Assembly (NCBI GenBank): GCA_963719995.1
Contig: CAVRDW010000005.1
Span: 576,100-640,099, forward strand
Length of the DNA stretch: 64,000 nucleotides
Source of the DNA: an uncultured beta proteobacterium
GTDB lineage: Bacteria; Pseudomonadota; Gammaproteobacteria; Burkholderiales; SG8-39
Direction of reading: 5' to 3'
Shown here one piece after another: positions 1-64,000 of this stretch. Under the pieces are notes generated by a model. It was not told the DNA's origin. It was given only the letters and a program-made list of their open reading frames with translations, and searched no databases. Positions within the stretch are counted from its first letter, which is position 1. Each line of letters starts with the position of its first letter. The translations under genes and the position numbers were made by a program.

Positions 1-1
1 A

Positions 2-892
2 GGTACGCGCGTCGACGGATTCCTCGAGTTCAGCCTCGGCTACGACAGCAACGTCGCCAGCGCCACCGCCAGCTCGCAGATCGCGATCCCGGGGCTCGGC
101 GGAGCGGCCTTCACCCTGGACCCCACGCTGGTCGAGCGCGGCGACCAGTTCTTCAATATCGCCGGCGGCGTGAATTTCACGCGCAAGCTCAGCCAGCCGT
201 GGTCGCTGATCGGCGGGATCGCCGCGACCCTGCGCCGGAATACCGACATTACGGTCTTCAACACGGACACCGTGGACGCCAGCCTCGGGGTCCGCTACAC
301 GCGCGGGCTGGACGCCTTCACGGTCGGCCTCCAGGCCCAGTATTTCGGCGTCGACTCGGCACGCTACCGCGACGCGGTCGGCGGCATTGCGCAGTGGCAG
401 CACGCCTTCGACGAGCAGACCCAGATATCGTTGTTCGGCCAGTACGCGCAGTTGCGCTACGAGGCGCAGCCGGTGCGCGACGCCGACCGCGCCGTTGTCG
501 GCGTGGCGTTCGCGCATGCCTTCAGCGGCGCGTATTCGCCGACGGTTTTCGCCAGCGTCTACGGCGGCCAGGAGGAGGCGCTGGATCCCGCCTTCGAAAA
601 TCTGAGCCACACGCCGATCGGCGTGCGCGCGGGCGGCCAGCTGCGGCTGGGCGGCGGCTGGTCGACGTTCCTTTCGGCGTCCTACGAGCAGCGCGAGTAC
701 GGCGCACCCGAGCCGCTGTTCGCGGTCGTGCGCAAGGACGAGCAGGTCGACGTGATCGCGGGCGTGAGTTACCTGTGGCGGCCCAGCACCACGGTGCTGG
801 CGCAGGTCGCCTACACCGACAACCGCTCCACCATTCCCCTGAACGACTTCGACCGCACGGTCTCGAGCGTGGCCCTGCGCTTCAATTTTTAA
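2..892 (+). CDS. outer-membrane beta-barrel protein, C-terminal part (5' end outside window); Slam/DUF560-like
   Basis: Frame 2 is open from the window edge (GTRVDGFLEFSLGYDSNV...) into the 170..892 ORF. It shows alternating hydrophobic beta-strand periodicity and ends ...SSVALRFNF, with the terminal Phe typical of OM barrels. GC3 is high. Confidence 0.6.
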   Translation, partial: GTRVDGFLEFSLGYDSNVASATASSQIAIPGLGGAAFTLDPTLVERGDQFFNIAGGVNFTRKLSQPWSLIGGIAATLRRNTDITVFNTDTVDASLGVRYTRGLDAFTVGLQAQYFGVDSARYRDAVGGIAQWQHAFDEQTQISLFGQYAQLRYEAQPVRDADRAVVGVAFAHAFSGAYSPTVFASVYGGQEEALDPAFENLSHTPIGVRAGGQLRLGGGWSTFLSASYEQREYGAPEPLFAVVRKDEQVDVIAGVSYLWRPSTTVLAQVAYTDNRSTIPLNDFDRTVSSVALRFNF

Positions 893-996
893 TCGAAGGC
901 CGCTGTGCGTGACGAAATGCCTGTCTGGAAACCCACTGCGAATTGACAATCGCAGATGATTCTCTCGTTGCAACCGCGAAGTCCATGGAGAGCGCC

Positions 997-2427
997 ATGA
1001 AGGCAGCCACGCCGCATCGATTGAACCGCAGCCAGGTACTCCTGGCACTGATTTCGGCCGCGTTCGCCGTAGAGGCCGGCGCCGCCGCGGGGCGCGTGGA
1101 GTTCGCCTTCGGTGGCGCGAGCGTGACGGGGGCCGATGGCCGCACGCGGCCCGCGATGCGCGGCAGCGATCTGGACACGGGCGACGTCGTACGCACCACC
1201 GACGGACGCGTGCAAATCCGGATGACGGACGGCGCCTACATCTCGCTGCAACCCAATAGCGAATGGGGCATCAAGAGCTACCGCTTCGAAGGCAGGACGG
1301 ATGGCACGGAGAGCGCGATCTACTCGCTGGTCAAGGGTGCGATGCGCACCGTGACCGGGCTGGTCGGGCGCGTCAACCGCAACCGCTACCAGGTCGGCAC
1401 CCCGACGGCAACGGTCGGCATCCGGGGCACCGGCGGCCTGATCCAGGTCCTGCAGGACGGCTCCACGCTGGTGCAGGGCACCAGCGGCATCTGGTTCCTC
1501 GCCAATCCTTCGGGCTCGATCGACATCCGGGCCGGCGTCTCCGGACTTGCGCCCGCCGATCCCAAGCAGCCGCCGCGGGAAACCGCGGCTGTGCCTTTCG
1601 CAGGACCGACGCCGCCGACCGTGGAGAAGAAGGCGGAGTACGTGCAGGGAGACCAAAGAACCGAATCCGGAGATCCCGTCCTCACGGTAGATCCCCTTCT
1701 CGCACCACCGAGCGGGCCGATGCTGCCAAGCGGCTCAGGATACCTGGGGACAGTTGCCTACGGCTGGTCCGGCAGCCCCCAGATGACCTTCACGCAAGGC
1801 GCAACGGCAACGTTCGATGCGGCCGGTCGATTGACGTCCATTTCCGACTCGTTCGGCCAGATTCTTTCCTCCGACGGTAGGTCGATCATCGACTACGGCA
1901 ACGACGGCATCATCGCCTGGGGGCGCTGGACCGGCAATGTGACCGGCCTGGCAAACATTGATGGTCTGCTCGTCGTCAATGAGAACTACAGTGCGAACCA
2001 AGGATTGCATTACGTCGTCGGCATGCCGACTGCGCAGATGCCCACGGTGGGGTCCGCGACCTACACCTTGCTTGGCGCGACTTCGCCGACCTACATCGAT
2101 GGCAGCACTGCGCCAGGAACGTTGACGGGGAATCTCAACGTGAATTTCGGACAGATGACCGTCGGAGTGAACCTCAACGTCGCCATGCCGGACGGCAAGG
2201 GATACGGTGTGGGCGGCGCTGCGCAGATTTCCAGCAACTTCATCTTCGGCTCCACCGGCAACGGCCTCACGACCACCGGCACTGGCGGCGCCTGCAGCAG
2301 CGGCTGCAGTGCGCTGGTCAACGGCTTCTTCGCCGGTACGAGCGCTGAACGTGTGGGGCTCGGGTACCACATCAACGACATCGCCTCCAGCAAGGACCTG
2401 ATCGGGGCGGCGGCGTTCAAGAAGTAG
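997..2427 (+). CDS. secreted FecR-domain protein with C-terminal TbpB-like (Slam-substrate-type) beta-barrel domain
   Basis: From ORF 943..2427. A start at Met 997 (alternative 985) gives the Sec-type signal MKAATPHRLNRSQVLLALISAAFAVEA with no lipobox Cys. FecR-like segment: GDVVRTTDGRVQIRMTDGAYISLQPNS. The C-terminus GSATYTLLG...LNVNFGQMTVG...VNGFFAGTSAERVGLGYHI...LIGAAAFKK matches the TbpB/fHbp-type barrel pattern. Confidence 0.65.
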   Translation: MKAATPHRLNRSQVLLALISAAFAVEAGAAAGRVEFAFGGASVTGADGRTRPAMRGSDLDTGDVVRTTDGRVQIRMTDGAYISLQPNSEWGIKSYRFEGRTDGTESAIYSLVKGAMRTVTGLVGRVNRNRYQVGTPTATVGIRGTGGLIQVLQDGSTLVQGTSGIWFLANPSGSIDIRAGVSGLAPADPKQPPRETAAVPFAGPTPPTVEKKAEYVQGDQRTESGDPVLTVDPLLAPPSGPMLPSGSGYLGTVAYGWSGSPQMTFTQGATATFDAAGRLTSISDSFGQILSSDGRSIIDYGNDGIIAWGRWTGNVTGLANIDGLLVVNENYSANQGLHYVVGMPTAQMPTVGSATYTLLGATSPTYIDGSTAPGTLTGNLNVNFGQMTVGVNLNVAMPDGKGYGVGGAAQISSNFIFGSTGNGLTTTGTGGACSSGCSALVNGFFAGTSAERVGLGYHINDIASSKDLIGAAAFKK

Positions 2428-2464
2428 CCGCGCCTGCCACGCGCTGGCGCTGGACGCCAGCCGG

Positions 2465-3118
2465 CTAATCGCGCAGGTCGTCGAGCGCGGCGTCGAGGTG
2501 GCCGGTCTCGGCCCAGGCCTGCACGCGCCAGCCCTCGCCCGACACCTCGATCCAGTTGATTGCCGCGTTCGGGATCTCGAAGTCCCGCGGCGCAGCGAGG
2601 CCGATGCCGAGCGCGTGGCGGCGCACCATTTCGAGCACGCCCCCGTGCGTGAACACCAGCACCTGCTCGCCGGCGTGGCGCCGCGCGATGGCGGCCACGC
2701 AGGCGAGCGCGCGCTCGTTGAAGCGCGCCAGGCTCTCGCCGCCTTCGAAATCGTAGTCGAGCTCCTTCGCCTTGAAGCGCGCGAAGTCGCGGGGGAAGCG
2801 CTCGCGCGCCTCGGCGTAGGTGAGCGTCTCGAACTTGCCGTAGTGCCGCTCGCGCAGCGCCGCCTCCAGCCGTGGCGCGAGGCCGAGCGCTCGCGCTGCG
2901 GGCGCGGCGGTCTGGCGCACGCGCTCGAGGTCGCTCGCGTAGAGCGCGGCAAAGCGCTCGCCGGCGAGCGTCCCCGCCAGCGCCAGCGCCTGCGCCTCGC
3001 CGAGTGCCGAGAGCGGCACGTCGGTCTGCCCCTGCACGCGGCCCTCGGCGTTCCACGCGGTCTCGCCGTGACGGATGACGCAAAGCCGGGCCGGGAGCAC
3101 TCTGCTCTTTCCGTCCAT
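2465..3118 (-). CDS. histidine phosphatase family protein (phosphoglycerate mutase-like)
   Basis: Catalytic RHGET motif near the N-terminus (CVIRHGETAWN) and a distal His in VFTHGGVL; 217 aa. Confidence 0.85.
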   Translation of the reverse strand: MDGKSRVLPARLCVIRHGETAWNAEGRVQGQTDVPLSALGEAQALALAGTLAGERFAALYASDLERVRQTAAPAARALGLAPRLEAALRERHYGKFETLTYAEARERFPRDFARFKAKELDYDFEGGESLARFNERALACVAAIARRHAGEQVLVFTHGGVLEMVRRHALGIGLAAPRDFEIPNAAINWIEVSGEGWRVQAWAETGHLDAALDDLRD

Positions 3119-3138
3119 CCCGGTATCATAGCCGCGCC

Positions 3139-4224
3139 ATGGCCGAGCACCCCGCCCACGCGCAGCGCGTCACCATCCCCAGCATCGAGCAGGAGGAGCT
3201 GCGCGGCATCTCGCGCACCGTGGCCGAGATCGAGTGGCTGCTGCTGATCCTGGTGCTGGTCTACCTGGTGTTCGGCTGGCCGCAGCCCGACACCGAGCCG
3301 GCCCTGTCGATGGCGATGTTCTTCTACGCCGCCTTCATCATGAGCTTCCGCTACGCGAACTTCTACAAAGACGAGTCGCGCGGGAAGATCGCGATCGAAA
3401 CCGTGTCGATGATCGTGTTCATCACCTGGGCGCTGTGGATCACCGGCGGCCTGGCGAGCCCGCTGCTCAACGCCTACCTGCTGGTGGTGATCACCAGCGC
3501 GCTGACGCTGGGCAAGGCCGTGACGCTCGCCGAGGTGGCGCTGATCGGGCTGTGCTGCCTGTTCCTCGACTGGCAGGTCGGCGGCAAGGACATGGGAAGG
3601 CTCGCCTACTGGGGCGGCTTCCTGGCGCAACTCACGCCGATCGTGCTGGTGGCCTACATCACCACCATGTTCTCGGCCGACATCCGCTACGGCCTGCACC
3701 GCGCCAAGCTCCTTTCGGAGACCGACGAGCTCACCGGCATCTACAACATGCGCGGATTCGCGGTGATCGCCACGCGCCTGTTCGCGCAGGCGCAGCGCTA
3801 CGACCGCCCGGCAAGCCTGCTGATGGTGGACTCGGACAACCTCAAGCAGGTGAACGACACGCACGGCCACGAGGCCGGCAATCGCCTGCTGCGGCACGTG
3901 GTGAAATCGATGCAGGCGCAGCTGCGCTTTACCGACGTGGCGGCGCGCTACGGCGGCGACGAGTTCGTGGTCTTGCTGCCGGACACGCCCATCCGCGGCG
4001 CGCTTGAAGTCGCCGAGCGCATGCGGCGCGCGATCGAGGAGGCGCCCTTCGCCACAGACCACGACCGCGTGCCCTGCACGGTGAGCATCGGCGCCGCGAG
4101 CTTTCCGGAGCACGGCCGCAGCCTGGACGCCCTCATGTCGCGCGCCGACCGGGCGCTCTACCAGGCGAAATCGGGCGGCCGCAACCGCATCGTGCAGGCC
4201 GCCGCAAGCCCTGCCGCCGCCTAG
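3139..4224 (+). CDS. membrane-anchored diguanylate cyclase (GGDEF domain)
   Basis: The N-terminal half has about 5-6 hydrophobic helices. The C-terminal GGDEF domain has an intact ARYGGDEFVVLL motif and an RxxD I-site (RFTD) five residues upstream. Confidence 0.9.
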   Translation: MAEHPAHAQRVTIPSIEQEELRGISRTVAEIEWLLLILVLVYLVFGWPQPDTEPALSMAMFFYAAFIMSFRYANFYKDESRGKIAIETVSMIVFITWALWITGGLASPLLNAYLLVVITSALTLGKAVTLAEVALIGLCCLFLDWQVGGKDMGRLAYWGGFLAQLTPIVLVAYITTMFSADIRYGLHRAKLLSETDELTGIYNMRGFAVIATRLFAQAQRYDRPASLLMVDSDNLKQVNDTHGHEAGNRLLRHVVKSMQAQLRFTDVAARYGGDEFVVLLPDTPIRGALEVAERMRRAIEEAPFATDHDRVPCTVSIGAASFPEHGRSLDALMSRADRALYQAKSGGRNRIVQAAASPAAA

Positions 4225-4288
4225 CAGCGCCCCCTGCTCCCCGGGGGGTGCGGGGGGCGCAAGTGGCGCCGCAGCGCCCCCTGCTCCC
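4224..4288. repeat. intergenic 17-18 nt direct repeat (GCAGCGCCCCCTGCTCC) flanking GC-rich hairpins; possible bidirectional terminator between convergent genes
   Basis: The same 17-18-mer occurs at 4224..4241 and 4271..4288. GCGCCCCC (4227..4234) is complementary to GGGGGCGC (4253..4260). The region lies between the stops of the GGDEF gene and a TctC gene. Confidence 0.4.
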
Positions 4289-5260
4289 TTAGTCAGCGCG
4301 GATGTTGTTGTCCTTGACGACCTTGCCCCAGCGCTGCATCTCGGCGGTCAGCCACTGCTGCAGCTGATCGGGGCTCGAGACGACGAGGTCCATCCCCAGC
4401 GTCTCGGTCAGCGTCTTTCTCACGTCGGGCAGGTTGAAGACCTTCACCAGCTCGGCGTTGAACTTGTCGATGATCGGCTTGGGTGTCCCGGCCGGGGCGA
4501 AGATGCCCCACCAGGCGTACGCCGTGAGCCCGGGGAAACCCTGCTCGATCAGCGTCGGCACGTCCGGCAGCGCCGCCGAGCGCTTGTCCCCCGCCACCGC
4601 GACGGCGCGCATGCGGCCGCCGCGCACGTGAGGCGTGAGCAGCGCCACCGAGCCGATGCCCAGCTCGATCTGCCCGCCGAGCATGTCCTGCGTCATCGGG
4701 CCGCCGCCGCGGTAGGGCGCGTGCGTCAGCTTGATCCCCGCCTGCTGCTGCGCCATCACCAGCAACAGGTGGCCGAGCGTGCCGTTGCCGATCGAGCCGA
4801 CGCTTACCGATTCCGGCTTCGCCTTGGAAGCGGCCACGACGTCCGCGAAGCTGCGCCAGGACTTGGCCGACGCCGTCGCGATCGCATACGGCGCGGTGCC
4901 GACCAGCATCACCGGCGCGAAATCCTTCGCCGTGTCGAAAGGCAGGTTCGGGATCAGCGCGCCGTTGACCGCGTGCGAGTCGAAGACGAAGACGAAGGTG
5001 TAGCCGTCCGGCGGAGACTTCGCCACATACGCGGTGCCGACCGTGCCGCCGGCGCCCGAGCGGTTCTCCACGATGAACTGCTGCTTGAGCGCATCGCCGA
5101 GCTTGGCGCCCGCCAGCCGCGCCAGCGGATCCACCGAGCCGCCGGGCGGAAACGGCACCACGAACTTCACCGGCTTCGCCGGCCACTCCTGCGCCGCCGC
5201 CCCGAGCGGCGCCGCCGCGAGCAGCGACAGCAGCACTCCCATCCACATGCGATGCCTCAT
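4289..5260 (-). CDS. Bug-family tripartite tricarboxylate transporter substrate-binding protein (TctC paralogue)
   Basis: Signal peptide, then PAKPVKFVVPFPPGGSVDPLAR...ENRSGAGG...PDGYT...HAPYRGGGP, the hallmark Bug/TctC pattern; 323 aa. Confidence 0.9.
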   Translation of the reverse strand: MRHRMWMGVLLSLLAAAPLGAAAQEWPAKPVKFVVPFPPGGSVDPLARLAGAKLGDALKQQFIVENRSGAGGTVGTAYVAKSPPDGYTFVFVFDSHAVNGALIPNLPFDTAKDFAPVMLVGTAPYAIATASAKSWRSFADVVAASKAKPESVSVGSIGNGTLGHLLLVMAQQQAGIKLTHAPYRGGGPMTQDMLGGQIELGIGSVALLTPHVRGGRMRAVAVAGDKRSAALPDVPTLIEQGFPGLTAYAWWGIFAPAGTPKPIIDKFNAELVKVFNLPDVRKTLTETLGMDLVVSSPDQLQQWLTAEMQRWGKVVKDNNIRAD

Positions 5261-5273
5261 GGACTTCTCCCGG

Positions 5274-6632
5274 CTAAATGGCGAATTCGAGGTAAGTGTA
5301 TATGTAGTTCGAGCCGCCGTTGACGTTGTTGAGCAGCTGCGAGAAACCGAAGATGCCCGAGCGGTGCGACACCCCGAGCCCGAAGAAGGTGTTGCGCAAG
5401 GTGCGGCTGCCGAACAGGTCGCCGACGCTGAAATCCACGGTCGGGTCGAGGTAAGTGAGCAGCTTGTTCGAATGACGGTTGCGATCCTCCTGCGCCTGGG
5501 CCTCGATGTACGGTACGCGGCCGGCGTAGGAAAGGCCCGTGCCCATGCCGAGCCGCGTCTTCACGCGGTGGTTCCACGGCAGGCCGTACCAGTAGCTCTT
5601 GAAGTACGCATTCAGCTGCCAGGAGTTGGGCTGGCGCCCGTTCTCGTCGTGGTAGAGCAGCCCGAGGTAGCCGGCGATATCCACGTTCCAATCGTTCAGG
5701 CGCTCGATCAGCGTGCGCCCGATCTCGATCGAGCTCACCGTGGTCTCGTCCGCCGTGCTGGTCGAAGTGCAGCGCAGCAGCAGGATCTTGGCGAGGTCGC
5801 AGTCGGTCGCCTTGCCGTAATAGGCCTTCACCCACAGCGGGCGCGTCTCGGGCGCAGGGCGCTGCGGCGAATGATCGTAGAGCACGCCGAGGCTCACCGC
5901 GGGCTGCAGGCTGCCGTCCACGATCGGGCTGTGGCGCACGGTGCTCGACCACTGCGTGGCCGAGATGCCCGCGATCAACTTCCAGCGCGCATCGAGCGCG
6001 TAGCTGGCGTACAGCGCGAGTTCCAGGTTGAGCCCGGCACCCGCCTGGTAGGCCGGGCGCGTCGGGGTGGCTTCGCCGGGCAGCACGCCGTAGTAGTAGT
6101 CGTTGAGCTTCGCGTCGCGCCATGCGAGCGTGACCTGCGGCCAGTAGCGCAGTCCGCCGTTGCCGCGCTCCAGCCGGTAGCCGAGCCGCAGCTCGGTGCC
6201 CCCGGACTCCCCGTCCACGTTGTGCAGCAGCTCGCCGAAGGCCGTGCCTTCGCCGAAGCGCCGGCGGTAGCCCAGGCCGAAGTCCGTGCCGGGCTCGCGG
6301 ATCGCCATGCCATCGAGCACCGGCGGAATGCCGTCCCTCGGCGTGCCCTCGTAGCGGTGCGCGAGAAACAGGTCGACGCGGCTCGCCGCGCCGAAATCGA
6401 ACTTCAGGCCCACGCGATCGGCATGCCAGTAGGCGTGCTCGCCGAAGTACAGGTTGATGGGAAGGTAGTCGGCGCGCGCGCCCTCGTCCTTGTAGATGGA
6501 GCGCGTGAGCCGCAAGGCGACGCCTTCGCCGGCGCCGCCTTCGGGATACGGATCGACCAGCGGGTAGTCGCCCGCCTGCGCGGCGAGCGGCGCCAGGCAC
6601 AGCGACAGCAGGATGACATGCCAGGCGCGCAA
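5274..6632 (-). CDS. outer-membrane protein: MipA/OmpV-like N-terminal barrel fused to a PagL/acyloxyacyl-hydrolase-like C-terminal region
   Basis: Signal peptide MRAWHVILLSLCLAPLAAQA. MipA-type motifs NDYYYGV, RPAYQAG and RHSPIVDG occur in the first ~270 aa. The C-terminal ~180 aa carries GLGVSHRSGIFG (H-x-S) and ends YTYLEFAI. Confidence 0.55.
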   Translation of the reverse strand: MRAWHVILLSLCLAPLAAQAGDYPLVDPYPEGGAGEGVALRLTRSIYKDEGARADYLPINLYFGEHAYWHADRVGLKFDFGAASRVDLFLAHRYEGTPRDGIPPVLDGMAIREPGTDFGLGYRRRFGEGTAFGELLHNVDGESGGTELRLGYRLERGNGGLRYWPQVTLAWRDAKLNDYYYGVLPGEATPTRPAYQAGAGLNLELALYASYALDARWKLIAGISATQWSSTVRHSPIVDGSLQPAVSLGVLYDHSPQRPAPETRPLWVKAYYGKATDCDLAKILLLRCTSTSTADETTVSSIEIGRTLIERLNDWNVDIAGYLGLLYHDENGRQPNSWQLNAYFKSYWYGLPWNHRVKTRLGMGTGLSYAGRVPYIEAQAQEDRNRHSNKLLTYLDPTVDFSVGDLFGSRTLRNTFFGLGVSHRSGIFGFSQLLNNVNGGSNYIYTYLEFAI

Positions 6633-6736
6633 GCCGCGCTCCCTTCTCGTTGCGGACGCGCGAGCTTACATGGAATCGCGAGGGGCCTTCTTGCGCTCGC
6701 CCCTGTCGCCGGGGGAAGCGGCGCGGCCGCGCGGCG

Positions 6737-7603
6737 CTAAGCGGCGGCGGGCACGTCCTCGGTCGAGGTGCGCCGCAGCTCCCGGTGCCGCGAGAGATCG
6801 AAGGGCCTGCCGCGGTGGATCACCGCGCGGTTGTCCCACATGACGCTGTCGCCGGGCAGCCAAAGGTGGCGGTAGACGAACTCGCGCTGCGTCGCGTGCT
6901 CGAGCAATTCCGCGAGCAGCATGCGTCCTTCCGCGAGCGTCAGCTCCGTGACGTGAGTGGCGTGGATGCCCACCCAGAGCAGCTTCCTCTTCGAGCCCGG
7001 GTGCACGCGCACCAGCGGCCACTCCGCCGGCGGGATCGCATCGAGTTCCGCCTGCGAGTACTTCTCGCCCAGCCACTGCCGCGAGTGCAGCGCGAAATGC
7101 GGCGCGTGCAGTCCTTCGAGCCTCGACTGGGTTTCCGCGGGCAGCGCGTCGTAGGCGGCGCGCAGGTCGGCGAACTCCGTCTCGCCGCCCTGCGCCGGTA
7201 CCACCACCGCGTGCAGGATCGAGTAGCGCGCGGCCGGCTTCTGGAACGAGCTGTCGGAGTGCCAGAGCTGGTTGGCAAGGTTGGACACCGTCTTGCGGTG
7301 GCTGCGGTCGTAGACCTTGCCCTGCGCATCCACGTTCGAGATGTCGATGATCTCGTCGTAACCGGTGAGGTTGGCGGCCACGCGCGTCGCTTTCTTGAGG
7401 CCGAGGTCGAGCGGCCCGAAGCTCTTTGCGAACGCGAGTTGCTCCTCCAGCGTGAGCGGCTGGCCGCGGAACACCAGCACCGCGTACCGGTCCATGGCGC
7501 GCTCGATCTCGCGCACCGACTCCGGTACGAGCGGCTTGCGCAAGTCGACGCCGCTCGCCTCGGCGGCGAAGAGTGGGTGCAGCGGCTCTAGTTCCAGCGC
7601 CAT
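6737..7603 (-). CDS. TauD/TfdA-family Fe(II)/2-oxoglutarate-dependent dioxygenase
   Basis: 288 aa with N-terminal LEPLHPLFAAEASGVDL, the WHSDSSF metal-binding motif and a late HRG motif (VIHRGRPF). Confidence 0.85.
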   Translation of the reverse strand: MALELEPLHPLFAAEASGVDLRKPLVPESVREIERAMDRYAVLVFRGQPLTLEEQLAFAKSFGPLDLGLKKATRVAANLTGYDEIIDISNVDAQGKVYDRSHRKTVSNLANQLWHSDSSFQKPAARYSILHAVVVPAQGGETEFADLRAAYDALPAETQSRLEGLHAPHFALHSRQWLGEKYSQAELDAIPPAEWPLVRVHPGSKRKLLWVGIHATHVTELTLAEGRMLLAELLEHATQREFVYRHLWLPGDSVMWDNRAVIHRGRPFDLSRHRELRRTSTEDVPAAA

Positions 7604-7611
7604 GATTCCAG

Positions 7612-7672
7612 GGGCCGAAAATTGGGGTCAGGGCCGAATTAATCTTGCGAGAAATAATTCGGCCCTGACCCC
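7612..7672 (-). terminator. rho-independent terminator candidate after the MlrC-like gene (perfect 18-bp stem)
   Basis: GGGGTCAGGGCCGAATTA (7624..7641) is perfectly complementary to TAATTCGGCCCTGACCCC (7655..7672). The stem begins 4 nt after the stop at 7677..7679 and is followed on the minus strand by AATTTTCGG. Confidence 0.6.
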
Positions 7673-7676
7673 GATT

Positions 7677-9146
7677 TTACGGGTCCAGGGGATACGCCGG
7701 GCGGCGCACCCGGTTGAACTTGAGCTGCGCATAGTCCGACGTGCACACGCCCTCGCCCGCGCATTCCACCACCGCCTTGGCGAGCGGCCCCAGCCCGGCC
7801 CTCCAGTGCACGCGGCTCTTGAGCATGAGGTACTTCTTCTTCGCGGGCTGCAGGCCGAGCGCGCGGAAGCATCCCATATCGTAGGGCTCGGTATGGCGCG
7901 AGATCACCGCGATTTCCACTTTCCCGGTGTCGAGCACGACGGACGGCCCCATGTCCATCAGCTCTCCCTTCGCCATCGGCCCCTCGTTCTTGTACAGGCC
8001 ATCGACGATCTTCTTGACGGTACCAGTAACCGTGAGCGGCCTGCCTTTGAGGCCGAGGGCTGGCATGTCGAGCTTGCCGCCGAGCGGCAGCGTGACGCGT
8101 GCGCCCAACCCCGCCTCCTGCATCTGGCGCACCGCCTGCGGATCGAAGACGGCGAAGGCGCAGACGTCTTCCATCCCCGCTTCGAGGATGCCGCCGAGCA
8201 CCGCCATGGTGTCCATGGTGCCGCCCGAGGCGCAGTTGTCGTAGTGATCGAGCAGCACCACCGGTCCGCCTTGCATCTGGCGCGCGCGAGCGAGCGACTG
8301 CGCGAGCGGCTCGATGCGGTAGACGAACTGCTCGCGGCTGCGCCAGGCCATGTCGAGCAATTCGTCGGCGAGGCGCTTGGCGCGCGCGGCATCGCCCTCG
8401 GTGACGACCACCGCCGACACGCCCGCGTAGGGAATATCGGCATGCGGAAAACCGACGAAAAAAGTCGCGGCGAGTGCGCCCTCCTTCTCCATCGCTTTCG
8501 CGCGCGCCTGGATCTCGCGGTTCGGCGCATCGAGGCTCGACTGGCGCATCACGTGCGGCAGCATCGGCCGCCAGCCCCAGGCCATCGCTGGCCGCGACCG
8601 ACCTTCCAGCATCGCCAGGACCGGGCGGCCCGCACGCATCCCGGTGTCGTACATGTCCACGTGCGGGTAGGTCTGGTAGCCGGCGATGACGGTGGCGTAC
8701 TGCCCCATCGCGGGGAAGAAGTTGGTGTGCATGTCCAGGGCCACGCCCACCGGCACCCCGGGCGCGATCTTGCGGATGCGCGCGAGCAGCTCCCCCTCGC
8801 CGTCCTCGTGCCGCTCGGTGACCATCGCGCCGTGCAGGTCGAGCAGCACCGCGTCGCAGCCCTTCGCGACCGCATCGAGGATGCGCTGCGTCATGTATTC
8901 GTAGGCCGCCGTGTGCACGGGGCCGCTCGGCGCGGCGCTGCCCGCGACCGCCAGCACCATCTCCGCGCCCGCCTTCTCCGCGAGCTCGATGAACGCGCCG
9001 GTGCCGGTGCCGGTGCCCCTGAAGGCAGCGCGGATTTCCTCGCCCTCGAGCGGGGTCGCGCGTCCACGCGCGAAGCGCGCGAGATCCGTCGGCACCGGAG
9101 AGAAGGTGTTGGTCTCGTGCTTCATCTGTGCAATGACAAGGCGCAT
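7677..9146 (-). CDS. M81-family metallopeptidase (MlrC/microcystinase C-like)
   Basis: From ORF 7677..9272. The family-typical N-terminus MRLVIAQMKHETNTFSP begins at Met 9146; 489 aa. Confidence 0.8.
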   Translation of the reverse strand: MRLVIAQMKHETNTFSPVPTDLARFARGRATPLEGEEIRAAFRGTGTGTGAFIELAEKAGAEMVLAVAGSAAPSGPVHTAAYEYMTQRILDAVAKGCDAVLLDLHGAMVTERHEDGEGELLARIRKIAPGVPVGVALDMHTNFFPAMGQYATVIAGYQTYPHVDMYDTGMRAGRPVLAMLEGRSRPAMAWGWRPMLPHVMRQSSLDAPNREIQARAKAMEKEGALAATFFVGFPHADIPYAGVSAVVVTEGDAARAKRLADELLDMAWRSREQFVYRIEPLAQSLARARQMQGGPVVLLDHYDNCASGGTMDTMAVLGGILEAGMEDVCAFAVFDPQAVRQMQEAGLGARVTLPLGGKLDMPALGLKGRPLTVTGTVKKIVDGLYKNEGPMAKGELMDMGPSVVLDTGKVEIAVISRHTEPYDMGCFRALGLQPAKKKYLMLKSRVHWRAGLGPLAKAVVECAGEGVCTSDYAQLKFNRVRRPAYPLDP

Positions 9147-9220
9147 GGCGGTGAGGGCGCTGCGAGGCAAGAATACCAAGTCTCCCATGCTAGGATGCCC
9201 CGCCAAATGGATAAGCCCGC

Positions 9221-10189
9221 ATGAAAGCCGCGTTGTTTCGCTGGGCAGCTGCCGCATGTTGCCTTGCGGCATTCGCCACCGCGCAGGCGCAGACCTTCCC
9301 GTCGAAGCCCGTGCGCATCGTCGTCAATTTCCCGCCGGGCGGCGCGGCCGACCAGATCGCGCGCCCGCTCGGCGCGGCGTTGCAGGAGAAGCTCGGCCAG
9401 CCTTTCATCGTGGAGAACAAGCCAGGCGCCAACGGCCACATCGGGGTCACCGAGGTGGCCAAGCAGCCCGCCGACGGCTACACCCTGCTGATGTCCTCGG
9501 GGGGTGCCATCACGGTGAACGGTCAGCTCAACCCGGCGATCGAACCCAACCCGATGAAGGCGCTCGAGCCCGTCGCGCCGGCCGCGGTGGTGAGCGTGTA
9601 CCTCGTGGTAAAGCCGGCGCTCCCGGCAAACACGATTGCGGAATTCGTCGCGCACGCGCGCGCCAATCCGGGGAAGCTCAACTACGGCTCGCCCGGTACG
9701 GGCAGCTCGCCGCACCTCGCCGGCGAGATGTTCAATAGCGCGGCCAAGGTGAAGACCACGCACGTGCCCTACAAAGGCGCGGCGCCGGTGATCACCGACC
9801 TGCTGGGTGGCCAGATCGACTTCACCTTCGATCCGGGCGTCGGCCTCCAGCACGTGAAGGCCGGCAAGCTCCGGCTCCTCGCCGTGGGCAGCCCGAAACG
9901 CCACCCCGCCTACCCGGATATCCCGACCGTCGGCGAGGCGCTCGGCGCCGAATTCGACGCCGACACGGTGTTCGGGCTCTACGCGCCCACCGGCACGCCG
10001 AAAGAGGTCCTCGCGCTGCTCAACCGCGAGATCAACGCCGCACTGCAGACCGCCGCGCTGCGCGAGCGCATGGCAGCGATCGCGGCACAGGGGCTGAGCC
10101 TCACGCCGGAAGCCTTTGCCGCGCGCAACGCATCCGAGTACCAGCGCATGGGCGCGCTGATCCGCGAGACCAGCCTGAGCGCCAAGTAG
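9221..10189 (+). CDS. Bug-family TctC-like substrate-binding protein
   Basis: Signal peptide, then FPSKPVRIVVNFPPGGAADQIAR...ENKPGANG...ADGYT...HVPYKGAAP. Confidence 0.9.
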   Translation: MKAALFRWAAAACCLAAFATAQAQTFPSKPVRIVVNFPPGGAADQIARPLGAALQEKLGQPFIVENKPGANGHIGVTEVAKQPADGYTLLMSSGGAITVNGQLNPAIEPNPMKALEPVAPAAVVSVYLVVKPALPANTIAEFVAHARANPGKLNYGSPGTGSSPHLAGEMFNSAAKVKTTHVPYKGAAPVITDLLGGQIDFTFDPGVGLQHVKAGKLRLLAVGSPKRHPAYPDIPTVGEALGAEFDADTVFGLYAPTGTPKEVLALLNREINAALQTAALRERMAAIAAQGLSLTPEAFAARNASEYQRMGALIRETSLSAK

Positions 10190-10241
10190 GCTCCCGCGAG
10201 CGTCGCTCCTTGCGCATGACCGGATCGAGAGGCCCCTAGCC

Positions 10242-11201
10242 TTGCGCGCCTGGTATCTCGTTCCCGGCGCGGCCGGGCTTGCCGCCGAACGGCGCGATGT
10301 CCCGGCTCCCGAGCCGGCGCCGGGCCAGATCCTCGTGCGCCTGCGCGCGGCGGGCCTGAACCGCGGCGAGCTCTTCGGCGCGAAGGGGCCTGCCAAGCCC
10401 GGCGGCAACGAGGGCGCAGGCGAAGTCGCAAAGCTCGGCGCCACCGTCACGGGCTTTCGCGTGGGAGAGCGCGTGATGGGGCGTTGCACCGGCGCCTTCG
10501 CCGAGTACGCGCTCATGGACGCGCGCGAAGCGATGCCGGTGCCCGAGCGCCTTTCGTGGGAGGAGGCGGCAGCGATACCGCTCGTGTTCTGCGTGGTGCA
10601 CGACATGCTGATCGGCCAGGGCGCGCTCAAGGCGGGCGAATGGCTGCTGGTGCTCGGCGTCACCTCCGGTGTCGGCGTGGCCGCGCTGCAGGCGGCCAAG
10701 GCACTGCGCGCGCACGTGATCGGCACCTCGGGCTCGGCGGACAAGCTCGCGAGGCTCAAGCCGCTCGGGCTCGACGTGGCGCTCGCGACGCGCAAGCCCG
10801 ACTTCCGCGACGCGGTGATGCAGGCCACGGCCGACCGCGGCGCCGATCTCGCGGTCAACGCGGTAGGCGGCACGATGTTCGCCGAATGCGTGCGCTCCCT
10901 CGCCTTCGAGGGGCGGCTCGCGGTCGTGGGCTACGTGGACGGCGTGCTCAAAGCCGAGATGGACCTGGAAGCCCTGCACGCGAAGCGCCTGCGCCTCTTC
11001 GGCGTGTCCAACAAGCTGCGCAATGCCGAGCAACGCGCCGAGACCGTGCGCGGCTTCGCGCGCGACCTGCTGCCCGCGCTCGCCGACGGCCGCATCAAGC
11101 CGCTCCTCGACCGCGTCTATCCCTTCGACGAATTTCCCGCCGCCAAGGCGCGCATGGAAGCCGACGCGCACGTCGGCAAGATCATCCTCAGTTGGCGGTG
11201 A
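10242..11201 (+). CDS. zinc-type/MDR-family NAD(P)H:quinone oxidoreductase
   Basis: ILVRLRAAGLNRGE, a GVTSGVGVAALQ Rossmann glycine motif and C-terminal HVGKIIL; 319 aa; TTG start. Confidence 0.8.
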   Translation: MRAWYLVPGAAGLAAERRDVPAPEPAPGQILVRLRAAGLNRGELFGAKGPAKPGGNEGAGEVAKLGATVTGFRVGERVMGRCTGAFAEYALMDAREAMPVPERLSWEEAAAIPLVFCVVHDMLIGQGALKAGEWLLVLGVTSGVGVAALQAAKALRAHVIGTSGSADKLARLKPLGLDVALATRKPDFRDAVMQATADRGADLAVNAVGGTMFAECVRSLAFEGRLAVVGYVDGVLKAEMDLEALHAKRLRLFGVSNKLRNAEQRAETVRGFARDLLPALADGRIKPLLDRVYPFDEFPAAKARMEADAHVGKIILSWR

Positions 11202-12151
11202 TGTTGGCCTCTTTCACTACACGCGCCCAGGTGTCGTATTCGCGCTTGATATAGGCGGCAAGCTGCTCGCGCGTGCTCGGCGCGGGCTCCATGCCCTGCG
11301 CCAGCAGCGCCTGGCGCACCGCGGGGTCGTTCAGGATCTTCACCAGTTCCCGGTTCCAGCGATCGACGATCTCGTTCGGCGTCTTTGCCGGCAGCACGTA
11401 GGCGTACCAGTTGGTCGCCTCGAACCCCGGCAGGCCGGACTCGGCAATGGTCGGCACGTCGGGCATGAACTCGGTGCGCTTCGCGCTCGTCACCGCGATG
11501 GCGTGGATCTTCCCCGCCTTGATGTGCGGCCCCGCCGAGATCGGCGTGGCGAAGATCGAGGCGATCTGCTTGCCGAGCAGGTCCTGCATCGCGGGCCCGC
11601 CGCCCTTGTAGGGCACGTGCACGATGTTCGCCTTGGACATCATGCGAAACAGCTCTCCCGAAAGGTGCCCGGCGCCGCCGATGCCGGAGGACCCGTAGGT
11701 GAGTCGCGCCCGGCTTCTCGTTGGCGAGCTTCGTGTACTCGGCGAGCGTGCGCGCGGGCACGCCGTCGTGCACCACCAGCACGTTGGCGAAGGTCACCGC
11801 CATCGTGACCGGCACGAGGTCCTTCAGCGGGTCGTAGGGCAGGTTCTTGATCATGTGCGGCGCCACCGTGAGCGGGCCGACCGAGCCGAGCAGGATGGTG
11901 TGGCCGTCAGGCGCGGCCTTGGCGACCTGCTCGTGGGCGATGTTGCCGCCCGCGCCGGCGCGGTTTTCCACGACCACCGACTGGCCGAGGCTTTCGGTGG
12001 CCGCCTTGGCGATGATGCGCGCTGCCGTATCCGTGCCGCCGCCCGGCGCGAAGCCGACGACCATCGTGACCGGCCGGCTTGGAAAGCCGCCTTGCGCCGC
12101 AGCGCCCGCCGCCGCGAGCGCGCCCAGCAATCCCGCAATGAGCTTCATCAT
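11188..12151 (-). pseudogene. Bug-family TctC-like binding protein, frame disrupted by one extra base near 11704 (pseudogene or assembly indel)
   Basis: The N-terminal half (MMKLIAGLL...FPSRPVTMVVGFAPGGGTDTAAR...LANEKPGA) is in one frame. The C-terminal half (LTYGSSGIGGAGHLSGELFRMMSKANIVHVPYKGGGP...ANITAN) is in another. The span is 964 nt (3n+1). Confidence 0.8.
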
Positions 12152-12153
12152 GG

Positions 12154-13347
12154 TCACACCGCCTTTCTGTCCCGAAGTACTGCGATCTCCGCCGCGCTGT
12201 AGCCCAGCTCCGCCAGCACTTCGCCCGTGTGCTCGCCCAGCTCGGGCGTCGCGCTCGCCATGGTTGCCGGGGTGCGCGACAGGCGCACCGCCTGGTTGAC
12301 GACGCGAAAGTTCCCGAGCTTCGGGTGCCTCACCTCCGCCGCCGCCTGGATGTGCTGCACCTGTGGGTCGGCGAACACCTGGTCCATGGCGTAGATCGGC
12401 CCGCAGGGCACGCCCGCGGCGTTCAGCGCCTCGATCCACTCGGCGCTCTTGTTCTTCGAGAGCGCCGTGTTCAGCTCGGCGTTGAGCGCCACGCGGTTTT
12501 TCGCGCGCGCGGGCTGGTCCTTGAACTCCGGCCGCCCGGTCAGATCCTCGCGGCCGATCGCCCTGCACAGCCGCTGCCACATGCCGTCCCCCGACGCCGC
12601 GACGTTGATGTGGCCATCCGCGGTCCTGTAGGCGCTCGTCGGCATGCTGGTCGGATGGTCGTTGCCCACCTGCGGCGGCACTTCGCCTTCCTTGAGATAG
12701 CGCGCCGCCTGGAAGTCGGCGAGCGCGATGGCGGCGTGCAGGAGCGAGCTCTGCACCCATTGCCCGCGCCCCGAGTGCTCGCGCTCCAGGAGCGCCGTCA
12801 TGACGCCGAGCGCCGCGAACAGGCCCGCGGTCACGTCCGCGATCGCGGCGCCGCTGCGCACCGGCCCCTGGCCCGGCATCCCGGTCACGGACATCAGTCC
12901 GCTCATGCCCTGGGCGATCTGGTCGAAGCCGGGCCGGTCCACGTACGGGCCGTCCTGGCCGAATCCGGAGATGCTGGCGAGGATGATGCGCGGGTTGATC
13001 TTCGCGAGCGATTCATAGTCCACGCCGAGCCGGTATTTCACGTCGGGGCGGTAGTTCTCGACCACCACGTCGGCGGTCTTCGCCAGCCGCGCGAACACTT
13101 CCCGGCCCTCGGCGAGCTTGAGGTTGAGGGTCATCGAGCGCTTGTTGCGGTGCAGGTTCTGGAAGTCCGAGCCGCTGCGCGGGCCGCCCATGCCCTCGTT
13201 CGGGTCTACGCCCGGCGGCGACTCGATCTTGATCACGTCGGCGCCGAAATCCGCGAGCTGGCGCACGCAGGTCGGCCCGGCGCGCACGCGCGACAGGTCG
13301 AGAACGCGAAGCTGCGAGAGGGCGCTTGAGGCGGCGATGCGCGGCAT
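12154..13347 (-). CDS. CaiB/BaiF family III CoA-transferase
   Basis: The internal Met of ORF 12154..14283 gives MPRIAASSALSQLRVLDLSRVRAGPTCVRQLADFGADVIKIE, plus NKRSMTLNLK and GFGQDGPY motifs. The stop lies 2 nt from the downstream TctC start. Confidence 0.9.
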   Translation of the reverse strand: MPRIAASSALSQLRVLDLSRVRAGPTCVRQLADFGADVIKIESPPGVDPNEGMGGPRSGSDFQNLHRNKRSMTLNLKLAEGREVFARLAKTADVVVENYRPDVKYRLGVDYESLAKINPRIILASISGFGQDGPYVDRPGFDQIAQGMSGLMSVTGMPGQGPVRSGAAIADVTAGLFAALGVMTALLEREHSGRGQWVQSSLLHAAIALADFQAARYLKEGEVPPQVGNDHPTSMPTSAYRTADGHINVAASGDGMWQRLCRAIGREDLTGRPEFKDQPARAKNRVALNAELNTALSKNKSAEWIEALNAAGVPCGPIYAMDQVFADPQVQHIQAAAEVRHPKLGNFRVVNQAVRLSRTPATMASATPELGEHTGEVLAELGYSAAEIAVLRDRKAV

Positions 13348-13370
13348 GTCGAATCCTGCTTTGTCGAGGT

Positions 13371-14663
13371 TTACTTGGAGATGATGCGGGTGTTGGCGAG
13401 GACCAGCCGGTCGACGAGGTTGCGCACCAGCGCGCGCGTGAGCTGCAGCTGGGCGCCGCCGCTCATCGCCTGCAGCGCCTCCGGCTGGAACTCGGCCAGC
13501 AGCAGCCGGGTCATCGACTCGACGGTGGCGTGGCGCGGCAGCTCGCCGCCCCAGATGTAGGCCATCTCGCCGAAGCACTCGCTGTGGTTGATGACGTTGA
13601 GCAGGCGCCCGCCCTTGGTGACCTTCACCTCGCCTTCGGCGAGGAAGAAGAAGCTGCGGCCCTTGTCGTTCTCGCGCAGGATGGTGCGGCCCTTGTCCAC
13701 GCGCGACCACTTGCCGGCGTTCACCAGCTCCCAGATCTCGGCGTCGGCGAGATCGGAGAGCATGTCCACGCCCTTGAGCGTCATGTACTTGTCGGTGTCG
13801 GGAATCGCGTTGGCGGGCAGCGTGAGGCCGACGATCTTCGAGAGTGCCTGCGCGAACTCGGCCCAGGTCGGGTAGCGCGCCTCGGGCTTCTTGCGCAGCG
13901 CGCGCAGGATCACCGGGTCGAGCTGCCTGGGCAGGTCGGCTCGCACCGCGCTCGGCGGCAGCGGCTCGAGCTCGGTGATCTTCCTGAGCAGCGCCTGCAG
14001 GTTCTCGGCCCGCAGCGGCCGCTGCCCGGTGAGCAGCTCGTAGAGCACCGCGCCCAGCGAGTACATGTCGCTGTGCAGGGTGAGCTCCGCGCCGGCGATC
14101 TGCTCCGGGGACATGTAATACGGCGAGCCCATCAGCGCCGTCTGCACGGCGTGGCTCTTGCGCAAGTACGCCGCGCCGAAGTCGGCGATCTTCACGTCGC
14201 TGCCCCTGGCGATCATGATGTTGGCCGGCTTGATGTCGCGGTGCACGATGCCTTCCTTGAAGGCGTAGTCGAGCGCGCCGCACACCTTGAAGCCGATCTG
14301 CAGCACGTCGGCCACCGGCAGGAGCTTGTCGGGGCTGGTGTAGGGCGTGAGGTCGCCCCCGGTGACCAGCTCCATCGCGATGTAGCCCGAGTCCTCGCCC
14401 ACCACGGCATCGAGGATGGAAACGATGTGCGGATGCTTGAGCTTGCCCGCGAGCGAGGCCTCGTTGAGAAACTGGCCGCGGAAGGCGGTGCCGAACTCGG
14501 GGTCGCGGAACACCTCCGGCTCGATGGTCTTGAGCGCCACCTCGCGTCCGGAAAAGGTGTCGCGGGCAAGGTACACCGTGCCGGTGGCGCCCTTGCCCAG
14601 CATCTTCTGGACGTCGTACTTCCCGACCTGCAGGCTCAGCCCCAGGTCCGCCACTGCAGTCAA
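13371..14663 (-). CDS. Ser/Thr protein kinase with C-terminal cyclic-nucleotide-binding domain
   Basis: Kinase motifs GKGATGTVY, VALK, HRDIKPANIMI and KIADFG. The C-terminal cNMP-binding pattern is FFFLAEGEVKV...ECFGEMAYI...RHATV. Confidence 0.9.
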   Translation of the reverse strand: MTAVADLGLSLQVGKYDVQKMLGKGATGTVYLARDTFSGREVALKTIEPEVFRDPEFGTAFRGQFLNEASLAGKLKHPHIVSILDAVVGEDSGYIAMELVTGGDLTPYTSPDKLLPVADVLQIGFKVCGALDYAFKEGIVHRDIKPANIMIARGSDVKIADFGAAYLRKSHAVQTALMGSPYYMSPEQIAGAELTLHSDMYSLGAVLYELLTGQRPLRAENLQALLRKITELEPLPPSAVRADLPRQLDPVILRALRKKPEARYPTWAEFAQALSKIVGLTLPANAIPDTDKYMTLKGVDMLSDLADAEIWELVNAGKWSRVDKGRTILRENDKGRSFFFLAEGEVKVTKGGRLLNVINHSECFGEMAYIWGGELPRHATVESMTRLLLAEFQPEALQAMSGGAQLQLTRALVRNLVDRLVLANTRIISK

Positions 14664-14763
14664 CGGTCAGCCTCCCGGAGCGCGATGTTACTGCATCGCG
14701 CCGCTTGCCGAGCGCACGCCCCCGGACGACAATCGGCTACTCCCAGGGTCCGGCCACAGGCAG

Positions 14764-15996
14764 ATGGCGCACAAGGAAGTCCCAGTCGAGTTCCTCGAGT
14801 TCGGCATGTTCGTGGCCAAGCTCGACCGGCCGTGGACGGAGACGCCTTTCGTGTTCCAGGGCTTCGTCCTGAAGACCGAGGAGCAGCTCGAGACGCTCAA
14901 GAAGTACTGCAAGAAGGTCTACGTCGACCCCGAGAAGCGCCAGGAGTCGGTGGCGGTCAAGCATCTCGCCTTGCCGCCCTCCACGCGCCAGGTGATCGCC
15001 GAGCAGTCCAGGGAAGTGGTGCGCGGCACGATTGTGTACAAGGAGCTCGCCACCGTCGAGGACGAGCTGCCGCGCGCGCGCACCGTCTTTGCGCAGACCA
15101 CCAGCATCGTCCAGACCATGTCGCGGGCGGTGGTAAGCGGCAACGCGCTCGACGGCGGCCGCGCCAAGCAGGCGGTGACCGAGATCACCGACTCGGTGAT
15201 CCGCAACCCGGACGCGATGATGCTGCTCGTCACGATGCGCGAAAGGGCGCAGGAAACGCTCAACCGCTCGACCCAGGTCTCGGTGTACATGACCGTGTTC
15301 GGCCGCTTCCTGCAGCTGGAGCGCGAGCGCCTGGAGCTGCTCGGCCTCATTGGCCTCTTGCAGGACGTGGGCATGCTCAAGCTCCCGTCCGGCATGCCCG
15401 CGCGGCGCGCCGACCTGACCTCGGCGGAGGAAGAGGCCTTCCGCACCCACGTCGAGAGCAGCGTGGAGATCCTCAGCCAGACCGCCGGCCTGCCGGCCGA
15501 ACTGCCGGGCTTTGCGTCGCTGCACCACGAGCGCTACGACGGCAGCGGCTACCCGAGGGGCCTCAAGGGCAGCGCGATCTCGCAGATCGGCGCCATTGCC
15601 GGCATCGTCGACACCTTCGACATGCTCACCGCCCCCGCCCCCTACGGCATGCAGATGCCGCCCTCCAACGCGTTGAACGTGCTCTTCCAGAACCGCGGCA
15701 CGCAGTTCCACGCCGCGCTGGTGGAGCAGTTCATCCAGTGCGTGGGCGCCTTCCCGGTGGGCAGCGTGGTGGAGCTCAACACCGGCGAGATCGGCGTGGT
15801 GATCACGCAGAACCTGGTCAAGCGCCTGCAGCCGCGCGTCATGGTAGTGCAGGACGCCAAGGGCACCCCGCTCCACCCCCACAAGATCCTCGACCTGATG
15901 AAGGAGCCGATGGCCGGCCCGGGCGAGCCCTACCGCATCCGGCGCACGCTCGACCAGGCCACGGTCCGCATCGATCCGAAAGAGCTGTTTCTGTGA
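14764..15996 (+). CDS. HD-GYP-type domain protein with DUF3391-like N-terminus; HD dyad degenerate (QD-GYP)
   Basis: The internal Met (residue 117 of ORF 14416..15996) gives MAHKEVPVEFLEFGMFVAKLDRPW. HHERYDGSGYPRGL is present. The usual LLHDIGK reads LLQDVGM, and the upstream conserved His position reads STQVSV. Confidence 0.8.
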   Translation: MAHKEVPVEFLEFGMFVAKLDRPWTETPFVFQGFVLKTEEQLETLKKYCKKVYVDPEKRQESVAVKHLALPPSTRQVIAEQSREVVRGTIVYKELATVEDELPRARTVFAQTTSIVQTMSRAVVSGNALDGGRAKQAVTEITDSVIRNPDAMMLLVTMRERAQETLNRSTQVSVYMTVFGRFLQLERERLELLGLIGLLQDVGMLKLPSGMPARRADLTSAEEEAFRTHVESSVEILSQTAGLPAELPGFASLHHERYDGSGYPRGLKGSAISQIGAIAGIVDTFDMLTAPAPYGMQMPPSNALNVLFQNRGTQFHAALVEQFIQCVGAFPVGSVVELNTGEIGVVITQNLVKRLQPRVMVVQDAKGTPLHPHKILDLMKEPMAGPGEPYRIRRTLDQATVRIDPKELFL

Positions 15997-17744
15997 GCGC
16001 GGCGGACGCCGCCGCCATCGAGCGCTTGATGCAGGACTTCGGCCTCGGCGACGAGGCCATCGCGGCGCTCAACGCACTCGGCGTCGCGCTACGCGCGCAG
16101 GCGCCCGAGTCGCTGATGGCGACGCGCGGCGAGAGCGCGCTCGCCGCCGCTGCGTCGCCGTTCTTCCTGCCGCTGCTGCCGGTCGCCATGTCGGACGCCC
16201 AGCGCGCGCTGGTGGAGGCGCTTTCCCTCGGCACGCTCAGCCACGCTTCGCTGCGCCAGCTGCTCGCCGAATGGGCGGAGAGCCTGAGCCCGGAGGAGAC
16301 CCACGAGCGCGCCCGGCGCGACTGCCTGCCGCTGCAGGACCTGCTGCGCGCGGGCGCGCTGCGGGTCTTCGCGCAAGACCCCGCGCACTGCGAGGCGGCG
16401 CTCGCCGCGTCCGAGCACCTGTGCGCGGCGCAGCTGGCGCGCCTTGCCGCGGCCGCGGTGCGCAGCGCGCCGGAGCGCGGCGACGGCGCTTCCGGCCAGG
16501 CCGCCATCACCGCGCAGCTCGACGCCTGCATTGCCGCGCGGCTCGCGGACGGCCAGCAGCTCGCGCTGCTCTACGTCGACTGCGGCGTCATCGACCGCAT
16601 CGACGGCGTGTGGGGATACCTCGTCGGCGACGCCGTGCGCGAGCGGCTCGGCGCGCGCCTCAGGAGCGAAGTGCTGCGCGAGCACGACCTGCTCGGCGAC
16701 CCTGGGCGCGACGCGTTCGCCTGCGTGCTCGCGACCCTGCAGGGCGCCGGCGTCGCGCTGCTCGCCGCGGAGAAGATCCTGCGCACGCTGGACGCGCCCC
16801 TGTGGGTGGACGTGAACGAGGTCTTCGCGCGGCCGGCGGTCGGCATCGCCCTTTACCCGGAGCACGCCGACAACGCGGTGGCGCTCTTGCAGCGCGCGCG
16901 CACCGCCAGCGGCGCGGCGCGCGACCGGCCGGAGCGCTTCGCGCTGTACTCGGCCGAGCAGGAGCGCGACGAGGCGGAGCTCCTGCTCTACGAGAACCGG
17001 CTGCGCGCGGCGATCGCCCAGGACGCGCTCGACATCGTGTTCCAGCCGCAGCTCGACCTGCGCTCGAACCTGATCGTCGGCGCCGAGAGCCAGCTGCGCT
17101 GGCGCGACGCGAAGCTCGGCGCCGTGCCGGTGGAGAAGGCGATCGCGGTGGCCGAGTCCGCGGGCCTGGTCAACGAGGTGACGTTGTGGCTGGTGAACGG
17201 CGCGCTGCGCAACTGCCGGCACTTCCGCGACGCGGCGGGCATGGACCTGCGCGTCGGCGTCAAGCTCTCGGCCAAGAGCCTGCGACAGTCCGACCTGCCC
17301 GACTTCGTCGGCAGCGCCTTGAAGACCTGGAACCTGCGCCCCAGCCGCCTGGCGCTCGAGATCACCGAGACGGCGATCCTCGCGAGGAGCCTCGAATCGG
17401 TGGAAACGCTTCAGGGGCTTCGCGCCGCGGGCGTGCGCCTGTGCCTGGACGACGCCGGCGCCGGCTATGCGGCGCTTTCCTGGCTCGCCACGCTGCCGTT
17501 CCACGAGCTGAAGATCGATCTCGCCGCGGTTGGCAACATCGCGGAAGTGCCGCAGAAGCTCGCGCTGGTGCGCTCGCTCATCGCGCTCGCGCACGAGCTC
17601 AAGCTGGAGGTGGTGGTGGCGGGCGTCGAGGACGAGGCCACCACGGCGATCCTGAAGCAGCTGCGCTGCGACTTCGCGCAAGGCCCCGCGATCGGCGCCC
17701 CGCTCGACGCCGCCGCTTTCATCAGGAAGCACCGTGCCGATTGA
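15993..17744 (+). CDS. degenerate GGDEF - EAL domain protein (probable c-di-GMP phosphodiesterase)
   Basis: The GTG start overlaps the upstream TGA (GTGA). The GGDEF position reads GRDAF. EAL-domain motifs present: FQPQLDL, LEITE, DDAGAGYAAL, LKID, VVAGVEDE and QG. The start is uncertain. Confidence 0.75.
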   Translation: MSAADAAAIERLMQDFGLGDEAIAALNALGVALRAQAPESLMATRGESALAAAASPFFLPLLPVAMSDAQRALVEALSLGTLSHASLRQLLAEWAESLSPEETHERARRDCLPLQDLLRAGALRVFAQDPAHCEAALAASEHLCAAQLARLAAAAVRSAPERGDGASGQAAITAQLDACIAARLADGQQLALLYVDCGVIDRIDGVWGYLVGDAVRERLGARLRSEVLREHDLLGDPGRDAFACVLATLQGAGVALLAAEKILRTLDAPLWVDVNEVFARPAVGIALYPEHADNAVALLQRARTASGAARDRPERFALYSAEQERDEAELLLYENRLRAAIAQDALDIVFQPQLDLRSNLIVGAESQLRWRDAKLGAVPVEKAIAVAESAGLVNEVTLWLVNGALRNCRHFRDAAGMDLRVGVKLSAKSLRQSDLPDFVGSALKTWNLRPSRLALEITETAILARSLESVETLQGLRAAGVRLCLDDAGAGYAALSWLATLPFHELKIDLAAVGNIAEVPQKLALVRSLIALAHELKLEVVVAGVEDEATTAILKQLRCDFAQGPAIGAPLDAAAFIRKHRAD

Positions 17745-17802
17745 CGCAGCGCTTGGAATCCCCGTGGAGATCGTGCAGCGTCTCAATGCAGAGGTGAACC
17801 GC

Positions 17803-18783
17803 ATGATCGCAAGGCCCGCGGTGATCGCGCGCTTCGCCGCATTCGTCCTGATCGCCGCGCTCTCCCAGGCGGCGGGGGCGCAGTCGAGCTACCCGCGCAA
17901 GCCGATCCTCATGCTGGTGCCGCTGCAGGCGGCAAGTGCGGTGGACAACGCCGCGCGCATCGTCGCGCAGAAGATGGCCGAGAACATGGGCCAGGCCATC
18001 GTCATCGAGAACCAGCCGGGCGCCGCCGGTCTGATCGGCGCCGAGCGCGTGGCGAAAGCGGCGCCCGATGGCTACGTCATCGGCGGTTTCAACGACAGCA
18101 TCATGACCATGCTGCCGAATGTCCACGCCAAGATGCCGTGGGACATCCTGCGCGATTTCGCGCCGGTGTCGCTCGTGGCAACGATGGAATGGGCGCTGGT
18201 CGCGCCGCCCGCCTCGCCCTACCGAAGCGCCGCGGACCTCATCGCAGCGGCAAAGGCAAGGCCCGGCGCGCTCAACTATTCCTCGGGCGGCAACGGCAGC
18301 CCGCAGCATGTGGCGATGGAGTTGTTCAAGTCGCGCGCCGGCATCTACATGACCCATATCCCTTACCGGGGTGCAGCCGCGGCCGCCGTGGACACCGCCT
18401 CCGGCATGGTGGACGCGAGCTTCTCCGGCATGCCCACGGTGTTCTCCATGATCAAAGGCGGCAAGGTGAAGCTGCTCGGCGTCGCGAGCCCGTCGCGCTC
18501 CGCGCTGTTCCCCGACGCACCCACGGTCGCCGAGGCCCTGCCCGGCTTCGCGTTCAATTCCAATTTCAGTCTGGTGGCGCCCGCGGGAACGCCCAAGGAC
18601 ATCGTGGCGCGGCTGAACGCGGAGGTCGTGCGCGCCACGAATGCGCCGGAGGTGCGCGAAAGGCTCGTCGCCCAGGGGTTCACGGTCAACGCGACCTCTC
18701 CCGAGGAGCTGGCGCGCTTCACGCGCGAGCAGCTTGCACGCTACGCCGAGCTGTTCCGGCAGGCAGGCATCCGCGCGGAATAG
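17803..18783 (+). CDS. Bug-family TctC-like substrate-binding protein
   Basis: Met 24 of ORF 17734..18783 gives the signal peptide MIARPAVIARFAAFVLIAALSQAAGA. This is followed by YPRKPILMLVP, ENQPGAAG, PDGYV and HIPYRGAAA. Confidence 0.85.
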   Translation: MIARPAVIARFAAFVLIAALSQAAGAQSSYPRKPILMLVPLQAASAVDNAARIVAQKMAENMGQAIVIENQPGAAGLIGAERVAKAAPDGYVIGGFNDSIMTMLPNVHAKMPWDILRDFAPVSLVATMEWALVAPPASPYRSAADLIAAAKARPGALNYSSGGNGSPQHVAMELFKSRAGIYMTHIPYRGAAAAAVDTASGMVDASFSGMPTVFSMIKGGKVKLLGVASPSRSALFPDAPTVAEALPGFAFNSNFSLVAPAGTPKDIVARLNAEVVRATNAPEVRERLVAQGFTVNATSPEELARFTREQLARYAELFRQAGIRAE

Positions 18784-18829
18784 GCTCAGTGGATCTTCAG
18801 CGGCGCTCGATCCCTTCGCAGCCCCCGCG

Positions 18830-19336
18830 TCAGGGCGTGCCGATGTAGTCGCGCTTGCCGAGCTCCACGCCGTTGTGCCGCAGGATGTTGTAGGCGGTGA
18901 CGACGTGGAAGTAGAAGTTGGGCAGCGCGGAGCCGAGCAGGTACTGCATCCCCTGGAAGGTCACTTCGCGCGAGCCGAGCTTGAGCACGATGGCCTTCTC
19001 CTCGCTGCCGTCCACCTGCGTCGGCGTGATCGTGCCGATGAACGCCACCGTCTTCGCAACGCGCGCCTTCAGCTCGGGCAGCGTCTTCTCGACGTCCTCG
19101 TGCTTGGGAATCTCGACGCCGGCGAGGCGCGCCACCGCCCCCTTGGCGTGGTCGCAGGCGATGGTGACCTGGCGCGTGAAAGGCAGCATGTCGGGAAACA
19201 GCCGCGATGAACACAGCACCAGCGGTTCGATCTTCTTCGCCTCGCAGTGCGCCTGCGCCTTGTCGAGGATGGCGGCGAGATTGTTGAGCGTGTTCACGAA
19301 GCGCGGCGCGCTCGCCTGGTACATCGAGAGGGTCAT
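18830..19336 (-). CDS. DUF1993 domain-containing protein
   Basis: 168 aa. MTLSMYQASAPRFVNTLNNLAAILDKA...LPNFYFHVVTAYNILRHNGVELGKRDYIG is the pattern I recognise as DUF1993. Confidence 0.75.
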   Translation of the reverse strand: MTLSMYQASAPRFVNTLNNLAAILDKAQAHCEAKKIEPLVLCSSRLFPDMLPFTRQVTIACDHAKGAVARLAGVEIPKHEDVEKTLPELKARVAKTVAFIGTITPTQVDGSEEKAIVLKLGSREVTFQGMQYLLGSALPNFYFHVVTAYNILRHNGVELGKRDYIGTP

Positions 19337-19422
19337 CGTCGGGTCAGTTCAGTCGTATCCATGGCGCCGATTGTGACATAGTGGTTCGCTGCCCGGCCGG
19401 TGCGCGGCCATAATCGCCCGCC

Positions 19423-20244
19423 ATGAAATCCCTCTACGATCCCGCCGCCGCCCTCGCCTTCTTCCGCTCGGCCGGCAAGCCGGAAGGCTTTGCCGCGGGC
19501 GCCACCATCTTCCGCGAGAACACGCGGGCGCACGCGATCCTGATGCAACGCGACAAGATGTACTACGTCTACGAGGGCGAGGTGAACCTCGTGCTCAAGA
19601 AGAAGGTCATCGGCAGCGTCGCCAGGGGCGAGGTGTTCGGCGAGCTGGCGCCGCTCACGCACGCGCCGCGCAGCGCTGGCGCCGTGGCGAAGACGCCCTG
19701 CCGCCTGATCGCGCTGGACGACCGCGCATTCGAGGCGGCGATCGTGAAGAAGCCCGCCTTCGCGCTGATGCTGATGAGCGTCATGGTCGAGCGGCTGCGC
19801 CGCACCATCGCAGCGCTGCGCGCCGAGGGCCAGCTCTCGGTCACGGGGGCCTGGAAGGAAGCCAAGGTGTTCGACCGGCGGCAGCTCGCGGACCTCGTGC
19901 AGGGACTCGCCAACGATCCGACGCTGTACTTCGACCGCGGCGCCCAGATCGTCAAGGAAGGCGCCACCGGCGTGCGCATGTACGCCGTGCTCGAAGGCCG
20001 CGTCGCGGTGACCATCGAGGGCAGCATGGTGGAACGCATCGGCCCGGGCGGCGTGTTCGGCGAAGCCGCCCTGGTGGACCAGTCCACGCGCCTGGCGAGC
20101 GTGCAGGCGGAGACCGACTGCAAGCTGCAGCCGATCGGCCGCAACGCTTTCCTTGCGCTCGTCAAGGTGAGCCCGGCCTTTGCGCAGCGCATGCTCGCCA
20201 GCCTCGCCGAGCGCCTGCGGCTGCTGACGGCGCGGCTCAAGTAG
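19423..20244 (+). CDS. protein with two tandem cyclic-nucleotide-binding domains and no recognisable output domain
   Basis: Two repeats of the cNMP-binding pattern: VFGELAPLTHAPRSAGAVA and VFGEAALVDQSTRLASVQA; 273 aa. Confidence 0.8.
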   Translation: MKSLYDPAAALAFFRSAGKPEGFAAGATIFRENTRAHAILMQRDKMYYVYEGEVNLVLKKKVIGSVARGEVFGELAPLTHAPRSAGAVAKTPCRLIALDDRAFEAAIVKKPAFALMLMSVMVERLRRTIAALRAEGQLSVTGAWKEAKVFDRRQLADLVQGLANDPTLYFDRGAQIVKEGATGVRMYAVLEGRVAVTIEGSMVERIGPGGVFGEAALVDQSTRLASVQAETDCKLQPIGRNAFLALVKVSPAFAQRMLASLAERLRLLTARLK

Positions 20245-20371
20245 CCGCCACCGCGGACGCCTGCCGGGCACCTCCTTCGCCTTCGCTCGGAACGCGGCGC
20301 CTTTCCTGCCGGCGCCGAGCGCACGTGGCCGCGGTAGCATAGGCGGGGCCGATCGCACCCCGAGGACCGCC

Positions 20372-20656
20372 ATGAGCGCACCGACCAAACCCGCCGCCGA
20401 CACTTCGCACGACCCCATCCAGGAACTCGCGGAGAAGCTCTACGTGGCGATCTGCGCGCGCATCTACAGTGGCGGGGGCGAGAAGCCCCAGCCCAAGGCC
20501 GTGGCGCAGATCGCCTTCAAGCTCGCGGAAACCTTCCAGGTGGCCAACTACGAGTTCAACCCGACCGCCATCGCCGCGCGCGAGGCCAAGGCCAAGGCGA
20601 CCGTGAACCTCGACAACGTGCAGATCGATTTCGGCACGCCCGGCAAGGCGAAATAG
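20372..20656 (+). CDS. hypothetical small protein (94 aa)
   Basis: The ORF has high GC3, sits 6 nt upstream of the PPK2 gene on the same strand, and has no recognisable motif. Confidence 0.5.
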   Translation: MSAPTKPAADTSHDPIQELAEKLYVAICARIYSGGGEKPQPKAVAQIAFKLAETFQVANYEFNPTAIAAREAKAKATVNLDNVQIDFGTPGKAK

Positions 20657-20662
20657 CGCCGC

Positions 20663-21532
20663 ATGAAGAACGTTGCCGACCGCTACCGCGTGCGGCCCGG
20701 CGAGCGCCTGCGCCTGAAGGACCGGCCGACACGCGTCAAGCCGTACTACGACTCGAAGGACGACTCCGAGGCGCGCCTCGCGCACCATGTCGAGCAGCTC
20801 GCCGAGCTGCAGAACCTGCTGTACGCGGATGACCGCTACGCCCTGCTCCTCGTCTTCCAGGCGATGGACGCGGCCGGCAAGGACAGCTGCATCAAGCACG
20901 TCATGTCCGGCGTCAACCCGCAGGGCTGCCAGGTATACAGCTTCAAGCACCCCAGCGCCGAGGAGCTGGACCACGACTTCCTCTGGCGCACGCAGCGCGC
21001 GCTGCCCGAGCGCGGCCGCATCGGCATCTTCAACCGCTCCTACTACGAGGAAGTGCTGGTGGTGCGCGTGCACCCGGAGATCCTGCGCGCGCAAAAGGTG
21101 CCGCGCGAGCTGGTGGACGAGGACGATATCTGGGAGGAGCGCTACCGTTCCATCGCGCAGATGGAGGCGCACCTGCACCGCAACGGCACGCGCATCGTGA
21201 AGTTCTTCCTGCACGTGTCCAAGGACGAGCAGCGCGAGCGGTTCCTCGCGCGCATCGACGAGCCGGAGAAGAACTGGAAGTTCAGCAGCCAGGACGTCGA
21301 GGAGCGCAAGTACTGGAAGGACTACATGCGCGCCTACGAAGACTGCCTCGCCGCCACCAGCACCAAGCGCTCGCCCTGGTACGTGGTGCCCGCCGACGAC
21401 AAGGCGAATGCGCGCCTCATCGTCTCGCGCATCGTCGTCGAGACGCTGAAGGGCCTCGACATGGCCTATCCGCGGCCCGATCCCGCGCGGCGCAAGGAGC
21501 TGCTCGCGCTGCGCCGCCTGCTGGCGAAGTAG
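20663..21532 (+). CDS. ppk2: polyphosphate kinase 2 family protein (polyphosphate:nucleotide phosphotransferase)
   Basis: [15 protein letters not shown] (Walker A-like), [34 protein letters not shown] and [14 protein letters not shown]; 289 aa. Confidence 0.9.
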
Positions 21533-21546
21533 CGCCCGCAGGCTCC

Positions 21547-22431
21547 CTAGAAGCAGGAAAACGTCACCGGCACGCCTTCGCCGTCGACGGGGCTGTGGCC
21601 GAAGCCGATCTGGCCGCTGCCGCGCAGCATCAGCTCCTCGCGCCGCAGCACCACCACCTCGGCCTCGCCGGTGAACCGCACCCAGGTGCCATTGGAGCTG
21701 TGGTCGACGAGCACGAACTTGTCGCGCCGCCGCTCCACGCGCGCATGCAGGCGCGAGGCCTTGCGGTCGCCCACCACGACGTCGCAGGCGCCGTCGCGCC
21801 CGAGGGTGAGTTCGCCGGGCCCCTCGAAGCGCCAGCTGCGGCCCTCGTAGGCCAGGGCGAGGCTCGCGGCGCGGCTGTGATCGAGCCGGGTGCTGAGCGC
21901 GGTGAGATCGTCGCTGTCCTGCCAGAGGAATTCGTAGATCATGACCGCGTGGCGCTTGCCCTTCACCGGCACGCCGTCCAGCTTGCGCGCCCGCTCGGCC
22001 AGCGCGGGCGAGAGCCGGGCCACGGTGTCCGCCGTGGTGATGATCTGCCCGTTCTTGGCGAGGCCCGCGACGCGGGCCGCCAGGTTCACGGTGTCGCCGA
22101 ACAGGTCCCCGGCATTCTCCAGCACGGACCCGAAGTGGCAGCCGATGTGGATGCCGAGAGCTGGCGCGTCCGGCTCGAGCTGCTCGGCGGTCTTCTCCTG
22201 CATCAGGCGCGAGGCGCGCAGCGCGGCATCCGCCGTCTCGAACATGCACATCGCGCCGTCGCCCGCGGTCTTGATCACCCGGCCGCCGCACTCGGCGCAC
22301 ACCCGCGAGAGCATCGTCATCGTGCGGCCCACGCGCGCCAGGGCCTCATCGTCGCCGAGGGTCTCGTAGAGGCGTGTGCTGCCGCTGATGTCGACGAACA
22401 GGACGGCGCAGTTCGCGTGACTGGGTGACAT
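21547..22431 (-). CDS. class III adenylate/guanylate cyclase fused to a C-terminal FHA domain
   Basis: Cyclase motifs: VLFVDISGSTRL, KTAGDGAMCMF and GDTVNLAARV. The FHA pattern is LTLGRDGACDVVVGDRKASRLHARVERRRDKFVLVDHSSNGTWV. Confidence 0.9.
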   Translation of the reverse strand: MSPSHANCAVLFVDISGSTRLYETLGDDEALARVGRTMTMLSRVCAECGGRVIKTAGDGAMCMFETADAALRASRLMQEKTAEQLEPDAPALGIHIGCHFGSVLENAGDLFGDTVNLAARVAGLAKNGQIITTADTVARLSPALAERARKLDGVPVKGKRHAVMIYEFLWQDSDDLTALSTRLDHSRAASLALAYEGRSWRFEGPGELTLGRDGACDVVVGDRKASRLHARVERRRDKFVLVDHSSNGTWVRFTGEAEVVVLRREELMLRGSGQIGFGHSPVDGEGVPVTFSCF

Positions 22432-22512
22432 AAGTAACCGGGCCTTGGGTGGCCGCCCCGCAGTCTAAGGGAAACCGCGGCCGTGAATGCCCTGTCGCAG
22501 GCGCGTGCTCGA

Positions 22513-22542
22513 TTGACAGCGTTTCCTCGCGACGCCTAGTAT
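22513..22542 (+). promoter_or_regulatory. sigma70-like promoter candidate for the FecR-like/DUF3365-HAMP/STK operon
   Basis: A perfect TTGACA (22513..22518), an 18-nt spacer and TAGTAT (22537..22542), about 85 nt upstream of the 22627 ATG. Confidence 0.4.
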
Positions 22543-22626
22543 CCAAGCGCTCGAAGCCCTTGATCTTGCGGGGCGCTCGGGCACTGGGCGGTGCCGCCGG
22601 ACTGGGGGAAGGGGAACCGCGTGCGA

Positions 22627-23517
22627 ATGGTGCAACAGGGGCGCTGGGCGCTGGCGCTGCTCGCCTGGCCGTGGGCCGCCGCCGCGGCGGACCCGATGGT
22701 GACCGTCACTCTGCTCGAGGGGCCCACGACGCTCGTTCGCGGCGTGCTGCGCTACGCGCTCGCCGAGGGCGTGCGCCTGCAGCCCGGCGACATCCTCGAG
22801 GTGAGCGACAAGGGCCTCGCAGAGCTGGAGTTCACCGATGGCGTCGCCCTGGCCCTGGGCCCGAAGACCCGCGTGCTGGCGCTGTCGGTGCCCCGCGGCA
22901 AGCCGGCGCCGGGCGATTTCTATGTGACGCAGGGTGCGCTCAAGCTCGCCGGCGTGAAGCAGGGCGCGCGCCTGCGCGTCGCGACGCCCTTGCTCACGCT
23001 GCAAGCCGCGGAAGGCACCGTGGTGATGGCGCTCGGCGGCGCGGACGCATCGGTCTTCGTGGAGGCTGGCGAAGCGCGCGTGGCCGGGTCGGGCGCCGCG
23101 GGCACGGCGCCGGTGCGCCTCAAGAGCGGTGACTTTTATACTGGCGACGACAAGAAGGGCAGCGTGGCCGCGCGCCCCTCGTCGGCATTCATCGACGCGC
23201 TGCCCAAGGCGTTCCTCGACCCGCTGCCCTCGCGCATCGCGCGCTACGGCGACCGCCAGGTGCAGCCGCGGCGGCTGGAGCCCGTCAAGTACGCGGAGGT
23301 CGAGACCTGGCTCAAGGCGCCGCCCGAGATCCGCCGGCGCATGCCCGCGCGCTTCCAGTCGCGCGCGGCCGACCCGGCGTTCCGCGCCGCCCTGATCGAG
23401 AACCTCAAGTTCCATCCGGAGTGGGATCCGATCCTGTTTCCGGAGAAGTACCTGCCGAAGGAAACCGAAGCCGCGCCCGGCACTGCCGCGCCGCCACGGC
23501 CGGCGGACAAGCGCTGA
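22627..23517 (+). CDS. secreted FecR-like domain protein
   Basis: Met 13 of ORF 22591..23517 follows a GGGGAAGGGGAA purine tract. The signal is MVQQGRWALALLAWPWAAAAA. The FecR-like segment is LLEGPTTLVRG...GVRLQPGDILEVSDKGLAELEFTDGVALALGPKTRV. Confidence 0.65.
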   Translation: MVQQGRWALALLAWPWAAAAADPMVTVTLLEGPTTLVRGVLRYALAEGVRLQPGDILEVSDKGLAELEFTDGVALALGPKTRVLALSVPRGKPAPGDFYVTQGALKLAGVKQGARLRVATPLLTLQAAEGTVVMALGGADASVFVEAGEARVAGSGAAGTAPVRLKSGDFYTGDDKKGSVAARPSSAFIDALPKAFLDPLPSRIARYGDRQVQPRRLEPVKYAEVETWLKAPPEIRRRMPARFQSRAADPAFRAALIENLKFHPEWDPILFPEKYLPKETEAAPGTAAPPRPADKR

Positions 23518-23539
23518 CGGCAACGTAAGGAGCCTCGCC

Positions 23540-24415
23540 ATGAGACTGGTCGTCAAGTTCAACTTGGTGTTCCTGTTCGTGTTCCTCATCGGCCTCGCCG
23601 CGGCGGGCTACGTCTCCGACCAGCTGCTGCAGAAGAACGCGCGCGACGAGATCGTGCTCAACGCGCGCCTGGTCATGGAGTCGGCGCTCGCCACCCGCGC
23701 CTACACCTCGACGCAGGTGGGGCCGCTGCTGCAGACGCAGATGAAATACAAGTTCCTGCCGCAGTCGGTGCCCGCCTACTCCGCGACCGAGGTCTTCAAC
23801 GGCCTGCGCAAGTCATTTCCCGATTACGCCTACAAGGAAGCCACGCTCAACCCCACCAACCCGAGCAACCGCGCCAACGACTGGGAGGCCGACATCGTCC
23901 ACCAGTTCCGCAACGCCGCCGACAAGCCTGAGGTGGTGGGCGAGCGCGACACCCCGAACGGCAGGTCGTTCTTCATCGCCCGGCCGATCCAGATCAAGCA
24001 GGAGTCCTGCCTGTATTGCCACTCGACGGTCGACGCGGCGCCCAAGACGCTGGTGGAGCGCTACGGGCCGGCCAACGGCTTCGGCTGGAAGCTGAACGAG
24101 GTGATCGGCGCGCAGATCGTCTCCGTGCCGACCGAAGTGCCGATCGCGCGCGCCAACGCGGCGTTCAAGACCTTCATGGTGTCGCTCACCGTGGTGTTCG
24201 GCTTCATCTTCGTCGCGCTCAACCTGATGCTGTGGTTCATGGTCATCCGCCCGGTCACGCGGCTGTCGAAGTTCGCCGACGCGGTGAGCCAGGGCGAGAA
24301 CCTGGATGCGTCCGACTTCCCGGTCGCCAGCCGGGACGAGATCGGCGTGCTCACGCAGTCCTTCAACCGCATGAAGAAGAGCCTGGTGCAGGCGATGAAG
24401 ATGCTCGAGGGCTGA
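23540..24415 (+). CDS. DUF3365 (haem c-binding, CxxCH) periplasmic sensor domain - TM - HAMP protein with no output domain
   Basis: N-terminal TM helix, periplasmic domain with CLYCH, second TM (FMVSLTVVFGFIFVALNLMLWFMVI) and a HAMP segment (RPVTRLSKFADAVSQG...EIGVLTQSFNRMKKSL). The protein ends 10 aa later. Confidence 0.75.
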   Translation: MRLVVKFNLVFLFVFLIGLAAAGYVSDQLLQKNARDEIVLNARLVMESALATRAYTSTQVGPLLQTQMKYKFLPQSVPAYSATEVFNGLRKSFPDYAYKEATLNPTNPSNRANDWEADIVHQFRNAADKPEVVGERDTPNGRSFFIARPIQIKQESCLYCHSTVDAAPKTLVERYGPANGFGWKLNEVIGAQIVSVPTEVPIARANAAFKTFMVSLTVVFGFIFVALNLMLWFMVIRPVTRLSKFADAVSQGENLDASDFPVASRDEIGVLTQSFNRMKKSLVQAMKMLEG

Positions 24416-24430
24416 GGCGCCCCGACCCGG

Positions 24431-25948
24431 ATGACGAAGCGCAAACCGCCCGCAGTTCCCGCGCAGCTCGGCAAGTACACCATCTCGGAGGTCCTCGGCA
24501 AAGGGGCCATGGGGGTCGTCTACAAGGGTTTCGATCCCCACATCCGGCGCACCGTCGCACTCAAGACCATCCGCAAGGACCTGGTGGACGACGAGCAGGA
24601 GGCGACGCTCCTCGCCCGCTTCCACAACGAGGCCCAGGCCGCCGGCCGGCTGTCGCATCCGGGCATCGTCGGCGTGTACGAGTGGGGCGAGGAAGGCGAC
24701 GTCGCCTTTCTCGCCATGGAGTACGTCGAAGGCAACAGCCTGCGCGAGTACTTCGTGCGCGGCACGCGCTTCGACGGGCGGGACATGGTGAGCGTCATGG
24801 TGCAGGTGCTCGACGCCCTGCAGCACGCGCACGAGCAGGGGGTGTGGCACCGCGACATCAAGCCGGCCAACATCATCGTGATGAAGAACGGCAAGCTGAA
24901 GATCGCGGATTTCGGCATCGCGCGCATCGACTCCTCCAACCTCACGCAGATCGGCGCGATCATGGGCACCCCCGGCTACATGTCGCCCGAGCAGTACAGC
25001 GGGGCGAGCGTGGACTGGCGCGCCGACCTCTTTTCGGCGGGCGTCGTCATGTACCAGTTGCTGACGGGCGAGCGCCCGTTTACCGGCAGCGCCGAGTCCA
25101 TCGCCTACAAGGTCTGCCACGAGAAGCCCCGGCTGCCCTCCGAAGTGGTTCCCGCGCGCTGCAGCGAGCAGTTCGACGCGGTGGTGATGGCGGCGCTCGC
25201 CAAGAAGCCGGAGGACCGCTTCCAGGATGCGCGCGCGTTCCGCGACGCGGTGCTCGACGCGCACGCGGCCCCGGCGAACCCGACGCTGTCGGAGGAGACG
25301 ATCCTCAACGTGCCGGTGCGCTCAACGGCCCAGCTCGAGCCTTCGCTGCCCTCGCAGCCGTCGCGGCCCTCGCAGCCTCCACAGGCTTCGCAGCCATCAC
25401 AGCCGTCGCAGCCGTCGCAGCCGTCCCAATCGTCGCAGCCCCCGGGCTCCACGCCCGGCTCGCAGGCGCCCGCCGCGAAGACCGTGCCGCCCGCCGGCTG
25501 GGAGGCCGCGCCGCTCAAGCAGATCGAGCAGCAGCTGGCGCGCTACGTCGGCCCGGTCGCCAGGGTCCTGGTGCGCCGCGGCGCCAGTCAGACGACGGAT
25601 GTCGACCAGCTGTACCGCATGCTCGCGGAGAACCTGGCGAACCCCGATGAGCGCACGGCGTTTCTCGCCGGGCGGAAACCATCCGCCGCTGCGGGGGATC
25701 CAGGCGAAGCAGGCGCAACCGCAGGGGCGCGTGCGCCCGCGACCGGCCTCGCCGGGCAACTGACGCCCGAGGCCGTCGAACAGGCGACCAAGCGGCTCGC
25801 CGCCTATCTCGGCCCCATCGCGAAGGTCGTTGCAAAGAAGGCGGCGACGCAGGCAAGCGGCCGCCGCCACTTCTACCTGCTGCTCGCCGACAACCTCGCC
25901 AGTCCCAACGACCGGGCCCAGTTCCTGCACGACGTCGGCGTCGAATAG
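24431..25948 (+). CDS. Ser/Thr protein kinase with a PSQ-repeat linker and two repeated C-terminal ~60-aa modules
   Basis: GKGAMGVVY, VALK, HRDIKPANIIV and KIADFG. The linker is PSLPSQPSRPSQPPQASQPSQPSQPSQPSQSSQPP. The repeated modules are LKQIEQQLARYVGPVARVLV...LAENLANPDERTAF and VEQATKRLAAYLGPIAKVVA...LADNLASPNDRAQF. Confidence 0.9.
   Translation: MTKRKPPAVPAQLGKYTISEVLGKGAMGVVYKGFDPHIRRTVALKTIRKDLVDDEQEATLLARFHNEAQAAGRLSHPGIVGVYEWGEEGDVAFLAMEYVEGNSLREYFVRGTRFDGRDMVSVMVQVLDALQHAHEQGVWHRDIKPANIIVMKNGKLKIADFGIARIDSSNLTQIGAIMGTPGYMSPEQYSGASVDWRADLFSAGVVMYQLLTGERPFTGSAESIAYKVCHEKPRLPSEVVPARCSEQFDAVVMAALAKKPEDRFQDARAFRDAVLDAHAAPANPTLSEETILNVPVRSTAQLEPSLPSQPSRPSQPPQASQPSQPSQPSQPSQSSQPPGSTPGSQAPAAKTVPPAGWEAAPLKQIEQQLARYVGPVARVLVRRGASQTTDVDQLYRMLAENLANPDERTAFLAGRKPSAAAGDPGEAGATAGARAPATGLAGQLTPEAVEQATKRLAAYLGPIAKVVAKKAATQASGRRHFYLLLADNLASPNDRAQFLHDVGVE
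25341..25443 (+). repeat. imperfect tandem 9-bp (CCGTCGCAG, Pro-Ser-Gln) coding repeat inside the kinase gene
   Basis: About 11 successive CCn-TCG-CAG-like units are visible in the DNA and translate to (PSQ)n. Confidence 0.85.
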
Positions 25949-25978
25949 CCGGCGGCAGCCACCCCTTCGTTTCTCGAC

Positions 25979-27238
25979 ATGAAGCGCGCCTTCCACGGCT
26001 GGAAGATGGTCGCCGCCGGCGGCGGCATCCAGTTCCTGCAGGCGAGCTTGCTGCTGCAGTCCTTCGGCGCCTACGTCGCGGTGCTGCGCGACGCCTTCGG
26101 CTGGTCGAAGACCGAGCTGTCCTTCGCCGCGGCGCTGCACCAGATGGAAGCCGCCGTCATCGGACCGATCCTGGGCTGGATCATCGACCGCTTTGGCGCA
26201 CAGGGCGTGATCCGCATGGGAGTCACCGTGCTCGGCATCGGCTTCATGCTGCTGTCGCAGATCGAGAGCCTGATCGCGTTCTACGGCGCGTTCATCGTCA
26301 TCGCGCTGGGCTCGAGCATGTGCGGCTTCATGCCGCTCAACGTCTCGCTCATCTACTGGTTCGAGAAGAAGCGCGCGCGCGCCCTCTCGACGCTGGGCCT
26401 CGGGCTCGCGCTCGGCGGCATCGCGGTGCCACTGGTCGCCTGGTGCATGACCCAGTACGGCTGGCGCGCGACCGCCTTCGGCTCGGGCGTGCTCATCCTG
26501 CTCGCCGGCCTGCCGCTTTCCTTCGTCATCCGCGGCCGGCCGCACCTCTACGGGGAGTTCGTCGACGGCGAGCCGCTGCCCGCGACGCCGAGCAAGATGC
26601 AGGCGATGCACAAGACAGACGCCACGCGCGACTTCACCGCGCGCGAGGCGCTGCGCACGCCCGCGTTCTGGCTGCTCTCTCTCGGGCACGGCTTCGCCCT
26701 GCTCGTGGTGAGCGCGGTCAACGTGCACGCCATCACGCACCTCAAGGAGGGCCTCGGCTACTCCGTGGAGGCGGCGGCGCTCTACATCATGCTGATGACG
26801 ATCGCGCAGATCGGCGGCATCGCCATCGGCGCGGCCACCGGCGACCGCTTCGACAAGCGCCTGATCTGCGCCGGGTGCATGGTGATGCACATGGCGGGAT
26901 TGCTCTGCCTCACCTACGCGACGAGCGTGACGATGATCGTCGGTTTCGCGCTGCTCCACGGCGTGGCCTGGGGCCTCAGGGGGCCGTTCATGCAGGCGAT
27001 CCGCGCCGACTACTTCGGCGTCAGCGCGATCGCATTGATCCTGGGGCTATCCTTCACGATCGTGGTGCTCGGCCAGATCGGCGGGCCGATGATCGCCGGC
27101 TTCCTTGCGGACGTGACAGGCAACTACCGCAGCGGCTTCACGGTGCTCGCGCTGCTGGCCGGGCTGGGATCGGCGTTCTTCCTGCTGGCGAAGAAGCCGC
27201 CGCGGCCGGCGCTGGCAGCCGGCAACAAGGGGCAGTGA
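25979..27238 (+). CDS. MFS transporter
   Basis: 419 aa with about 12 hydrophobic helices and an MFS-type loop motif (GWIIDRFGAQG). Confidence 0.8.
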   Translation: MKRAFHGWKMVAAGGGIQFLQASLLLQSFGAYVAVLRDAFGWSKTELSFAAALHQMEAAVIGPILGWIIDRFGAQGVIRMGVTVLGIGFMLLSQIESLIAFYGAFIVIALGSSMCGFMPLNVSLIYWFEKKRARALSTLGLGLALGGIAVPLVAWCMTQYGWRATAFGSGVLILLAGLPLSFVIRGRPHLYGEFVDGEPLPATPSKMQAMHKTDATRDFTAREALRTPAFWLLSLGHGFALLVVSAVNVHAITHLKEGLGYSVEAAALYIMLMTIAQIGGIAIGAATGDRFDKRLICAGCMVMHMAGLLCLTYATSVTMIVGFALLHGVAWGLRGPFMQAIRADYFGVSAIALILGLSFTIVVLGQIGGPMIAGFLADVTGNYRSGFTVLALLAGLGSAFFLLAKKPPRPALAAGNKGQ

Positions 27239-27326
27239 CGCCCGGGCTGCGGTTTGTGCGGTGCGTCTTTGCACTGCCGGTCAATCCGTATAAGGTTTGC
27301 GCTCCGCGAATGAGGAGGACTTCAAG

Positions 27327-27779
27327 ATGATCCGCCTGTCCATCAACGGCAAGACCCACAACGTCGACGTCGATCCGAACACGCCCCTGCTCTGGGCGAT
27401 TCGCGAACAGGTCGGACTGACCGGCACGAAGTACGGCTGCGGTGTCGCGCAGTGCGGCGCCTGCACCGTGCACGTGGACGGCGCGCCGGTGCGCGCGTGC
27501 GCGCTGCCGGTCAGCGCCGCCGCAGGCAAGAAGATCACCACCATCGAGGGGCTCGCCGCGGGCGGCAAGCTGCACAAGGTGCAGCAGGCCTGGATCGAGC
27601 ACGAGGTTCCGCAATGCGGCTACTGCCAGTCCGGCATGATCATGGCCGCCGTGGCGCTGCTGAAGAGCAATCCCAAGCCCACCGACGCGGATATCGACGC
27701 CGCGATGACCAACATCTGCCGCTGCGGCACGTTCCAGGAAGTGCGCCAAGCGATTCACGCTGCCGCCGCCAAGGCGTAA
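27327..27779 (+). CDS. iorA: (2Fe-2S)-binding small subunit of an IorAB/aldehyde-oxidase-type molybdenum hydroxylase
   Basis: MIRLSINGK..., with Cys clusters [12 protein letters not shown] and CGYCQSG...CRCGT. A GAGGAGG RBS lies upstream of ATG 27327. Confidence 0.9.
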
Positions 27780-27791
27780 GGGGGAACGACC

Positions 27792-29981
27792 ATGTCCGCC
27801 ATTCCGAACATCAGCCGCCGTTCCTTCATCGTCGGTTCCGCCGCCGCCGCGGGTGGCCTCGCCATCGGCCTGCGCCTGCCGCCCTTCGGCCCCGCCGTCG
27901 TGCGTGCGGCCGACGGCGCACCGGAGATCAATGCCTGGGTCGTGATCCGGCCCGACGACACCGTCGTCATCCGCATGGCCCGCTCCGAAATGGGCCAGGG
28001 CACGATCACCGGCCTCGCGCAGCTCGTCGCCGAGGAGCTGGAGTGCAACTGGTCGAAGATCGTCTACGAGTACCCGACCCCGGGCGAGAGCGTGAAGCGC
28101 AAGCGGGTCTGGGGCGACTTCTCCACCGGCGGCAGCCGCGGCATCCGCATGTCGCACGAGTACGTGAGGAAGGGAGGCGCTGCCGCGCGCATGATGCTCG
28201 TGCAGGCGGCCGCCAACCAGTGGAAGGTGCCCGTGTCCGAGTGCACGGCGTCCAACAGCATCATCACGCACGGGCCTTCCAAACGCCGCATCTCCTACGG
28301 CAAGGTGGCGGAGGCCGCCGCGAAGCTCGAAGCGCCGAAGGACGTGAAACTGAAGGACCCGAAGGAGTGGAAGGTCATCGGCAAGCCGGTCAAGCGCCTG
28401 GACACCACCAACAAGGTGAACGGCAAGCAGGTCTACGGCTTCGACTTCAAGCTCCCGGGCATGCTCAACGCCGCGATCACGGAATGCCCAGTGTTTGGCG
28501 GCAAGGTGAAGAGCTTCGACGCCGCGCGCGTGGCGAACCTCAAGGGCGTGAAAAAGGTGCTGCAGGTCGGGGATTCGGCGGTCGCGGTGGTCGCCGATCA
28601 TTGGTGGAACGCGAAGAGGGCGCTCGACCAGCTGCCGGTGGTGTGGGACGAGGGCCCCAACGCCAAGGTCTCCAGCGCCACCATCGCCGAGCAGCTGAAG
28701 GCGGGGCTCGACGCCGAGCAGGCGTTCGTCGGCCAGACGGAGGGTGACGCGAAGGCGGCGCTCGCCGCCGCGGCGAAGAAGATCGAGGCGGTCTACTCAT
28801 ATCCCTTCCAGAACCACGCCTGCATGGAGCCGATGAACGCGACGGCGCGCTACACGCCCGACAAGTGCGAGGTGTGGGTGCCGACGCAGGACGGCGAACG
28901 ATCATTCGCGGCCGTGCTGTCGGCCTCGGGGCTGCCGGCGGACAAGTGCGAGGTCTACAAGATCAACCTCGGCGGCGGCTTCGGCCGGCGCGGCGCCTTC
29001 CAGGACTACGTGACGCAGGCAGTGCGCATCGCGAAGGAGATGCCGGGCACACCGGTGAAGCTGCTCTGGTCGCGCGAGGAAGACATGGTGCAGGGCCGCT
29101 ACCACCCGGTGATGCAGTGCAAGCTGGTCGGCGGCTTCGACAGCGGCAACAACCTCACCGGCCTGCACATGCGCCTCTCGGGCCAGTCGATCCTTTCCGT
29201 GGTCTTCCCGGCGGTCGTAGAGCAGCAGAAGGGGCGCGACCCGCTCGTCTTCCAGGGCGTGTTCGAGTCCGGCGAGCACGCAATCAGCTACAACTTCCCG
29301 AACACGCTGATCGACCATGCCATGCGCAACACGCACGTGCCGCCGGGCTTCTGGCGCGGCGTCAACATCAACCAGAACGCCATCTTCATCGAGTGCTTCA
29401 TGGACGAGCTGGCGGAAGCCGCCGGCCAGGATCCGGTCGAGTTCCGCCGCAAGTTCATGGGCAGGCACCCGCGCAACCTCGCCGTGCTGAACGCGGTGGC
29501 CGAGCGCATCGGCTGGACCAAGCCCGCGCCGGCCGGCATGTTCCGCGGCGTCGCGCAGATGAAAGCCTTCAACAGCTTCGTCGCGGCAGCCTGCGAGATC
29601 TCGGTCAAGGACGGCAACAAAGTGAAGGTGCACCGCATCGTTGCCGCCACCGACTGCGGCTACGCCGTCAACCCGGCGCAGATCGAGCGCCAGGTGTCGG
29701 GCTCCTTCGTCTACGGCCTGTCGGCCCTCTTCATGCAGGAGTGCACGGTGAAGGACGGCGCCATCGAGCAGAAGAACTTCGACACCTACCAGTCGATGCG
29801 CATCGCGCAGATGCCGAAGGTGGAGACGATCATCCTGCAGGGCGGCGGCGACACCTGGGGCGGCATCGGCGAGCCGACCATCTGCGTCGCGGCGCCGGCG
29901 GTGCTGAACGCCTTCTACCGGGCCACGGGCAAGCGCATCCGCAGCGCGCCGCTGAAGAACCACGGCATCGAGCTGGTGTGA
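27792..29981 (+). CDS. iorB: molybdopterin-binding large subunit (isoquinoline 1-oxidoreductase beta / aldehyde dehydrogenase type), Tat-exported
   Basis: Twin-arginine signal SRRSFIVGSAAAAGGLAIG. 729 aa with EMGQGT, the IorB-typical layout and a C-terminal GIGEP motif. Confidence 0.85.
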   Translation: MSAIPNISRRSFIVGSAAAAGGLAIGLRLPPFGPAVVRAADGAPEINAWVVIRPDDTVVIRMARSEMGQGTITGLAQLVAEELECNWSKIVYEYPTPGESVKRKRVWGDFSTGGSRGIRMSHEYVRKGGAAARMMLVQAAANQWKVPVSECTASNSIITHGPSKRRISYGKVAEAAAKLEAPKDVKLKDPKEWKVIGKPVKRLDTTNKVNGKQVYGFDFKLPGMLNAAITECPVFGGKVKSFDAARVANLKGVKKVLQVGDSAVAVVADHWWNAKRALDQLPVVWDEGPNAKVSSATIAEQLKAGLDAEQAFVGQTEGDAKAALAAAAKKIEAVYSYPFQNHACMEPMNATARYTPDKCEVWVPTQDGERSFAAVLSASGLPADKCEVYKINLGGGFGRRGAFQDYVTQAVRIAKEMPGTPVKLLWSREEDMVQGRYHPVMQCKLVGGFDSGNNLTGLHMRLSGQSILSVVFPAVVEQQKGRDPLVFQGVFESGEHAISYNFPNTLIDHAMRNTHVPPGFWRGVNINQNAIFIECFMDELAEAAGQDPVEFRRKFMGRHPRNLAVLNAVAERIGWTKPAPAGMFRGVAQMKAFNSFVAAACEISVKDGNKVKVHRIVAATDCGYAVNPAQIERQVSGSFVYGLSALFMQECTVKDGAIEQKNFDTYQSMRIAQMPKVETIILQGGGDTWGGIGEPTICVAAPAVLNAFYRATGKRIRSAPLKNHGIELV

Positions 29982-30382
29982 GGGGATTGGCGCTCGCCCT
30001 GGTCACGGCTGCCGCGACCAGCGCTTTCGCCAGCGACGAAATGCCCGCTTCGCTGACCGGCGCCAAGGGCGATCCGGTCCGCGGACGGGCGATCGTCGCC
30101 AGCCGCCAGGCGGGGCTTTGCCTGCTTTGCCACAGCGGCCCGTTTCCCGAGGAGCGCTTCCAGGGCGAGCTCGCCCCCGACCTGAGGAGCGCAGCGCGCT
30201 TCACCGAGGGCCAGATCCGCATGCGCATCGTGGATCCGCGCAAGGCCAATCCCGAGAGCATCATGCCGGCGTATTTCCGGACCGAGGGACTGACTCGCGT
30301 CGCGCCCGCGTATCGCGGCAAGACGATTTTCAGCGCCGAGCAAGTGGAGGATGTGGTGGCCTACCTGATGACGCTGCGATGA
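29978..30382 (+). CDS. soxX: SoxX-like monohaem c-type cytochrome
   Basis: The GTG start overlaps the iorB stop (GTGTGA). The signal peptide is VRGLALALVTAAATSAFA. The rest is GDPVRGRAIVASRQAGLCLLCHSGPFPEERFQGELAPDL...IMPAYFR...VEDVVAYLMTLR (CxxCH). Confidence 0.75.
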   Translation: MRGLALALVTAAATSAFASDEMPASLTGAKGDPVRGRAIVASRQAGLCLLCHSGPFPEERFQGELAPDLRSAARFTEGQIRMRIVDPRKANPESIMPAYFRTEGLTRVAPAYRGKTIFSAEQVEDVVAYLMTLR

Positions 30383-30849
30383 CCACGCGTCGACAGTTCC
30401 TGGTGCTCGCCGGGGGCGCGCTCGCCGGCGGCGCGGCGCAGGCGCAGCTGCCGCCCAACATCGAGGCGCTGCGCAAGGCGGCGCTCGCGGAAGCCGTGCG
30501 CAAAGTGACGGGCGGCGCCCAGGTGCGCGCCGGCAGGGTGAAGCTCGACGTGCCGCCGCTCATCGACAACGGCAACACGGTGCCGGTCTCGGTCGAGGTC
30601 GAGAGCCCGATGACCGCGATCGACCACGTCAAGGCGATCCACGTCTTCACCGAGAAGAACCCGCAGCCCTATGTCATCAGCGCGCATCTCGGGCCGCGCG
30701 CCGGCCGCGCGCGGATCACCACGCGCGCGCGCATCGCCGACACGGGGACGGTGCTGGCGATCGCGCAAATGAGCGACGGCTCGTTCTGGTCCGACAGCGT
30801 CAACGTGGTGGTGACGCTCTCTGCCTGCCTGGAAGACGGGTTGATCTAG
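30379..30849 (+). CDS. soxY: SoxY-like sulfur/thiol carrier protein with a non-canonical C-terminal arm (…TLSACLEDGLI instead of …GGCGG)
   Basis: ATGA overlap with soxX. The Tat signal is MTTRRQFLVLAGGALAGGAAQA. The SoxY core is VKLDVPPLIDNGNTVPVSVEV...AIHVFTEKNPQP. A single Cys lies 7 residues from the end. Confidence 0.75.
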   Translation: MTTRRQFLVLAGGALAGGAAQAQLPPNIEALRKAALAEAVRKVTGGAQVRAGRVKLDVPPLIDNGNTVPVSVEVESPMTAIDHVKAIHVFTEKNPQPYVISAHLGPRAGRARITTRARIADTGTVLAIAQMSDGSFWSDSVNVVVTLSACLEDGLI

Positions 30850-31170
30850 ATGACCCGCGTCGTCGTCAACCTGCCGCAGCGCGCGCGGCGCGGCGAGATC
30901 ATCGAGATCCGCACGCTTGCCGGGCACAGCATGGAGACCGGCTTTCGCCGCACGCAGCTCGGCGAGCTGATCCCGCGCAACATCATCACGCGCTTCACCT
31001 GCAGCTACAACGGCGTGGAGGTCTTCAGCGCCGACCTGCACCCGGCGGTTGCGGCCAATCCGCTGATCGCCTTTAGCACCGTCGCCACTGAGAGCGGCAC
31101 GCTGGAGTTCCGCTGGAGCGGCGACAACGGCTTCAGCGCCACGCACACCGCTTCGATCACCGTAGAGTGA
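30850..31170 (+). CDS. soxZ: SoxZ-like carrier complex partner
   Basis: The ATG directly abuts the soxY TAG. It has RARRGEIIEIRTLAGHSMETG...ITRFTCSYNGVEVFSADL; 106 aa. Confidence 0.8.
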   Translation: MTRVVVNLPQRARRGEIIEIRTLAGHSMETGFRRTQLGELIPRNIITRFTCSYNGVEVFSADLHPAVAANPLIAFSTVATESGTLEFRWSGDNGFSATHTASITVE

Positions 31171-31940
31171 GCGTCCGCGTCCATTGGCTGCTCCTCGTCT
31201 GCGCGCTCGCCTCGGCCGCCCGGGCAGAGATCCCGCTCGCCGAGCGGCGTTCGGGCTACACGGACATGAGCCCCCAGACACGCGCCATGCAGGACGACGA
31301 CGCCACCAACCCGGCGACGCTCTGGGTTCTGGACGGCGAAGCGCTATGGGCGAAGAAGGCCGGTGCCGCGGCGCTTGCCTGCGCCGACTGCCACCGCGAC
31401 GCGCGCGAGAGCATGAAGGGCGCGGCGGCGCGCCATCCTGCCTACGACGCGGTGACGGGGACGCTCGTCAATCTCGAGGGGCGCATCAACCGCTGCCGTG
31501 CCGAGCGCCAGAAGGCAACGCCGCTCGCCTACGAGAGCCGCGAGCTGCTTGCGCTCACCGCGTTCGTCGCGCGGCAGTCGCGCGGGCTGCCGATCGCAGT
31601 CGAGTCGAGCGCGCGCACGCAGGCGTTTCTCGAGGCGGGCCGCGCCGCGTTCCGGCGCCGCCAGGGCCAGCTCGATCTCGCCTGCGTGCACTGCCACGAC
31701 GAGCGCGCGGGCAAGCGGCTCGCCGGCACGCTGATTCCGCAGGGCCATCCCACCGCCTACCCCGTCTATCGCCTCGAGTGGCAGGCCGTGGGGTCGCTGC
31801 ACCGTCGCCTGCGCAATTGCCTGGTGGGCATCCGCGCCGAACCCTATGCGCTCGGCGCGCGCGAGTACGTCGAGCTCGAGATGTACCTGATGTGGCGCGC
31901 GCGCGGCATGCCGCTCGAGGCGCCTGGCGTGCGGCCCTGA
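31167..31940 (+). CDS. soxA: SoxA-like dihaem c-type cytochrome
   Basis: GTGA overlap with soxZ and a signal peptide. Two CxxCH motifs (CADCH, CVHCH) plus a distal RLRNC Cys candidate for the haem ligand. Confidence 0.8.
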   Translation: MSVRVHWLLLVCALASAARAEIPLAERRSGYTDMSPQTRAMQDDDATNPATLWVLDGEALWAKKAGAAALACADCHRDARESMKGAAARHPAYDAVTGTLVNLEGRINRCRAERQKATPLAYESRELLALTAFVARQSRGLPIAVESSARTQAFLEAGRAAFRRRQGQLDLACVHCHDERAGKRLAGTLIPQGHPTAYPVYRLEWQAVGSLHRRLRNCLVGIRAEPYALGAREYVELEMYLMWRARGMPLEAPGVRP

Positions 31941-32021
31941 TCCGGCGGCGCGGTTCCCGCAGCGCACAGTACAGCTAACTACCCGGTTACAATTTCCCCA
32001 CCAATCCAGGGAGGCAAATCC

Positions 32022-32973
32022 ATGAAGAGGATTCTCGCAGCACTGCTGTTGACCGCGGCCGCGGCCGCGCAGGCCCAGTACCCGCAGCGTCCCGTGCAGG
32101 TGATCGTGCCCTGGGGCGCGGGCGGCGGTACGGACGCCACGGCGCGCATCATCGCCACGCTGCTGGAGAAGGAACTCAAGCAGCCGTTCAACGTCGTCAA
32201 CCGCACCGGCGGCTCCGGCGTGGTCGGCCACGACGCCATCGCCAAGGCGGCGCCCGACGGCTACACCATCGGCATGATCACGGTGGAGATCACGATGATG
32301 CATCACGTGGGCCTCACGCCGCTCAAGCACACCGACTACACGCCGATCGGCCTGGTGAACGCCGATCCCGCGGGCGTGCACGTGCGCGTGGACTCGCCCT
32401 ACAAGTCGGTGAAGGACCTGCTCGCCGCGATCAAGGCGAACCCCGGCAAGATGAAGGCCTCGGGCACCGGCCAGGGCGGCATCTGGCACCTCGCCATCGC
32501 CGGCCTCCTGAAAGACCAGGGCATCGATCCGAACGCGCTGCCCTGGGTGCCTTCCAACGGCGCCGCACCGGGACTGCAGGACATGGTGGCGGGCGGCGTG
32601 GAAGTGGTGCCCTGCTCGGTGCCCGAAGCGCGCTCGATGATCGACGCGGGCAAGGTGCGCGCGCTTGCCATCATGGACGCCAACCCGCCGGCGCTCTACC
32701 CGAACGTGCCGACGCTGAAGAAGGAACTGGGCACCGACTGGGCGATCGCCGCCTGGCGCGTGATCGCGGCGCCCAAGGGCATTCCGGCTGAAGCGCAGCG
32801 CACGCTCACCGCGGCCCTGAAGAAGGTGTACGACTCCAAGGAGTACAAGGATTTCATGGCGAGCCGCGGCTTCGGCGTGATCTGGGCCGACCCGGAGGGC
32901 ACGGCGAAGTTCATGGCGGCATCGGACGCCGAACCTCGGCGCCGCGCTGAAAGCCGTAGGCCTCGCGAAGTAA
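32022..32973 (+). pseudogene. tctC: TctC substrate-binding protein of the tctCBA operon, 3' end frame-shifted by one extra base at ~32934 (pseudogene or assembly indel)
   Basis: A clean TctC sequence runs up to ...AKFMAASDAE. The family-typical ending LGAALKAVGLAK-stop (TAA 32971..32973) is in the +1 frame. The annotated ORF instead runs on through tctB as Arg-rich nonsense. The span is 952 nt (3n+1). Confidence 0.8.
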
Positions 32974-32982
32974 TCCCGCGGG

Positions 32983-33444
32983 GTGAAGGTCCACGACGCG
33001 CTGACCGGCGCGGGCCTCGCCGCGCTCGGCGGCGTGGTCCTCTGGCACATCCAGGGGTTTCCGGCCATGCCGGGCCAGAAGTTCGGCCCGGCGTGGTTTC
33101 CTGGTGCGATTGCGATCGGGCTACTCGTGTGCGGCGTGATGCTGATGCTGCGCGCCGGGCGCGGCCCCTGGCTCGCGCGGCCGGAGTGGACCCGGCGCGC
33201 ACGGCCGCTCGCCGGCGTCGCCTCGGTGGTCGGCGGCCTGTTGTTCTACGTGCTCGCCGCCGACCGGCTCGGCTTCCACCTGACCGGCTTCCTGCTGCTC
33301 CTGCTGTGGACGCGCGTGCTGGGAGCCGGTTGGCGCATGGCAATCGCGGTGTCGGTGATTGCGACGCTGGCCATCCACCTGTCTTTCTACAAGCTGCTGC
33401 GCATTCCCCTGCCCTGGGGCGTGCTCGAGCGCTTCGCGTTCTGA
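32983..33444 (+). CDS. tctB: tripartite tricarboxylate transporter small membrane subunit TctB
   Basis: 153 aa, four hydrophobic helices, located between tctC and tctA, GTG start. Confidence 0.8.
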   Translation: MKVHDALTGAGLAALGGVVLWHIQGFPAMPGQKFGPAWFPGAIAIGLLVCGVMLMLRAGRGPWLARPEWTRRARPLAGVASVVGGLLFYVLAADRLGFHLTGFLLLLLWTRVLGAGWRMAIAVSVIATLAIHLSFYKLLRIPLPWGVLERFAF

Positions 33445-33445
33445 G

Positions 33446-34936
33446 ATGACCACTGCGATCTTCGCCCAGGCGCTGGCGCAGGTGTTCGATCCCTACGTGC
33501 TGTGGGTGATCCTCGGCTCGGCAGTCTTTGGCCTGTTCGTCGGAGCGGTGCCGGGACTCACCGCGACCATGGCCACGGCGCTGCTGGTGCCGGTCACCTT
33601 CTTCATGCCGCCGGTGCCGGCGATCGCCTCGATCGTCACCGCCACCGCGATGGCGATCTTCGCTGGCGACATTCCCAGCTGCTTCCTGCGCATGCCCGGC
33701 ACGCCGGCCTCCGCCGCCTACACCGACGAGGCCTACGCCATGACCAAGAAGGGCCAGGGCGAGCTGGCGCTGGGCGCCGGGCTGGTGTTCTCGGTGATCG
33801 GCGGCCTCTTTGGCACCGCGGTGCTGATCCTCGCCGCGCCGGCGCTGGCGGAAGTGGCGCTCAAGTTCTCTTCCTTCGAATACTTCTGGCTGGTGGTGCT
33901 GGGCCTCGCCAGCGCGGTGTTCCTCGCGCTCGCCAACCCGCTGAAAGGCGTCGTGTCGCTGCTGCTGGGTCTGCTGGTCGCGTCAGTCGGCCTGGACAAC
34001 CCGGCGGGCTTCCCGCGCTTCACCTTCGGCAACGCGGAGCTCGCCGGCGGCTTGACCCTCATTCCGATCATGATCGGCATGTTCGCGGTGTCGGAGATCC
34101 TGCGCAACGTCGCGGCCATCGACAAGCCCTGGGAGATGGCGCAGGCGAAGATCGGCAACGTGTTCCAGGGCATGTGGGGGTTGATGCGGCGCTACCCGTT
34201 GCAGACGCTGCGCGGCAGCGTGCTCGGCACCGCGATCGGAGCGCTGCCCGGCGCGGGCGCGGACATCGCGGCGTGGATGTCTTACGCCGTATCGAAGAAA
34301 TTCTCCAGGGAGCGAGAGAAGTTCGGCACCGGCCACGTCGAGGGCATCATCGAGGCGGGCGCCTCCAACAACAGCGCGATCGCCGGCGCCTGGATCCCGG
34401 CGCTGGTGTTCGGCATCCCGGGCGACTCGATCACCGCCATCGTCATCGGCGTGCTTTACATCAAGGGCCTGAACCCCGGGCCGACGATTTTCATGACCAA
34501 TGCGGTGGCGATCTACGCCATCTTCATGGTGTTCATCCTCGCCAACCTGATCATGCTGCCGCTCGGCATCGCCGCCATCAAGGGCGCCAAGCAGATGCTG
34601 CGCGCGCCGCGCGAGCTCCTGCTGCCGGTGATCCTCCTTTTCTGCATCGTGGGGTCGTTTGCCATCAACAACTCGGCCTTCGGCGTGCTGCTGATGCTCG
34701 GCTTCGGCGTCATCGCGTACCTGATGGAGGAGAACGGCTTCCCGGTGGCCCCCGCGATCCTCGGCATGGTGCTCGGCGCGATGCTGGAGGAAAACTTCAT
34801 CAGCTCGATGATCAAGGCCGACGGGCGTTTCCTCGCCTTCTTCGAGCGGCCGATCGCCGGGGGGCTCGGGGCGTTGACGATCGCGGTGCTGCTGGTGCCG
34901 CTTCTGCGCTACGCCGCGCAGATGCGCCGCCGCTGA
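33446..34936 (+). CDS. tctA: tripartite tricarboxylate transporter large permease TctA
   Basis: Met 30 of ORF 33359..34936, 1 nt after the tctB stop. 496 aa and polytopic, with GAVPGLTATMATALLVP and GALPGAGADIAAW motifs. Confidence 0.9.
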   Translation: MTTAIFAQALAQVFDPYVLWVILGSAVFGLFVGAVPGLTATMATALLVPVTFFMPPVPAIASIVTATAMAIFAGDIPSCFLRMPGTPASAAYTDEAYAMTKKGQGELALGAGLVFSVIGGLFGTAVLILAAPALAEVALKFSSFEYFWLVVLGLASAVFLALANPLKGVVSLLLGLLVASVGLDNPAGFPRFTFGNAELAGGLTLIPIMIGMFAVSEILRNVAAIDKPWEMAQAKIGNVFQGMWGLMRRYPLQTLRGSVLGTAIGALPGAGADIAAWMSYAVSKKFSREREKFGTGHVEGIIEAGASNNSAIAGAWIPALVFGIPGDSITAIVIGVLYIKGLNPGPTIFMTNAVAIYAIFMVFILANLIMLPLGIAAIKGAKQMLRAPRELLLPVILLFCIVGSFAINNSAFGVLLMLGFGVIAYLMEENGFPVAPAILGMVLGAMLEENFISSMIKADGRFLAFFERPIAGGLGALTIAVLLVPLLRYAAQMRRR

Positions 34937-34937
34937 C

Positions 34938-35297
34938 CTAGGGCGCCTCTGATTTATTCCCGCGTGCGCGACGGTGGTGATTTTCGTGCAGGGCGAGACA
35001 GCAGACGCCGCCGTGTACTTGACGTCCACAAGGCGGCTGATGGCGATGCCATGCGCGAAAATCACCCGCGTCCCTCCAGGCGGCGAGGCCGCGATGTGGG
35101 GTTCAACGCAAAGGCCTCGCCGCCTTCGGGTTGCGGCCGGAAGCCCGCGTTGGATCGCTTACGATAGCGCGATGACACGGGCGCCGGCGTTGTTGCTCGG
35201 CCTTACGATATCGACATATCGCTGCGGCCGCGCGCCTAGCCGGCGCCGCGTTCCCGCCGCAACGCGCCACCGCGCGAATAGATCAGAGGCTCCCTAG
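34938..35297 (+). mobile_element. 360-bp MITE-like non-autonomous element, copy A (~27-nt imperfect terminal inverted repeats, CTAG at both ends)
   Basis: The left end CTAGGGCGCCTCTGATTTATTCCCGCG matches the reverse complement of the right end, CTAGGGAGCCTCTGATCTATTCGCGCG. The copy aligns along its full length with the inverted copy at 51123..51482. The core is highly self-complementary and has no transposase ORF. Confidence 0.8.
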
Positions 35298-35377
35298 AAT
35301 CCCGCGCACGACCCAAGGAGGACGCCATGTCGCGCGGCCAACACGCGCGCCGCGCCCGCGGCGCCCGGGGCCGCCGC

Positions 35378-36253
35378 TCAGGTCGGCATCGCCACCTTGA
35401 TGCGCTTCACCTGGTCGCGCGCAAGCGCGCCCGACTGGTAGTCGGCGATCGCCTGCTCGATTTCCTCGCGCGTGTTCATGACGAACGGCCCGTACTGCAC
35501 CACCGGCTCGCGGATGGGCTTGCCGGCGAGGACGAGCACGCGCGCGCCCGTCGCGCCGGCGGTGACGCGAACCGCATCGCCGTCCGAGAGCAGGCCCGCC
35601 GCGCGATGCGGCAATGCCTTGGCATCTTCGCCGATCGACGCTTCGCCTTCGTAGGCATAGAGGAAGGCGTTGTGGCCCGCGGGCAGGCTCGCCTCGAACA
35701 CGGCGCCCGGCGCCAGATGCACGTCCCAGTAGTGCGGTTCGGTCGAGCCGCCGTGCACCGCGCCCTGCGTCTCGGCGAAGCGGCCAGCGATGACCTTGAC
35801 CTCGCCGCCCTGCACGCGCACCACGGGAATGTCCCCGGCAGGGATGTCGCGGTAGGCCGGCGCCTTCATCTTCTCCTTCGCCGGCAGGTTCAGCCAGAGC
35901 TGGAATCCGCGCATGCGGCCCTCGCTCTGCTGCGGCATCTCGGAGTGAATCAAGCCGCGCGCCGCGGTCATCCACTGCACGTCGCCGGGCCCGAGGTCGC
36001 CGGTGTTGCCGCCGCTGTCCTTGTGCTGCATGTGGCCATCGAGCATGTAGGTCACGGTCTCGAAGCCGCGGTGCGGATGCGAGGGAAACCCGGCGAGATA
36101 ATCCTCCGGATCGTCCGAGTAGAACTCATCCAGCATCAGGAACGGGTCGTGCCGCGCGAGCTGGCTCGCGCCGAGCGAGCGGCGCAGCTTCACCCCTGCC
36201 CCATCCGAAGCCGGGATGGAGGGAATGACCCTTTGCAATGTACGGGTAGTCAT
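35378..36253 (-). CDS. pirin family protein
   Basis: Met 97 of ORF 35378..36541. Cupin metal motif HPHRGFETVTYMLDG...H and C-terminal YGPFVMNTREEIEQA. Confidence 0.9.
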   Translation of the reverse strand: MTTRTLQRVIPSIPASDGAGVKLRRSLGASQLARHDPFLMLDEFYSDDPEDYLAGFPSHPHRGFETVTYMLDGHMQHKDSGGNTGDLGPGDVQWMTAARGLIHSEMPQQSEGRMRGFQLWLNLPAKEKMKAPAYRDIPAGDIPVVRVQGGEVKVIAGRFAETQGAVHGGSTEPHYWDVHLAPGAVFEASLPAGHNAFLYAYEGEASIGEDAKALPHRAAGLLSDGDAVRVTAGATGARVLVLAGKPIREPVVQYGPFVMNTREEIEQAIADYQSGALARDQVKRIKVAMPT

Positions 36254-36266
36254 GGCTTGTCCTTTC

Positions 36267-36875
36267 CTAAGCTGCGATTCTTTCCGGCTGCACGAGGTTC
36301 CGCAATACGCGCTGCGCGCTCGCGAGCGCTTCGGTCCTGGACGCCTCGCTGATCGCCAGGCCTTCGGCGAAGACGAACTGCACGTCCGCGATACCCACGA
36401 ACGCCAGGAAGTCGCGTACGTAGGCGGTCTGGGTGTCGCGCGGCGTGCCCTGGTAGAGGCCGCCACGCGCGGCGAAGACGTAGGCCTTCTTGCCAGTGAG
36501 GAGGCCCACCGCGCCCTTCTCCGTGTACTTGAAGGTGACACCCGCGCGTGCCACGTGGTCGAAATACGCCTTGAGCTGCGAAGGAATGCCGAAGTTGTAC
36601 ATCGGCAGGCCGATCACGATGGTGTCGGCCTCGCGCAACTCCGCGACCAGCGCGTCGGATTCCTGGAGCACCCGCTGCTGCGCGGGCGAGCGGTTCTCCG
36701 GCTTGGAGAGAAAGGCGCCGAAGCGCTCCGCGTCCAGGTGCGGCAGCGGGCTCTTCGAGAGGTCGCGCCGCAGGACGCGGGCCGCCGGAAACTGGGCGAC
36801 AAACTGCTCCGCGAGCCGGCTCGACTGGCCGCCCTCGCCGAAGATGCTGGAGTTGAGGTGCAGGATGGTGTTCAT
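36267..36875 (-). CDS. azoR: FMN-dependent NADH-azoreductase
   Basis: Met 13 of ORF 36267..36911 gives MNTILHLNSSIFGEGGQSSRLAEQFV, plus IVIGLPMYNFGIPSQLKAYFDHV. Confidence 0.9.
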   Translation of the reverse strand: MNTILHLNSSIFGEGGQSSRLAEQFVAQFPAARVLRRDLSKSPLPHLDAERFGAFLSKPENRSPAQQRVLQESDALVAELREADTIVIGLPMYNFGIPSQLKAYFDHVARAGVTFKYTEKGAVGLLTGKKAYVFAARGGLYQGTPRDTQTAYVRDFLAFVGIADVQFVFAEGLAISEASRTEALASAQRVLRNLVQPERIAA

Positions 36876-36979
36876 GTAGGGGCTCCTAGGTGCAGGTTGG
36901 TGTGGAGCCATTCTTGTATTGATAGGTTAGATTGAAAAGCGCAAAATATCGCTATTATTAATCTAATTAGTGGATAAAA
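36876..36979. promoter_or_regulatory. AT-rich divergent azoR/LysR intergenic region with an ATTA-N3-TAAT dyad (candidate LysR operator and promoters)
   Basis: A strikingly AT-rich ~100 bp stretch in a GC-rich genome, with the dyad ATTAATCTAAT at 36957..36967. Confidence 0.45.
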
Positions 36980-37885
36980 TTGCCTAACCCAAAGATCACG
37001 CTGGACCAGTGGAACGTCCTCGTTTCAGTAGTCGATTCAGGCGGTTACGCGAAGGCGGCGGAGCGTATTCACAAGAGTCAGTCCACGCTCACATACGCCA
37101 TCAAGAAACTGGAGTTCCTGCTTGGGGTCAAGGTGTTCGAGCTGCGCGGCAGGAAGGCCGTGCTCACATCCACCGGCGAGATCCTCTACCGGCGCGGCAA
37201 GGCGATGCTCGAGGAGGCCGCGCGCCTGGAGCACGCGGCGGGAGAGCTCGCCAAGGGCTGGGAGCCCGAGATCCGCGTCGCGGTCGACATCATGTTTCCG
37301 ACCTGGTTGCTCCTGAAGTGCTTCGGCGAGTTCTGTGCCGAGCGCCCCGGGACGCACATCGAGCTCTACGAGACGGTGCTCGGCGGCACCGAGGAGGCGC
37401 TTGCCGCGCGGCGCGTCGAGTTCGCCATCGGCACGAGCGTGCCGCAGGGCTTCGTCGGCGACGTGCTCATGCCGGTGCGCACGGTCTGCATGGCGGCGCC
37501 CACCCATCCTTTGCACCAGCTTGGACGCGAGCTGACGCTCGAGGACCTGCGCAAGCACCGGCACATCGTCATCCGCGACTCGGGGGAGCAGCGTGCGCGC
37601 GCGGCCGGGTGGCTGAATGAACTGCGCCTGACGGTCTCCAACAAGGCGACTTCGATCCACGCCGCGGCCACCGGCATGGGCTACGCGTGGTATCCGGAGG
37701 ACAGCGTGCGCGGGGAACTGGAACGCGGGGCACTCAAGCCCCTGCCCTTGCGTGAAGGCGCGGAGAAATCGGGGACCCTCTACCTGATCTTCGCCGACCG
37801 CGAGGCGGCGGGGCCCGGCACGCTGCGCCTCGCGCAACTCATCCGCGAGGGCGTGGCGCGGGAATGCAAGGCGCGCAACGCCTGA
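36980..37885 (+). CDS. LysR-family transcriptional regulator
   Basis: N-terminal wHTH LDQWNVLVSVVDSGGYAKAAERIHKSQSTLTYAIKKLE, 301 aa, TTG start, divergent from azoR-pirin. Confidence 0.9.
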   Translation: MPNPKITLDQWNVLVSVVDSGGYAKAAERIHKSQSTLTYAIKKLEFLLGVKVFELRGRKAVLTSTGEILYRRGKAMLEEAARLEHAAGELAKGWEPEIRVAVDIMFPTWLLLKCFGEFCAERPGTHIELYETVLGGTEEALAARRVEFAIGTSVPQGFVGDVLMPVRTVCMAAPTHPLHQLGRELTLEDLRKHRHIVIRDSGEQRARAAGWLNELRLTVSNKATSIHAAATGMGYAWYPEDSVRGELERGALKPLPLREGAEKSGTLYLIFADREAAGPGTLRLAQLIREGVARECKARNA

Positions 37886-37937
37886 TCGCGCCAGAGGGCC
37901 CATGGCCCGCCCTGCCCGCGTGGGGGCCTGTGCGGGC

Positions 37938-37991
37938 CTAGGGTGCCTCTGATGTATTCCCGCGTGCGCGAATAGATCAGAGGCTCCCTAG
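37938..37991. mobile_element. 54-bp mini-copy of the MITE (both terminal inverted repeats, core deleted); forms a near-perfect hairpin
   Basis: CTAGGGTGCCTCTGATGTATTCCCGCGTGCGCG is joined directly to CGCGAATAGATCAGAGGCTCCCTAG. The same CCCGCGTGCGCGA junction text appears at the left end of copy A. Confidence 0.75.
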
Positions 37992-38875
37992 CGCCGGCAG
38001 AACTGCTCGGCGCTGCGCACGCTCTCGGCGCCCTTCTCGAAGTGGTCTTCCCACCAGAGGATGTCCTGCGTCACGACGTGCTCGCCCTCCAGGCGGTGCA
38101 CGCGCAGCAGGCGGCTGTCGTCGCGGTACTCGAGCGGCTCGACATTGCAGGGGAGGTTGCGGTGCACGGGCTGCAGCTCCTTCTCGTCCACCCAGGTGAT
38201 GCGCCCGGTCGGCAGGTCGACGAGCGCCCAGCGCTCGCAGCTCCTGCCGCACTCCCAGCGCGCCACGACCGCGCGGCCGGCGAAGTTCGGCCCGCGCGTC
38301 ACCGCGCGCTCGATGAGTCCCCGGGCGCGCCGCACCGCCGCGTCGGCGCCGCTGAAATTCGGCGGCCGCGTCGCCGGCAGCGGGCTGGTGTCCGCGGGGT
38401 AGGCCTCGAAACCTGCGCCCTGCACGCGCGGCGCCTCGCGGACCGCGAGATTGAGCGTCGCCATCAACGCATCCGGCATGTGCCAGTCGTCGATGTCGAT
38501 GTGTTCGAGCCGGTCGGCCTCATCGACGCGGACTTGCGCGAGCGGTCCCGTGCGGCATCTGCCGGCCTGCAGCTTTGCCTGGTCGCGGCCGCAAACCGAG
38601 TAGGCGGTGTGAGCGCCGCGCAACGCCTCCTTCCCCGGTGGCGCCGCGATGCCGATCGGGATGGCGAAGACCACGTAGCGGCCGGCGGGCACCTCCAGGC
38701 GGTAGCGCGCCTCCCCGGGCTTTGTCTCCGCGTGGATCGTGCCCCCTGCACTGTTGCGCGCGACGACGATCATGGCGGGCAGCGTCTCGCCCGGATAGCT
38801 GAGGCGCCCGCCGATGGTGGCTGCGGGCAGCGCGCCGCTGCAAAGCAGCGCGGCTGCCGCCAACAGCGCGCGCAT
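37988..38875 (-). CDS. hypothetical secreted protein
   Basis: Signal peptide MRALLAAAALLCSGALPAA, 295 aa, high GC3, no motif recognised. The TAG stop lies inside the terminal CTAG of the mini-MITE. Confidence 0.6.
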   Translation of the reverse strand: MRALLAAAALLCSGALPAATIGGRLSYPGETLPAMIVVARNSAGGTIHAETKPGEARYRLEVPAGRYVVFAIPIGIAAPPGKEALRGAHTAYSVCGRDQAKLQAGRCRTGPLAQVRVDEADRLEHIDIDDWHMPDALMATLNLAVREAPRVQGAGFEAYPADTSPLPATRPPNFSGADAAVRRARGLIERAVTRGPNFAGRAVVARWECGRSCERWALVDLPTGRITWVDEKELQPVHRNLPCNVEPLEYRDDSRLLRVHRLEGEHVVTQDILWWEDHFEKGAESVRSAEQFCRR

Positions 38876-38887
38876 TACACTGCCCCC

Positions 38888-39982
38888 ATGGATGCCTCAC
38901 CGCGCAAGATCATTCACCTCGACATGGATGCATTCTACGCATCGGTCGAGCAGCGCGACGACCCCTCCCTCAGGGGCAAGCCGGTGGCGGTGGGCGGCTC
39001 GCCGCAGGGCCGCGGCGTGGTCGCCGCGTGCAGCTACGAGGCACGCAAGTTCGGCGTGCGCTCGGCGATGCCGATGGCGCGCGCGCTGCGCCAGTGCCCG
39101 GAGCTGGCCATCGTGCGCCCGGACTTCGCCAAGTACCGCGAGGTCTCGCAGCAGGTGATGGCCATCCTGCGCTCGGTCACGCCGCTCGTGGAGCCGCTCT
39201 CGCTCGACGAGGCCTACCTGGATGTCACCGAGAATTCGCTGCGCGAGCCGCTCGCGATGGAGGTGGCGAAGTACCTGAAGCGCCGCATCCTCGAGAAGAC
39301 TTCGCTCACCGCCTCCGCCGGCGTCGCGCCGAACAAGTTCCTCGCCAAGATCGCCTCGGGCTGGAAGAAGCCCGATGGGCTCACCGTGATCGCGCCCGAG
39401 CGCGTGGAAGCCTTCCTGCAGAAGCTGCCGGTGGAGGCGCTCTGGGGCGTGGGGCCGGTGACGGCGAAGAAGCTGCGCGCGATCGGCATCGAGAAGCTCG
39501 TGGACGTGCGCGCGGCGGACGAGGAAAAGCTGCGGCGCGCGGTGGGCAGCCTCGCCGAGTGGCTGCAGCGTCTCTCGCGCGGCGACGATCCACGCAAGGT
39601 CACGCCCGACCGGCCGTGGAAATCGATCTCGGCGGAGGACACTTATCCCGAGGACCTCACCGACGTGAAGGAGATGCGAGCGGAAATCGAGCGGTTGGCC
39701 AAGCGCGTCGCCGGCTCGGTCACGAAGAAGGGCCTCGTCGCGCGCACCGTCACCATCAAGGTGCGCTACGCCAATTTCACCACCGTGACGCGCAGCCACA
39801 CCGACGATGCGCCCACCGCAGATGCGAAGCGCATCGCCGAACGCGCGCTCGCGCTGCTTGCGCGCACCGATGCCGGAAAGCGCCCCGTGCGCCTGCTCGG
39901 GGTCGGCGTGCACGGCCTGGCAGCCGTGGGCGGCCGGCCGCTGCCGTCCGTGGCCGCGTTGCCGTTCGACGGCGTGGCCTAG
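38888..39982 (+). CDS. dinB: DNA polymerase IV (Y-family)
   Basis: KIIHLDMDAFYASVEQRDDPSLRGKPVAVGG, SYEARKFGVRSAMP and SLDEAYLDVT motifs; 364 aa. Confidence 0.95.
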   Translation: MDASPRKIIHLDMDAFYASVEQRDDPSLRGKPVAVGGSPQGRGVVAACSYEARKFGVRSAMPMARALRQCPELAIVRPDFAKYREVSQQVMAILRSVTPLVEPLSLDEAYLDVTENSLREPLAMEVAKYLKRRILEKTSLTASAGVAPNKFLAKIASGWKKPDGLTVIAPERVEAFLQKLPVEALWGVGPVTAKKLRAIGIEKLVDVRAADEEKLRRAVGSLAEWLQRLSRGDDPRKVTPDRPWKSISAEDTYPEDLTDVKEMRAEIERLAKRVAGSVTKKGLVARTVTIKVRYANFTTVTRSHTDDAPTADAKRIAERALALLARTDAGKRPVRLLGVGVHGLAAVGGRPLPSVAALPFDGVA

Positions 39983-40031
39983 ACGTTTGTTTTGCAGCGC
40001 GGCATTTCTCCAATGTCAGCGCCGCGCAAAC

Positions 40032-40045
40032 TTGATTTGCGTCAA
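40032..40045 (+). promoter_or_regulatory. Crp/Fnr-family-like box TTGAT-N4-GTCAA upstream of coxM
   Basis: A 9/10 match to TTGAT-N4-ATCAA, centred ~64 nt upstream of the coxM ATG. It is embedded in the dyad CGCAAACTTGATTTGCG. TGATTTGCG is repeated at 40067..40075. Confidence 0.35.
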
Positions 40046-40101
40046 CGAGGCGGACTCTTTGTGCGATGATTTGCGCGCAACTAGAGGAGGAGAGACTCGC
40101 A

Positions 40102-40968
40102 ATGATTCCAGCCGCATTTGATTACCATGCGCCCCGTTCGGTCGCCGATGCGATCAAGCTGCTCGGCCAGCTCGGCCCCGATGCCAAGCTGCTCGCCGGC
40201 GGCCACAGCCTGCTGCCGATGATGAAGCTGCGCTTTGCGCAGCCCGCCCACCTCATCGACCTCGGCCGCATCGCCGAGCTGCGCGGCATCTCGCAGGCGG
40301 GCAACGAAATCCGCATCGGCGCCATGACCACCGAGCACGACCTGCTCAACTCGAAGCTGCTGGCCGAGAAGGCGCCGCTGCTGGTCGAGGGCGCCGCCTG
40401 GATCGCCGATCCGCAGGTGCGCTACAAGGGAACCATCGGCGGCGACATCTCGCACGGCGATCCGGGCAACGACCACCCGGCGCTGATGATCGCCCTGGAT
40501 GCGTCCTTCGTGCTGACGGGCCCGAAGGGCGAGCGCGTCGTCAGGGCCGACGGCTATTTCCTCGGCCTGTATTCGACGCAGCTGGCGGCCGACGAGGTCC
40601 TCACGCAGATCCGCATCCCGGTTCCGCCCGCGGGCAGCGGCTGGTCCTACCAGAAGCTCAAGCGCAAGACCGGCGATTTCGCCACCGCCGCGACCGCGGT
40701 GATGCTGCAGATGAAGGGCAGGAGCGTCGCCAAGGCGGCGATTGCCCTCACCAACGCCGGGCCGACCGTACTCAAGGTGCGCGACGCCGAAGCGTATCTC
40801 GCCGGCAAGGAACTCAACGACGCCAGCCTGAACGAGGCGGCGCGCCTGGCGATGAAGATCTGCAATCCGACACCGGACCAGCGCGGCGATGCCGACTACA
40901 AGCGGGCGATGTGCGGCGAGATGACGCGGCGCGCCCTGCAGGCCGCGCACGCGCGCGCCAAGGGCTGA
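40102..40968 (+). CDS. coxM: CO dehydrogenase-type FAD-binding medium subunit
   Basis: [33 protein letters not shown]...[15 protein letters not shown]; 288 aa; first gene in M-S-L order. Confidence 0.85.
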
Positions 40969-40993
40969 GAGAGGAATCGGGGGAGCGACGAAC

Positions 40994-41476
40994 ATGGCGA
41001 CTACACACAAGGTGTCATTCAAGCTCAACGGCAAGCCGGTGGAGGCGACGGTCGAGGCCCGCGAGCTGCTGATCTACACGCTGCGCGAGAAGCTCGCGCA
41101 TACCGGGCCTCACATCGGCTGCGAGACCTCGCATTGCGGCGCCTGCACGGTGGATCTCAACGGCATGTCGGTCAAGTCCTGCACCGTCCTGACGGTGCAA
41201 TGCGAGGGCGCCGAGATGACCACCATCGAAGGCATGGAACAGGGCGGCGCGCTGCATGCGCTGCAGCAGGCATTTCACGAGGAGCACGGCCTGCAGTGCG
41301 GCTACTGCACGCCCGGCATGATCACGCGCGCCTACCGCCTGCTGAAGGAGAACCCGAATCCGAGCGAGCAGGACATCCGCAAGGGCATCGCCGGCAACCT
41401 GTGCCGCTGCACGGGTTACCAGAACATCGTCAAGGCGGTGCAATCCGCGGCGAAGAAGCTCGCGGCCGCGCGCTAA
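40994..41476 (+). CDS. coxS: CO dehydrogenase-type [2Fe-2S] small subunit
   Basis: [11 protein letters not shown] and CGYCTPGM...CRCTGY cluster motifs; 160 aa. Confidence 0.9.
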
Positions 41477-41502
41477 CTCACAAGACCCACCGGAGAATCC
41501 TC

Positions 41503-43917
<2,415 letters not shown>

Positions 43918-43941
43918 GCCAGGGAGAATGACGGCGCGGCG

Positions 43942-44526
43942 ATGAAGGTCCAGCTCAACCGGACATTTCCGCTGCCCGGCTCGGCCGATGCGGCCTGGGC
44001 GCAGCTGCAGGACATCGCCGCCGTCGCCGCTTGCATGCCCGGGGCGAAGATCACCGAGCGCGTGGACGAGACGCACTACAAGGGCACGGTCAGCGTGAAG
44101 GTCGGACCCGCGAGCCTCTCGTTCCGCGGCGACATCGAAGTCAAGAGCGTCGATGCGTCCGCGCGCACGCTGCGCCTGTTCTCCAAGGGCACCGACACGA
44201 CCGGCGGCTCGGCCGCGTCCATGGACCTGACGGCGCGCATCGATCCGGCCGGCGCGAACGCGTGCACCCTGGTCGGCGAAAGCGAGGTGTCCATGAGCGG
44301 CAAGGCCGCGGCCTTCGGCTCGCGCCTGATGGGACCGGTGTCCGACCAGGTGATCAGCCAGTTTGCGGCCAACTTCGCCGCGCGCCTGCAGGCGATGCCC
44401 GCGCAGGGCGCCCCGGCGCAGGCGCAAGCCGCCGCCGCGCCGGCGCCCGAGGCAAGGCCGCTGAACGCGCTGAGCCTGATGTGGGCCGTCGTCAAGGGCT
44501 GGTTCCGCTCGGTGTTCGCAAAGTGA
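43942..44526 (+). CDS. coxG: CoxG-like SRPBCC-family protein
   Basis: MKVQLNRTFPLPGSADAAWAQLQDIAAVAACMPGAKI...YKGTVSVKVGPASLSFRG, located after coxL. Confidence 0.8.
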   Translation: MKVQLNRTFPLPGSADAAWAQLQDIAAVAACMPGAKITERVDETHYKGTVSVKVGPASLSFRGDIEVKSVDASARTLRLFSKGTDTTGGSAASMDLTARIDPAGANACTLVGESEVSMSGKAAAFGSRLMGPVSDQVISQFAANFAARLQAMPAQGAPAQAQAAAAPAPEARPLNALSLMWAVVKGWFRSVFAK

Positions 44527-44539
44527 TGAGCGCGAAGAC

Positions 44540-45445
44540 ATGAGCTCGCAGCGCGCACTCGATATCGCCGGCTTGCAGCGGGAACTGGCGCGCGCCGGCT
44601 ACATCGCCGAGCCCAGCCTCGCGGCGGCGCTGCTGCTCATGCGCGATCTGGCCCGCCCGCTGCTGCTCGAGGGCGACGCCGGCGTGGGCAAGACGGAGGT
44701 CGCCAAGGTGCTCGCCGAGATCAACCGCACGCGGCTGATCCGGCTGCAGTGCTACGAAGGCCTCGACGCGCATGCCGCGATGTACGAGTGGAACTACCAG
44801 CGCCAGCTGCTGGCGATCAAGCTGCTCGAGCACGACGAGCACGCAGGCGCGAAGGACCTCGCGCAGCGCGAGCAGGACATCTTCTCGGAGCGCTACCTGC
44901 TCAAGCGCCCGCTGCTCGAGGCGATCTCGGGCGAGCGTCCGCCGGTGCTGTTGATCGACGAGATCGACCGCGCCGACGCGGCCTTCGAGGCGTACCTGCT
45001 CGAGCTGCTGTCGGACTTCCAGATCACGATTCCCGAGTTGGGCACCGTGCGCGCCACCAGCCGTCCGCTGGTGGTGATCACCTCCAACGGCACGCGCGAG
45101 CTGTCCGACGCGCTGCGGCGGCGCTGCCTGTACCAGTACATCGACTATCCCGATTACGAGAAGGAGCTCGCCATCGTGCGCCAGAAGGCGCCGGAGGCCG
45201 AGGCGAAGCTGGCGCAGCAGATCGTCGCCTTCGTGCAGGGCGTGCGGCGCATGGAACTGCAGAAGAAGCCCGGCGTCGCGGAGACGCTGGACTGGACCGC
45301 CGCGCTGCTGCGCCTGGGATTCACGACCATCGACATCAACGGCGCCGAGCGCATCATGGACACGCTGAGCGCCCTGATCAAGACGCGCGACGACCGCGTG
45401 GCCTTCCCCCGCGAAGTGGTCGCGCGCCTCGCGGCGGCCAGTTGA
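44540..45445 (+). CDS. coxD: CoxD-like MoxR-family AAA+ ATPase
   Basis: Walker A LLEGDAGVGKTE and Walker B VLLIDEIDRA; 301 aa; located after coxG. Confidence 0.85.
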   Translation: MSSQRALDIAGLQRELARAGYIAEPSLAAALLLMRDLARPLLLEGDAGVGKTEVAKVLAEINRTRLIRLQCYEGLDAHAAMYEWNYQRQLLAIKLLEHDEHAGAKDLAQREQDIFSERYLLKRPLLEAISGERPPVLLIDEIDRADAAFEAYLLELLSDFQITIPELGTVRATSRPLVVITSNGTRELSDALRRRCLYQYIDYPDYEKELAIVRQKAPEAEAKLAQQIVAFVQGVRRMELQKKPGVAETLDWTAALLRLGFTTIDINGAERIMDTLSALIKTRDDRVAFPREVVARLAAAS

Positions 45446-45447
45446 GC

Positions 45448-46575
45448 ATGGGCGCGGCGCCGCAACTCCGGGCGGCGGACCGCCTCGGAAGGTTTCCAGG
45501 GTTCCTGCGCGCCAACGGCTTCGGCATCGCCGGGGGCGACGCCGTGCAGGCGCTGCGCGCGGCGGAGCGCACCGGCGTGCTCGACCAGGCGGTGCTGCGC
45601 TGGAGCCTCAAGGCGCTGCTGTGCCGCCGCGGCGACGAATGGCGGCGTTTCGACGAATTGTTCGACGCCTGGTTCCTGCCCGCCAATCGCTGGCAGCGGC
45701 CCGAGCGGCGCGAGGCTGCGGACGGCGCGCAAAGCGATGCGCATCCGGGAGGCTCCCGCGAAGGCGAAAGAACCGACGACGAGGACCTGCGCCCGCGCCG
45801 CGCGGCGAGCCGGGAGGAGGTGCTGTCCTCGGCGGACTTCAGCGCGCTCGCGGAGCGCGAGCACGCCCTCGAGATCGAGGCGCTGATGCGGCGCCTCGCG
45901 CGGCAACTGAAGCACATCCGCCTGCGCCGCGAGGCGCGCGCGCGCCGCGGGCGGCGGCTCGACCTTCCGGGAACGATCCGGCGCAGCGTGGCGAGCGGCG
46001 GCACGCCGATTCACCTGCTGTGGCGCAACCAGCGCTCCGAGCGCCCGCGGCTGGTGCTGCTGATCGACGTCAGCCGCTCGATGGTGCTGTACAGCTTCTT
46101 CTACCTGCGGCTGGCGCGCGCCCTCGCCAACGAGCTCGACGACGTGCACAGCTTCATCTTCCACACGCGCGTGACCGCGGTGTCGCAGGCGCTGCACGAT
46201 TCCGACCCCTGGCGCGCGCAGGAGCGGCTGCATCTCATCGCGCAGGGCTGGGCGGGCGGCACGCGCATCGGCGAGAGCCTGGCGCAATTCAACCGCGAGC
46301 ACGCGCCGCGCGTGGTGCATGGGCGCACCGCGGTGCTGATACTCAGCGACGGCTACGATACCGGCGAGCCGCGGGAGCTCTCCGACGCGCTGGCGCAACT
46401 GCGGCGCCGCGCGCGTCGCCTCGTATGGATCAACCCGCTCAGCAATCGCCCGGGCTATGCGCCGACCTGCCAGGGCATGCAGGCCGCCATGCCGCACCTG
46501 GACCTGCTCGCGCCGGGCGGCGACCTGGCGAGCCTGCGCGCGGTGCTGCCGAACCTGATCGAAACCCTGCATTGA
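45448..46575 (+). CDS. coxE: CoxE-like von Willebrand factor A domain protein
   Basis: The internal Met of ORF 44749..46575 lies 3 nt after the coxD stop. LVLLIDVSRSM (MIDAS DxSxS) and VLILSDGYDTGE. Confidence 0.8.
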   Translation: MGAAPQLRAADRLGRFPGFLRANGFGIAGGDAVQALRAAERTGVLDQAVLRWSLKALLCRRGDEWRRFDELFDAWFLPANRWQRPERREAADGAQSDAHPGGSREGERTDDEDLRPRRAASREEVLSSADFSALAEREHALEIEALMRRLARQLKHIRLRREARARRGRRLDLPGTIRRSVASGGTPIHLLWRNQRSERPRLVLLIDVSRSMVLYSFFYLRLARALANELDDVHSFIFHTRVTAVSQALHDSDPWRAQERLHLIAQGWAGGTRIGESLAQFNREHAPRVVHGRTAVLILSDGYDTGEPRELSDALAQLRRRARRLVWINPLSNRPGYAPTCQGMQAAMPHLDLLAPGGDLASLRAVLPNLIETLH

Positions 46576-46588
46576 ACGGAGACTGACC

Positions 46589-47284
46589 ATGGGATGCATG
46601 TACAAGGCGAACGGCCTCTATAGCCGCATGACGGTGGGCGCGGTGCTGCTCGCCGCGGGCGGCGGCTCGCGCATGGGCGGACGTCCGAAGGCGCTGCTGG
46701 AGCTTGGCGGCGTGCCGCTGGTGCTGCGCCAGCTCATCGCGCTCTCGGGTGCGGGGGTCGATGAAGTCGCCGTGGTGCTCGGCCATCATGGCGAGGCCAT
46801 CGAGGCCGCGGTGCGGCCGTTCCCGATCACGCTGGTAAGGAACCCGTCGCCCGACGACGGGCAGGTTTCGTCGGTGCGCCTCGGGCTGGGCGCGCTGTCG
46901 CCGAGGCTCGACGCGGTGATCGTCGCGCTCGCCGATCAGCCGCTGATCGATGCGCAGGACATCGTCGCGCTGATCAGCGCCTACCGGAAGCGCGGCGCGG
47001 CGTCCATGGTGGTGCCGCGGGTGCAGCGCGCCGGCGGCGAGACCGTGCCGGGCAACCCGGTGATGTTCGACGCCGCGCTGCGCGAGGAGTGGCTCGCCGC
47101 CAGCGCGGACCTCGCCTGCCGCAAGTGGCGCGAGAAGAATCCCGCGCGCGTGCACTGGTTCGACACCGACAACCAGCGCTATAGCGTGGACGTCGACACG
47201 CCCGAAGACCTGGAGCGGTTCGCGGCCAGCACCGGGCATCGCCTCGTCTGGCCGGCGGCTTACGCACAAGAAGCGGTTGCATGA
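46589..47284 (+). CDS. MobA/MocA-like nucleotidyltransferase (molybdenum cofactor cytidylyltransferase-type)
   Basis: GAVLLAAGGGSRMGGRPKALLEL and VALADQPLI motifs, with a GGAG RBS before ATG 46589. An alternative start is at 46628. Confidence 0.75.
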   Translation: MGCMYKANGLYSRMTVGAVLLAAGGGSRMGGRPKALLELGGVPLVLRQLIALSGAGVDEVAVVLGHHGEAIEAAVRPFPITLVRNPSPDDGQVSSVRLGLGALSPRLDAVIVALADQPLIDAQDIVALISAYRKRGAASMVVPRVQRAGGETVPGNPVMFDAALREEWLAASADLACRKWREKNPARVHWFDTDNQRYSVDVDTPEDLERFAASTGHRLVWPAAYAQEAVA

Positions 47285-48477
47285 TCGACGCCGCTGCCGC
47301 GATCCGGTTCCGCCTGATGCTGGCGCGCGCCTGCGCATGGGCGCTGCTGGTCGCGGGCTGGATCGGCGTCGGCAGCTTCGCGCTGCTCGTCGCGCCGTCG
47401 GTGAGCAGCGGCTTTGCGCTGGTCGCGCTGTGGCTTTTCGCGCTCGGCGCCGCCGCCGCGGTGGCGACGCGGGGCAGCTTAGGGCAGGCGGTACAGCGGG
47501 CTGCGCTCTGTGCAGGCGCGGCTGCGACGGCCGGCGGGCTCTGGTGGACGGTCCATGGCGGAGGATTGAGCGCGCTGCTGCTCACGCTTGTCGGCTGGGC
47601 CGCATTGACGGCCTTGGCGTCAGGCGTGGTGCGCGGCTTGCGCATCACGCAGGCCGTGGCGCCGAACCCGCCCATCGTTCCCGCAAGCCTGGGTGCGTTG
47701 GTCGCCGCATTGTTCCTGGGTGACATCGGCGACCTGCCGGCGCTCGCGATTCGTCTGATGGCATTCGTCGCGACCATGAGCATCGCCCTGTTCCTGTTGC
47801 AGGCCCGCATCAGCACGGGCGCCGCCAGACAAGGTTGTCGGGCGGGCCTGTTCGATTGTTCCCTGCCGTCATGGCCAGCAGGTGCCTGGCGAGACGTCAT
47901 GCAGTGGCCCACCTTGATTGCGGGGCTGGTCATGCTGCCCACCATGGCGGCGCTGCCGCTGATGGCGGAGTGGTGCCGGGCAGAATCCGTGGCGCCGCAG
48001 ACGATGGTGCTATGGCACCTGTCGGCGATGTTCGGGCCCGCGCTGCTGCTGCGGCGGTGGGTCGCGCAGTGGTCGGCGCGAACCCTCGCGTCCGCGTGCG
48101 CGGCGCTCCTCGCGCTTGGCGCGGCGGCGGCCTTGTGGGCAGCCTCGCCGCTCAATCTTCTGGGGGTGTCGGTTGCGCAGGGCGCCGCCTGGGGACTCGC
48201 CTGGTGCGGCCAATTGTGGGCGCCGGAGCGGCGCGGCCGGCAGGGGGCGTCGCCGCTGGTTGCCGCCGTCGGGTATGCCGCGCTGACGCTCGCGTTCGGC
48301 GTGCTCGTCGATCACGCCGGGGCGCGCGGTGTCCTCCTCATGCACGCTTTCTTCGGCGTTGCGGCGGCGCTGGCTTGGCTGGCGGCAGATGTGGCGCGCC
48401 TCTGGTCCCGGCGACGGAATCCGGCCTCGGCCAGCGTCCATGCGGCGCCCACCAAGGGAGCCCGACCGATTTCGTAG
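47281..48477 (+). CDS. polytopic membrane protein of unknown function (~10-12 TM, MFS-like topology)
   Basis: ATGA overlap with the upstream gene. 398 aa, almost entirely hydrophobic helices, no family motif recognised. Confidence 0.55.
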   Translation: MIDAAAAIRFRLMLARACAWALLVAGWIGVGSFALLVAPSVSSGFALVALWLFALGAAAAVATRGSLGQAVQRAALCAGAAATAGGLWWTVHGGGLSALLLTLVGWAALTALASGVVRGLRITQAVAPNPPIVPASLGALVAALFLGDIGDLPALAIRLMAFVATMSIALFLLQARISTGAARQGCRAGLFDCSLPSWPAGAWRDVMQWPTLIAGLVMLPTMAALPLMAEWCRAESVAPQTMVLWHLSAMFGPALLLRRWVAQWSARTLASACAALLALGAAAALWAASPLNLLGVSVAQGAAWGLAWCGQLWAPERRGRQGASPLVAAVGYAALTLAFGVLVDHAGARGVLLMHAFFGVAAALAWLAADVARLWSRRRNPASASVHAAPTKGARPIS

Positions 48478-48597
48478 CGCGACCGCGCGGGCCGGGCCGC
48501 AGGCTGCCCGATTCCGGCAGCGCGTTGCCACGATTAATCCACGCTGGCGGCAGGTTCGCCGTGCAGGCTCCCTCCACCACCTTTGCACGGGGGAGCC

Positions 48598-49968
48598 ATG
48601 GATCGCGCCCAACTTCTGAAGACCCTTGTCCTCGCCGGCCTTGCGTTCGCGTTGCTCGTGCCGGTGGCCATGATCCGCGACCTGATCGGCGAGCGGCAGG
48701 CGCGGCGCAACGAGGCGGTGCACGGCATCGCCGAGGGCTGGGGCCGCCGCCAGGCGCTCGTCGGCCCGTACCTCGCCGTGCCCTACGAGCGCAGCTGGAC
48801 CGAGATCCAGCGCGACACGGTGGACGGCAAGGAGCGCGTGCGGCGCATCGAGCGCAGCGAGTCGCTGGTGGCGCGCATCCCGGTGGAAACGCTCGACTGG
48901 CAGGTGGAGGCCGTCACGAGCGAGAAGTCCCGCGGCATCTACAGGGCGCGCCTGTATGTCGCGCGCATCCACGCGCAGGGCACGCTCGCGATCCCCGCCA
49001 ACCTCGGCGTCGCCGAGCTGGACGTGCGCCTCCGATGGGGCAAGCCGCGCTTCGCGCTCGGCGTGGCGGACCCGCGCGGCTTGCGCAGCGTGTCCGCGCT
49101 CACGCTGGACGGCGCGACGCACGAGTTCCTGCCCGGCGCGGGCGATCGCATGCTCGCTGCGGGGGTGCATGCGCCGCTCGACCTTCCCGTGCCGGCGCAG
49201 GCGCGCAGCCTCGCGTTCCGCTTCTCGCTCGAGCTCGCCGGCTCGGAAGCCTTCGCCATCGCGCCGCTCGGCCGCCAGACCACGGTCGCGATGCGCGCCG
49301 ACTGGGCGCACCCCTCGTTCCAGGGCGTGTTCCTGCCCGCGCGCCACGAGCTGCGCGCCGACGGCTTCAGCGCGCAGTGGCAGGTCTCCTGGTACGCGGC
49401 GCAGGGCGTGGAGCGCCTCACCGCATGCCGGCGCGAGCCCTGCCCGCTACTCGCGGCGCCCGAGCTCGCCGTCTCCTTCATCGAGCCGGTGAGCCTCTAC
49501 CAGCGGCTCGAGCGCGCCTCCAAGTACGGGTTCCTGTTCATCGGCCTCACGTTCACGGCGTTCGTGCTCATCGAGCTCCTGCGCCGCCTCGCCATCCATC
49601 CGATCCAGTACGCGCTGGTAGGTCTCGCGCTCGCGATCTTCTTCCTGCTGCTCACGGCGCTTGCCGAGCACCTTGCTTTCGGCCTTGCCTACGCGATCGC
49701 GACGCTCGCCTGCACGGGGCTGCTCGCGATCTACCTCGCTCGCGTCCTGCAAGACCGGACGCACGGGCTCGCCTTCGGTGCGGCGCTTGGCGGGTTGTTC
49801 GGGGCCTTGTATCTCCTCGTCCAAGCCGAGGACTACGCCCTGCTCGGAGGCGCGCTCCTGCTCTTCGCGCTGCTTGCGGCCACGATGCTCGCCACGCGAC
49901 GCCTCGACTGGTACCGCCTGACGCGCCGGCAAAACGCCATCGACGCCTCCGCGCAGCCCACGGCGTGA
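48598..49968 (+). CDS. creD: CreD-family inner-membrane (cell envelope integrity) protein
   Basis: MDRAQLLKTLVLAGLAFALLVPVAMIRDLIGERQARRNEAV...GWGRRQALVGPYLAVPY, with a C-terminal cluster of TM helices. Confidence 0.8.
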   Translation: MDRAQLLKTLVLAGLAFALLVPVAMIRDLIGERQARRNEAVHGIAEGWGRRQALVGPYLAVPYERSWTEIQRDTVDGKERVRRIERSESLVARIPVETLDWQVEAVTSEKSRGIYRARLYVARIHAQGTLAIPANLGVAELDVRLRWGKPRFALGVADPRGLRSVSALTLDGATHEFLPGAGDRMLAAGVHAPLDLPVPAQARSLAFRFSLELAGSEAFAIAPLGRQTTVAMRADWAHPSFQGVFLPARHELRADGFSAQWQVSWYAAQGVERLTACRREPCPLLAAPELAVSFIEPVSLYQRLERASKYGFLFIGLTFTAFVLIELLRRLAIHPIQYALVGLALAIFFLLLTALAEHLAFGLAYAIATLACTGLLAIYLARVLQDRTHGLAFGAALGGLFGALYLLVQAEDYALLGGALLLFALLAATMLATRRLDWYRLTRRQNAIDASAQPTA

Positions 49969-50065
49969 CGGATTGCGCGAACGCCCACGATCAGCCAGCC
50001 CGCGCGCTTGCCAAGGCCCGCGGCGGCGGACTACTCTGTGCGCCCCTCTCAGCGGTTCGGCTCGG

Positions 50066-50830
50066 ATGGCGCGCATCGCGGTGTTCAACCAGAAAGGCGG
50101 CGTCGGCAAGACCACGACGACGCTGAACCTTGCCGCGCTCCTTGCGAAGAAGGGCGCCGACCCGCTCGTCATCGACCTCGACCCGCAGGCGCACCTCACC
50201 GGCATCTGCCAGGCGGTGGTCGAGGCCTCCGAGCGCAGCCTCTACGGCTTCTACAGCCGCGGCGCCACGCTCGCGGGGCTCATCAAGTTCACGCCCGGCA
50301 ACCTCAAGATCATCCCGTCGCACCTCGACCTCTCCAAGGTGGACGCACAGTTGGGCAAGGGGCCGCAGGCGCTCAACCGGCTCGCGGCCGGCATCGCCAA
50401 GGAGAACCTCAACACCGACCGGCCGATCCTGTTCGACGCCTGCCCGATGCTTGGCGTCCTCTCGCTCAACGGGGTGTTCGCGGCCGACCGCGTGCTGATC
50501 CCGATCTCGACCGACTACCTCGCGGTGAACGGCGCGGGGCAGATGGACCGCACGCTGCGCGCCCTGGAGCATGTGCTCAAGAAGCGCCTCGAGCGCCGCT
50601 ACGTGCTCACCCGCTTCGACGCGCGGCGCAAGATGTCCTTCGACGTGGAAAGGAAGCTGCGCGAGCGCTTCGGCGCGGACGTGTGCGAGACGCGCATCGC
50701 CGAGAACGTCGCCATCGCCGAAAGCCCCGCGCACCAGAAGGACGTCTTCGCGCACGCCCCCGAGAGCCGCGGCGCGTCCGACTACGCGACGCTGCTCGAC
50801 GAGCTCACCGCCTGCGGCTTCATGCGCTAG
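50066..50830 (+). CDS. ParA/MinD-like P-loop ATPase (orphan)
   Basis: Deviant Walker A MARIAVFNQKGGVGKTTTTLNLA, LVIDLDPQAHLT and LIPISTDYLAV; 254 aa. No parB-like gene is adjacent. Confidence 0.85.
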   Translation: MARIAVFNQKGGVGKTTTTLNLAALLAKKGADPLVIDLDPQAHLTGICQAVVEASERSLYGFYSRGATLAGLIKFTPGNLKIIPSHLDLSKVDAQLGKGPQALNRLAAGIAKENLNTDRPILFDACPMLGVLSLNGVFAADRVLIPISTDYLAVNGAGQMDRTLRALEHVLKKRLERRYVLTRFDARRKMSFDVERKLRERFGADVCETRIAENVAIAESPAHQKDVFAHAPESRGASDYATLLDELTACGFMR

Positions 50831-50879
50831 CGCGCAGGCGGCTGCATGGGCCGGGCGGCGCGCCGGCCCGGGGCGCCGG

Positions 50880-51095
50880 CTACTTCGCCTGCTTGTTGAT
50901 CGCCGAGAGCACGCTCTCGAAGTCCAGGCCCTCGGTCGCCGCCGGCGCCGCCACCTCGCGGCACTCGAGAAACTCGCAGTCGCGATAGATCTGCGCGAGC
51001 TTCTTCTCGGCTTCCAGGCGGTCGCGCGCGTGCACCGTGAGGTTCTCCACGATGATGCCGGTGCGCGCGCGGATCTTGAAGGTGTACTTGTACAT
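50880..51095 (-). CDS. hypothetical small protein (71 aa)
   Basis: An ORF with normal composition (MYKYTFKIRARTGIIVENLTVHARDRLEAEKKLAQIYRDCEFLECREV...), convergent with the ParA-like gene. No motif recognised. Confidence 0.5.
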   Translation of the reverse strand: MYKYTFKIRARTGIIVENLTVHARDRLEAEKKLAQIYRDCEFLECREVAAPAATEGLDFESVLSAINKQAK

Positions 51096-51122
51096 GTCCT
51101 CGCAGGCCGGGCGCCCGGGCGC

Positions 51123-51482
51123 CTAGGGAGACTCTGGTCTATTCGCGCGGTGGCGCGTTGCGGCCGGAACGCGGCGCCGGCTAGGCGCAAGGCCGCAGCG
51201 ATATGTCGATATCGCAAGGCCGAGCAACAACGCCGGCGCCCGTGTCATCGCGCTATCGTAAGCCAACCGTCGAGGACTTCCGGCCGCAACCCGAAGGCGG
51301 CGAGGCCTTTGCCGTGAACCCCCGCCTCGCGGCCTCGCCGCCTGGAGGGACGGGGTGATTTTCGCGCATGGCTTCGCCATCGGCCGCCTTGTGGACGTCA
51401 AGTACACGGCGGCGTCCGCTGTCTCGCCCTGCACGAAAATCGCCACCGTCGCGCACGCGGGAATAGATCAGAGTCTCCCTAG
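51123..51482 (-). mobile_element. 360-bp MITE-like element, copy B (inverted relative to copy A)
   Basis: Same length and the same termini (CTAGGGAGACTCTGGTCTATTCGCGCG ... CGCGGGAATAGATCAGAGTCTCCCTAG). The internal sequence is the reverse complement of 34938..35297 with scattered substitutions. Confidence 0.8.
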
Positions 51483-51865
51483 CTCAGCTGCCAGGCGATC
51501 ATCAGCACGCCCGCGATCGACACGAGCCAGCTCCCCGTGCGCAGCCAGGGCAGGCCGCCGATGTAGCACACCGCGTAGGCGACGCGCGCCCAGAAGAAGA
51601 GCTTCGCGCCGAGCAGCGTCGTGGGGTTCGTCGTGCCGGTCACCACCACCGCGAGCACCACGGCGGCGAACAGCACCAGGTTCTGCGCCATGTTGTCGTT
51701 CGCGCGCACCGCGCGGCCGCCCCAGCCGGGCAGCTCGGGCAGGTTGGCGCGGTTGCCGACCGTCGCCATCAGGCCGGAGTGGCTGTACAGCGCCACGACG
51801 GTGATGAGCATGTGCACGATCGCGAGCAGGACGGACCAGGTGAGATACATGATTTCCGGCTTCAT
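51479..51865 (-). CDS. MAPEG-family membrane protein
   Basis: Met 7 of ORF 51479..51883; 128 aa; four helices; RAVRANDNMAQNLVLF and FFWARVAYAVCY motifs. The TAG stop lies inside the terminal CTAG of MITE copy B. Confidence 0.7.
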   Translation of the reverse strand: MKPEIMYLTWSVLLAIVHMLITVVALYSHSGLMATVGNRANLPELPGWGGRAVRANDNMAQNLVLFAAVVLAVVVTGTTNPTTLLGAKLFFWARVAYAVCYIGGLPWLRTGSWLVSIAGVLMIAWQLS

Positions 51866-51924
51866 GAAGGCCTCCCTTCCCAAGAGTCGATGGGGTGCGG
51901 CTTGCTACGGCGGCTACAGTATCA

Positions 51925-54033
51925 CTACCCGCGTTGCCGCAGGCGCTCGAGACTGCCGCGGTTGTCGAAGAACACCCGGGGCCGCGCGCCGCCCGAATCG
52001 CAGCGCTCCCCGGCGAGCTGCGCGTTCATGTTGCGTCGCGTGCTGCTGGAGAGCACCCAGCCGAGCGGCACGTTGGTGGACTCGCGGCAAAGCCCGAAGT
52101 GAAAGAAGTTGTCCCCGCCGACGTGCGCGGCGAGCGTCTCGCGCGCGTAGGTACCGCGCGCCTCGCGCGTGCTGAGCAGCGTCTGCAGGGGCGAGCCGAT
52201 CTCCGGCATCCAGCGCGCCGGGCTGATCTTCGGGTGGCCGGCCCCCTGCGCCAGAGTCTCGGGCGGGTAGCTGCGGTTCACCGGCTCGTTGCTGATGTGG
52301 ATGACGATCGGCTCGACCCTGCGCCAACGCGGATCTTCCTTGCGATCGGCCGCCATCAGGTTGATGGTCTTCGCAACCTCGAGCGTGGCGGTGGCACCAG
52401 AGTTCTCGAAGTAGCCGCCGTCCACCACGCGGCCGTACGCCGCGCCGCTCTTCGCCAGCGTGCCGGCAGGGCTTACATAGGTGAAACGCGCGCTCATGTG
52501 CATGGCGGTGGAAAGGCGCAATCCCTGCGGGGCGAAAAAGGCGTGCGCGTCCTCGGCGTCCACGAAGTCCTGCGCGCCGATCTCCGCCTGGCTTGCGATG
52601 ATGCGCTTGCCCGTCTCCACCCAGGTCGCGTTCAGAAACAGCACCGGTGCCCAGCCCTGCGCCTCTCGCAGGCGCGCCATCGGCTCGGCCAGGCGATCGC
52701 TCCCCTGCACCTCGCGGCGCCAGGCGCGCTCCCAGGCCTGCTCCAGCGCCAACGCGCGGTCGAAATGCGCCACGGGAAATGGCAGCAGCCGCTGCAAGAG
52801 GTCCGGGTAGAGCAGCGCCGCCACCACCGGCGAAAGAAAGTCCGCGCCCAGGATCTTTTGTGCCGATTGCTTCGCGATCAGCGCGTTGCCCGCACGCTGC
52901 TCGGCGAGGAGCGCTGCGAAGACGCCCGCGCCCAGGCTGCCGCCCGATACCCCCGAGAGCGAAAAGAGCTGCGAGCCGAACCGGGGCATGGCGCCCTGGA
53001 TCTCGCCCAGCACGCTCGCCGTCCAGTACGCCGCGCGGATGCCGCCGCCCTCGGCGTTGACGAGGAACAGCGGATAGGCTTTCGCCTTGGGCGGCTGGTG
53101 CTTCAGCCATTCGCGCAGCAGCGCACGCACATCGGGCCGGGTCCCGGCCTCCGGTTGCTGCGCGGGGAGCGTGCGCACCGCGTGGTTGTCGTTCAAGGGA
53201 CTGAAGAGCACCGCCAGCGCGAACAGGCCGAGGAACACCGGCACGCGCAGCTTCATGCCGAGGCTGTCGAGCGCGCTACCCGCCGCGATCCACCCGGTCG
53301 CGGCGAAAAGCATGATCGCAGCCGTGCCGACGGCCGGCGCCACGTCCTGCAAGCGCAGGACGAAGACGAGCAGCAGCGTCACCGCGGCGAGCACCGCCGC
53401 GGCGAGAAAGCCGAGCGTTGGCCCGCCGAGCGAGCGCAGGCCCGCGGTGCCGTACGCCTCCTCCGCGGGCATCTTCACGTTGAGCATTTCCACCGCGCGC
53501 CCCGGCCGGATGCGCGAGAACTGGCGGTGCAGGAATCTCAGCAAGCGCCGGCGGTACGTGACGGTGACAAAGAACGCCACGCTGCCAGCCAGGCACCCCA
53601 GCGCATAGCGCTCGAGGAGCTCGCGTACTCGTGCGTGCTCAGCCTCGGAGTAGCCCTGCGCCGCAAGCCAGAGCGCGGCCGCCACGCCCGCCGCGGCGAG
53701 CGTGCCGAGCCAGCGCGGCATCCAGGTGCGATAGCGACGCAACCCCTCCACATTGCCGGGCACGCCGGGAAACGCCAGCCGCAGCATCACGCGCGCCCAG
53801 TACCACGCGTACAGCGACCATGCGAGCACGCCGCCGAAGAAGAGGACCCACTGCGCCGTCTCCCGCTCGCTCGATTGGCGCTCGGCGAGCGCGCGCACCA
53901 CGTCCTGGCCCTGCTCGGCAAAGACGAGAAACACGAGTACCGCGGCGACCATGACCACCGCGAAGCGGGCCGGCTTCGTCGCCACGAGCCGGTCGAGGAA
54001 GCACAGCCAGAGGCCGTGCAGGCGCTTGAGCAT
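51925..54033 (-). CDS. patatin-like phospholipase with a long N-terminal polytopic membrane domain
   Basis: About 330 aa containing 7-8 hydrophobic helices. The patatin motifs follow: FLVNAEGGGIRAAY (oxyanion GGxR), GVSGGS (GxSxG) and VVDGGYFENSG (catalytic DGG). Confidence 0.8.
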   Translation of the reverse strand: MLKRLHGLWLCFLDRLVATKPARFAVVMVAAVLVFLVFAEQGQDVVRALAERQSSERETAQWVLFFGGVLAWSLYAWYWARVMLRLAFPGVPGNVEGLRRYRTWMPRWLGTLAAAGVAAALWLAAQGYSEAEHARVRELLERYALGCLAGSVAFFVTVTYRRRLLRFLHRQFSRIRPGRAVEMLNVKMPAEEAYGTAGLRSLGGPTLGFLAAAVLAAVTLLLVFVLRLQDVAPAVGTAAIMLFAATGWIAAGSALDSLGMKLRVPVFLGLFALAVLFSPLNDNHAVRTLPAQQPEAGTRPDVRALLREWLKHQPPKAKAYPLFLVNAEGGGIRAAYWTASVLGEIQGAMPRFGSQLFSLSGVSGGSLGAGVFAALLAEQRAGNALIAKQSAQKILGADFLSPVVAALLYPDLLQRLLPFPVAHFDRALALEQAWERAWRREVQGSDRLAEPMARLREAQGWAPVLFLNATWVETGKRIIASQAEIGAQDFVDAEDAHAFFAPQGLRLSTAMHMSARFTYVSPAGTLAKSGAAYGRVVDGGYFENSGATATLEVAKTINLMAADRKEDPRWRRVEPIVIHISNEPVNRSYPPETLAQGAGHPKISPARWMPEIGSPLQTLLSTREARGTYARETLAAHVGGDNFFHFGLCRESTNVPLGWVLSSSTRRNMNAQLAGERCDSGGARPRVFFDNRGSLERLRQRG

Positions 54034-54117
54034 GCGGGTTGCCTCCGGGCGCGATACTGAACCTGTCGTGTGGCCCGCGCACGATCTAATTTTCAGATAT
54101 CTGGCGTTTGGCGCACT

Positions 54118-54561
54118 TCAGCGCTCGAGCGCCTTCGGCCAGTTGCCATCGGCCTTGCGGATGTAGCCGGGCACGTCCTTCAGCCAGTCCGCGCGCACGC
54201 CCAGGCTGTAGTTGAGATAGAGCTTGCCGCCCACCACGCTCCAGGCCTCCGGAACCGTGGAAACGGTGTAGCCGTTCGCGACGCCATAAGCGCAGTAGCC
54301 GCCGTATTGCGGCGCGAACTTGTCGGGTGCGACGGCGAAGGCGTCGCGATTCTGCGCGCTCGCGAAACGCCAGGTCGCGCCCTTCCACTGGTGGGTGAAC
54401 TGCCGCGACCCTTCGACCGGCTTGCCTTCGGTGAAGAAGGCGACCGGGTCGTAGCCGCGGATGGCCGCGCCGACCCAGGAGGAGTAGACCTCGGACTTCT
54501 GCGCCAGCACGGGCACAGCGAATGCGAGCACGGCGGCGAGGAACAGGATTCGGGCAGTCAT
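54118..54561 (-). CDS. YHS-domain-containing periplasmic protein
   Basis: Signal peptide, then AIRGYDPVAFFTEGKPVEG...WKGATWRFASAQNRDAF...APQYGGYCAYG...GGKLYLNY. Confidence 0.75.
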   Translation of the reverse strand: MTARILFLAAVLAFAVPVLAQKSEVYSSWVGAAIRGYDPVAFFTEGKPVEGSRQFTHQWKGATWRFASAQNRDAFAVAPDKFAPQYGGYCAYGVANGYTVSTVPEAWSVVGGKLYLNYSLGVRADWLKDVPGYIRKADGNWPKALER

Positions 54562-54654
54562 GGCTCGGTCTCCGGCGGGCGTTTCCCGTTCGTCGCAGGA
54601 CGGGACGCGGCCTTACTGCGCGAACCGCGCACCGGCCGCAGTTGCCGCCCTGGC

Positions 54655-56037
54655 TCAAACCACGCGCCCCGGGTTGAGGATGCCCTTCGGGTCAAGCGCC
54701 TGCTTCAGCGTGCGCATCAGCGCGATCTCGGCCGGGCTGCGCGAGACTGGCAGCCAGTGCTTCTTCTCCAGCCCGATGCCGTGCTCGGCGGAGATCGACC
54801 CGCCCATCTGCTGCAGCGGCGCGTAGACGATGCGCTCGACCGCGGGGCGCGCATCCGCCGGCAGGCCGTCGGGGCTGATGACCAGGTGCAGGTTGCCGTC
54901 GCCCATGTGCCCGAAGACAAAGGCGCGCACGCTCGGCCAGCACGCGCTCAGGCCGGCCTTCACGCCCGCGACGTAGGCCTGCATCCCGGCAACCGGCACC
55001 GACACGTCGAAGGCGAACGGCAGGCCCCAGCGCGCCGTTTGCAGGACGTCGTCGCGCAGCGCCCAGATCGCAGCGACTTCAGCCTGCGACTGCGCGAGCA
55101 CGGCGTCGGCGACCAGCCCCTGCTCCACCGCCTTCTCGAACGCCGACTGGAACCGAGCGGCATCTCCCGCCGCATCGCCGCCCAGCGACTCGATCAGCAC
55201 GTAGAAGGGCGCTCCGTGCGGCAGCGGGGCGCGCCCCTTGGCCGGCGGCATGGTGACCAGCTCGTAGAACTCCGGCCACATCACCTCGAAGGCCGACAGC
55301 CCGCCCCCCAGCGCGCGATCCATGTGCTTGAGCAGCGCTACCAGCGCATCGAACCCGGGCACCGCGACGAAGGCCACGTCCTGCCGCGCGGGCTTCTCCC
55401 GCAGCCGCAGCACGAGCCGGGTGATCACCCCCAGCGTGCCCTCGGAGCCAATGAACAGGTGCTTCAGGTCGTAGCCCGAGTTGTTCTTGATCAGCCGGTT
55501 CATCGCCGGGATCACGGTGCCGTCGGCCAGGACGGCCTCCAGGCCGAGCACCATCTCGCGCGTCATGCCGAAGCGCAGCACGCGGTTGCCGCCGGCGTTG
55601 GTGGACGCGTTGCCGCCCAGCGTGGCGCTGCCGCGCGCCCCGAGGTCGAGCGGGAACGCCAGGCCCTGCTCGTCGGCAGCCTCCTGCAGCTGCTGCAGCG
55701 TCACGCCGGCCTCGACCACCGCTACGCGCTGCACCGGATCGATCGAGTCGATCGCGCGCATGCGCTCCAGCGACAGCACCACGTCGCCGGGTGTAGTGTC
55801 GGCGCCGTGCACGAGCCCGGTGAGGCCCCCGTGCGTGATCACCGGCTGGCCGGCGGCGTGGCAAAGCGCGAGCGCAGTGGAGACCTCGCCCGTGCTTGCC
55901 GGTCGAATGAGCAGCCGCGCGCGCACCGGCTGCCGGTGCATCCAGTCCTCGGTGCGCCCCGCGAGGCCTTCCCCCGCGAGCAGCGCCTCGGCGGGCAGCG
56001 CCGCCTTCAGTCGGGCGAGCAGGCTCGGGTCGATCAT
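54655..56037 (-). CDS. FAD-binding oxidoreductase (GlcD/D-lactate dehydrogenase-like, FAD_binding_4)
   Basis: Met 208 of ORF 54655..56658. PVITHGGLTGLVHGA, C-terminal GGSISAEHGIGLEKK and LDPKGILNPG. Confidence 0.85.
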   Translation of the reverse strand: MIDPSLLARLKAALPAEALLAGEGLAGRTEDWMHRQPVRARLLIRPASTGEVSTALALCHAAGQPVITHGGLTGLVHGADTTPGDVVLSLERMRAIDSIDPVQRVAVVEAGVTLQQLQEAADEQGLAFPLDLGARGSATLGGNASTNAGGNRVLRFGMTREMVLGLEAVLADGTVIPAMNRLIKNNSGYDLKHLFIGSEGTLGVITRLVLRLREKPARQDVAFVAVPGFDALVALLKHMDRALGGGLSAFEVMWPEFYELVTMPPAKGRAPLPHGAPFYVLIESLGGDAAGDAARFQSAFEKAVEQGLVADAVLAQSQAEVAAIWALRDDVLQTARWGLPFAFDVSVPVAGMQAYVAGVKAGLSACWPSVRAFVFGHMGDGNLHLVISPDGLPADARPAVERIVYAPLQQMGGSISAEHGIGLEKKHWLPVSRSPAEIALMRTLKQALDPKGILNPGRVV

Positions 56038-56658
56038 CGCGGTTCCCTCTGGGCCAACTGCTCGCGCAGCATGAACACCATGCGGTCCGCCTCCGTGCCG
56101 GGCGGGAACAGGATCACGAACCGTCCCTCGCGGTCGAGCAGGAACGTATAGGCGGTGTGGTCGATGGCGTAGGTGCCGGTGTTGGGCAGCGGCACTTTCT
56201 CGAAGAACACCTTGTAATCGGTGGCCACCCGCCGGACTTCCTCCTCGGTGCCGGTGAGCGCGACGAAGCGGGGATGGAACACCGACGCGTACTCGCGCAG
56301 CACCGCAGGCGTATCGCGCTGCGGATCGAGCGTGATGAAGATCGGTTGCACTGCGTCGGCGGCGGCGCCCAGCTCGCGCAACGCCAGGCCGATCGTCGCC
56401 AGGTCGGTCGGGCAGACGTCCGGGCACGTGGCGTAGCCGAAATACAGCAGGACCAGCTTGCCCTTGAAGTCGGCGAGCGCGACGCGCCGCCCGATCCGGA
56501 TCGCTGAGCGCGAACGGGCCGCCCACCGGGTACTTGCCCGACATCAGCTCGTTCATCAGGCGCGCCGCATCTGCGCGCCGCTCCTGCGGCGGCGGCTGCG
56601 CGCAAGCTGCAAGCAACGCGGCCGCCGCGATGACCGCGGCCGCGGCCCCGCCCCTCAC
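56034..56658 (-). pseudogene. SCO1/SenC-family copper chaperone, frame disrupted by one extra base at ~56493 (pseudogene or assembly indel)
   Basis: The N-terminal part (signal, then GKYPVGGPFALSDPD) is in one frame. GRRVALADFKGKLVLLYFGYATCPDVCPTDL...IFITLDPQRDTP...AIDHTAYTFLLDREG is in another. The CxxxC thioredoxin motif is intact. The span is 625 nt (3n+1). Confidence 0.8.
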
Positions 56659-57778
56659 CTACGCCCCGAAGACGTACTCGGTGCCGGTGGAGGAAGTGAT
56701 CATGCGGTCGGCGAGCTCGGTGCGCAGCATCGCGACGATGGTCGGCCCCGAGCAGTGCATGGGGATGATCACCTCCGGGTCGAGCGCCTTGAACTCGGCG
56801 ACGGTCTTCGCGACGTAGTCGTCGGGCGCCGGGAAGAGGTGGAAGCCGCCGAGCGCCGCGTGCAGCTTCTTCACGCCGGAGACTTCCATCGCCTGGCGCG
56901 CGGTGTTGATGATGCCGGCGTGGCCGCAGGAGGAGATCACCACCAGGCCCCTGCCCTTCACGTTGAACGCAGGTGCCATGCTCGTGGAGGTGCAGGTCCT
57001 GCACGGGCTTGCCGCCCGCCTTCGCGTCCTCCGCCGGCATGTCGCAGCCGACGCCATCGCTGCGCCTGGAATACTGGACCATCGTGTTCGGCAGCACCTT
57101 CTCGAAGCTGGTGCGCGCGATCCTCCCCGTGGTGAAGGCGTGGCCGAGGATCACCGTGGGCTGCTCGCAGGTCACCACCTTCACGCGGTACTTCTCCAGG
57201 TCGCGGCGGTCGAGCACGCCCCAGTCGGTGAAGTGCCCGGGCGTGGCGGTGGCATTCTTGCGCACGCAGAACAGGTCCTCGCCGCCGATATACAACGTCA
57301 GGTCGGCGGGCAGCTTGTCGCGGTATTTCTCCAGGTAGCCGATCAGGCCGCCGAAGTGGTCGAAATGCCCGTGGCTCGCGATCAGCGCCTGCGCCTTCGC
57401 GCCGTCCACGCCGAGGACCTCCAGGTTGTTCAGGTAGGCGTTCTTCGTGTAGCCGAAGTCGAGCATGATCTGGCGCGTATCGCTGCCGATGCGCGACTCG
57501 AGCGCGAGCGCGAGGCCCCACTCGTTGTGCAGCGTCTTGAGGGGATCCTTGGGCGAAACCAGGCCCGCGCGCCGCGTCTTCACCCACTTCGATTGCCCGA
57601 CGCGCGGCGTGTCGTAGCTCGAGTCGGTGATCACGCGGATGGTGAGGCTGTCCACCTCTGGCACGCTCGCGAGCTTCGCCGACTGCGCGGCGGCGCGGGG
57701 CGCGAGGCCCAATTGCGCGAGCGCGACGGCGGTGGCGGAACCGAGAACGACGTTGCGGCGGCGCAGATCGATGCCCAT
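56659..57778 (-). pseudogene. Tat-exported MBL-fold metallo-hydrolase, frame disrupted by one extra base at ~56971 (pseudogene or assembly indel)
   Basis: The N part has the Tat signal MGIDLRRRNVVLGSATAVALAQ and the motif HGHFDHFGG, running up to ...LHLHEHGT. The C part, AFNVKGRGLVVISSCGHAGIINT...GGFHL...MHCSG, is in another frame. The span is 1120 nt (3n+1). Confidence 0.8.
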
Positions 57779-57921
57779 GGAACTCTCCCCGTAAGTTGGC
57801 GACGTGAGCGACGCGCTATTCTGCGCATGCGAGATCGCCGGCAGCAAGACGTTCCGGCGAAACGTCGCCGCCCCGTTTGCGTCGCAGCAATCCGGGTGCG
57901 CGCTTCAGCTGCGCGCGGGGC

Positions 57922-59302
57922 TCAGGTCAGGAATCCCAGGTAGCGCGAAGCGCCGAAGTTGCCGATGTTCGGCAGCACGTCCGGCATGCGGTTATCGGCG
58001 ACGCCCAGCCAGCGCCCCAGCGTCGCCGCATACTGGTCGACCGACGTCGTCGGCAGGAGGTTTCCCTGCCCGACATCCTCGCTGGTATCGAACGTCACTT
58101 GCGGGAACGTGCCGTAGATGGTGCCGCCCTGCACCGCGCCGCCGAGCACGAAGTGGTGCGCGCCCCAGCCGTGGTCCGAGCCGTCGCCGTTGCTGGTCAG
58201 CGTGCGCCCGAAGTCGGACGCGGTGAACAGCGTCACGTTGTTCTCCATCTGCAGCTGCTGCAGCCATTGGTAGAAGGCATTGACCGCGCGCGTTCACCGA
58301 CTGCATGCGTGCGTTGTGGTCGTTGAGCAGGAAGTCGTGGTTGTCGAACCCGCCCGTGCTCACGAAGAATACCTGCCGATTGGCGGCGAGGCCGCCGCGG
58401 GCCGCGATGATGCGCGCCACCACGTTGAGCTGGTTGGCGAGGCCGTTGTTGGCGGGGACAGGGACCGTGAACGTGTTGGCCGCCGGAAGGCTCGCCGACA
58501 GCGTGGCGTTGGCGCCAATCGAGCGCGACACCACCTGCCCCAGCTGGCTCTCGAAAAGGTGCGCGCTGCTGCGCGTGATCAGGCGACGATAGGCGTTGCC
58601 CGCAGTCGGGGAGCTGTAGAGATTGCCCGAGAGCGCGGCGATGCCGGTGGAACCGTTCGTACCGACCTGGTACTGGATGACTTCCTGGCCGGACATGAAC
58701 ACCGCGTTGCCGGAGGCGGAGATGCAGGTAAAGATGGTCTGGCCGTTCTGCGACGCGAGCAGGTCGCCCATGCGGCCGCCCCAGCCCAGCCGCGCGCCTT
58801 CGCCGACGGGCTGGTTGGCCTGCCATACGGACTGCTGGTCGTTGTGCGAGAAGAGCTTCGGCGGCAGCGGCACCGAGCGGCCGCGGTACTGCGCGAGCGT
58901 GGTCGGCACCACCAGCGGCCCTACATTGGCCACCACGGCGAGCTTGCCCAGGTCGTAGTACTGCTTGAATGCGGTAAGGGCGGGATGGAAGGCGAAGGGC
59001 CGGTTGTTCTGGGAGGCGACCGGCGCCGTCGCGGTCGGCGTCAGGGCATCGTAGGCGAACGCGATGGATTGCCGAGCGTTGACGTACGCGGCGTGCTCGG
59101 TCGGATCGTAGGGCATGATCGTATTCGTGTGATCGTTGCCGCCGAAAAGAAACAGGCACACGATCGCCCGGTAGTCGGTCACCGTCTGCGCCGAGGCGGC
59201 GCCGATGGTGGCGAGATTGAGCGCGAAGGGCGCGCCGGCGCCCATGAAGGACAGGGCCGAAGCCCGCTTGACGAATTCGCGTCGCGAAAGCCTGCTGCTC
59301 AT
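57922..59302 (-). pseudogene. DUF1501-family (sulfatase-like, Tat-exported) protein, frame disrupted by one extra base at ~58288 (pseudogene or assembly indel)
   Basis: The N part has the Tat signal MSSRLSRREFVKRASALSFMGAGAP and runs through ...FVSTGGFDNHDFLLNDHNARMQSVNA. The C part, AVNAFYQWLQQLQMENNVTLFTASDFGRTLTSNGDGSDHGWG, is in another frame. The shift lies within a GCGCGCG run. The span is 1381 nt (3n+1). Confidence 0.8.
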
Positions 59303-59312
59303 GGGGGCGCTC

Positions 59313-61055
59313 CTATTTCTGTACCAGGAACTCGGGCGCCGACAGGGCGAAGAGCGCCGCAAGGTAGACGCGGTTCTGGCGTCCGGTGTTGGGGTTGGCT
59401 GCGTTGATCGGCACCGAGTTCACCGCCTCCAGCATGGCGCTGCGCGCCTCGGCGCTCAGCGTGCCGTAGGTGAGCAGCAGGTCGATGCGGTCGATGAGCC
59501 TGGCGGGGTCGTTCGCGAGCGCGAGCTCCGCGGCATAGTTCGCCTGGATGTCGCGCGGGGTGTTCGAGCCGACGCCGGATTGCACCACGCCGCGCATGAA
59601 GTTCGCGTAGCCCGCCACGGAAACCTCGTGGATGATCTGGAACTCCGGCGCCACCAGGTTCGCCGCGGCGATCGCCGTGTTGGGCGGCACGTAGCCCGGC
59701 CGGTAGAAGTTGAACACCGAGGACGCGCGCATCGCCGACTGGCCGAGCGAGCTCGCCGCGTCGTCGGTCGTGCCGAGCAGGAAGTTGCCGCTCGTGGAGC
59801 GGACGTTGAAGGCGCGCATCCAGGCGGCAAGGCGCAGCACCGGCTCGCGCACCTTGCCGAAGGTCGGATCGGCGGTCTTCGCCATGTCGCGCGCTTCGTC
59901 ATCCAGCAGCACCGCCGCGATCGTCGCGCGCAGGTCGCCGCGCCGGCCTGTGCCGATGGTCCAGTCCTTGCGCGTGAAGCGCCCGGCACTGAACGCCTGC
60001 GACACGCGGCCAACATAGGCGGGGCTCGGGTTGCTGGTCACCAGCCGCTGGATCAGCTGGCGGCCGAAGAACGGCGCGATGTTCGGATGGTTGAAGATGG
60101 TATCGAGCGCGATGCGCAGGTCGGTCCTCGGGTCGGCCGTGCCCTGCGCCGGGATGGTGGTGCCGAGGAAGCTCTTGACCGAGGTCGAGTGATACTGCGG
60201 ATAGGCCTGCATCGGCAGCACGTCGCGATTCGGGTCGGGGGCCGGATTGCTCGAGCCGAAGAAGCGCCCGTTCTGCGTGTCCGGACCAGCCCAGCTGAAA
60301 CCGGTGAACACGCGCGACAGGCCGACGATGTCGTCCTGGTCGTAGGTCTCCACTGGCTGGCCGTTCGCGAGCATCACGGTGCCGTCCGGGTTGAGCTGGT
60401 GCAGCCCGATGGAAAAGAGCTGCATCACTTCGCGCGCGTAGTTCTGGTCCGGCACGCGATTGCCGGACTCCTTCTGGTTGCGCAGGTGCGAGAGGAACAG
60501 CCCCATCATCGGGTGCAGCGTCACCGCCTCGAGCAGGTCGCGGTAATTGCCGAACGCCTCCCGGCCGAGCATGTCGAGGTAGGACGCGACGCCGCGCCGG
60601 TAGCCAGACACCGCGTCGTTGGTCAGCGAGATCACGAAGATCTGCGACAGCGCGAACGCCACGCGGTGGCGCAGCTGGTCGGGCGCGGTGGCCGCTTGCC
60701 TCCAGAACGTGTTCATTACGTGCGAGTCCTGCGGCGACTGGTCGGCCGGCAGACTCGCGATAACGCTCACCAGGTAGTTCTGGTGGGGCGAGCCCGCGGG
60801 CATCGCGAACTGCTGGTCCAGCCAGCGCGCGTAGCCGTTGGCGCCCACGTCGTCGATGGCGCTCATGTTGGCGCCGAAGCTCGCCTGCGCGAGGAAGCGC
60901 GAGGCCTCGACCTGGCTGGTGGGATCCGCGGCGGGTCCGCCTGACACGGCCGGCGCCGATTCGTCGCCACCTGCGCCGCAACCGCCAAGCAGCAGTGCCG
61001 CCAGTCCGAACAGCGCCAACAGAATTCTGGCGCGGCAATAGTTCACAGCGTCCAT
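59313..61055 (-). CDS. DUF1800-family protein (lipoprotein-like signal), usual partner of DUF1501
   Basis: Met 45 of ORF 59313..61187 gives MDAVNYCRARILLALFGLAALLLGGCG (lipobox). It has RVAFALSQIFVIS, HPMMGLFLSHLRN and NYAREVMQLFSIGL motifs. Confidence 0.8.
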   Translation of the reverse strand: MDAVNYCRARILLALFGLAALLLGGCGAGGDESAPAVSGGPAADPTSQVEASRFLAQASFGANMSAIDDVGANGYARWLDQQFAMPAGSPHQNYLVSVIASLPADQSPQDSHVMNTFWRQAATAPDQLRHRVAFALSQIFVISLTNDAVSGYRRGVASYLDMLGREAFGNYRDLLEAVTLHPMMGLFLSHLRNQKESGNRVPDQNYAREVMQLFSIGLHQLNPDGTVMLANGQPVETYDQDDIVGLSRVFTGFSWAGPDTQNGRFFGSSNPAPDPNRDVLPMQAYPQYHSTSVKSFLGTTIPAQGTADPRTDLRIALDTIFNHPNIAPFFGRQLIQRLVTSNPSPAYVGRVSQAFSAGRFTRKDWTIGTGRRGDLRATIAAVLLDDEARDMAKTADPTFGKVREPVLRLAAWMRAFNVRSTSGNFLLGTTDDAASSLGQSAMRASSVFNFYRPGYVPPNTAIAAANLVAPEFQIIHEVSVAGYANFMRGVVQSGVGSNTPRDIQANYAAELALANDPARLIDRIDLLLTYGTLSAEARSAMLEAVNSVPINAANPNTGRQNRVYLAALFALSAPEFLVQK

Positions 61056-61390
61056 CGATCGCTCCCCCTTTGCGCCCAAGACGAAACGACGAACTGGCGC
61101 GGCTGAACCCACTGCAGACGCAACTGCCGTACCGGGAAGCCGCAAGCCGAAAAAACAATGCGTTAGGATTAGGCGCGGCGAGCGCACTGTCGTGCGCGCA
61201 CAACCAAACTTCGCACAGGCGTGCTACGCGCGCGAATCGTCAAGATTATTCATGTCGCATGGGGACGACGCAGGTGGACGAAACGCGGCGTGAGATTCAT
61301 CACGCGCTCGTCACGCGCACGCGCGCGCGCACGCGACCAAATTATTGTGGAACTACGGGTGCAGGCCGGCTGCCCGCAACTCGAGAAACG

Positions 61391-61865
61391 CTAGTAGCGC
61401 TTGCCGGTCAGGAACTCGCGCTTCAGTCGGGCGACCTGGCGCCTCAGGGTTTCGAGCTCGGCGCTTGCCGATTTGGCTTTCTCCAGGAGCGCGTCGTCGG
61501 GCGCGCCTGCGCCCTGCGCGCGGGCTGCGAGCTCCGCATGCGCTTCGCGATGGCGCTCCGTCGCCGCGCGCCAGCGCTCTACGAGTTGCTGCTCCTGCTG
61601 CCGCCACGCTGCGGGATTCGCCACCTCAGGCGGGCCTGCGCAGGCCGGGCACGGCGGCCGCCTTCGCCTTCGCCTTCGCCGGACGTGCCGGCGCGGCCTT
61701 GCGCCCGCGCCGCGAGCCCAGCACCACGTCGCACAGCTCCGCGATCTCGGGCTCGCCGAGGCGCAGCGCATTGGCGTGCAGCTGGCGCACTTCGATGGTG
61801 GTCAGGGAATCGATCCTTTCGCGCGTCCACAGCGCGACCTTGGGTCGCTGCAATCGTTGCTGCAT
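61391..61865 (-). pseudogene. hypothetical protein, probably one gene split by one extra base near 61631
   Basis: The N part (MQQRLQRPKVALWTRERIDSLTTIEVRQLHANALRLGEPEIAELCD...AKAKAKAAAVPGLRRP) stops at 61626. A high-GC3 coiled-coil-like continuation (PEVANPAAWRQQEQQLVERW...RLKREFLTGKRY) has no start of its own and lies in the next frame. The span is 475 nt (3n+1). Confidence 0.45.
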
Positions 61866-61892
61866 AGTGGCCAACCTCGTTGATCGTTGAAA

Positions 61893-61916
61893 CAAAAAAG
61901 CCCGGTTTCCCGGGCT
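61893..61916 (-). terminator. rho-independent terminator downstream of cspA
   Basis: On the minus strand, the hairpin AGCCCGG-GAAA-CCGGGCT (61899..61916) is followed by TTTTTTGTT, 22 nt after the cspA stop. Confidence 0.75.
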
Positions 61917-61938
61917 CGTTTGGCACTCGACCGCGGGA

Positions 61939-62145
61939 TTACCCCACCAGCCGGATGTTGGTCGCCTGAGGGCCTTTCGGGCCGTCGGCGGCGTCGTACT
62001 GCACCTTCTGGTTCTCGGTCAGCGTCTTGAAGCCGCTGCCCTGGATGGCGGAGAAGTGAACGAAGAGGTCCTTGCCGCCCTCATCCGGCGTGATGAAGCC
62101 GAAACCCTTGGCGTCGTTGAACCATTTCACGGTACCTGTGCTCAT
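61939..62145 (-). CDS. cspA: cold-shock protein (CspA family)
   Basis: [34 protein letters not shown] (RNP1/RNP2 motifs); 68 aa. Confidence 0.95.
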
Positions 62146-62278
62146 TTGCATTTCCTTGATGGTTGGTAGAAAGCCTGTACTGGCCTGCGGGAACTTCAAG
62201 GAAGGGAACTATCTGATGAGCTCGGCGCAAGCGCCTTGACGTACCAGCTACTTCACTACTTGAGAATCCTGCAGTGCC

Positions 62279-62307
62279 CTTATACAGGGCCGGGCGCTTC
62301 CGGTCAA
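62279..62307 (-). promoter_or_regulatory. sigma70 promoter candidate for cspA with a ~125-nt leader
   Basis: On the minus strand: TTGACC (62307..62302), a 17-nt spacer, then TATAAG (62284..62279). This leaves a long 5' UTR, as is typical of cspA-type genes. Confidence 0.5.
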
Positions 62308-62380
62308 TCAATATAGTTGGCCCCTTGTTCGCCGCACGGGGATGTGTCACCGTCCCCGGTGTCCGCTTCCGTGGGAGCGC

Positions 62381-63408
<1,028 letters not shown>

Positions 63409-63409
<1 letters not shown>

Positions 63410-64000
63410 TGCGCGCGGGCGCGGCCGGCCTGCGCGCCGGGCTGCCGCGGCACCTGCCGCGCGGCGTGCGCCCCGTGCTGGACGAGCTGCTCGGCCTGCG
63501 GCGCTACGGCGCGGCGATGCGGCGCCTGCTCGCGCTCGACGACGAGCAGCGCGCGGGACGCCGTGCGCCACCGACTCGCAGCCAGGGCATGGATTATTCG
63601 GAGTCCCGGCCCTATACGCCGGCGACGACGTGCGCCGCATCGACTGGCGCGTCACGGCGCGCACCGGGCGCGCGCACACCAAGATCTTCCGCCCCGAGCC
63701 CGGCGGCGACCTCTATTGCCTGGTGGACCAGCGCGCGCCGATGCATTTCGGCACGCGTGCCGCGTTCAAGTCGGTGCTCGCCGCGCAGCTCGCCGCGCTC
63801 GCCGGCTGGGCGGCCGCCGCGGGCGGCGAGCGCTTCGGCGCGCTCGTCGCCGGCGCGCAGGACGCGAGCATCCCGATCGGCGCCGCGGAGGCCTCGGCGG
63901 CTGCGCTTTGCGCCGCGCTGGCCGCCGACGCAACGCACGCGGCAGAGCCCGCAGCCGATGCAACTCGCGGCGCGGCATCGGCCGCCGATGCTTCGCCCGC
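63409..64000 (+). pseudogene. DUF58-family protein (MoxR partner), 3' end outside window; apparent missing base at ~63620
   Basis: ATG overlaps the moxR TGA. The sequence reads ...SQGMDYSESRPYTP in the start frame. The DUF58 hallmark GDDVRRIDWRVTARTGRAHTKIFRPE continues in the -1 frame and stays open to the window end. Confidence 0.7.

Follow-up and report, generated by a model that had tools for sequence, protein, structure and literature searches.

An FHA-domain adenylyl cyclase gene divergent from a Cache_haem receptor-kinase operon: a putative four-gene signalling module in a betaproteobacterium

PknB/PknG switch GarA and OdhI, of Mycobacterium and Corynebacterium respectively, in each of which an FHA domain is combined with a phospho-acceptor Thr in a disordered N-terminal segment. 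In M. tuberculosis, PknB recruits GarA via its phosphorylated activation loop, and FHA proteins can modulate their kinases. In type VI secretion, PpkA-Fha1-PppA forms a pathway of threonine phosphorylation, and cyanobacterial CyaD is an FHA-containing cyclase. A literature search did not find experimental work on a bacterial cyclase regulated by an FHA domain.

A nitric-oxide-binding haem receptor with a docked kinase was first described, in Pseudomonas azotoformans, in a 2026 preprint (Deshpande, Xu, Dunleavy, Zhulin, and Crane; bioRxiv 10.64898/2026.05.25.727664). The soluble kinase docks on an output-less HAMP via two C-terminal helical repeats, the trigger that raises phosphorylation is NO binding and not simply redox state, and Thr256 of the HAMP is the only mapped phosphosite of the system (10.64898/2026.05.25.727664). 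The main text of the preprint names no downstream output, and FHA, FecR, and cAMP are unmentioned there (10.64898/2026.05.25.727664). A companion paper on the receptor family gives an architecture in which Cache_haem-HAMP receptors are fused to Guanylate_cyc domains (10.64898/2026.02.01.703092).

The window analyzed here is the whole 64,000-nt stretch of DNA from an uncultured betaproteobacterium. A Pfam search of the region recovered all four genes that a first-pass annotation had claimed (table 1). The receptor-kinase part was already known; the attached cyclase-FHA gene is new. We propose that the four genes form a signalling module in which a haem sensor would act through a docked kinase on the FHA-cyclase and thence on cAMP readers, and we give this explanation, taken as a whole, a probability of roughly 0.6.

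Table 1. Features of the putative module and nearby cNMP-binding proteins, in window coordinates
Feature	Coordinates	Strand	Evidence
Pkinase + cNMP_binding fusion, possible cAMP receiver	13371..14663	-	Pfam
Tandem cNMP-binding protein, two cNMP_binding domains, possible cAMP receiver	19423..20244	+	Pfam
Cyclase-FHA gene, 294 aa, soluble class III adenylyl cyclase with C-terminal FHA	21547..22431	-	Pfam, AlphaFold2, Foldseek
FHA domain, residues about 190-294	21550..21864	-	Subfamily conservation
Linker motif W170-QDSDDL-T177-ALS	21892..21924	-	Conservation and pLDDT
Cyclase catalytic domain, residues 3-165	21937..22425	-	Subfamily residue conservation
Divergent control region	22432..22626	none	Sequence and orthologue alignment
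-10-like TAGACT (TATACT in relatives)	22462..22467	-	Block conserved in spacer alignment
Sigma-70-type promoter TTGACA-N18-TAGTAT, for FecR-like/sensor/kinase operon	22513..22542	+	Scan and orthologue alignment
Secreted FecR-domain protein	22627..23517	+	Pfam, topology, orthologues
CHH receptor: TM1, periplasmic Cache_haem (Tll0287-like), TM2, HAMP; without output domain	23540..24415	+	Pfam, topology
CLYCH haem c attachment motif, residues 157-161	24008..24022	+	Sequence motif
HAMP domain, residues 235-283	24242..24388	+	Pfam, alignment
Soluble PknB-like Ser/Thr kinase, 505 aa; P/S/Q-rich linker, two C-terminal docking modules	24431..25948	+	Pfam, AlphaFold2
Kinase catalytic domain, residues 16-265 (Pkinase)	24476..25225	+	Pfam; VALK, HRD, DFG intact
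HAMP-docking helical module 1, residues 359-413, motif YVGPVARVLVRR	25505..25669	+	AlphaFold2, motif match
HAMP-docking helical module 2, residues 446-501, motif YLGPIAKVVAKK	25766..25933	+	AlphaFold2, motif match

Judged by sequence, the FecR-like, Cache_haem-TM-HAMP, and soluble kinase genes are orthologous to the CHH receptor-kinase pair of P. azotoformans (50% identity of the receptor to its Pseudomonas counterpart). The two systems have in common a periplasmic haem c Cache with a CXXCH motif, two transmembrane segments, an output-less HAMP, an adjacent soluble PknB-like kinase with two C-terminal helical modules and the (I/V/L)GPxA(R/K) motif, and a gene order that includes the upstream FecR-like gene. 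Pseudomonas loci with the exact published docking peptide follow the same order of FecR-like, CHH, and kinase genes (in some cases followed by PP2C). The receptor (291 aa) matches Tll0287-like (E 1.4e-41) and HAMP in Pfam, is hydrophobic at 1-30 and at 207-240, and ends 8 residues past the HAMP. Topology analysis predicted no transmembrane segment in the kinase, whose C-terminal repeats read YVGPVARVLV and YLGPIAKVVA; module 1 has predicted helices at 359-387, 391-399, and 405-413 (AlphaFold2) and its motif matches IGPLARFLVRK of the published cryo-EM complex. The CHH receptor, the docking kinase, and the FecR-like protein are each the sole one of their kind in the genome, in which no protein other than this kinase has docking repeats.

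The orthology and the presence of both docking repeats support the first-pass proposal that a periplasmic signal reaches the kinase. That signal had been given as redox or ligand; in the published orthologue it is NO binding rather than a matter of redox state alone. By orthology to P. azotoformans, for which these steps have been shown, the periplasmic haem c of the receptor would bind a small ligand (NO in that orthologue), the soluble kinase would be bound permanently to the HAMP dimer through its two modules, and ligand binding would alter what the tethered kinase phosphorylates.

The FecR-domain protein is secreted and co-transcribed and is seldom missing; it probably partners the sensor in the periplasm. 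Its gene lies upstream of the sensor in 67 of 71 kinase-type loci of the receptor-centred set and in six of seven sensor-holding Pseudomonas loci. The FecR match in Pfam is borderline (24.7 bits vs. a cut-off of 24), and the domain was also found in 14 of 27 orthologues. The N-terminus resembles a signal peptide (MVQQGRWALALLAWPWAAAAADP), and neither an anti-sigma domain nor a transmembrane segment was found by Pfam and topology analysis. Alternative starts are at 22621 and 22591, the longest ORF beginning at GTG 22591.

The locus also differs from that of P. azotoformans. The operon here is without a PP2C gene (two such phosphatases were found elsewhere in the genome), a point against the proposed module, and has the divergent cyclase-FHA gene attached. 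Further, HAMP Thr256 aligns with Leu255 of this receptor and the HAMP connector, QGENLDASDFPVASRDE, is without any Thr; therefore, the published phosphosite cannot be the FHA ligand here.

The cyclase-FHA protein has the features expected to survive in a working enzyme and a working phosphothreonine reader. Pfam assigns Guanylate_cyc to residues 3-165 (58 bits) and FHA to residues 209-252 (43.5 bits), topology analysis predicted no transmembrane segment, and the AlphaFold2 model has two folded domains (mean pLDDT of 86.7). In a Foldseek search it best matches the active cyclases Ma1120 and Rv1900c; the match to minimal class III cyclases has a target-normalised TM-score of 0.86-0.88 at 25-30% identity. 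The catalytic residue set is the same as in Ma1120 (M. avium), the Rv1900c cyclase domain, and CyaB (P. aeruginosa), all of which, unlike this protein, are without an FHA domain. Metal-binding Asp14 and Asp58, Asp109 of the specificity pair, and Arg120 are present in 81 of 81 subfamily members, Lys54 of the pair in 77, and Asn116 in 72. Of the phosphothreonine-binding residues of the FHA domain, R212, S226, H229, and N247 are likewise present in 81 of 81, and G211, R227, G248, and T249 reach at least 97% in a 49-sequence set and are invariant in the 25-sequence alignment A2. Four FHA domains occur in the genome, three of them on cyclases. The conservation of catalytic residues across the subfamily indicates that catalysis is under selection, which makes it very improbable that the cyclase-FHA instead acts on the kinase, as a pseudosubstrate, FHA clamp, or scaffold with cAMP incidental, despite the precedent of FHA proteins that modulate their kinases.

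Between the two domains, residues 173-186 have a pLDDT below 50 and are thus predicted to be disordered. This linker holds Thr177 (codon 21901-21903), which, like W170, is found in 81 of 81 subfamily members, and in a second set in 48 of 49 (W170, 49 of 49). Thr177 is a candidate phospho-acceptor or FHA ligand. It is invariant in orphan cyclase-FHA paralogues too and therefore is not specific to the CHH-docked kinase; the residue at +3 is small (S/G/A), which is not a classic FHA preference.

Comparative genomics suggests that in this betaproteobacterial lineage the divergently encoded cyclase-FHA, a minimal class III adenylyl cyclase predicted to be active only as a dimer, would read the phosphothreonine produced by the kinase. 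In the version we prefer, the FHA domain would dock on the autophosphorylated kinase, which would then phosphorylate Thr177. The FHA domain would bind pThr177 either of the partner subunit (in trans, as Chk2) or of its own (in cis, as GarA), and this would switch the cyclase dimer and change cAMP synthesis. As in GarA and OdhI, a canonical FHA domain is accompanied by an invariant Thr within a disordered stretch, and there is a genomic tie to a Hanks kinase, but here the Thr lies between two domains, its phospho-acceptor role is a candidate one, and the FHA domain is fused to a class III cyclase, whereas theirs inhibits separate enzymes. As in PpkA-Fha1-PppA, a periplasmic input would control a Hanks kinase and a nearby-encoded FHA protein is proposed to read phosphothreonine; here, however, a soluble kinase docks on a receptor that is a protein of its own, and a second-messenger cyclase would take the place of secretion-machine assembly as the output.

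Alternatively, the FHA domain could serve for recruitment only, binding pThr172 or pThr290 of the kinase such that cAMP is made locally at the receptor, with the cyclase neither phosphorylated nor allosterically switched by Thr177. Thr172 is present in 28 of 28 cyclase-linked kinases and lies in a disordered activation loop, and PknB-GarA is a precedent. Thr290, of the post-kinase EETIL, is present in 96% of linked vs. 60% of unlinked kinases, and the T-x-x-N/D form in 22 of 28 vs. 4 of 43. The T-x-x-N/D enrichment loses significance when phylogeny is allowed for, and for the Thr290 correlation p is about 0.25 across independent pairs. Thr290 may also be structural because AlphaFold2 places it, with fair confidence, in a short helix. 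As recruitment alone leaves the invariant Thr177 of a disordered linker unexplained, we regard it as rather unlikely.

The location of cyclase-FHA genes links them to Hanks kinases. Following the first-pass suggestion that co-occurrence be checked across genomes, we found that in 25 of 80 CHH-centred loci, every one of them betaproteobacterial, the cyclase-FHA gene divergently adjoins the operon, and that the two are adjacent in 52 of 80 cyclase-centred loci, plus two truncated loci. Of the 80 cyclase-FHA genes, 19 more have a different Hanks kinase within 4 kb (four kinase-sCache-HAMP fusions and 15 kinases of about 800 aa); ∼90% of the subfamily lies this close to a Hanks kinase. Among 25 genomes of the window's genus, both are adjacent in six, CHH alone is in one, the window-type cyclase alone in none, and neither in 18 (Fisher p = 4e-5, uncorrected for phylogeny). 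Flanking PPK2, MFS, and cNMP protein genes move while the four genes keep together. The cyclase-FHA gene has co-diversified with the operon: linked cyclase-FHA proteins form three clades mirroring the receptor clades. The step from kinase to FHA-cyclase, as first annotated, thus gains from a conserved, co-diversifying neighborhood and invariant key residues and loses from the absence of the mapped phosphosite; it is still inferential.

Conversely, the cyclase-FHA is missing from two-thirds of CHH-kinase loci, including those of Pseudomonas, 14 in Acidobacteriota, and many in Comamonadaceae, and would therefore be a lineage-specific output, not a universal one. The CHH-kinase core clearly works without it. 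Nevertheless, because the gene stays beside the operon in many soil betaproteobacteria, it is a strong candidate for the output of the CHH receptor there. In other lineages, the receptor is followed by a cyclase-homology protein with the same docking repeats, which may represent an independent route from the CHH receptor family to cyclase-type outputs. Cache_haem-HAMP-Guanylate_cyc fusions of other organisms also feed cyclases from this sensor family, but here three separate proteins would be linked by docking and presumably phosphothreonine.

The divergent arrangement could itself couple transcription, for example by cAMP feedback on the shared region, with no direct phospho-link involved; in that case the FHA domain would respond to a different one of the approximately 13 Hanks kinases of the genome, which could cross-talk, or act independently of phosphate. 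The shared spacer is as first annotated: the ∼195-bp divergent region measures 189-195 bp with the FecR-like start at GTG 22621 or ATG 22627, the operon gaps are 22 and 15 nt (23518-23539 and 24416-24430), and TTGACA-18-TAGTAT is the one sigma-70-like match in 7.2 kb (0.4 expected by chance). The stretch ATTGACAG...CGCCTAGTAT, with both hexamers, is kept in eight of nine aligned genus-level orthologous spacers, which otherwise show poor conservation; the sequence between the hexamers is conserved as well. On the other strand, TAGACT, ∼30 nt upstream of the cyclase-FHA start, might be a promoter element of that gene. The conserved promoter and spacer sequence, the many kinases, orphan paralogues without a kinase neighbor, and a CRP-type regulator preceding the paralogue at L026 would all suit co-regulation. 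However, neighboring kinases have at least four architectures and divergent, convergent, or tandem orientations (paralogues also adjoin kinase-BON and kinase-Sel1 proteins), so promoter sharing cannot account for the pairing, and the phosphothreonine pocket is invariant. We consider co-regulation alone to be quite unlikely.

Under the preferred reading, cAMP would be read by cNMP-binding proteins, among them the tandem protein, the fusion to a kinase, and regulators of the CRP type. The first two had been annotated as candidate receivers; Pfam confirms both proteins, and synteny, which holds only at the genus level, lends the receiver role weak support. The tandem protein is syntenic in four same-genus genomes at variable distance, and orthologues of the fusion are near the module in L022, L024, and L025. 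CRP-type neighbors occur independently at a paralogue in this genome and in L048.

The module consists of a cyclase-FHA gene divergent from a three-gene operon that encodes, in order, a FecR-like protein, a CHH receptor (a Cache_haem-HAMP sensor), and a Hanks-type kinase (see table). The first-pass annotation had assigned these four identities, and Pfam confirms all of them; the reported intergenic gaps of 22 and 15 nt, the latter between receptor and kinase, are also present. The control region shared by the divergent genes, put at ~195 bp, is 189–195 bp, given that the FecR-like gene probably starts at GTG 22621 or ATG 22627. Its proposed promoter, TTGACA-N18-TAGTAT, also stands: it is the sole sigma-70-like site in 7.2 kb and, in alignments, a conserved block within otherwise poorly conserved orthologous spacers. 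Most of the 18-nt stretch between the -35 and -10 elements (GCGTTTCCTCGCGACGCC) is conserved in orthologues from the genus, and just downstream comes a block reading GCTCGAA; the two could form an operator that overlaps the promoter. The window has a G+C content of 69% and lies within a 2.24-Mb contig of a soil metagenome-assembled genome that is 79% complete.

Features of the module, in window coordinates
Feature	Position	Strand	Details
Cyclase-FHA gene	21547-22431	-	Pfam Guanylate_cyc + FHA, 294 aa
Promoter TTGACA-N18-TAGTAT	22513-22542		
Promoter spacer	22519-22536		18 nt
FecR-domain protein gene		+	Pfam, borderline match
CHH receptor gene	23540-24415	+	Pfam Tll0287-like + HAMP, 291 aa; CLYCH motif; ends just past HAMP
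Hanks kinase gene		+	Pfam Pkinase at residues 16-265, 505 aa
P-S-Q unit run in kinase linker	25341-25443		

The receptor-kinase core has already been described in a preprint on a pair from Pseudomonas azotoformans (bioRxiv 10.64898/2026.05.25.727664). There, the CHH receptor binds NO and the operon kinase binds the receptor with nanomolar affinity. A 3.47 Å cryo-EM structure shows two helical modules at the kinase C-terminus, with motifs IGPLARFLVRKSLN and IGPIARIVVSRALR, in contact with the HAMP dimer. Binding of ligand (NO) to the periplasmic haem alters the phosphorylation output of the docked kinase, which phosphorylates HAMP Thr256 more quickly when NO is bound. By the authors' own account, what follows downstream is not known, and the main text does not mention FecR, FHA, or cAMP (bioRxiv 10.64898/2026.05.25.727664).

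Judged by sequence, the window operon is this known CHH receptor-kinase system. The Cache_haem (Tll0287/DUF3365) domain of its receptor matches PF11845 with an E value of 1.4e-41, and the CXXCH motif is present at residues 157–161. Hydrophobic segments at residues 1–30 and 207–240 are the only ones of transmembrane type among the four gene products, and the HAMP domain spans residues 235–283; like the published receptor, this one is predicted to have two transmembrane segments, a cytoplasmic HAMP, and no output domain. The kinase is PknB-like and soluble, has VALK, HRD, and DFG motifs, and lacks transmembrane and PASTA domains. Its AlphaFold2 model comprises the kinase domain, a disordered P/S/Q linker (residues 295–351) whose length differs among orthologues, and helical modules at residues 359–413 and 446–501, separated by a disordered stretch. 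Neither Pfam nor NCBIfam has a family for the modules, and no PDB sequence matches them; they were identified through the motifs in the preprint. The window motifs, YVGPVARVLV and YLGPIAKVVA, match the IGPxAR-type docking helices of the published kinase, here on sequence and predicted structure. Back-translation of the first published docking motif led to eight Pseudomonas loci. Seven of them have a CHH receptor, 50% identical to that of the window, and six of those seven have a FecR-like gene upstream, in the order FecR-like, CHH, kinase. At L126, the one Pseudomonas locus checked for it, the next gene after that for the kinase encodes a PP2C. The genome of the window encodes exactly one copy each of CHH receptor, docking kinase, and FecR-like protein of the CHH-operon kind. 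By analogy, the operon would sense a ligand through haem, the ligand being NO in the P. azotoformans orthologue.

The first gene product of the operon is a FecR-domain protein and not a FecR anti-sigma factor. The match to PF04773 is borderline, scoring 24.7 bits where the cut-off is 24, and 14 of 27 orthologues also match (best E value 5.8e-8). A FecR anti-sigma factor was considered and rejected: the protein has no transmembrane segment or second domain, and its N-terminus is signal-peptide-like. It shares its operon with the receptor and the kinase, rather than with an ECF sigma factor. A profile search of PDB sequences with the FecR-like family gave only chance-level matches.

The operon is widespread, with an exchangeable effector. 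Among the best 80 of at least 557 genome loci encoding close receptor relatives, a FecR-like gene followed by CHH receptor and kinase with docking repeats is the usual form in Burkholderiales and relatives, and in Acidobacteriota the kinase gene is convergent. At nine of these 80 loci (L105, L106, and L114-L120), in Myxococcota, Methylomirabilis, Acidiferrobacteraceae, Zoogloea, and others, the place of the kinase, after the receptor, is taken by a protein that joins a cyclase-homology domain to the same two HAMP-docking repeats (e.g., L114:8896-9975 and L119:8881-9987). The L114 protein scores 29.4 bits for Guanylate_cyc. Several of these domains have Asp and Asn, not Lys and Asp, at the specificity positions, and the myxobacterial versions (L105, L115, and L116) are degenerate, with neither the second metal-binding Asp nor a Pfam match. 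Catalytically active or not, cyclase-type domains have been wired to this receptor family repeatedly. In Zoogloea (L117:8882-10864), kinase and cyclase-homology domains and two docking repeats all belong to a single 660-aa protein. L114 and L118 have a docking-repeat kinase upstream of the receptor (L114:5690-7276 and L118:5888-7375) and a cyclase-homology/docking-repeat protein downstream, so two effectors may compete for one HAMP domain.

The cyclase-FHA gene is divergently upstream of the FecR-like gene at 25 of the 80 receptor-centred loci (~76 assessable), all 25 of them betaproteobacterial. It is absent from all 14 acidobacterial loci, from the assessable Pseudomonas loci, and from the cyclase-swapped loci. 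Cyclase-FHA loci number at least 589. In a sample taken from the side of the cyclase, the full operon is divergently adjacent at 52 of 80 species-level loci, and two more, on truncated contigs, show the FecR-like gene. At four others (L150:5188-6810, L206:5135-6964, L151, and L201), the cyclase-FHA gene is divergent from one for a single-chain kinase-TM-sCache_3-TM-HAMP fusion, which would in effect be a receptor and its docked kinase in one polypeptide. A further 15, in Rhodocyclales, have a convergent Hanks kinase of ~800–840 aa (L169, L173, L182, and L202, from cultured Methyloversatilis, among them), the C-terminal 500 aa of which have no Pfam match. L169 is from Methyloversatilis universalis FAM5; the carriers of the complete four-gene module seen here include no cultured strain. 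Only seven lack a kinase, three of them on truncated contigs. In all, a Hanks kinase is encoded within 4 kb for ~90% of this subfamily, and remoter cyclase-FHA paralogues adjoin kinase-BON and kinase-Sel1 proteins.

A set of 61 genomes of relatives was taken without linkage bias. Within the window's genus, the receptor occurs together with a window-type cyclase-FHA (78–100% identity) in six genomes, adjacent every time; one has the receptor alone, none has that cyclase-FHA alone, and 18 lack both (Fisher p = 4e-5, with no correction for phylogeny or genome incompleteness). In gene trees, the linked cyclases form three clades that mirror receptor clades. This co-diversification, together with co-presence and co-absence in the genus, rules out chance, and the co-occurrence that the first-pass annotation named as a check is seen as adjacency in both samples. 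A single origin of the linkage is likewise ruled out: linked loci are scattered over several receptor clades, and supported branches force at least five gains or losses. Mirrored clades and scattered linkage point instead to long co-inheritance with repeated loss. Flanking genes for PPK2, MFS, and cNMP proteins are shuffled while the four module genes remain together. In a different genus (G036), the operon faces two tandem cyclase-FHA genes. In one genome of another family (G042, contig C1:165201-176871), cyclase-FHA and CHH receptor genes are ~10 kb apart, and another kinase gene lies between them and the contig start.

Residues and predicted fold suggest that the window protein is a class III adenylyl cyclase. 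It has the metal-binding Asp residues (D14 and D58), the adenine-specifying Lys/Asp pair (K54 and D109), and the transition-state residues (N116 and R120); across 81 subfamily members, D14, D58, D109, and R120 are invariant, K54 is present in 77, and N116 in 72. The predicted structure has a mean pLDDT of 86.7, and Foldseek aligns its cyclase half to Ma1120 and Rv1900c with target-normalised TM-scores of 0.86–0.88 (E value 1e-13). The FHA pocket residues R212, S226, H229, and N247 are likewise found in 81 of 81 members. G211, R227, G248, and T249 show conservation of at least 97% in a set of 49 sequences and do not vary in a 25-sequence alignment (A2). Between the domains is a motif, E-x-x-W-Q-x-x-(D/E)-(D/E)-L-T-x-(L/M/K), in which Trp170 and Thr177 are invariant (81/81). 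Residues 173–186 have pLDDT <50 and are predicted to be disordered. In GarA/OdhI and Chk2, the phospho-acceptor or self-ligand is a Thr in a disordered linker of the FHA protein. Thr177, a conserved Thr in a predicted disordered segment of an FHA polypeptide, resembles these and is a candidate for such a role. Three of the four FHA-domain proteins of the genome (coordinates including C1:974954-976914 and C1:1195555-1196385) are cyclase-FHA fusions. The fourth is in a classical FHA-PP2C-kinase cluster. The genome has ~13 Hanks kinases and two PP2C genes, both outside the module.

Which phosphothreonine the FHA domain would bind can be narrowed. The published phosphosite, HAMP Thr256 at the start of the connector, was considered as the docking site, yet the residue (in SLGETDVPEMD) aligns with Leu255 of the window receptor (SQGENLDASDF) and is Leu or Met, never Thr, in all betaproteobacterial receptors examined. 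Unlike in the published system, the HAMP connector of the window receptor has no Thr at all. FHA domains bind phosphothreonine and not phosphoserine, so the HAMP domain is an unlikely ligand here and was rejected. Thr256 is thus not a general phosphosite, which affects how the CHH system is interpreted. Three candidates remain on sequence grounds: Thr172 and Thr290 of the kinase and Thr177 of the cyclase itself. Thr172, in the activation loop and disordered in the model, is present in 100% of cyclase-linked kinases. Thr290, within a short predicted helix (AlphaFold2), is part of a post-kinase motif, (E/D)-x-T-(I/V)-(I/L), found in 96% of linked versus 60% of unlinked kinases and also in Pseudomonas. 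The extended form T290-x-x-N/D occurs in 22 of 28 linked versus 4 of 43 unlinked kinases but is a lead only, as there are just five phylogenetically independent pairs (p ~0.25).

We suggest, with a probability of about 50%, that cyclase-FHA supplies, in soil betaproteobacteria, the output so far missing from the NO-sensing CHH receptor-kinase system and, more generally, that it typifies a family of dedicated Ser/Thr-kinase-to-cAMP adaptors serving several receptor types, with an invariant Thr177 in a disordered linker and phosphothreonine-driven control of cyclase dimerization. The chain would run from periplasmic haem and NO through the docked Hanks kinase and phosphothreonine to cAMP. The FHA-cyclase would be recruited to the phosphorylated kinase, which would phosphorylate it on Thr177; the FHA domain would then bind pThr177, in cis or in trans, altering the obligate cyclase dimer and hence cAMP output. 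That kinase and FHA-cyclase are functionally coupled is, in our judgment, somewhat better than an even bet; the Thr177 switch specifically is tentative, at about half that likelihood.

The window locus and ~50 relatives name a concrete candidate output for the CHH system, an FHA-gated adenylyl cyclase, and so bear on the explicitly open question of its downstream consequences (bioRxiv 10.64898/2026.05.25.727664). The literature searched has no cyclase-FHA partner or near-universal FecR-domain partner of the CHH system, and nothing on non-conservation of Thr256 or a general pairing of cyclase-FHA with Hanks kinases. Nor did a search find anything specific on FHA-regulated bacterial cyclases. 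Anabaena CyaD may also be an FHA-cyclase. We know of no demonstrated bacterial route from a Hanks kinase through FHA to cAMP synthesis, and found none in that literature; if confirmed, this would be the first as far as we know. It would also join periplasmic NO/haem sensing to cAMP/CRP regulation and define a cyclase-FHA family wired to kinases of several architectures.

Possible cAMP receivers are a tandem cNMP protein and a kinase-cNMP fusion, syntenic with the module within the genus only, and CRP-type regulators. A second cyclase-FHA gene of the same genome (C5:771363-772217; L026:9364-10218), 73% identical and by its tree position a recent duplicate, has no kinase nearby. Directly before it, on the same strand, is a gene for a CRP-family regulator (cNMP_binding + HTH_Crp_2; L026:8250-8960), and a second CRP-type regulator is a neighbor at L048.

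Follow-up and report, generated by a model that had tools for sequence, protein, structure and literature searches.

Related Systems

A gene cluster of the kind described here was noted in Starkeya novella, in which soxX2Y2Z2A2F2 (Snov_1977-1982) accompanies a xanthine-oxidase-family enzyme (Snov_1975/1976) (Kappler and Nouwens, 2013; PMC3797975). Cells on glucose, methanol or thiosulfate expressed it at a very low level, and the authors assigned it no function, allowing that it may be without functional significance (PMC3797975). This cluster and the Xanthobacteraceae loci of the present survey agree in content and order (xanthine-oxidase-family enzyme, flavocytochrome c, soxX, soxY, soxZ, soxA), and going by gene order they are very probably the same system; SoxB and SoxCD are missing from both. 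The version in the window, the whole stretch of 64,000 nucleotides analysed here, differs from that of Starkeya in having no flavocytochrome c genes and in the direct coupling of iorB to soxX. The original prediction knew of no characterised example, and the system is indeed still uncharacterised, but Snov_1975-1982 had been noted in 2013; new relative to that report (PMC3797975) are the variant SoxY arm and the wide conservation, the pairing itself having already been reported.

[quoted passage not shown] There, in hosts other than sulfur lithotrophs, a SoxY/SoxZ-derived protein stands beside a periplasmic PQQ alcohol dehydrogenase, a setting similar to that found here. Its carrier, however, is a fused SoxYZ whereas SoxY and SoxZ are separate in the window, the client enzyme is a quinoprotein, and a rhodanese and a SoxH-like hydrolase (metallohydrolase) accompany it instead of SoxXA and FccAB.

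Gene Organization of the Cluster

Six + strand open reading frames at 27327-31940 encode iorA, iorB, soxX, a variant soxY, soxZ and soxA in a tightly packed unit that is very probably one operon, and the overlapping or abutting junctions claimed for them were all read in the sequence where they had been placed. A spacer of 12 nt with the ribosome-binding site GGGGGAA lies between iorA (27327..27779) and iorB (27792..29981). The TGA stop of iorB (29979-29981) and the GTG start of soxX (29978-29980; gene at 29978..30382) overlap, as read directly, in the letters GTGA (29978-29981); the overlap had been given as GTGTGA at 29978..29981, six letters that include the last iorB codon, and it stands in its shorter form. 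The end of soxX and the start of the variant soxY (30379..30849) have ATGA in common at 30379-30382, the TAG stop of the latter (30847-30849) directly abuts the ATG of soxZ at 30850 (30850..31170), and GTGA at 31167-31170 belongs to both the end of soxZ and the start of soxA (31167..31940).

As had been noted, tctC (PF03401) comes next downstream; together with the tctB and tctA genes behind it (32022..34936, + strand) it encodes a tripartite tricarboxylate-type transporter, in a gene order that matches that in relatives. The window copy of tctC has a 1-nt insertion near 32930. The tct neighbour is retained in locus L002, in which iorAB is missing, and is not found in the alphaproteobacterial and Methylomirabilota loci. 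Upstream lies a gene for an MFS transporter (25979..27238, + strand; Pfam MFS_1 in the L002/L088 orthologue) that shares 84-86% identity with its counterparts in L002 and L013, which directly precede soxX. Both transporters appear to be lineage-specific neighbours, putative as to membership of the system. The predicted local absence of soxB and soxCD was borne out, since neither SoxB domains (Metallophos/5_nucleotid_C) nor the SoxC domain (Oxidored_molyb) were detected among the ~46 window ORFs scanned with Pfam.

The IorAB Enzyme

Profile searches of the six proteins, as originally proposed, gave IorA and IorB domains and SoxX, SoxZ and SoxA models above their cutoffs. IorA (150 aa, two [2Fe-2S] clusters, no signal peptide) matches Fer2 (9.9e-10) and Fer2_2 (1.3e-29), shows the cysteine motifs CGVAQCGAC...C and CGYCQSG...CRCG in translation, and is 70-90% identical to its orthologues in related loci. 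IorB (729 aa) is a molybdopterin-binding large subunit of the IorB/AldH type with the Pfam domains MoCoBD_1 and MoCoBD_2, and the twin-arginine signal predicted for it was recovered (SRRSFIV; TIGR01409 at 20.3 bits, cutoff 16.7). It matches 8gy3_C, the large subunit of Gluconobacter aldehyde dehydrogenase, over its full length (E 1.6e-70); identity appears low, but EMGQG, GGGFGRR and the G-E-P motif (GIGEP, Glu694) are kept.

The subunit plan is that of isoquinoline 1-oxidoreductase of Brevundimonas diminuta and of the membrane-bound aldehyde dehydrogenase of Gluconobacter (8GY3), namely a small subunit carrying two [2Fe-2S] clusters beside a large MoCoBD subunit that is exported by the Tat route, the hammerhead domain and the FAD subunit both being missing in all of these enzymes including that of the window. 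IorAB is thus predicted to be a periplasmic two-subunit molybdenum hydroxylase of the IorAB/AldGH type, and the export of IorA as a passenger of IorB would fit the example of PaoABC. In enzymes of the xanthine-oxidase family Mo-OH attacks an electrophilic carbon as a nucleophile and hydride passes to Mo=S, and their desulfo forms are inactive; since the catalytic Glu of G-E-P is retained, IorB is presumably an ordinary hydroxylase with a requirement for Mo=S. Unlike the 8GY3 enzyme, which has three subunits of which the third is a cytochrome c, the window cluster contains no gene for a dedicated multihaem cytochrome c subunit, and the place after iorB is taken by the sox genes, in relatives with or without fcc genes.

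The Sox Proteins and the Variant SoxY Arm

Compared with the canonical Sox systems of Paracoccus pantotrophus and Rhodovulum sulfidophilum, SoxX, SoxZ and SoxA pass the NCBIfam equivalog cutoffs. The SoxX-like monohaem cytochrome c (134 aa) scores 71.3 bits with TIGR04485 (cutoff 61) and has the haem motif CLLCH, SoxZ (106 aa) scores 82.5 bits with TIGR04490 (cutoff 76; Pfam SoxZ 9e-27), and the dihaem SoxA (257 aa) scores 224.6 bits with TIGR04484 (cutoff 110). SoxA has the haem motifs CADCH and CVHCH and an Arg-x3-Cys active-site motif; in its alignment to Rhodovulum 1h31_A (E 5.8e-44) both CxxCH motifs are kept and RRLRNC lies over DRFRGC, so that haem and Cys-ligand motifs are those of the canonical protein. 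By homology, SoxXA would be the loading cytochrome complex of the carrier formed by the variant SoxY and SoxZ.

The carrier subunit departs from the canonical type. The best profile of the 156-aa protein is TIGR04487, "SoxY-related AACIE arm protein" (196.5 bits, cutoff 172), whereas the model of true GGCGG SoxY, TIGR04488, gives 108.8 and fails its cutoff of 125; the plain SoxY label therefore holds as to a Sox carrier and not as to a true SoxY, and profile scores place the protein in an already named, non-canonical paralogue family. TIGR04557 is a weak secondary match for both this protein and SoxZ. Its C-terminal end reads ...TLSACLEDGLI where canonical SoxY has ...GGCGG, and Cys150, within ...VVVTLSACLEDGLI, takes the position of the carrier Cys in an alignment with Paracoccus SoxY (2ox5_Y) and is invariant in the alignment of the variant family. 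AlphaFold2 modelled the core with pLDDT 83-93 and the arm (149-156) with values below 50, and the tail bearing Cys150 is presumably flexible. When clusters at 50% identity are each given one representative, 89 of the best 150 have this arm type, and the combination of a distinct conserved motif with an invariant Cys indicates purifying selection on a diverged function.

Regarding export, the signals originally assigned were seen by inspection: the variant SoxY has a Tat motif at its N-terminus (MTTRRQFLVLAGG), and SoxX and SoxA have short hydrophobic, Sec-like N-termini with the ends AFA/ARA, so that a periplasmic location is predicted. SoxZ has no signal peptide, as in the canonical systems, and its export as a passenger of SoxY would fit the behaviour of canonical SoxYZ.

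Conservation of the Linkage

Loci anchored on the variant soxY were surveyed in species-representative genomes of Betaproteobacteria, Alphaproteobacteria and Methylomirabilota, giving 69 informative loci from different species. Genes iorAB lie directly upstream in 67 of these, with an FccB/SoxF sulfide-dehydrogenase flavoprotein gene between iorAB and the sox genes in 40 of the 67, and in the reverse survey fcc or sox genes lie directly downstream in 52/63 IorB-anchored loci. The adjacency is far beyond what gene order would yield by chance; the conservation across Burkholderiales that the original prediction had asked to see tested is clear and reaches well past that order, in both surveys. 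The pairing of IorAB with the variant carrier is widespread and ancient. Its conserved molybdoenzyme is of the xanthine-oxidase family, where the canonical Sox system has one of the sulfite-oxidase family.

Many relatives add the FccB/SoxF flavoprotein (FccB against 5n1t_A, E 4e-127), with or without a small cytochrome c. Among the 160 related loci SoxB and SoxCD were never recurrent neighbours, no XdhC-like chaperone recurred beside the clusters, and no recurrent neighbour was found besides SoxXA and FccB with or without the small cytochrome c. In the two commonest architectures, aBXYZA and aBcFXYZA, iorB is immediately followed by a gene for a small c-type cytochrome, SoxX in the former and an FccA-like protein in the latter; in Methylobacterium, the FccA-like gene overlaps the iorB stop. 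Two loci (L054, L056) contain iorAB-soxYZ without soxXA and without any cytochrome gene, and three (L026, L028, L044) have the order iorAB-soxYZ-iorA'B'-soxX-soxY'Z'-soxA, in which the arm of the second carrier is a separate one, ESACLD[QM]S. One sox module often accompanies two to three tandem IorAB paralogues, and it also lies beside more distantly related ones (33% identity).

The two modules are not always neighbours: soxXYZA is found without adjacent iorAB in L002/L008 and L013, and iorAB of the same clade without sox genes in L098, L153 and others. These standalone enzymes showed no residue distinguishing them from sox-linked ones. The link is limited to one IorB clade and its neighbours, and hosts include Neorhizobium and Methylobacterium, which to our knowledge are not sulfur lithotrophs or thiosulfate oxidisers.

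Possible Functions of the Cluster

It is inferred with high confidence, from gene order and arm motifs, that IorAB and the variant SoxYZ cooperate directly in the periplasm: the clusters in which every iorAB pair comes with a separate soxYZ and a distinct arm motif point to a direct partnership of enzyme and carrier. What passes between them is less certain. Every xanthine-oxidase-family hydroxylase requires a Mo=S ligand, the known biological sulfur donor for which is a protein cysteine persulfide, and the Sox system is the known periplasmic route to such a persulfide. We tentatively favour, as a possibility, that the sox module is a sulfur-delivery or maturation device for the Mo centre of IorAB rather than a system of energy-yielding thiosulfate oxidation. 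SoxXA would oxidatively load sulfane sulfur onto Cys150 of the flexible arm, in many relatives together with the FccAB/SoxF sulfide dehydrogenase, sulfide or thiosulfate being the source; the persulfide arm (A-C-L-E-[DE]) would dock into the IorB substrate funnel and give its sulfur to molybdenum, making or restoring Mo=S. The substrate then oxidised by activated IorAB would be a free aldehyde or N-heterocycle, electrons would pass through the two [2Fe-2S] clusters to c-type cytochromes, and in the lineage of the window the acid product may be imported by TctCBA.

Consistent with sulfur delivery, the recurrent partners of the carrier are sulfur loaders only, without SoxB, SoxCD or an XdhC-like chaperone; the loci lacking soxXA and the double clusters reduce the core to IorAB and SoxYZ; and one module beside several IorAB paralogues suits a service role. 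The carrier Cys is homologous and presumably sits on a flexible tail, SoxA retains its Cys-ligated haem motif, the conserved Glu of IorB presumably implies a need for Mo=S, and hosts such as Neorhizobium and Methylobacterium are not known sulfur lithotrophs. The Starkeya cluster, moreover, is barely expressed in thiosulfate growth (PMC3797975). Against this, most periplasmic IorAB- or PaoABC-type enzymes do without such a module, the link being confined to one IorB clade and its neighbours. For the sulfuration of an assembled, exported holoenzyme we know of no in vivo precedent. Thiosulfate loaded by SoxXA gives a thiosulfonate, and SoxB is needed to reach the persulfide; window-type clusters have no FccAB, so that for them one must suppose sulfide to be the substrate. 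With 4-6 bulky residues behind its Cys, the arm is less slim than GGCGG and may miss a deep Mo site, four to six genes are costly for cofactor upkeep, 1:1 translational coupling is more like that of a stoichiometric complex or pathway, and soxXYZA occurs intact without adjacent iorAB, as does iorAB of the same clade without sox genes.

The original prediction of carrier-tethered oxidation, by which SoxXA (and FccAB) load a sulfur species on Cys150 and IorAB processes the adduct in place of SoxB/SoxCD, keeps its direct enzyme-carrier partnership, but we regard turnover of a tethered substrate as slightly less likely than sulfur delivery. One conceivable adduct is a thiohemiacetal or perthiohemiacetal made from an aldehyde, the oxidation of which would give a thioester-like product that is released. 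By homology, the known SoxY partners (SoxXA, SoxB, SoxCD) all act on a Cys-bound adduct, IorAB is the sole conserved non-loading enzyme of the cluster, and the arm changed with the partner, GGCGG going with SoxB/SoxCD and A-C-L-E-[DE] with IorAB; the double clusters pair each IorAB paralogue with its own carrier and arm, and restriction to one IorB clade is as expected of a dedicated pathway. In deoxyribose and deoxyribonate catabolism, some IorAB-type enzymes are said to oxidise sugar hemiacetal carbons. One report names IorAB-type enzymes among genes for the oxidative breakdown of deoxyribose and deoxyribonate (PMC6365646). The chemistry of the family, hydride abstraction from an electrophilic carbon, nevertheless has no obvious action on the sulfur of a persulfide or thiosulfonate, and with an organic adduct the presence of SoxXA and FccB, loaders specific for sulfur, is not easily accounted for. 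The sharing of a single carrier module by several divergent IorAB paralogues, the lack of a distinguishing residue in standalone IorAB of the clade, and the lack of a conserved candidate substrate or product-release enzyme nearby also speak against it, and sulfur donation or mere cytochrome sharing fits the data at least as well.

Such sharing would make IorAB, FccB and SoxA independent periplasmic dehydrogenases feeding the same small c-type cytochromes, with trihaem SoxXA and/or the small cytochrome standing in for the cytochrome c subunit of other IorAB-type enzymes; co-expression would follow from substrates arising together, for example aldehyde and sulfide from an organosulfur compound, and the carrier would serve the sulfur branch only. 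The cytochrome c third subunit of the closest solved relative (8gy3), the absence of any cytochrome other than SoxXA from the window cluster, the small cytochrome gene after iorB in the commonest architectures and the separability of the ior and sox modules in nature all suit this reading. It is unlikely, however, as iorAB-soxYZ in L054, in L056 and in the leading unit of the double clusters has no cytochrome gene, so that the carrier and not the cytochromes is the closest partner; the sulfur branch would still be without SoxB or carrier regeneration, no conserved upstream enzyme yielding aldehyde and sulfide was found in the related loci, and carrier arms diversified alongside the IorB paralogues.

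That two unrelated operons are neighbours by chance or lineage, soxXYZA being a superfluous or degenerating copy of a canonical sox locus elsewhere that would supply SoxB/SoxCD, is highly improbable: the Starkeya cluster does coexist, barely expressed, with a complete sox cluster (PMC3797975) and soxY2 of Bradyrhizobium diazoefficiens, putatively of the variant type, is dispensable for thiosulfate oxidation (PMC5748708), but same-strand adjacency in 67/69 and 52/63 loci of three groups with differing flanks, overlapping start and stop codons, purifying selection on arm and Cys, the size of the family and its presence in bacteria not known to oxidise thiosulfate all argue otherwise.

Regarding molybdenum cofactor biology, sulfur delivery by the sox module would use the same persulfide-to-Mo chemistry as XdhC/PaoD with a NifS-type desulfurase and eukaryotic ABA3/MOCOS, sulfurases without sequence kinship to Sox proteins that are cytoplasmic, act on the cofactor before insertion and take their sulfur from L-cysteine. 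If true, the IorAB-linked sox module would thus do in the periplasm what the cysteine-persulfide route of the XdhC/NifS and ABA3 types does in the cytoplasm.

Gene organization of the ior-sox cluster

Six genes on the forward strand, iorA (27327-27779), iorB (27792-29981), soxX (29978-30382), a soxY-like gene (soxY*, 30379-30849), soxZ (30850-31170) and soxA (31167-31940), are packed head to tail within 27327-31940, leaving no room for separate promoters. The junctions of the original prediction, GTGA at 29978-29981, ATGA at 30379-30382, TAG/ATG at 30847-30852 and GTGA at 31167-31170, are all present, and with junctions and profile families checked, the six-gene, translationally coupled ior-sox unit that it described is confirmed. 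Scanning of 25800-35200 revealed no promoter-like site and no terminator-like sites above the level of shuffled sequence, a scan that is uninformative at 69% G+C; the G+C content of the window is 65-73% across its length. Upstream, the operon is flanked by genes for an MFS transporter and a Ser/Thr kinase, and downstream by tctC, as had been noted from the sequence, followed by tctB and tctA. The loci closest to that of the window come from uncultured soil Betaproteobacteria, and the gene order is identical in L088, an 800-kb metagenome contig with a SoxY 99% identical to that of the window; in L088, iorB is split in two and soxX truncated, while both are intact in the window.

The IorAB hydroxylase

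Pfam and NCBIfam profiles confirmed the families of IorA, IorB, SoxX, SoxZ and SoxA, the SoxY-like protein being the exception. Regarding IorAB, a two-subunit molybdenum hydroxylase of the xanthine oxidase family, IorA has the Pfam domains Fer2 and Fer2_2, i.e., two [2Fe-2S] domains, with eight cysteines in the two canonical motifs, and profile searches identified MoCoBD_1 and MoCoBD_2 domains and a Tat signal in IorB, the latter being part of the evidence that bears out the predicted periplasmic location of the system. Over its entire length, IorB matches the large subunit of the membrane-bound aldehyde dehydrogenase of Gluconobacter (8gy3_C, E 1.6e-70) and retains EMGQG, GGGFGRR and the catalytic glutamate motif G-E-P in this alignment; the GIGEP motif (Glu694), near-invariant in the IorB alignment A2, pairs with GLGEP of 8gy3_C. 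As to isoquinoline 1-oxidoreductase (EC 1.3.99.16), none of the curated NCBIfam equivalog models matched IorB, whose NCBIfam hits all score far below their cut-offs.

A gene for a FAD-binding subunit (CoxM/XdhB-type) was not detected between 25979 and 34936, and the FAD_binding_5 protein encoded at 40066-40968 is part of the Cox-like locus described below, not of the ior operon. With the FAD-less two-subunit hydroxylases of the IorAB type, the enzyme of the window shares the [2Fe-2S] motifs of the small subunit, the MoCoBD large subunit and the lack of a FAD subunit, whereas the gene for the dedicated multihaem cytochrome c subunit of AldFGH, the three-subunit aldehyde dehydrogenase of the 8GY3 type, is absent from the cluster, in which SoxX and SoxA are the only c-type cytochromes. 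Such a multihaem subunit gene is not recurrent in relatives either, a small cytochrome of about 100 aa encoded 5' of fccB being the exception. IorB looks like an apparently ordinary hydroxylase of its family, in which Mo-OH attacks an electrophilic carbon and hydride is transferred to Mo=S, the sulfido ligand being required; given this chemistry, IorB would have no obvious route to the oxidation of a persulfide or thiosulfonate. Comparison of 145 sox-linked with 7 standalone IorB sequences revealed no position with a conservation of 93% or more among the linked proteins and another residue in the standalone ones, and no cysteine specific to either set; in the absence of a separating residue, a distinct standalone subtype was rejected.

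Sox proteins and the AACIE-arm carrier

The assignments of SoxX, SoxZ and SoxA rest on curated NCBIfam equivalog cut-offs, all of which were passed: SoxA scored 224.6 bits with TIGR04484 (cut-off 110), SoxX 71.3 bits with TIGR04485 (cut-off 61) and SoxZ 82.5 bits with TIGR04490 (cut-off 76; Pfam SoxZ, 9e-27). A CLLCH motif is present in SoxX, and the alignment of SoxA with its Rhodovulum counterpart (1h31_A) spans the whole protein, with CADCH, CVHCH and R-x3-C kept, the last being the motif of the cysteine-ligated active-site haem.

SoxY* does not reach the cut-off of the model for true GGCGG-type SoxY (TIGR04488, 108.8 bits, cut-off 125) but scores 196.5 bits with TIGR04487, 'SoxY-related AACIE arm protein' (cut-off 172), the match covering positions 2-146 of the 146-position model. 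It ends in ...VVVTLSACLEDGLI, with the arm TLSACLEDGLI, of the S-A-C-L-E-D type, replacing GGCGG, and in alignment Cys150 falls at the very position of the carrier cysteine in SoxY from Paracoccus (VKVTIGGC). Both features of the TIGR04487 family, an A-A-C-[IL]-E arm and a cysteine at the carrier position, are thus found in SoxY*, and its orthologues in Neorhizobium and Methylobacterium carry the same family name in PGAP annotation. In an AlphaFold2 model, the beta-sandwich core of SoxY* is confidently predicted (pLDDT 83-93), and residues 149-156 form a tail that lacks structure and scores low, as expected of a swinging arm.

An arm of the form [AGS]-[AS]-C-x-[ED] plus a few residues ends all 89 SoxY* ORFs of loci L001-L087. 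A search of 1.84 billion cluster representatives (50% identity) with SoxY* returned 1,940 clusters at E <= 1e-3, and among the best 150 of these an AACIE-type arm was present in 89 and a GGCG-type arm in 7. These 150 representatives are at most 280 aa long, the longest being SoxY-SoxZ fusions, and include no fusion to IorB or to a cytochrome. Further non-canonical arms, such as ...SACEDGSG, ...GACDALMFRY, ...AACTNPWL and ...AACVVL, were seen in the representatives P0143, P0178, P0205, P0219, P0236, P0245 and P0257, which hints at possible additional carrier classes.

Compared with the canonical Sox thiosulfate oxidation system, the window has the features of SoxX, SoxZ and SoxA but not the GGCGG-arm SoxY, SoxB or SoxCD, the last being optional in truncated systems. 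SoxB (Metallophos/5_nucleotid_C) was not detected in the operon or in the approximately 46 Pfam-scanned ORFs of the 64-kb window, and SoxCD (Oxidored_molyb/Mo-co_dimer) was not detected among the same ORFs, so that for these the reported lack of soxB and soxCD holds. Neither recurs as a neighbor of related loci in the clustering of flanking ORFs.

Conservation of the ior-sox linkage

An alignment of SoxY* relatives was run against one genome per species; relatives are encoded in at least 550 stretches, of which the 80 best loci were retained. These derive from Betaproteobacteria, from Bradyrhizobium, Xanthobacteraceae and other Alphaproteobacteria, and from Methylomirabilota/Rokubacteria, with varying flanking genes. 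Of the 69 loci with at least 3 kb of upstream DNA, 67 have iorA-iorB directly upstream in the same orientation according to tblastn with the window proteins; this count includes L034 and L061, added by eye as iorB is fragmented there. In the reverse scan, an IorB alignment was run against metagenome contigs, and the 63 loci with 1 kb or more of sequence 3' of iorB were considered; fcc and/or sox* genes follow iorB directly in 52 of them and do not in the remaining 11. The adjacency, the conservation of which the original prediction had proposed as a check, is therefore retained well outside Burkholderiales, as far as Alphaproteobacteria and Methylomirabilota, and the two scans together identify the pairing as a conserved, ancient gene cluster. 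MAG records of six loci (L028, L030, L044, L054, L056, and L067) are labeled Streptomycetaceae, Enterobacteriaceae or Bordetella parapertussis; these labels look unreliable, as the loci are clearly of the proteobacterial soil type.

The pairing is conserved yet not obligatory. Same-clade iorAB pairs stand alone without sox* genes, e.g., in L098, L153, L155, and L158, and MFS-soxXYZA without iorAB occurs in two lineages (L002/L008 and L013). The Sox* proteins of L002 are as close to those of the window as are those of L003, which keeps iorAB, and are thus not visibly decaying. At 9560-9605 of L002, the GTG of soxX overlaps the TGA that ends a mini-ORF of nine codons (MRRLAGPQQ*), which has a Shine-Dalgarno sequence of its own, GGGAGGAG; it looks like a scar fusing the start of iorA to the end of iorB with translational coupling kept, though the DNA similarity is weak and not proof.

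Regarding gene content, 40 of the 67 iorAB-bearing genome loci have, between iorB and soxX, a 1.3-kb gene for a Tat-signal flavoprotein matching the flavin subunit FccB/SoxF (E 4e-127 to 5n1t_A), often with a gene for a cytochrome c of about 100 aa on its 5' side. Such an fccB-type gene, for a part of flavocytochrome c sulfide dehydrogenase (FccAB/SoxEF), is absent from the cluster of the window, where iorB overlaps soxX. When 2,393 flanking ORFs of 87 loci were clustered, FccB and the small cytochrome c were the only recurrent extra neighbors, and an XdhC-like chaperone was not recurrent among them; other frequent clusters were dismissed as antisense shadow ORFs or lineage-specific genes.

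The arrangement of the window, iorAB-soxXYZA, occurs in at least 27 loci, that with the small cytochrome and fccB inserted after iorB in at least 22, and that with fccB alone inserted in at least 16. In about 12 loci, a single Fcc-Sox* set follows two or three tandem iorAB pairs; iorAB-soxYZ-iorA'B'-soxX-soxY'Z'-soxA was found in three loci, and iorAB-soxYZ with soxXA not nearby in two. Xanthobacteraceae loci, e.g., L077 and L108, have up to three tandem iorAB pairs ahead of one fcc-sox* set. The iorAB-soxYZ units and the double clusters indicate that IorAB with SoxYZ* is the most tightly kept unit. The second carrier of the double clusters ends in the arm VTESACLD[QM]S, compared with VTL[SA]ACLEE in the first, and as far as the sequences indicate, the carrier arm diversifies together with the IorAB paralogue. 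Several loci have a distant IorAB paralogue directly 3' of soxA (L020, 11765-14386; L025, 11706-14327; L082, 3371-6035 on the reverse strand), its IorA being 56-59% and its IorB 32-33% identical to those of the window.

Other features of the window

The tctC gene (32022 to approximately 32972) has one extra C at 32925-32935 relative to L088 and L002, which shifts the last approximately 20 codons, and the ORF continues to 33449 across tctB; either the sequence is in error here or the frameshift is very recent. The 64 kb encode at least five solute receptors of the TctC/Bug family, at 4289-5260 (reverse strand), 9221-10189 (forward), 11117-12760 (reverse), 17734-18783 (forward) and 32022 (forward), the first two called by sequence resemblance only, outside the Pfam scan. 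The reverse strand also codes for a TauD/TfdA dioxygenase (6737-7603) and, at 7677-9272, for an MlrC-like M81 peptidase; overall, such gene content is typical of Burkholderiales-like genomes. Between the PPK2 and MFS genes lies a signaling block (21547-25948) with a guanylate cyclase/FHA gene on the reverse strand followed by genes for FecR-like, Tll0287-like and Ser/Thr kinase proteins; in the otherwise syntenic L002 there is nothing between PPK2 and the MFS gene.

A second, Cox-like locus of the xanthine oxidase family, with no export signal detected, is present on the forward strand at 40066-47284. Based on Pfam matches, it encodes a CoxM-like FAD subunit (40066-40968), a hammerhead-containing large molybdenum subunit (within ORF 41134-43917), CoxG (43942-44526), a MoxR/CoxD-like AAA ATPase (44540-45445) and a MobA-like nucleotidyltransferase (46589-47284), which could serve in the synthesis of a cytosine dinucleotide cofactor. 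ORFs 45621-46586 and 47281-48477 gave no Pfam match, and an XdhC-type domain was not among the hits of the approximately 46 scanned ORFs; an XdhC-type gene, if any, would be expected in this Cox-like locus, where the two unmatched ORFs lie.

Cultured carriers and previous reports

The full cluster is present in Neorhizobium galegae (pNgVX) and Methylobacterium sp. NMS14P (pNMS14P1), where PGAP names its products (2Fe-2S)-binding protein, molybdopterin-binding protein, cytochrome c, FAD oxidoreductase, SoxX, SoxY-related AACIE arm protein, SoxZ and SoxA; the gene table of the Neorhizobium record does not list the molybdopterin-binding subunit and cytochrome c. As Bradyrhizobium spp. and, very probably, Starkeya novella also carry the cluster, its role is testable in culture in all of these bacteria.

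The second sox cluster of S. novella is already on record (Kappler and Nouwens, 2013; PMC3797975): proteomics did not pick up SoxAX2 or SoxYZ2, transcript levels were very low whether the substrate was glucose, methanol or thiosulfate, and the authors assign no function. In the literature searched, no other paper links mention of SoxAX with the xanthine oxidase family; 'AACIE' was found nowhere in it, and combinations of IorAB or isoquinoline 1-oxidoreductase with Sox genes returned only unrelated papers. The pairing has therefore been recorded before but is uncharacterised, so that the earlier statement that no characterised example is known stands as to characterisation, but the pairing itself had been mentioned in 2013. 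No description of its breadth, of the FccB link or of the co-variation of arm and enzyme was found in the literature searched. A 2026 survey left approximately 1,000-1,300 out-of-cluster soxA, soxX, soxY, and soxZ paralogues unexplained (PMC13500833), and a 2024 phylogeny of the SoxY family dropped sequences without the GGC motif and hence never met the AACIE-arm class. In B. diazoefficiens, soxY2, which may or may not be of the AACIE-arm class, is dispensable for thiosulfate oxidation (PMC5748708).

Possible cooperation of IorAB and SoxY*Z*

The system consists of a Sox carrier module and an IorAB-type hydroxylase and is widespread in soil bacteria. The original interpretation is supported in part: its functional linkage is strongly supported by the conserved pairing, which had been mentioned before, and we infer that IorAB and the carrier pair SoxY*Z* cooperate directly. 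On balance we favor, by a little, SoxY*Z* as a dedicated partner of IorAB with its arm entering the active site of IorB, serving either a protein-tethered substrate or periplasmic sulfuration or repair of the molybdenum cofactor, either of which would be a first.

The only conserved companions of the carrier are the sulfane-sulfur loaders SoxXA and FccAB/SoxF, and no carrier-unloading enzyme is among them. Mo=S is known to receive its sulfur from a protein cysteine persulfide, and the known periplasmic means of making one is the Sox machinery. Our preferred, if tentative, reading is that the SoxY* arm sulfurates the molybdenum center of IorAB: a persulfide on the arm would be handed to the center, making or restoring Mo=S after export. 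Several IorAB paralogues per Sox* module, clusters without an XdhC-like gene, hosts not known as sulfur lithotrophs and low expression during growth on thiosulfate would all fit this reading.

Oxidation by IorAB of a substrate tethered to the carrier, as originally proposed, is nearly as likely, though by itself still rather doubtful. By homology, all known SoxY partners act on the arm adduct, and the ior-sox link is specific to one IorB clade; however, the chemistry of the xanthine oxidase family speaks against this model, and divergent IorAB paralogues use one common carrier. A looser link, in which IorAB, FccB and SoxA merely have small cytochromes in common, is improbable and is weakened by iorAB-soxYZ units that have no cytochrome gene. 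IorAB acting as a reductase by reverse electron flow was rejected, as electrons at the cytochrome level would be too weak as reductants. Adjacency by coincidence is essentially excluded.

Implications for sulfur and molybdenum metabolism

Second sox clusters without SoxB are common, and of the 69 loci that matched best and had 3 kb or more of upstream DNA, a large share have a fixed partnership with a molybdenum hydroxylase. For molybdenum enzymology, the gain would be extracytoplasmic installation or repair of the sulfido ligand, or a class of carrier-bound substrates. If the module is not one of thiosulfate oxidation, counts of soxX, soxY, soxZ, and soxA overstate sulfur oxidation, e.g., in Methylomirabilota and soil Proteobacteria. 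Should the arm indeed enter the active site of IorB, Sox carriers would have a second, non-lithotrophic function, and many 'orphan' soxXYZA clusters of soil Alphaproteobacteria, Betaproteobacteria and Methylomirabilota would not be thiosulfate oxidation genes.

Follow-up and report, generated by a model that had tools for sequence, protein, structure and literature searches.

Across phyla, one kind of SoxY-related carrier goes together with a molybdenum hydroxylase and with neither SoxB nor SoxCD; the C-terminal arm of this carrier bears its cysteine in an AAC-type motif and not in the GGCGG of true SoxY. The example analysed here, SoxY', has 156 residues with the carrier cysteine at C150 and is encoded at 30379..30849 on the + strand of the 64-kb window (the whole stretch of DNA that was analysed). 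Judged by its sequence, it is a genuine, ordinary member of the curated family TIGR04487. Its gene comes fourth in a compact row of six, in the order iorA, iorB, soxX, soxY', soxZ, soxA. A major bacterial route of inorganic sulfur oxidation centres on SoxY-type carriers. The link between arm type and molybdenum hydroxylase supplies a concrete hypothesis about a 'second sox cluster' that was described in 2013 and has lacked an explanation ever since.

The carrier and its C-terminal arm

How does SoxY' end? The arm, T-L-S-A-C-L-E-D-G-L-I and a stop codon (30814..30849, + strand), was defined from the sequence, the confidence of the structural model and the conservation of the tail. Its codons read ACG CTC TCT GCC TGC CTG GAA GAC GGG TTG ATC TAG, that is T146-L-S-A-C150-L-E-D-G-L-I156 and stop, in the same frame as the ATG at 30379. 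From this ATG the protein begins MTTRRQFLVLAGG..., and it ends in ...VVVTLSACLEDGLI. The ATG is the preferred start because it overlaps the stop codon of the soxX-like gene (ATGA) and because all homologues have an equivalent start. C150 is the sole cysteine of SoxY' and the seventh residue from the C-terminal end. The C-terminal GGCG(G) motif, invariant in canonical SoxY, was looked for in SoxY' and is absent; SACLEDGLI stands there instead and is kept in homologues. The first-pass annotation of this DNA had described such an ending, devoid of GGCGG and with a single cysteine seven residues from the end, and the codons bear it out.

Could this ending stem from a frameshift, from faulty assembly or from a wrong stop codon? 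The annotation had itself raised a frameshift or sequencing artefact, and assembly errors do occur in such data, as the split iorB of a related contig (L168) shows. However, the tail is common to 120 homologues. A search of 5.8 billion proteins gave 7,607 relatives of SoxY'; among the best 120 (77–99% identity) almost all end in VVVTLSACLE[DE]GLI, with the last 14 residues identical in 84 and the others deviating by one or a few residues. The curated model TIGR04487 spans residues 4–152 end to end. Moreover, the soxZ-like start at 30850 abuts the TAG of soxY', so that no other frame can conceal a GGCGG ending. The 120 homologous tails and the abutting soxZ start thus rule out an artefact, whose probability we regard as negligible. 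An exact look-up of the SoxY' protein returned no identical entry. The dN/dS of soxY' against four relatives is 0.24–0.30; the gene is under purifying selection.

To which family does such a protein belong? The NCBIfam model TIGR04487, 'SoxY-related AACIE arm protein' (SoxY_para_1), gives 196.5 bits (E 1.8e-58) and passes its cut-off of 172, with residues 4–152 of SoxY' matching positions 2–146 of the 146 in the model. The true-SoxY model of the GGCGG type, TIGR04488, gives 108.8 bits, under its cut-off of 125. The first-pass annotation had cited this RefSeq name and had noted that SACLE would fit the AACIE class. The name proved right, and S-A-C-L-E fits [AS]-A-C-[LIVT]-[ED]. SoxY' shares with the TIGR04487 family this arm, a Tat signal and an adjoining SoxZ. 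Unlike the name-giving AACIE ending, its arm has Ser at −2 and Leu at +1, and its tail, EDGLI, is longer. The Tat signal was likewise part of the first-pass description. We find the twin-arginine motif T-R-R-Q-F-L, while the Tat model TIGR01409 is borderline (16.4 bits against a cut-off of 16.7); SoxY' is best explained as a protein predicted to be exported by the Tat pathway.

The arm is a family trait. A search of 1.84 billion cluster representatives yielded 1,940 SoxY-like clusters, and of the best 150 of these, roughly 100 bear an arm of the AAC type and some 10 one of the GGCG type. We built an arm profile from 102 AAC-type representatives of 50%-identity clusters. Around the cysteine these representatives have A or S at −2 (90%), Ala at −1 (96%), L, I, V or T at +1 (91%) and E or D at +2 (91%). 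The tail past the cysteine is 2–8 residues long across the same 102 (six in SoxY'). The family motif is V-T-[LIV]-[AS]-A-C-[LIVT]-[ED] followed by 0–6 more residues. When 55 diverse members are aligned, M1, N94, P95, A149 and C150 are the only invariant residues. The grouping with non-carrier homologues lacking a conserved Cys, against which the first-pass annotation had guarded, is thus not what we find. Clustering separates three groups: AACLE/SACLE with tails, to which SoxY' belongs, classical AAC[IV]E, and AAC[IL]D. The tail SACLE[DE]GLI is the mark of a betaproteobacterial soil clade, and the AAC-arm family as a whole is common in soil Burkholderiales, in Bradyrhizobium and other Hyphomicrobiales, and in Methylomirabilota.

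Does the cysteine lie where that of SoxY lies? In a phmmer alignment VTLSAC150 pairs with VTIGGC of Paracoccus SoxY (2ox5, 2oxg). An AlphaFold2 model of SoxY', built with the 55-sequence alignment as input, has a mean pLDDT of 90.7, and its best Foldseek matches are again the Paracoccus SoxY structures 2oxg and 2ox5 (target-normalised TM-score 0.86, rmsd 2–2.8 Å). Together with the Pfam SoxY match (PF13501, 108.5 bits), these values substantiate the SoxY-like core seen at first pass. The final β-strand of the model comprises residues 136–146; residues 147–156 have no regular structure, and the mean pLDDT of residues 151–156 is 59. Because the residues beyond the last strand are unstructured and of low confidence, we assign C150 to a flexible arm at the C-terminus, like that of SoxY. 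SoxY' therefore shares with canonical SoxY (Paracoccus pantotrophus SoxYZ) the fold, the homologous position of the Cys after the last strand, a SoxZ partner, a Tat signal, and flanking SoxX and SoxA. It differs in lacking GGCGG, in falling below the family cut-off, and in belonging to a cluster that contains a xanthine-oxidase-family molybdoenzyme instead of SoxB and SoxCD. We infer that the acidic side chain at +2 occupies the place of the terminal free carboxylate of the canonical GGCGG arm. It may preserve the negative charge while permitting a variable extension.

The six-gene module and its molybdoenzyme

All six genes lie on the + strand. The iorA-like gene (27297..27779) encodes a small subunit with two [2Fe-2S] domains (Pfam Fer2_2, 102 bits, and Fer2) and no signal peptide. 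The iorB-like gene (27792..29981) encodes a molybdopterin-binding large subunit of the xanthine-oxidase family (Pfam MoCoBD_1/2) with a Tat signal (TIGR01409, 20.3 bits). It is followed by a soxX-like gene for a mono-haem cytochrome c with the motif CLLCH (29978..30382; TIGR04485, 71.3 bits, cut-off 61), whose GTG start overlaps the iorB stop codon. Beyond soxY' come the soxZ-like partner subunit (30850..31170; TIGR04490, 82.5 bits, cut-off 76; Pfam SoxZ, 93 bits) and a soxA-like di-haem cytochrome c (31167..31940; TIGR04484, 224.6 bits, cut-off 110). From iorB onwards each gene of the row overlaps or abuts the next (GTGTGA, ATGA, TAGATG, GTGA), which indicates co-translation. The best explanation is that the six genes form one translationally coupled periplasmic module. 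Likewise, SoxY' is best explained as pairing, on the evidence of the gene arrangement, with the SoxZ-like protein predicted next door.

In the window the module is flanked upstream by an MFS transporter and downstream by TctCBA. We considered these transporters as parts of the module and dropped them, since the flanks vary among loci with the same six genes.

SoxX, SoxZ and SoxA each exceed the NCBIfam equivalog cut-offs for the true thiosulfate system. SoxA aligns over its full length with Rhodovulum SoxA (1h31), and both CxxCH motifs and the haem-ligand Cys (...RNC...) are kept.

What kind of enzyme is IorAB? Against the PDB, IorB scores best with 8gy3_C (E 1.6e-70), the large subunit of a membrane-bound aldehyde dehydrogenase; the identity is moderate overall, and the catalytic G-E-P Glu of IorB aligns. 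In an NCBIfam search of IorAB no specific equivalog cut-off was reached. The label 'isoquinoline 1-oxidoreductase' in JGI records is automatic. The enzyme has in common with the membrane-bound aldehyde dehydrogenase/IorAB group (8gy3) the two-subunit organisation of a [2Fe-2S] and a Mo-pterin subunit, the Tat signal of the large subunit and the catalytic Glu. Unlike the three-subunit aldehyde dehydrogenase, the module has no tri-haem cytochrome subunit. Co-encoding with a carrier protein and SoxXA is, to our knowledge, without precedent for any characterised enzyme of the IorAB/aldehyde dehydrogenase type.

Might the carrier then present an aldehyde or another carbonyl compound to IorAB? The Cys thiol would trap a periplasmic aldehyde as a thiohemiacetal, which IorAB would oxidise, and SoxX and SoxA would serve mainly as electron-accepting cytochromes in place of the tri-haem subunit. 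The match to 8gy3_C speaks for this, as does the absence of the usual third cytochrome c subunit where soxX starts on the iorB stop codon. There is also a parallel in NCBIfam TIGR04557, a SoxYZ-like carrier that goes with quinoprotein (alcohol) dehydrogenases, and is likewise a SoxYZ-type carrier recruited to a non-Sox periplasmic dehydrogenase. TIGR04557, however, is a fused SoxY–SoxZ with a different partner enzyme, and SoxY' matches it weakly (61.6 bits against a cut-off of 140). Further, the Cys-ligated active-site haem, a specialisation for S–S bond formation, is kept in SoxA; most loci add genes for flavocytochrome c sulfide dehydrogenase (see below); known molybdenum aldehyde oxidoreductases need no thiol carrier; and the identity of IorB to 8gy3_C is only moderate. 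We consider an aldehyde carrier quite unlikely.

Arm type and IorAB across loci

Is the neighbour in the window typical of the arm? The first-pass annotation had proposed that a different arm implies different partner enzymes, and that the arm should be checked for co-variation with an adjacent IorAB-type enzyme in other genomes. A GTDB scan with one genome per species gave 80 loci, from betaproteobacterial MAGs, from Bradyrhizobium, Xanthobacteraceae and other Hyphomicrobiales, and from Rokubacteria/Methylomirabilota. This genome sample is biased to relatives at ≥55% identity, a bias partly offset by 80 more loci from a metagenome scan seeded with the classical AACIE subgroup. We compared the six window proteins and two proteins of locus L028 with all loci by tblastn, for a total of 167 AAC-type soxY' genes.

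Where at least 5 kb of upstream sequence was available, iorA and iorB lie upstream on the same strand in 85 of 87 AAC-type soxY' genes. These 85 of 87 loci with IorAB come from Betaproteobacteria, Alphaproteobacteria and Methylomirabilota, and the linkage holds for the metagenomic classical AACIE subgroup as well as for the subgroup of the window. Downstream, soxZ is present in 98 of 98 loci and soxA in 94 of 98, while soxX adjoins soxY' in 130 of 135. All these counts are from loci that are phylogenetically related and were picked by SoxY' similarity, and are not independent events. The AACID subgroup is represented by P0139 on contigs of 1–2 kb only, so its context is known solely from second copies in three loci (L011, L012, L035). 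A small cytochrome c and a flavoprotein are inserted between iorB and soxX in 59 of the 87 loci; the flavoprotein is a flavocytochrome c sulfide dehydrogenase (Pfam PF21706, PF09242). The cluster of the window is the short six-gene form, which has no flavocytochrome c genes.

The reverse comparison, starting from the enzyme, gives the same picture. Three of three IorB orthologues on long contigs (83–86% identity) are followed by soxX-Y-Z-A, and their flanks are otherwise unrelated. It is therefore the module, not the neighbourhood, that is the conserved unit.

How do SoxB and SoxCD fare? A SoxB query from locus L084, run by tblastn, matched neither the 64-kb window nor any of the AAC-type loci (about 2 Mb); it matched only L083 and L084, which are canonical comparison loci. 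A SoxC query from L083 (TIGR04555, 610 bits) likewise had no match in the window or in the same 2 Mb, and matched L083 alone. The canonical-SoxY loci available for this comparison are few. We conclude that the AAC-arm type is tied across phyla to the molybdenum hydroxylase and not to SoxB/SoxCD, and the partner enzymes do differ as the first-pass annotation had supposed.

Several loci depart from the standard arrangement. Two (L047, L053) have iorAB-soxY'Z without soxXA, and three (L011, L012, L035) have two iorAB-soxY'Z pairs with one soxXA; L136 has a different tandem form, in which the first set retains soxX and soxA. The doubled arrangements suggest that enzyme and carrier are a matched pair. 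On the other hand, two close relatives of the SoxY' described here (L001, L005) lie in soxX-Y'-Z-A clusters without iorAB, at the same chromosomal position. The contig L170 carries the L001 protein a second time and is not a separate case. It forms, with L168, a pair of sister lineages from one soil sample: L168 (99% identity to SoxY') has iorAB, L170 (83%) does not, and both have PPK2 and MFS on one side and TctCBA, pirin, flavodoxin and LysR on the other. The adjacency of IorAB is therefore strong but not absolute.

Published relatives and the possible cargo

Has such a cluster been seen before? The 'second sox cluster' of Starkeya novella (Snov_1975-1982), described by Kappler et al. in 2013, comprises a two-gene xanthine-oxidase-family Mo enzyme, a flavocytochrome c, SoxX2, SoxY2, SoxZ2 and SoxA2, and is without SoxB or SoxCD (PMC3797975). 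That paper is silent on the arm of SoxY2 (PMC3797975). We liken the cluster by gene order to our loci: its numbering fits the eight-gene order of the Xanthobacteraceae and Bradyrhizobium loci, and it has the flavocytochrome c that the six-gene form of the window lacks. Of the soxY genes of Bradyrhizobium diazoefficiens, thiosulfate oxidation requires only soxY1, in sox locus I; soxY2 is dispensable (PMC5748708). The Bradyrhizobium loci of our sample have the eight-gene module, with tails AACTE[ED]VI. From the matching gene order and these related Bradyrhizobium and Xanthobacteraceae loci we infer that SoxY2 of S. novella and of B. diazoefficiens is of the AAC type.

Because the family is already curated by NCBI and its gene cluster was drawn in the 2013 paper, the module is not a new kind of system. 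Still, the family-wide linkage of arm type and IorAB appears to be unreported in searchable papers. In our literature searches we found no paper relating 'AACIE' to a SoxY-related family and none joining soxY or soxZ with iorA, iorB or an aldehyde oxidoreductase. A 2024 survey of SoxY diversity admitted sequences only if they had a 'GGC' motif and so left out the AAC-arm family (PMC11237559).

Could the module be no more than a redundant isoform, a diverged duplicate of the thiosulfate Sox system that is functionless or merely tunes thiosulfate oxidation by drawing on SoxB and SoxCD from other loci of the genome? A complete sox locus is indeed also present in both S. novella and B. diazoefficiens (PMC3797975, PMC5748708), and SoxX, SoxZ and SoxA pass the cut-offs for the true thiosulfate equivalogs. 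Expression of the S. novella cluster is very low on glucose, methanol and thiosulfate and almost silent under all conditions tried, and its authors suggested that it may have no functional role (PMC3797975). However, the arm motif, the Cys and the linkage to iorAB are kept across at least two phyla, with IorB at 62–85% identity, and the dN/dS of 0.24–0.30 signals constraint on soxY'. A drifting duplicate would not retain a specific new motif together with a specific new neighbour. SoxY' also falls below the true-SoxY cut-off, and a soxY2 mutant of B. diazoefficiens has no thiosulfate phenotype (PMC5748708). A redundant isoform is, in our judgement, unlikely.

We instead favour, as a moderately probable reading, a SoxZ-paired TIGR04487 carrier with C150 on a flexible arm, acting in a six-gene module in which SoxXA would load the carrier and IorAB would oxidise the cargo, the cargo probably not being thiosulfate handled in the usual way. 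Ordinary thiosulfate oxidation is argued against by the expression data from S. novella (PMC3797975) and by the dispensability of soxY2 (PMC5748708). Sulfur chemistry is favoured because sulfide dehydrogenase genes are frequent in the loci and the active site of SoxA is intact. It is plausible, as the first-pass annotation proposed, that SoxY' carries a cargo different from thiosulfate-derived sulfur. Against the favoured reading, IorAB is not strictly required beside the carrier (L001, L005); the S. novella cluster is nearly silent, its authors having doubted a functional role (PMC3797975); and no xanthine-oxidase-family enzyme is known to act on a protein-tethered sulfur substrate.

How might such a module operate? 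A SoxXA-type complex with a Cys-ligated active-site haem would oxidatively attach a reduced sulfur nucleophile to C150. The IorAB-type molybdenum hydroxylase would then oxidise the C150-tethered adduct, taking the place of SoxCD and SoxB, and the electrons would leave by way of the [2Fe-2S] subunit to c-type cytochromes. The bulkier A-A-C-[LIVT]-[ED] arm may be the docking determinant for this different partner, shaped to fit a different active-site funnel. Should this hypothesis be confirmed, the known chemistry of the xanthine oxidase family would be widened and models of the soil sulfur cycle would gain a pathway.

A more far-reaching version of this proposal we advance only tentatively, and lean against as it stands. 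SoxY'Z' would be the dedicated substrate carrier of a xanthine-oxidase-family molybdoenzyme, which would be the first molybdenum hydroxylase whose substrate is tethered to a protein. The six- to eight-gene module would amount to a periplasmic pathway, widespread among soil bacteria, that does without SoxB and SoxCD and oxidises not thiosulfate but some other sulfur or organosulfur compound. Sulfane or polysulfide, thiocyanate and a volatile thiol are among the candidates.

The module is also found on plasmids. On PGAP-annotated plasmids of Neorhizobium and Methylobacterium all eight genes recur in the same order, and the annotation calls the carrier 'SoxY-related AACIE arm protein'. Within the plasmid collection, AAC-type matches occur in only three records (one Methylobacterium, two Neorhizobium); the other matches that were inspected or annotated are SoxY of the canonical type.

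Proposed pairing of the molybdoenzyme and the carrier

The molybdoenzyme IorAB and SoxY', the SoxY-related AACIE-arm carrier, are encoded in the operon iorA–iorB–soxX–soxY'–soxZ–soxA. Stop and start codons overlap or abut at four of its five junctions (window 27779–31170), reading GTGTGA at iorB/soxX, ATGA at soxX/soxY', TAGATG at soxY'/soxZ and GTGA at soxZ/soxA; from iorA to iorB there is a 12-nt gap. Among the loci containing relatives of soxY', three (L011, L012 and L035) carry two consecutive iorAB–soxY'Z sets that share one soxXA and differ in their arm tails, AACLEELQ and TESACLDQS being examples. L136 is a variant of this tandem arrangement, in which soxX and soxA are kept in the first set. 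At L047 and L053, iorAB–soxY'Z is present and soxXA is wholly absent. Taken together, the tandem sets on a single soxXA and the loci that lack soxXA suggest that the molybdoenzyme and the carrier are a matched pair.

Many loci of Xanthobacteraceae and other alphaproteobacteria (L034, L037, L039, L042, L044, L055, L056, L062 and L077) contain two different genes for the Mo large subunit, iorB, in tandem upstream of flavocytochrome c and soxX–Y'–Z–A. In most of them each iorB has an iorA of its own in front of it. Identity to the window's IorB is 62–77% for the first copy and 47–53% for the second. One carrier may thus serve two molybdoenzymes.

Presence and absence of iorAB at one site

The presence of iorAB is polymorphic at a single chromosomal site (window 25979–30382), as seen in two sister lineages from the same ENA sample, ERZ25039502: L168, whose carrier is 99% identical to SoxY' of the window, and L170, at 83%. 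Both have PPK2 and MFS genes on one side and TctCBA, pirin, flavodoxin and LysR genes on the other. In one lineage the order is MFS–iorA–iorB–soxX, as in the window, whereas in the other soxX directly follows the MFS gene.

At L168, gene calling splits iorB into two ORFs (407 and 262 aa) and leaves soxX as a 53-aa stub (locus positions 7410–9602 and 9843–10004), reflecting either pseudogenes or a long-read assembly error. Unlike these calls, the iorB and soxX copies of the window are intact.

Other genes of the window

The MFS gene and the operon have a signalling cluster immediately upstream of them (window 21547–25948), made up of an FHA-domain adenylate/guanylate cyclase (− strand), a FecR-like protein, a Tll0287-like/HAMP sensor and a Ser/Thr protein kinase; in L168, too, the locus is flanked by these genes. 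A second, unrelated cluster of xanthine-oxidase/CO-dehydrogenase type (window 40036–45445, +) encodes an FAD-binding subunit, a 982-aa molybdopterin subunit with a hammerhead domain, CoxG and an AAA ATPase. A 730-aa ORF (window 51925–54117, −) gave no Pfam match and has a strong third-position GC bias; its neighbours are a MAPEG-family gene (51479–51904) and a YHS-domain gene (54118–54612).
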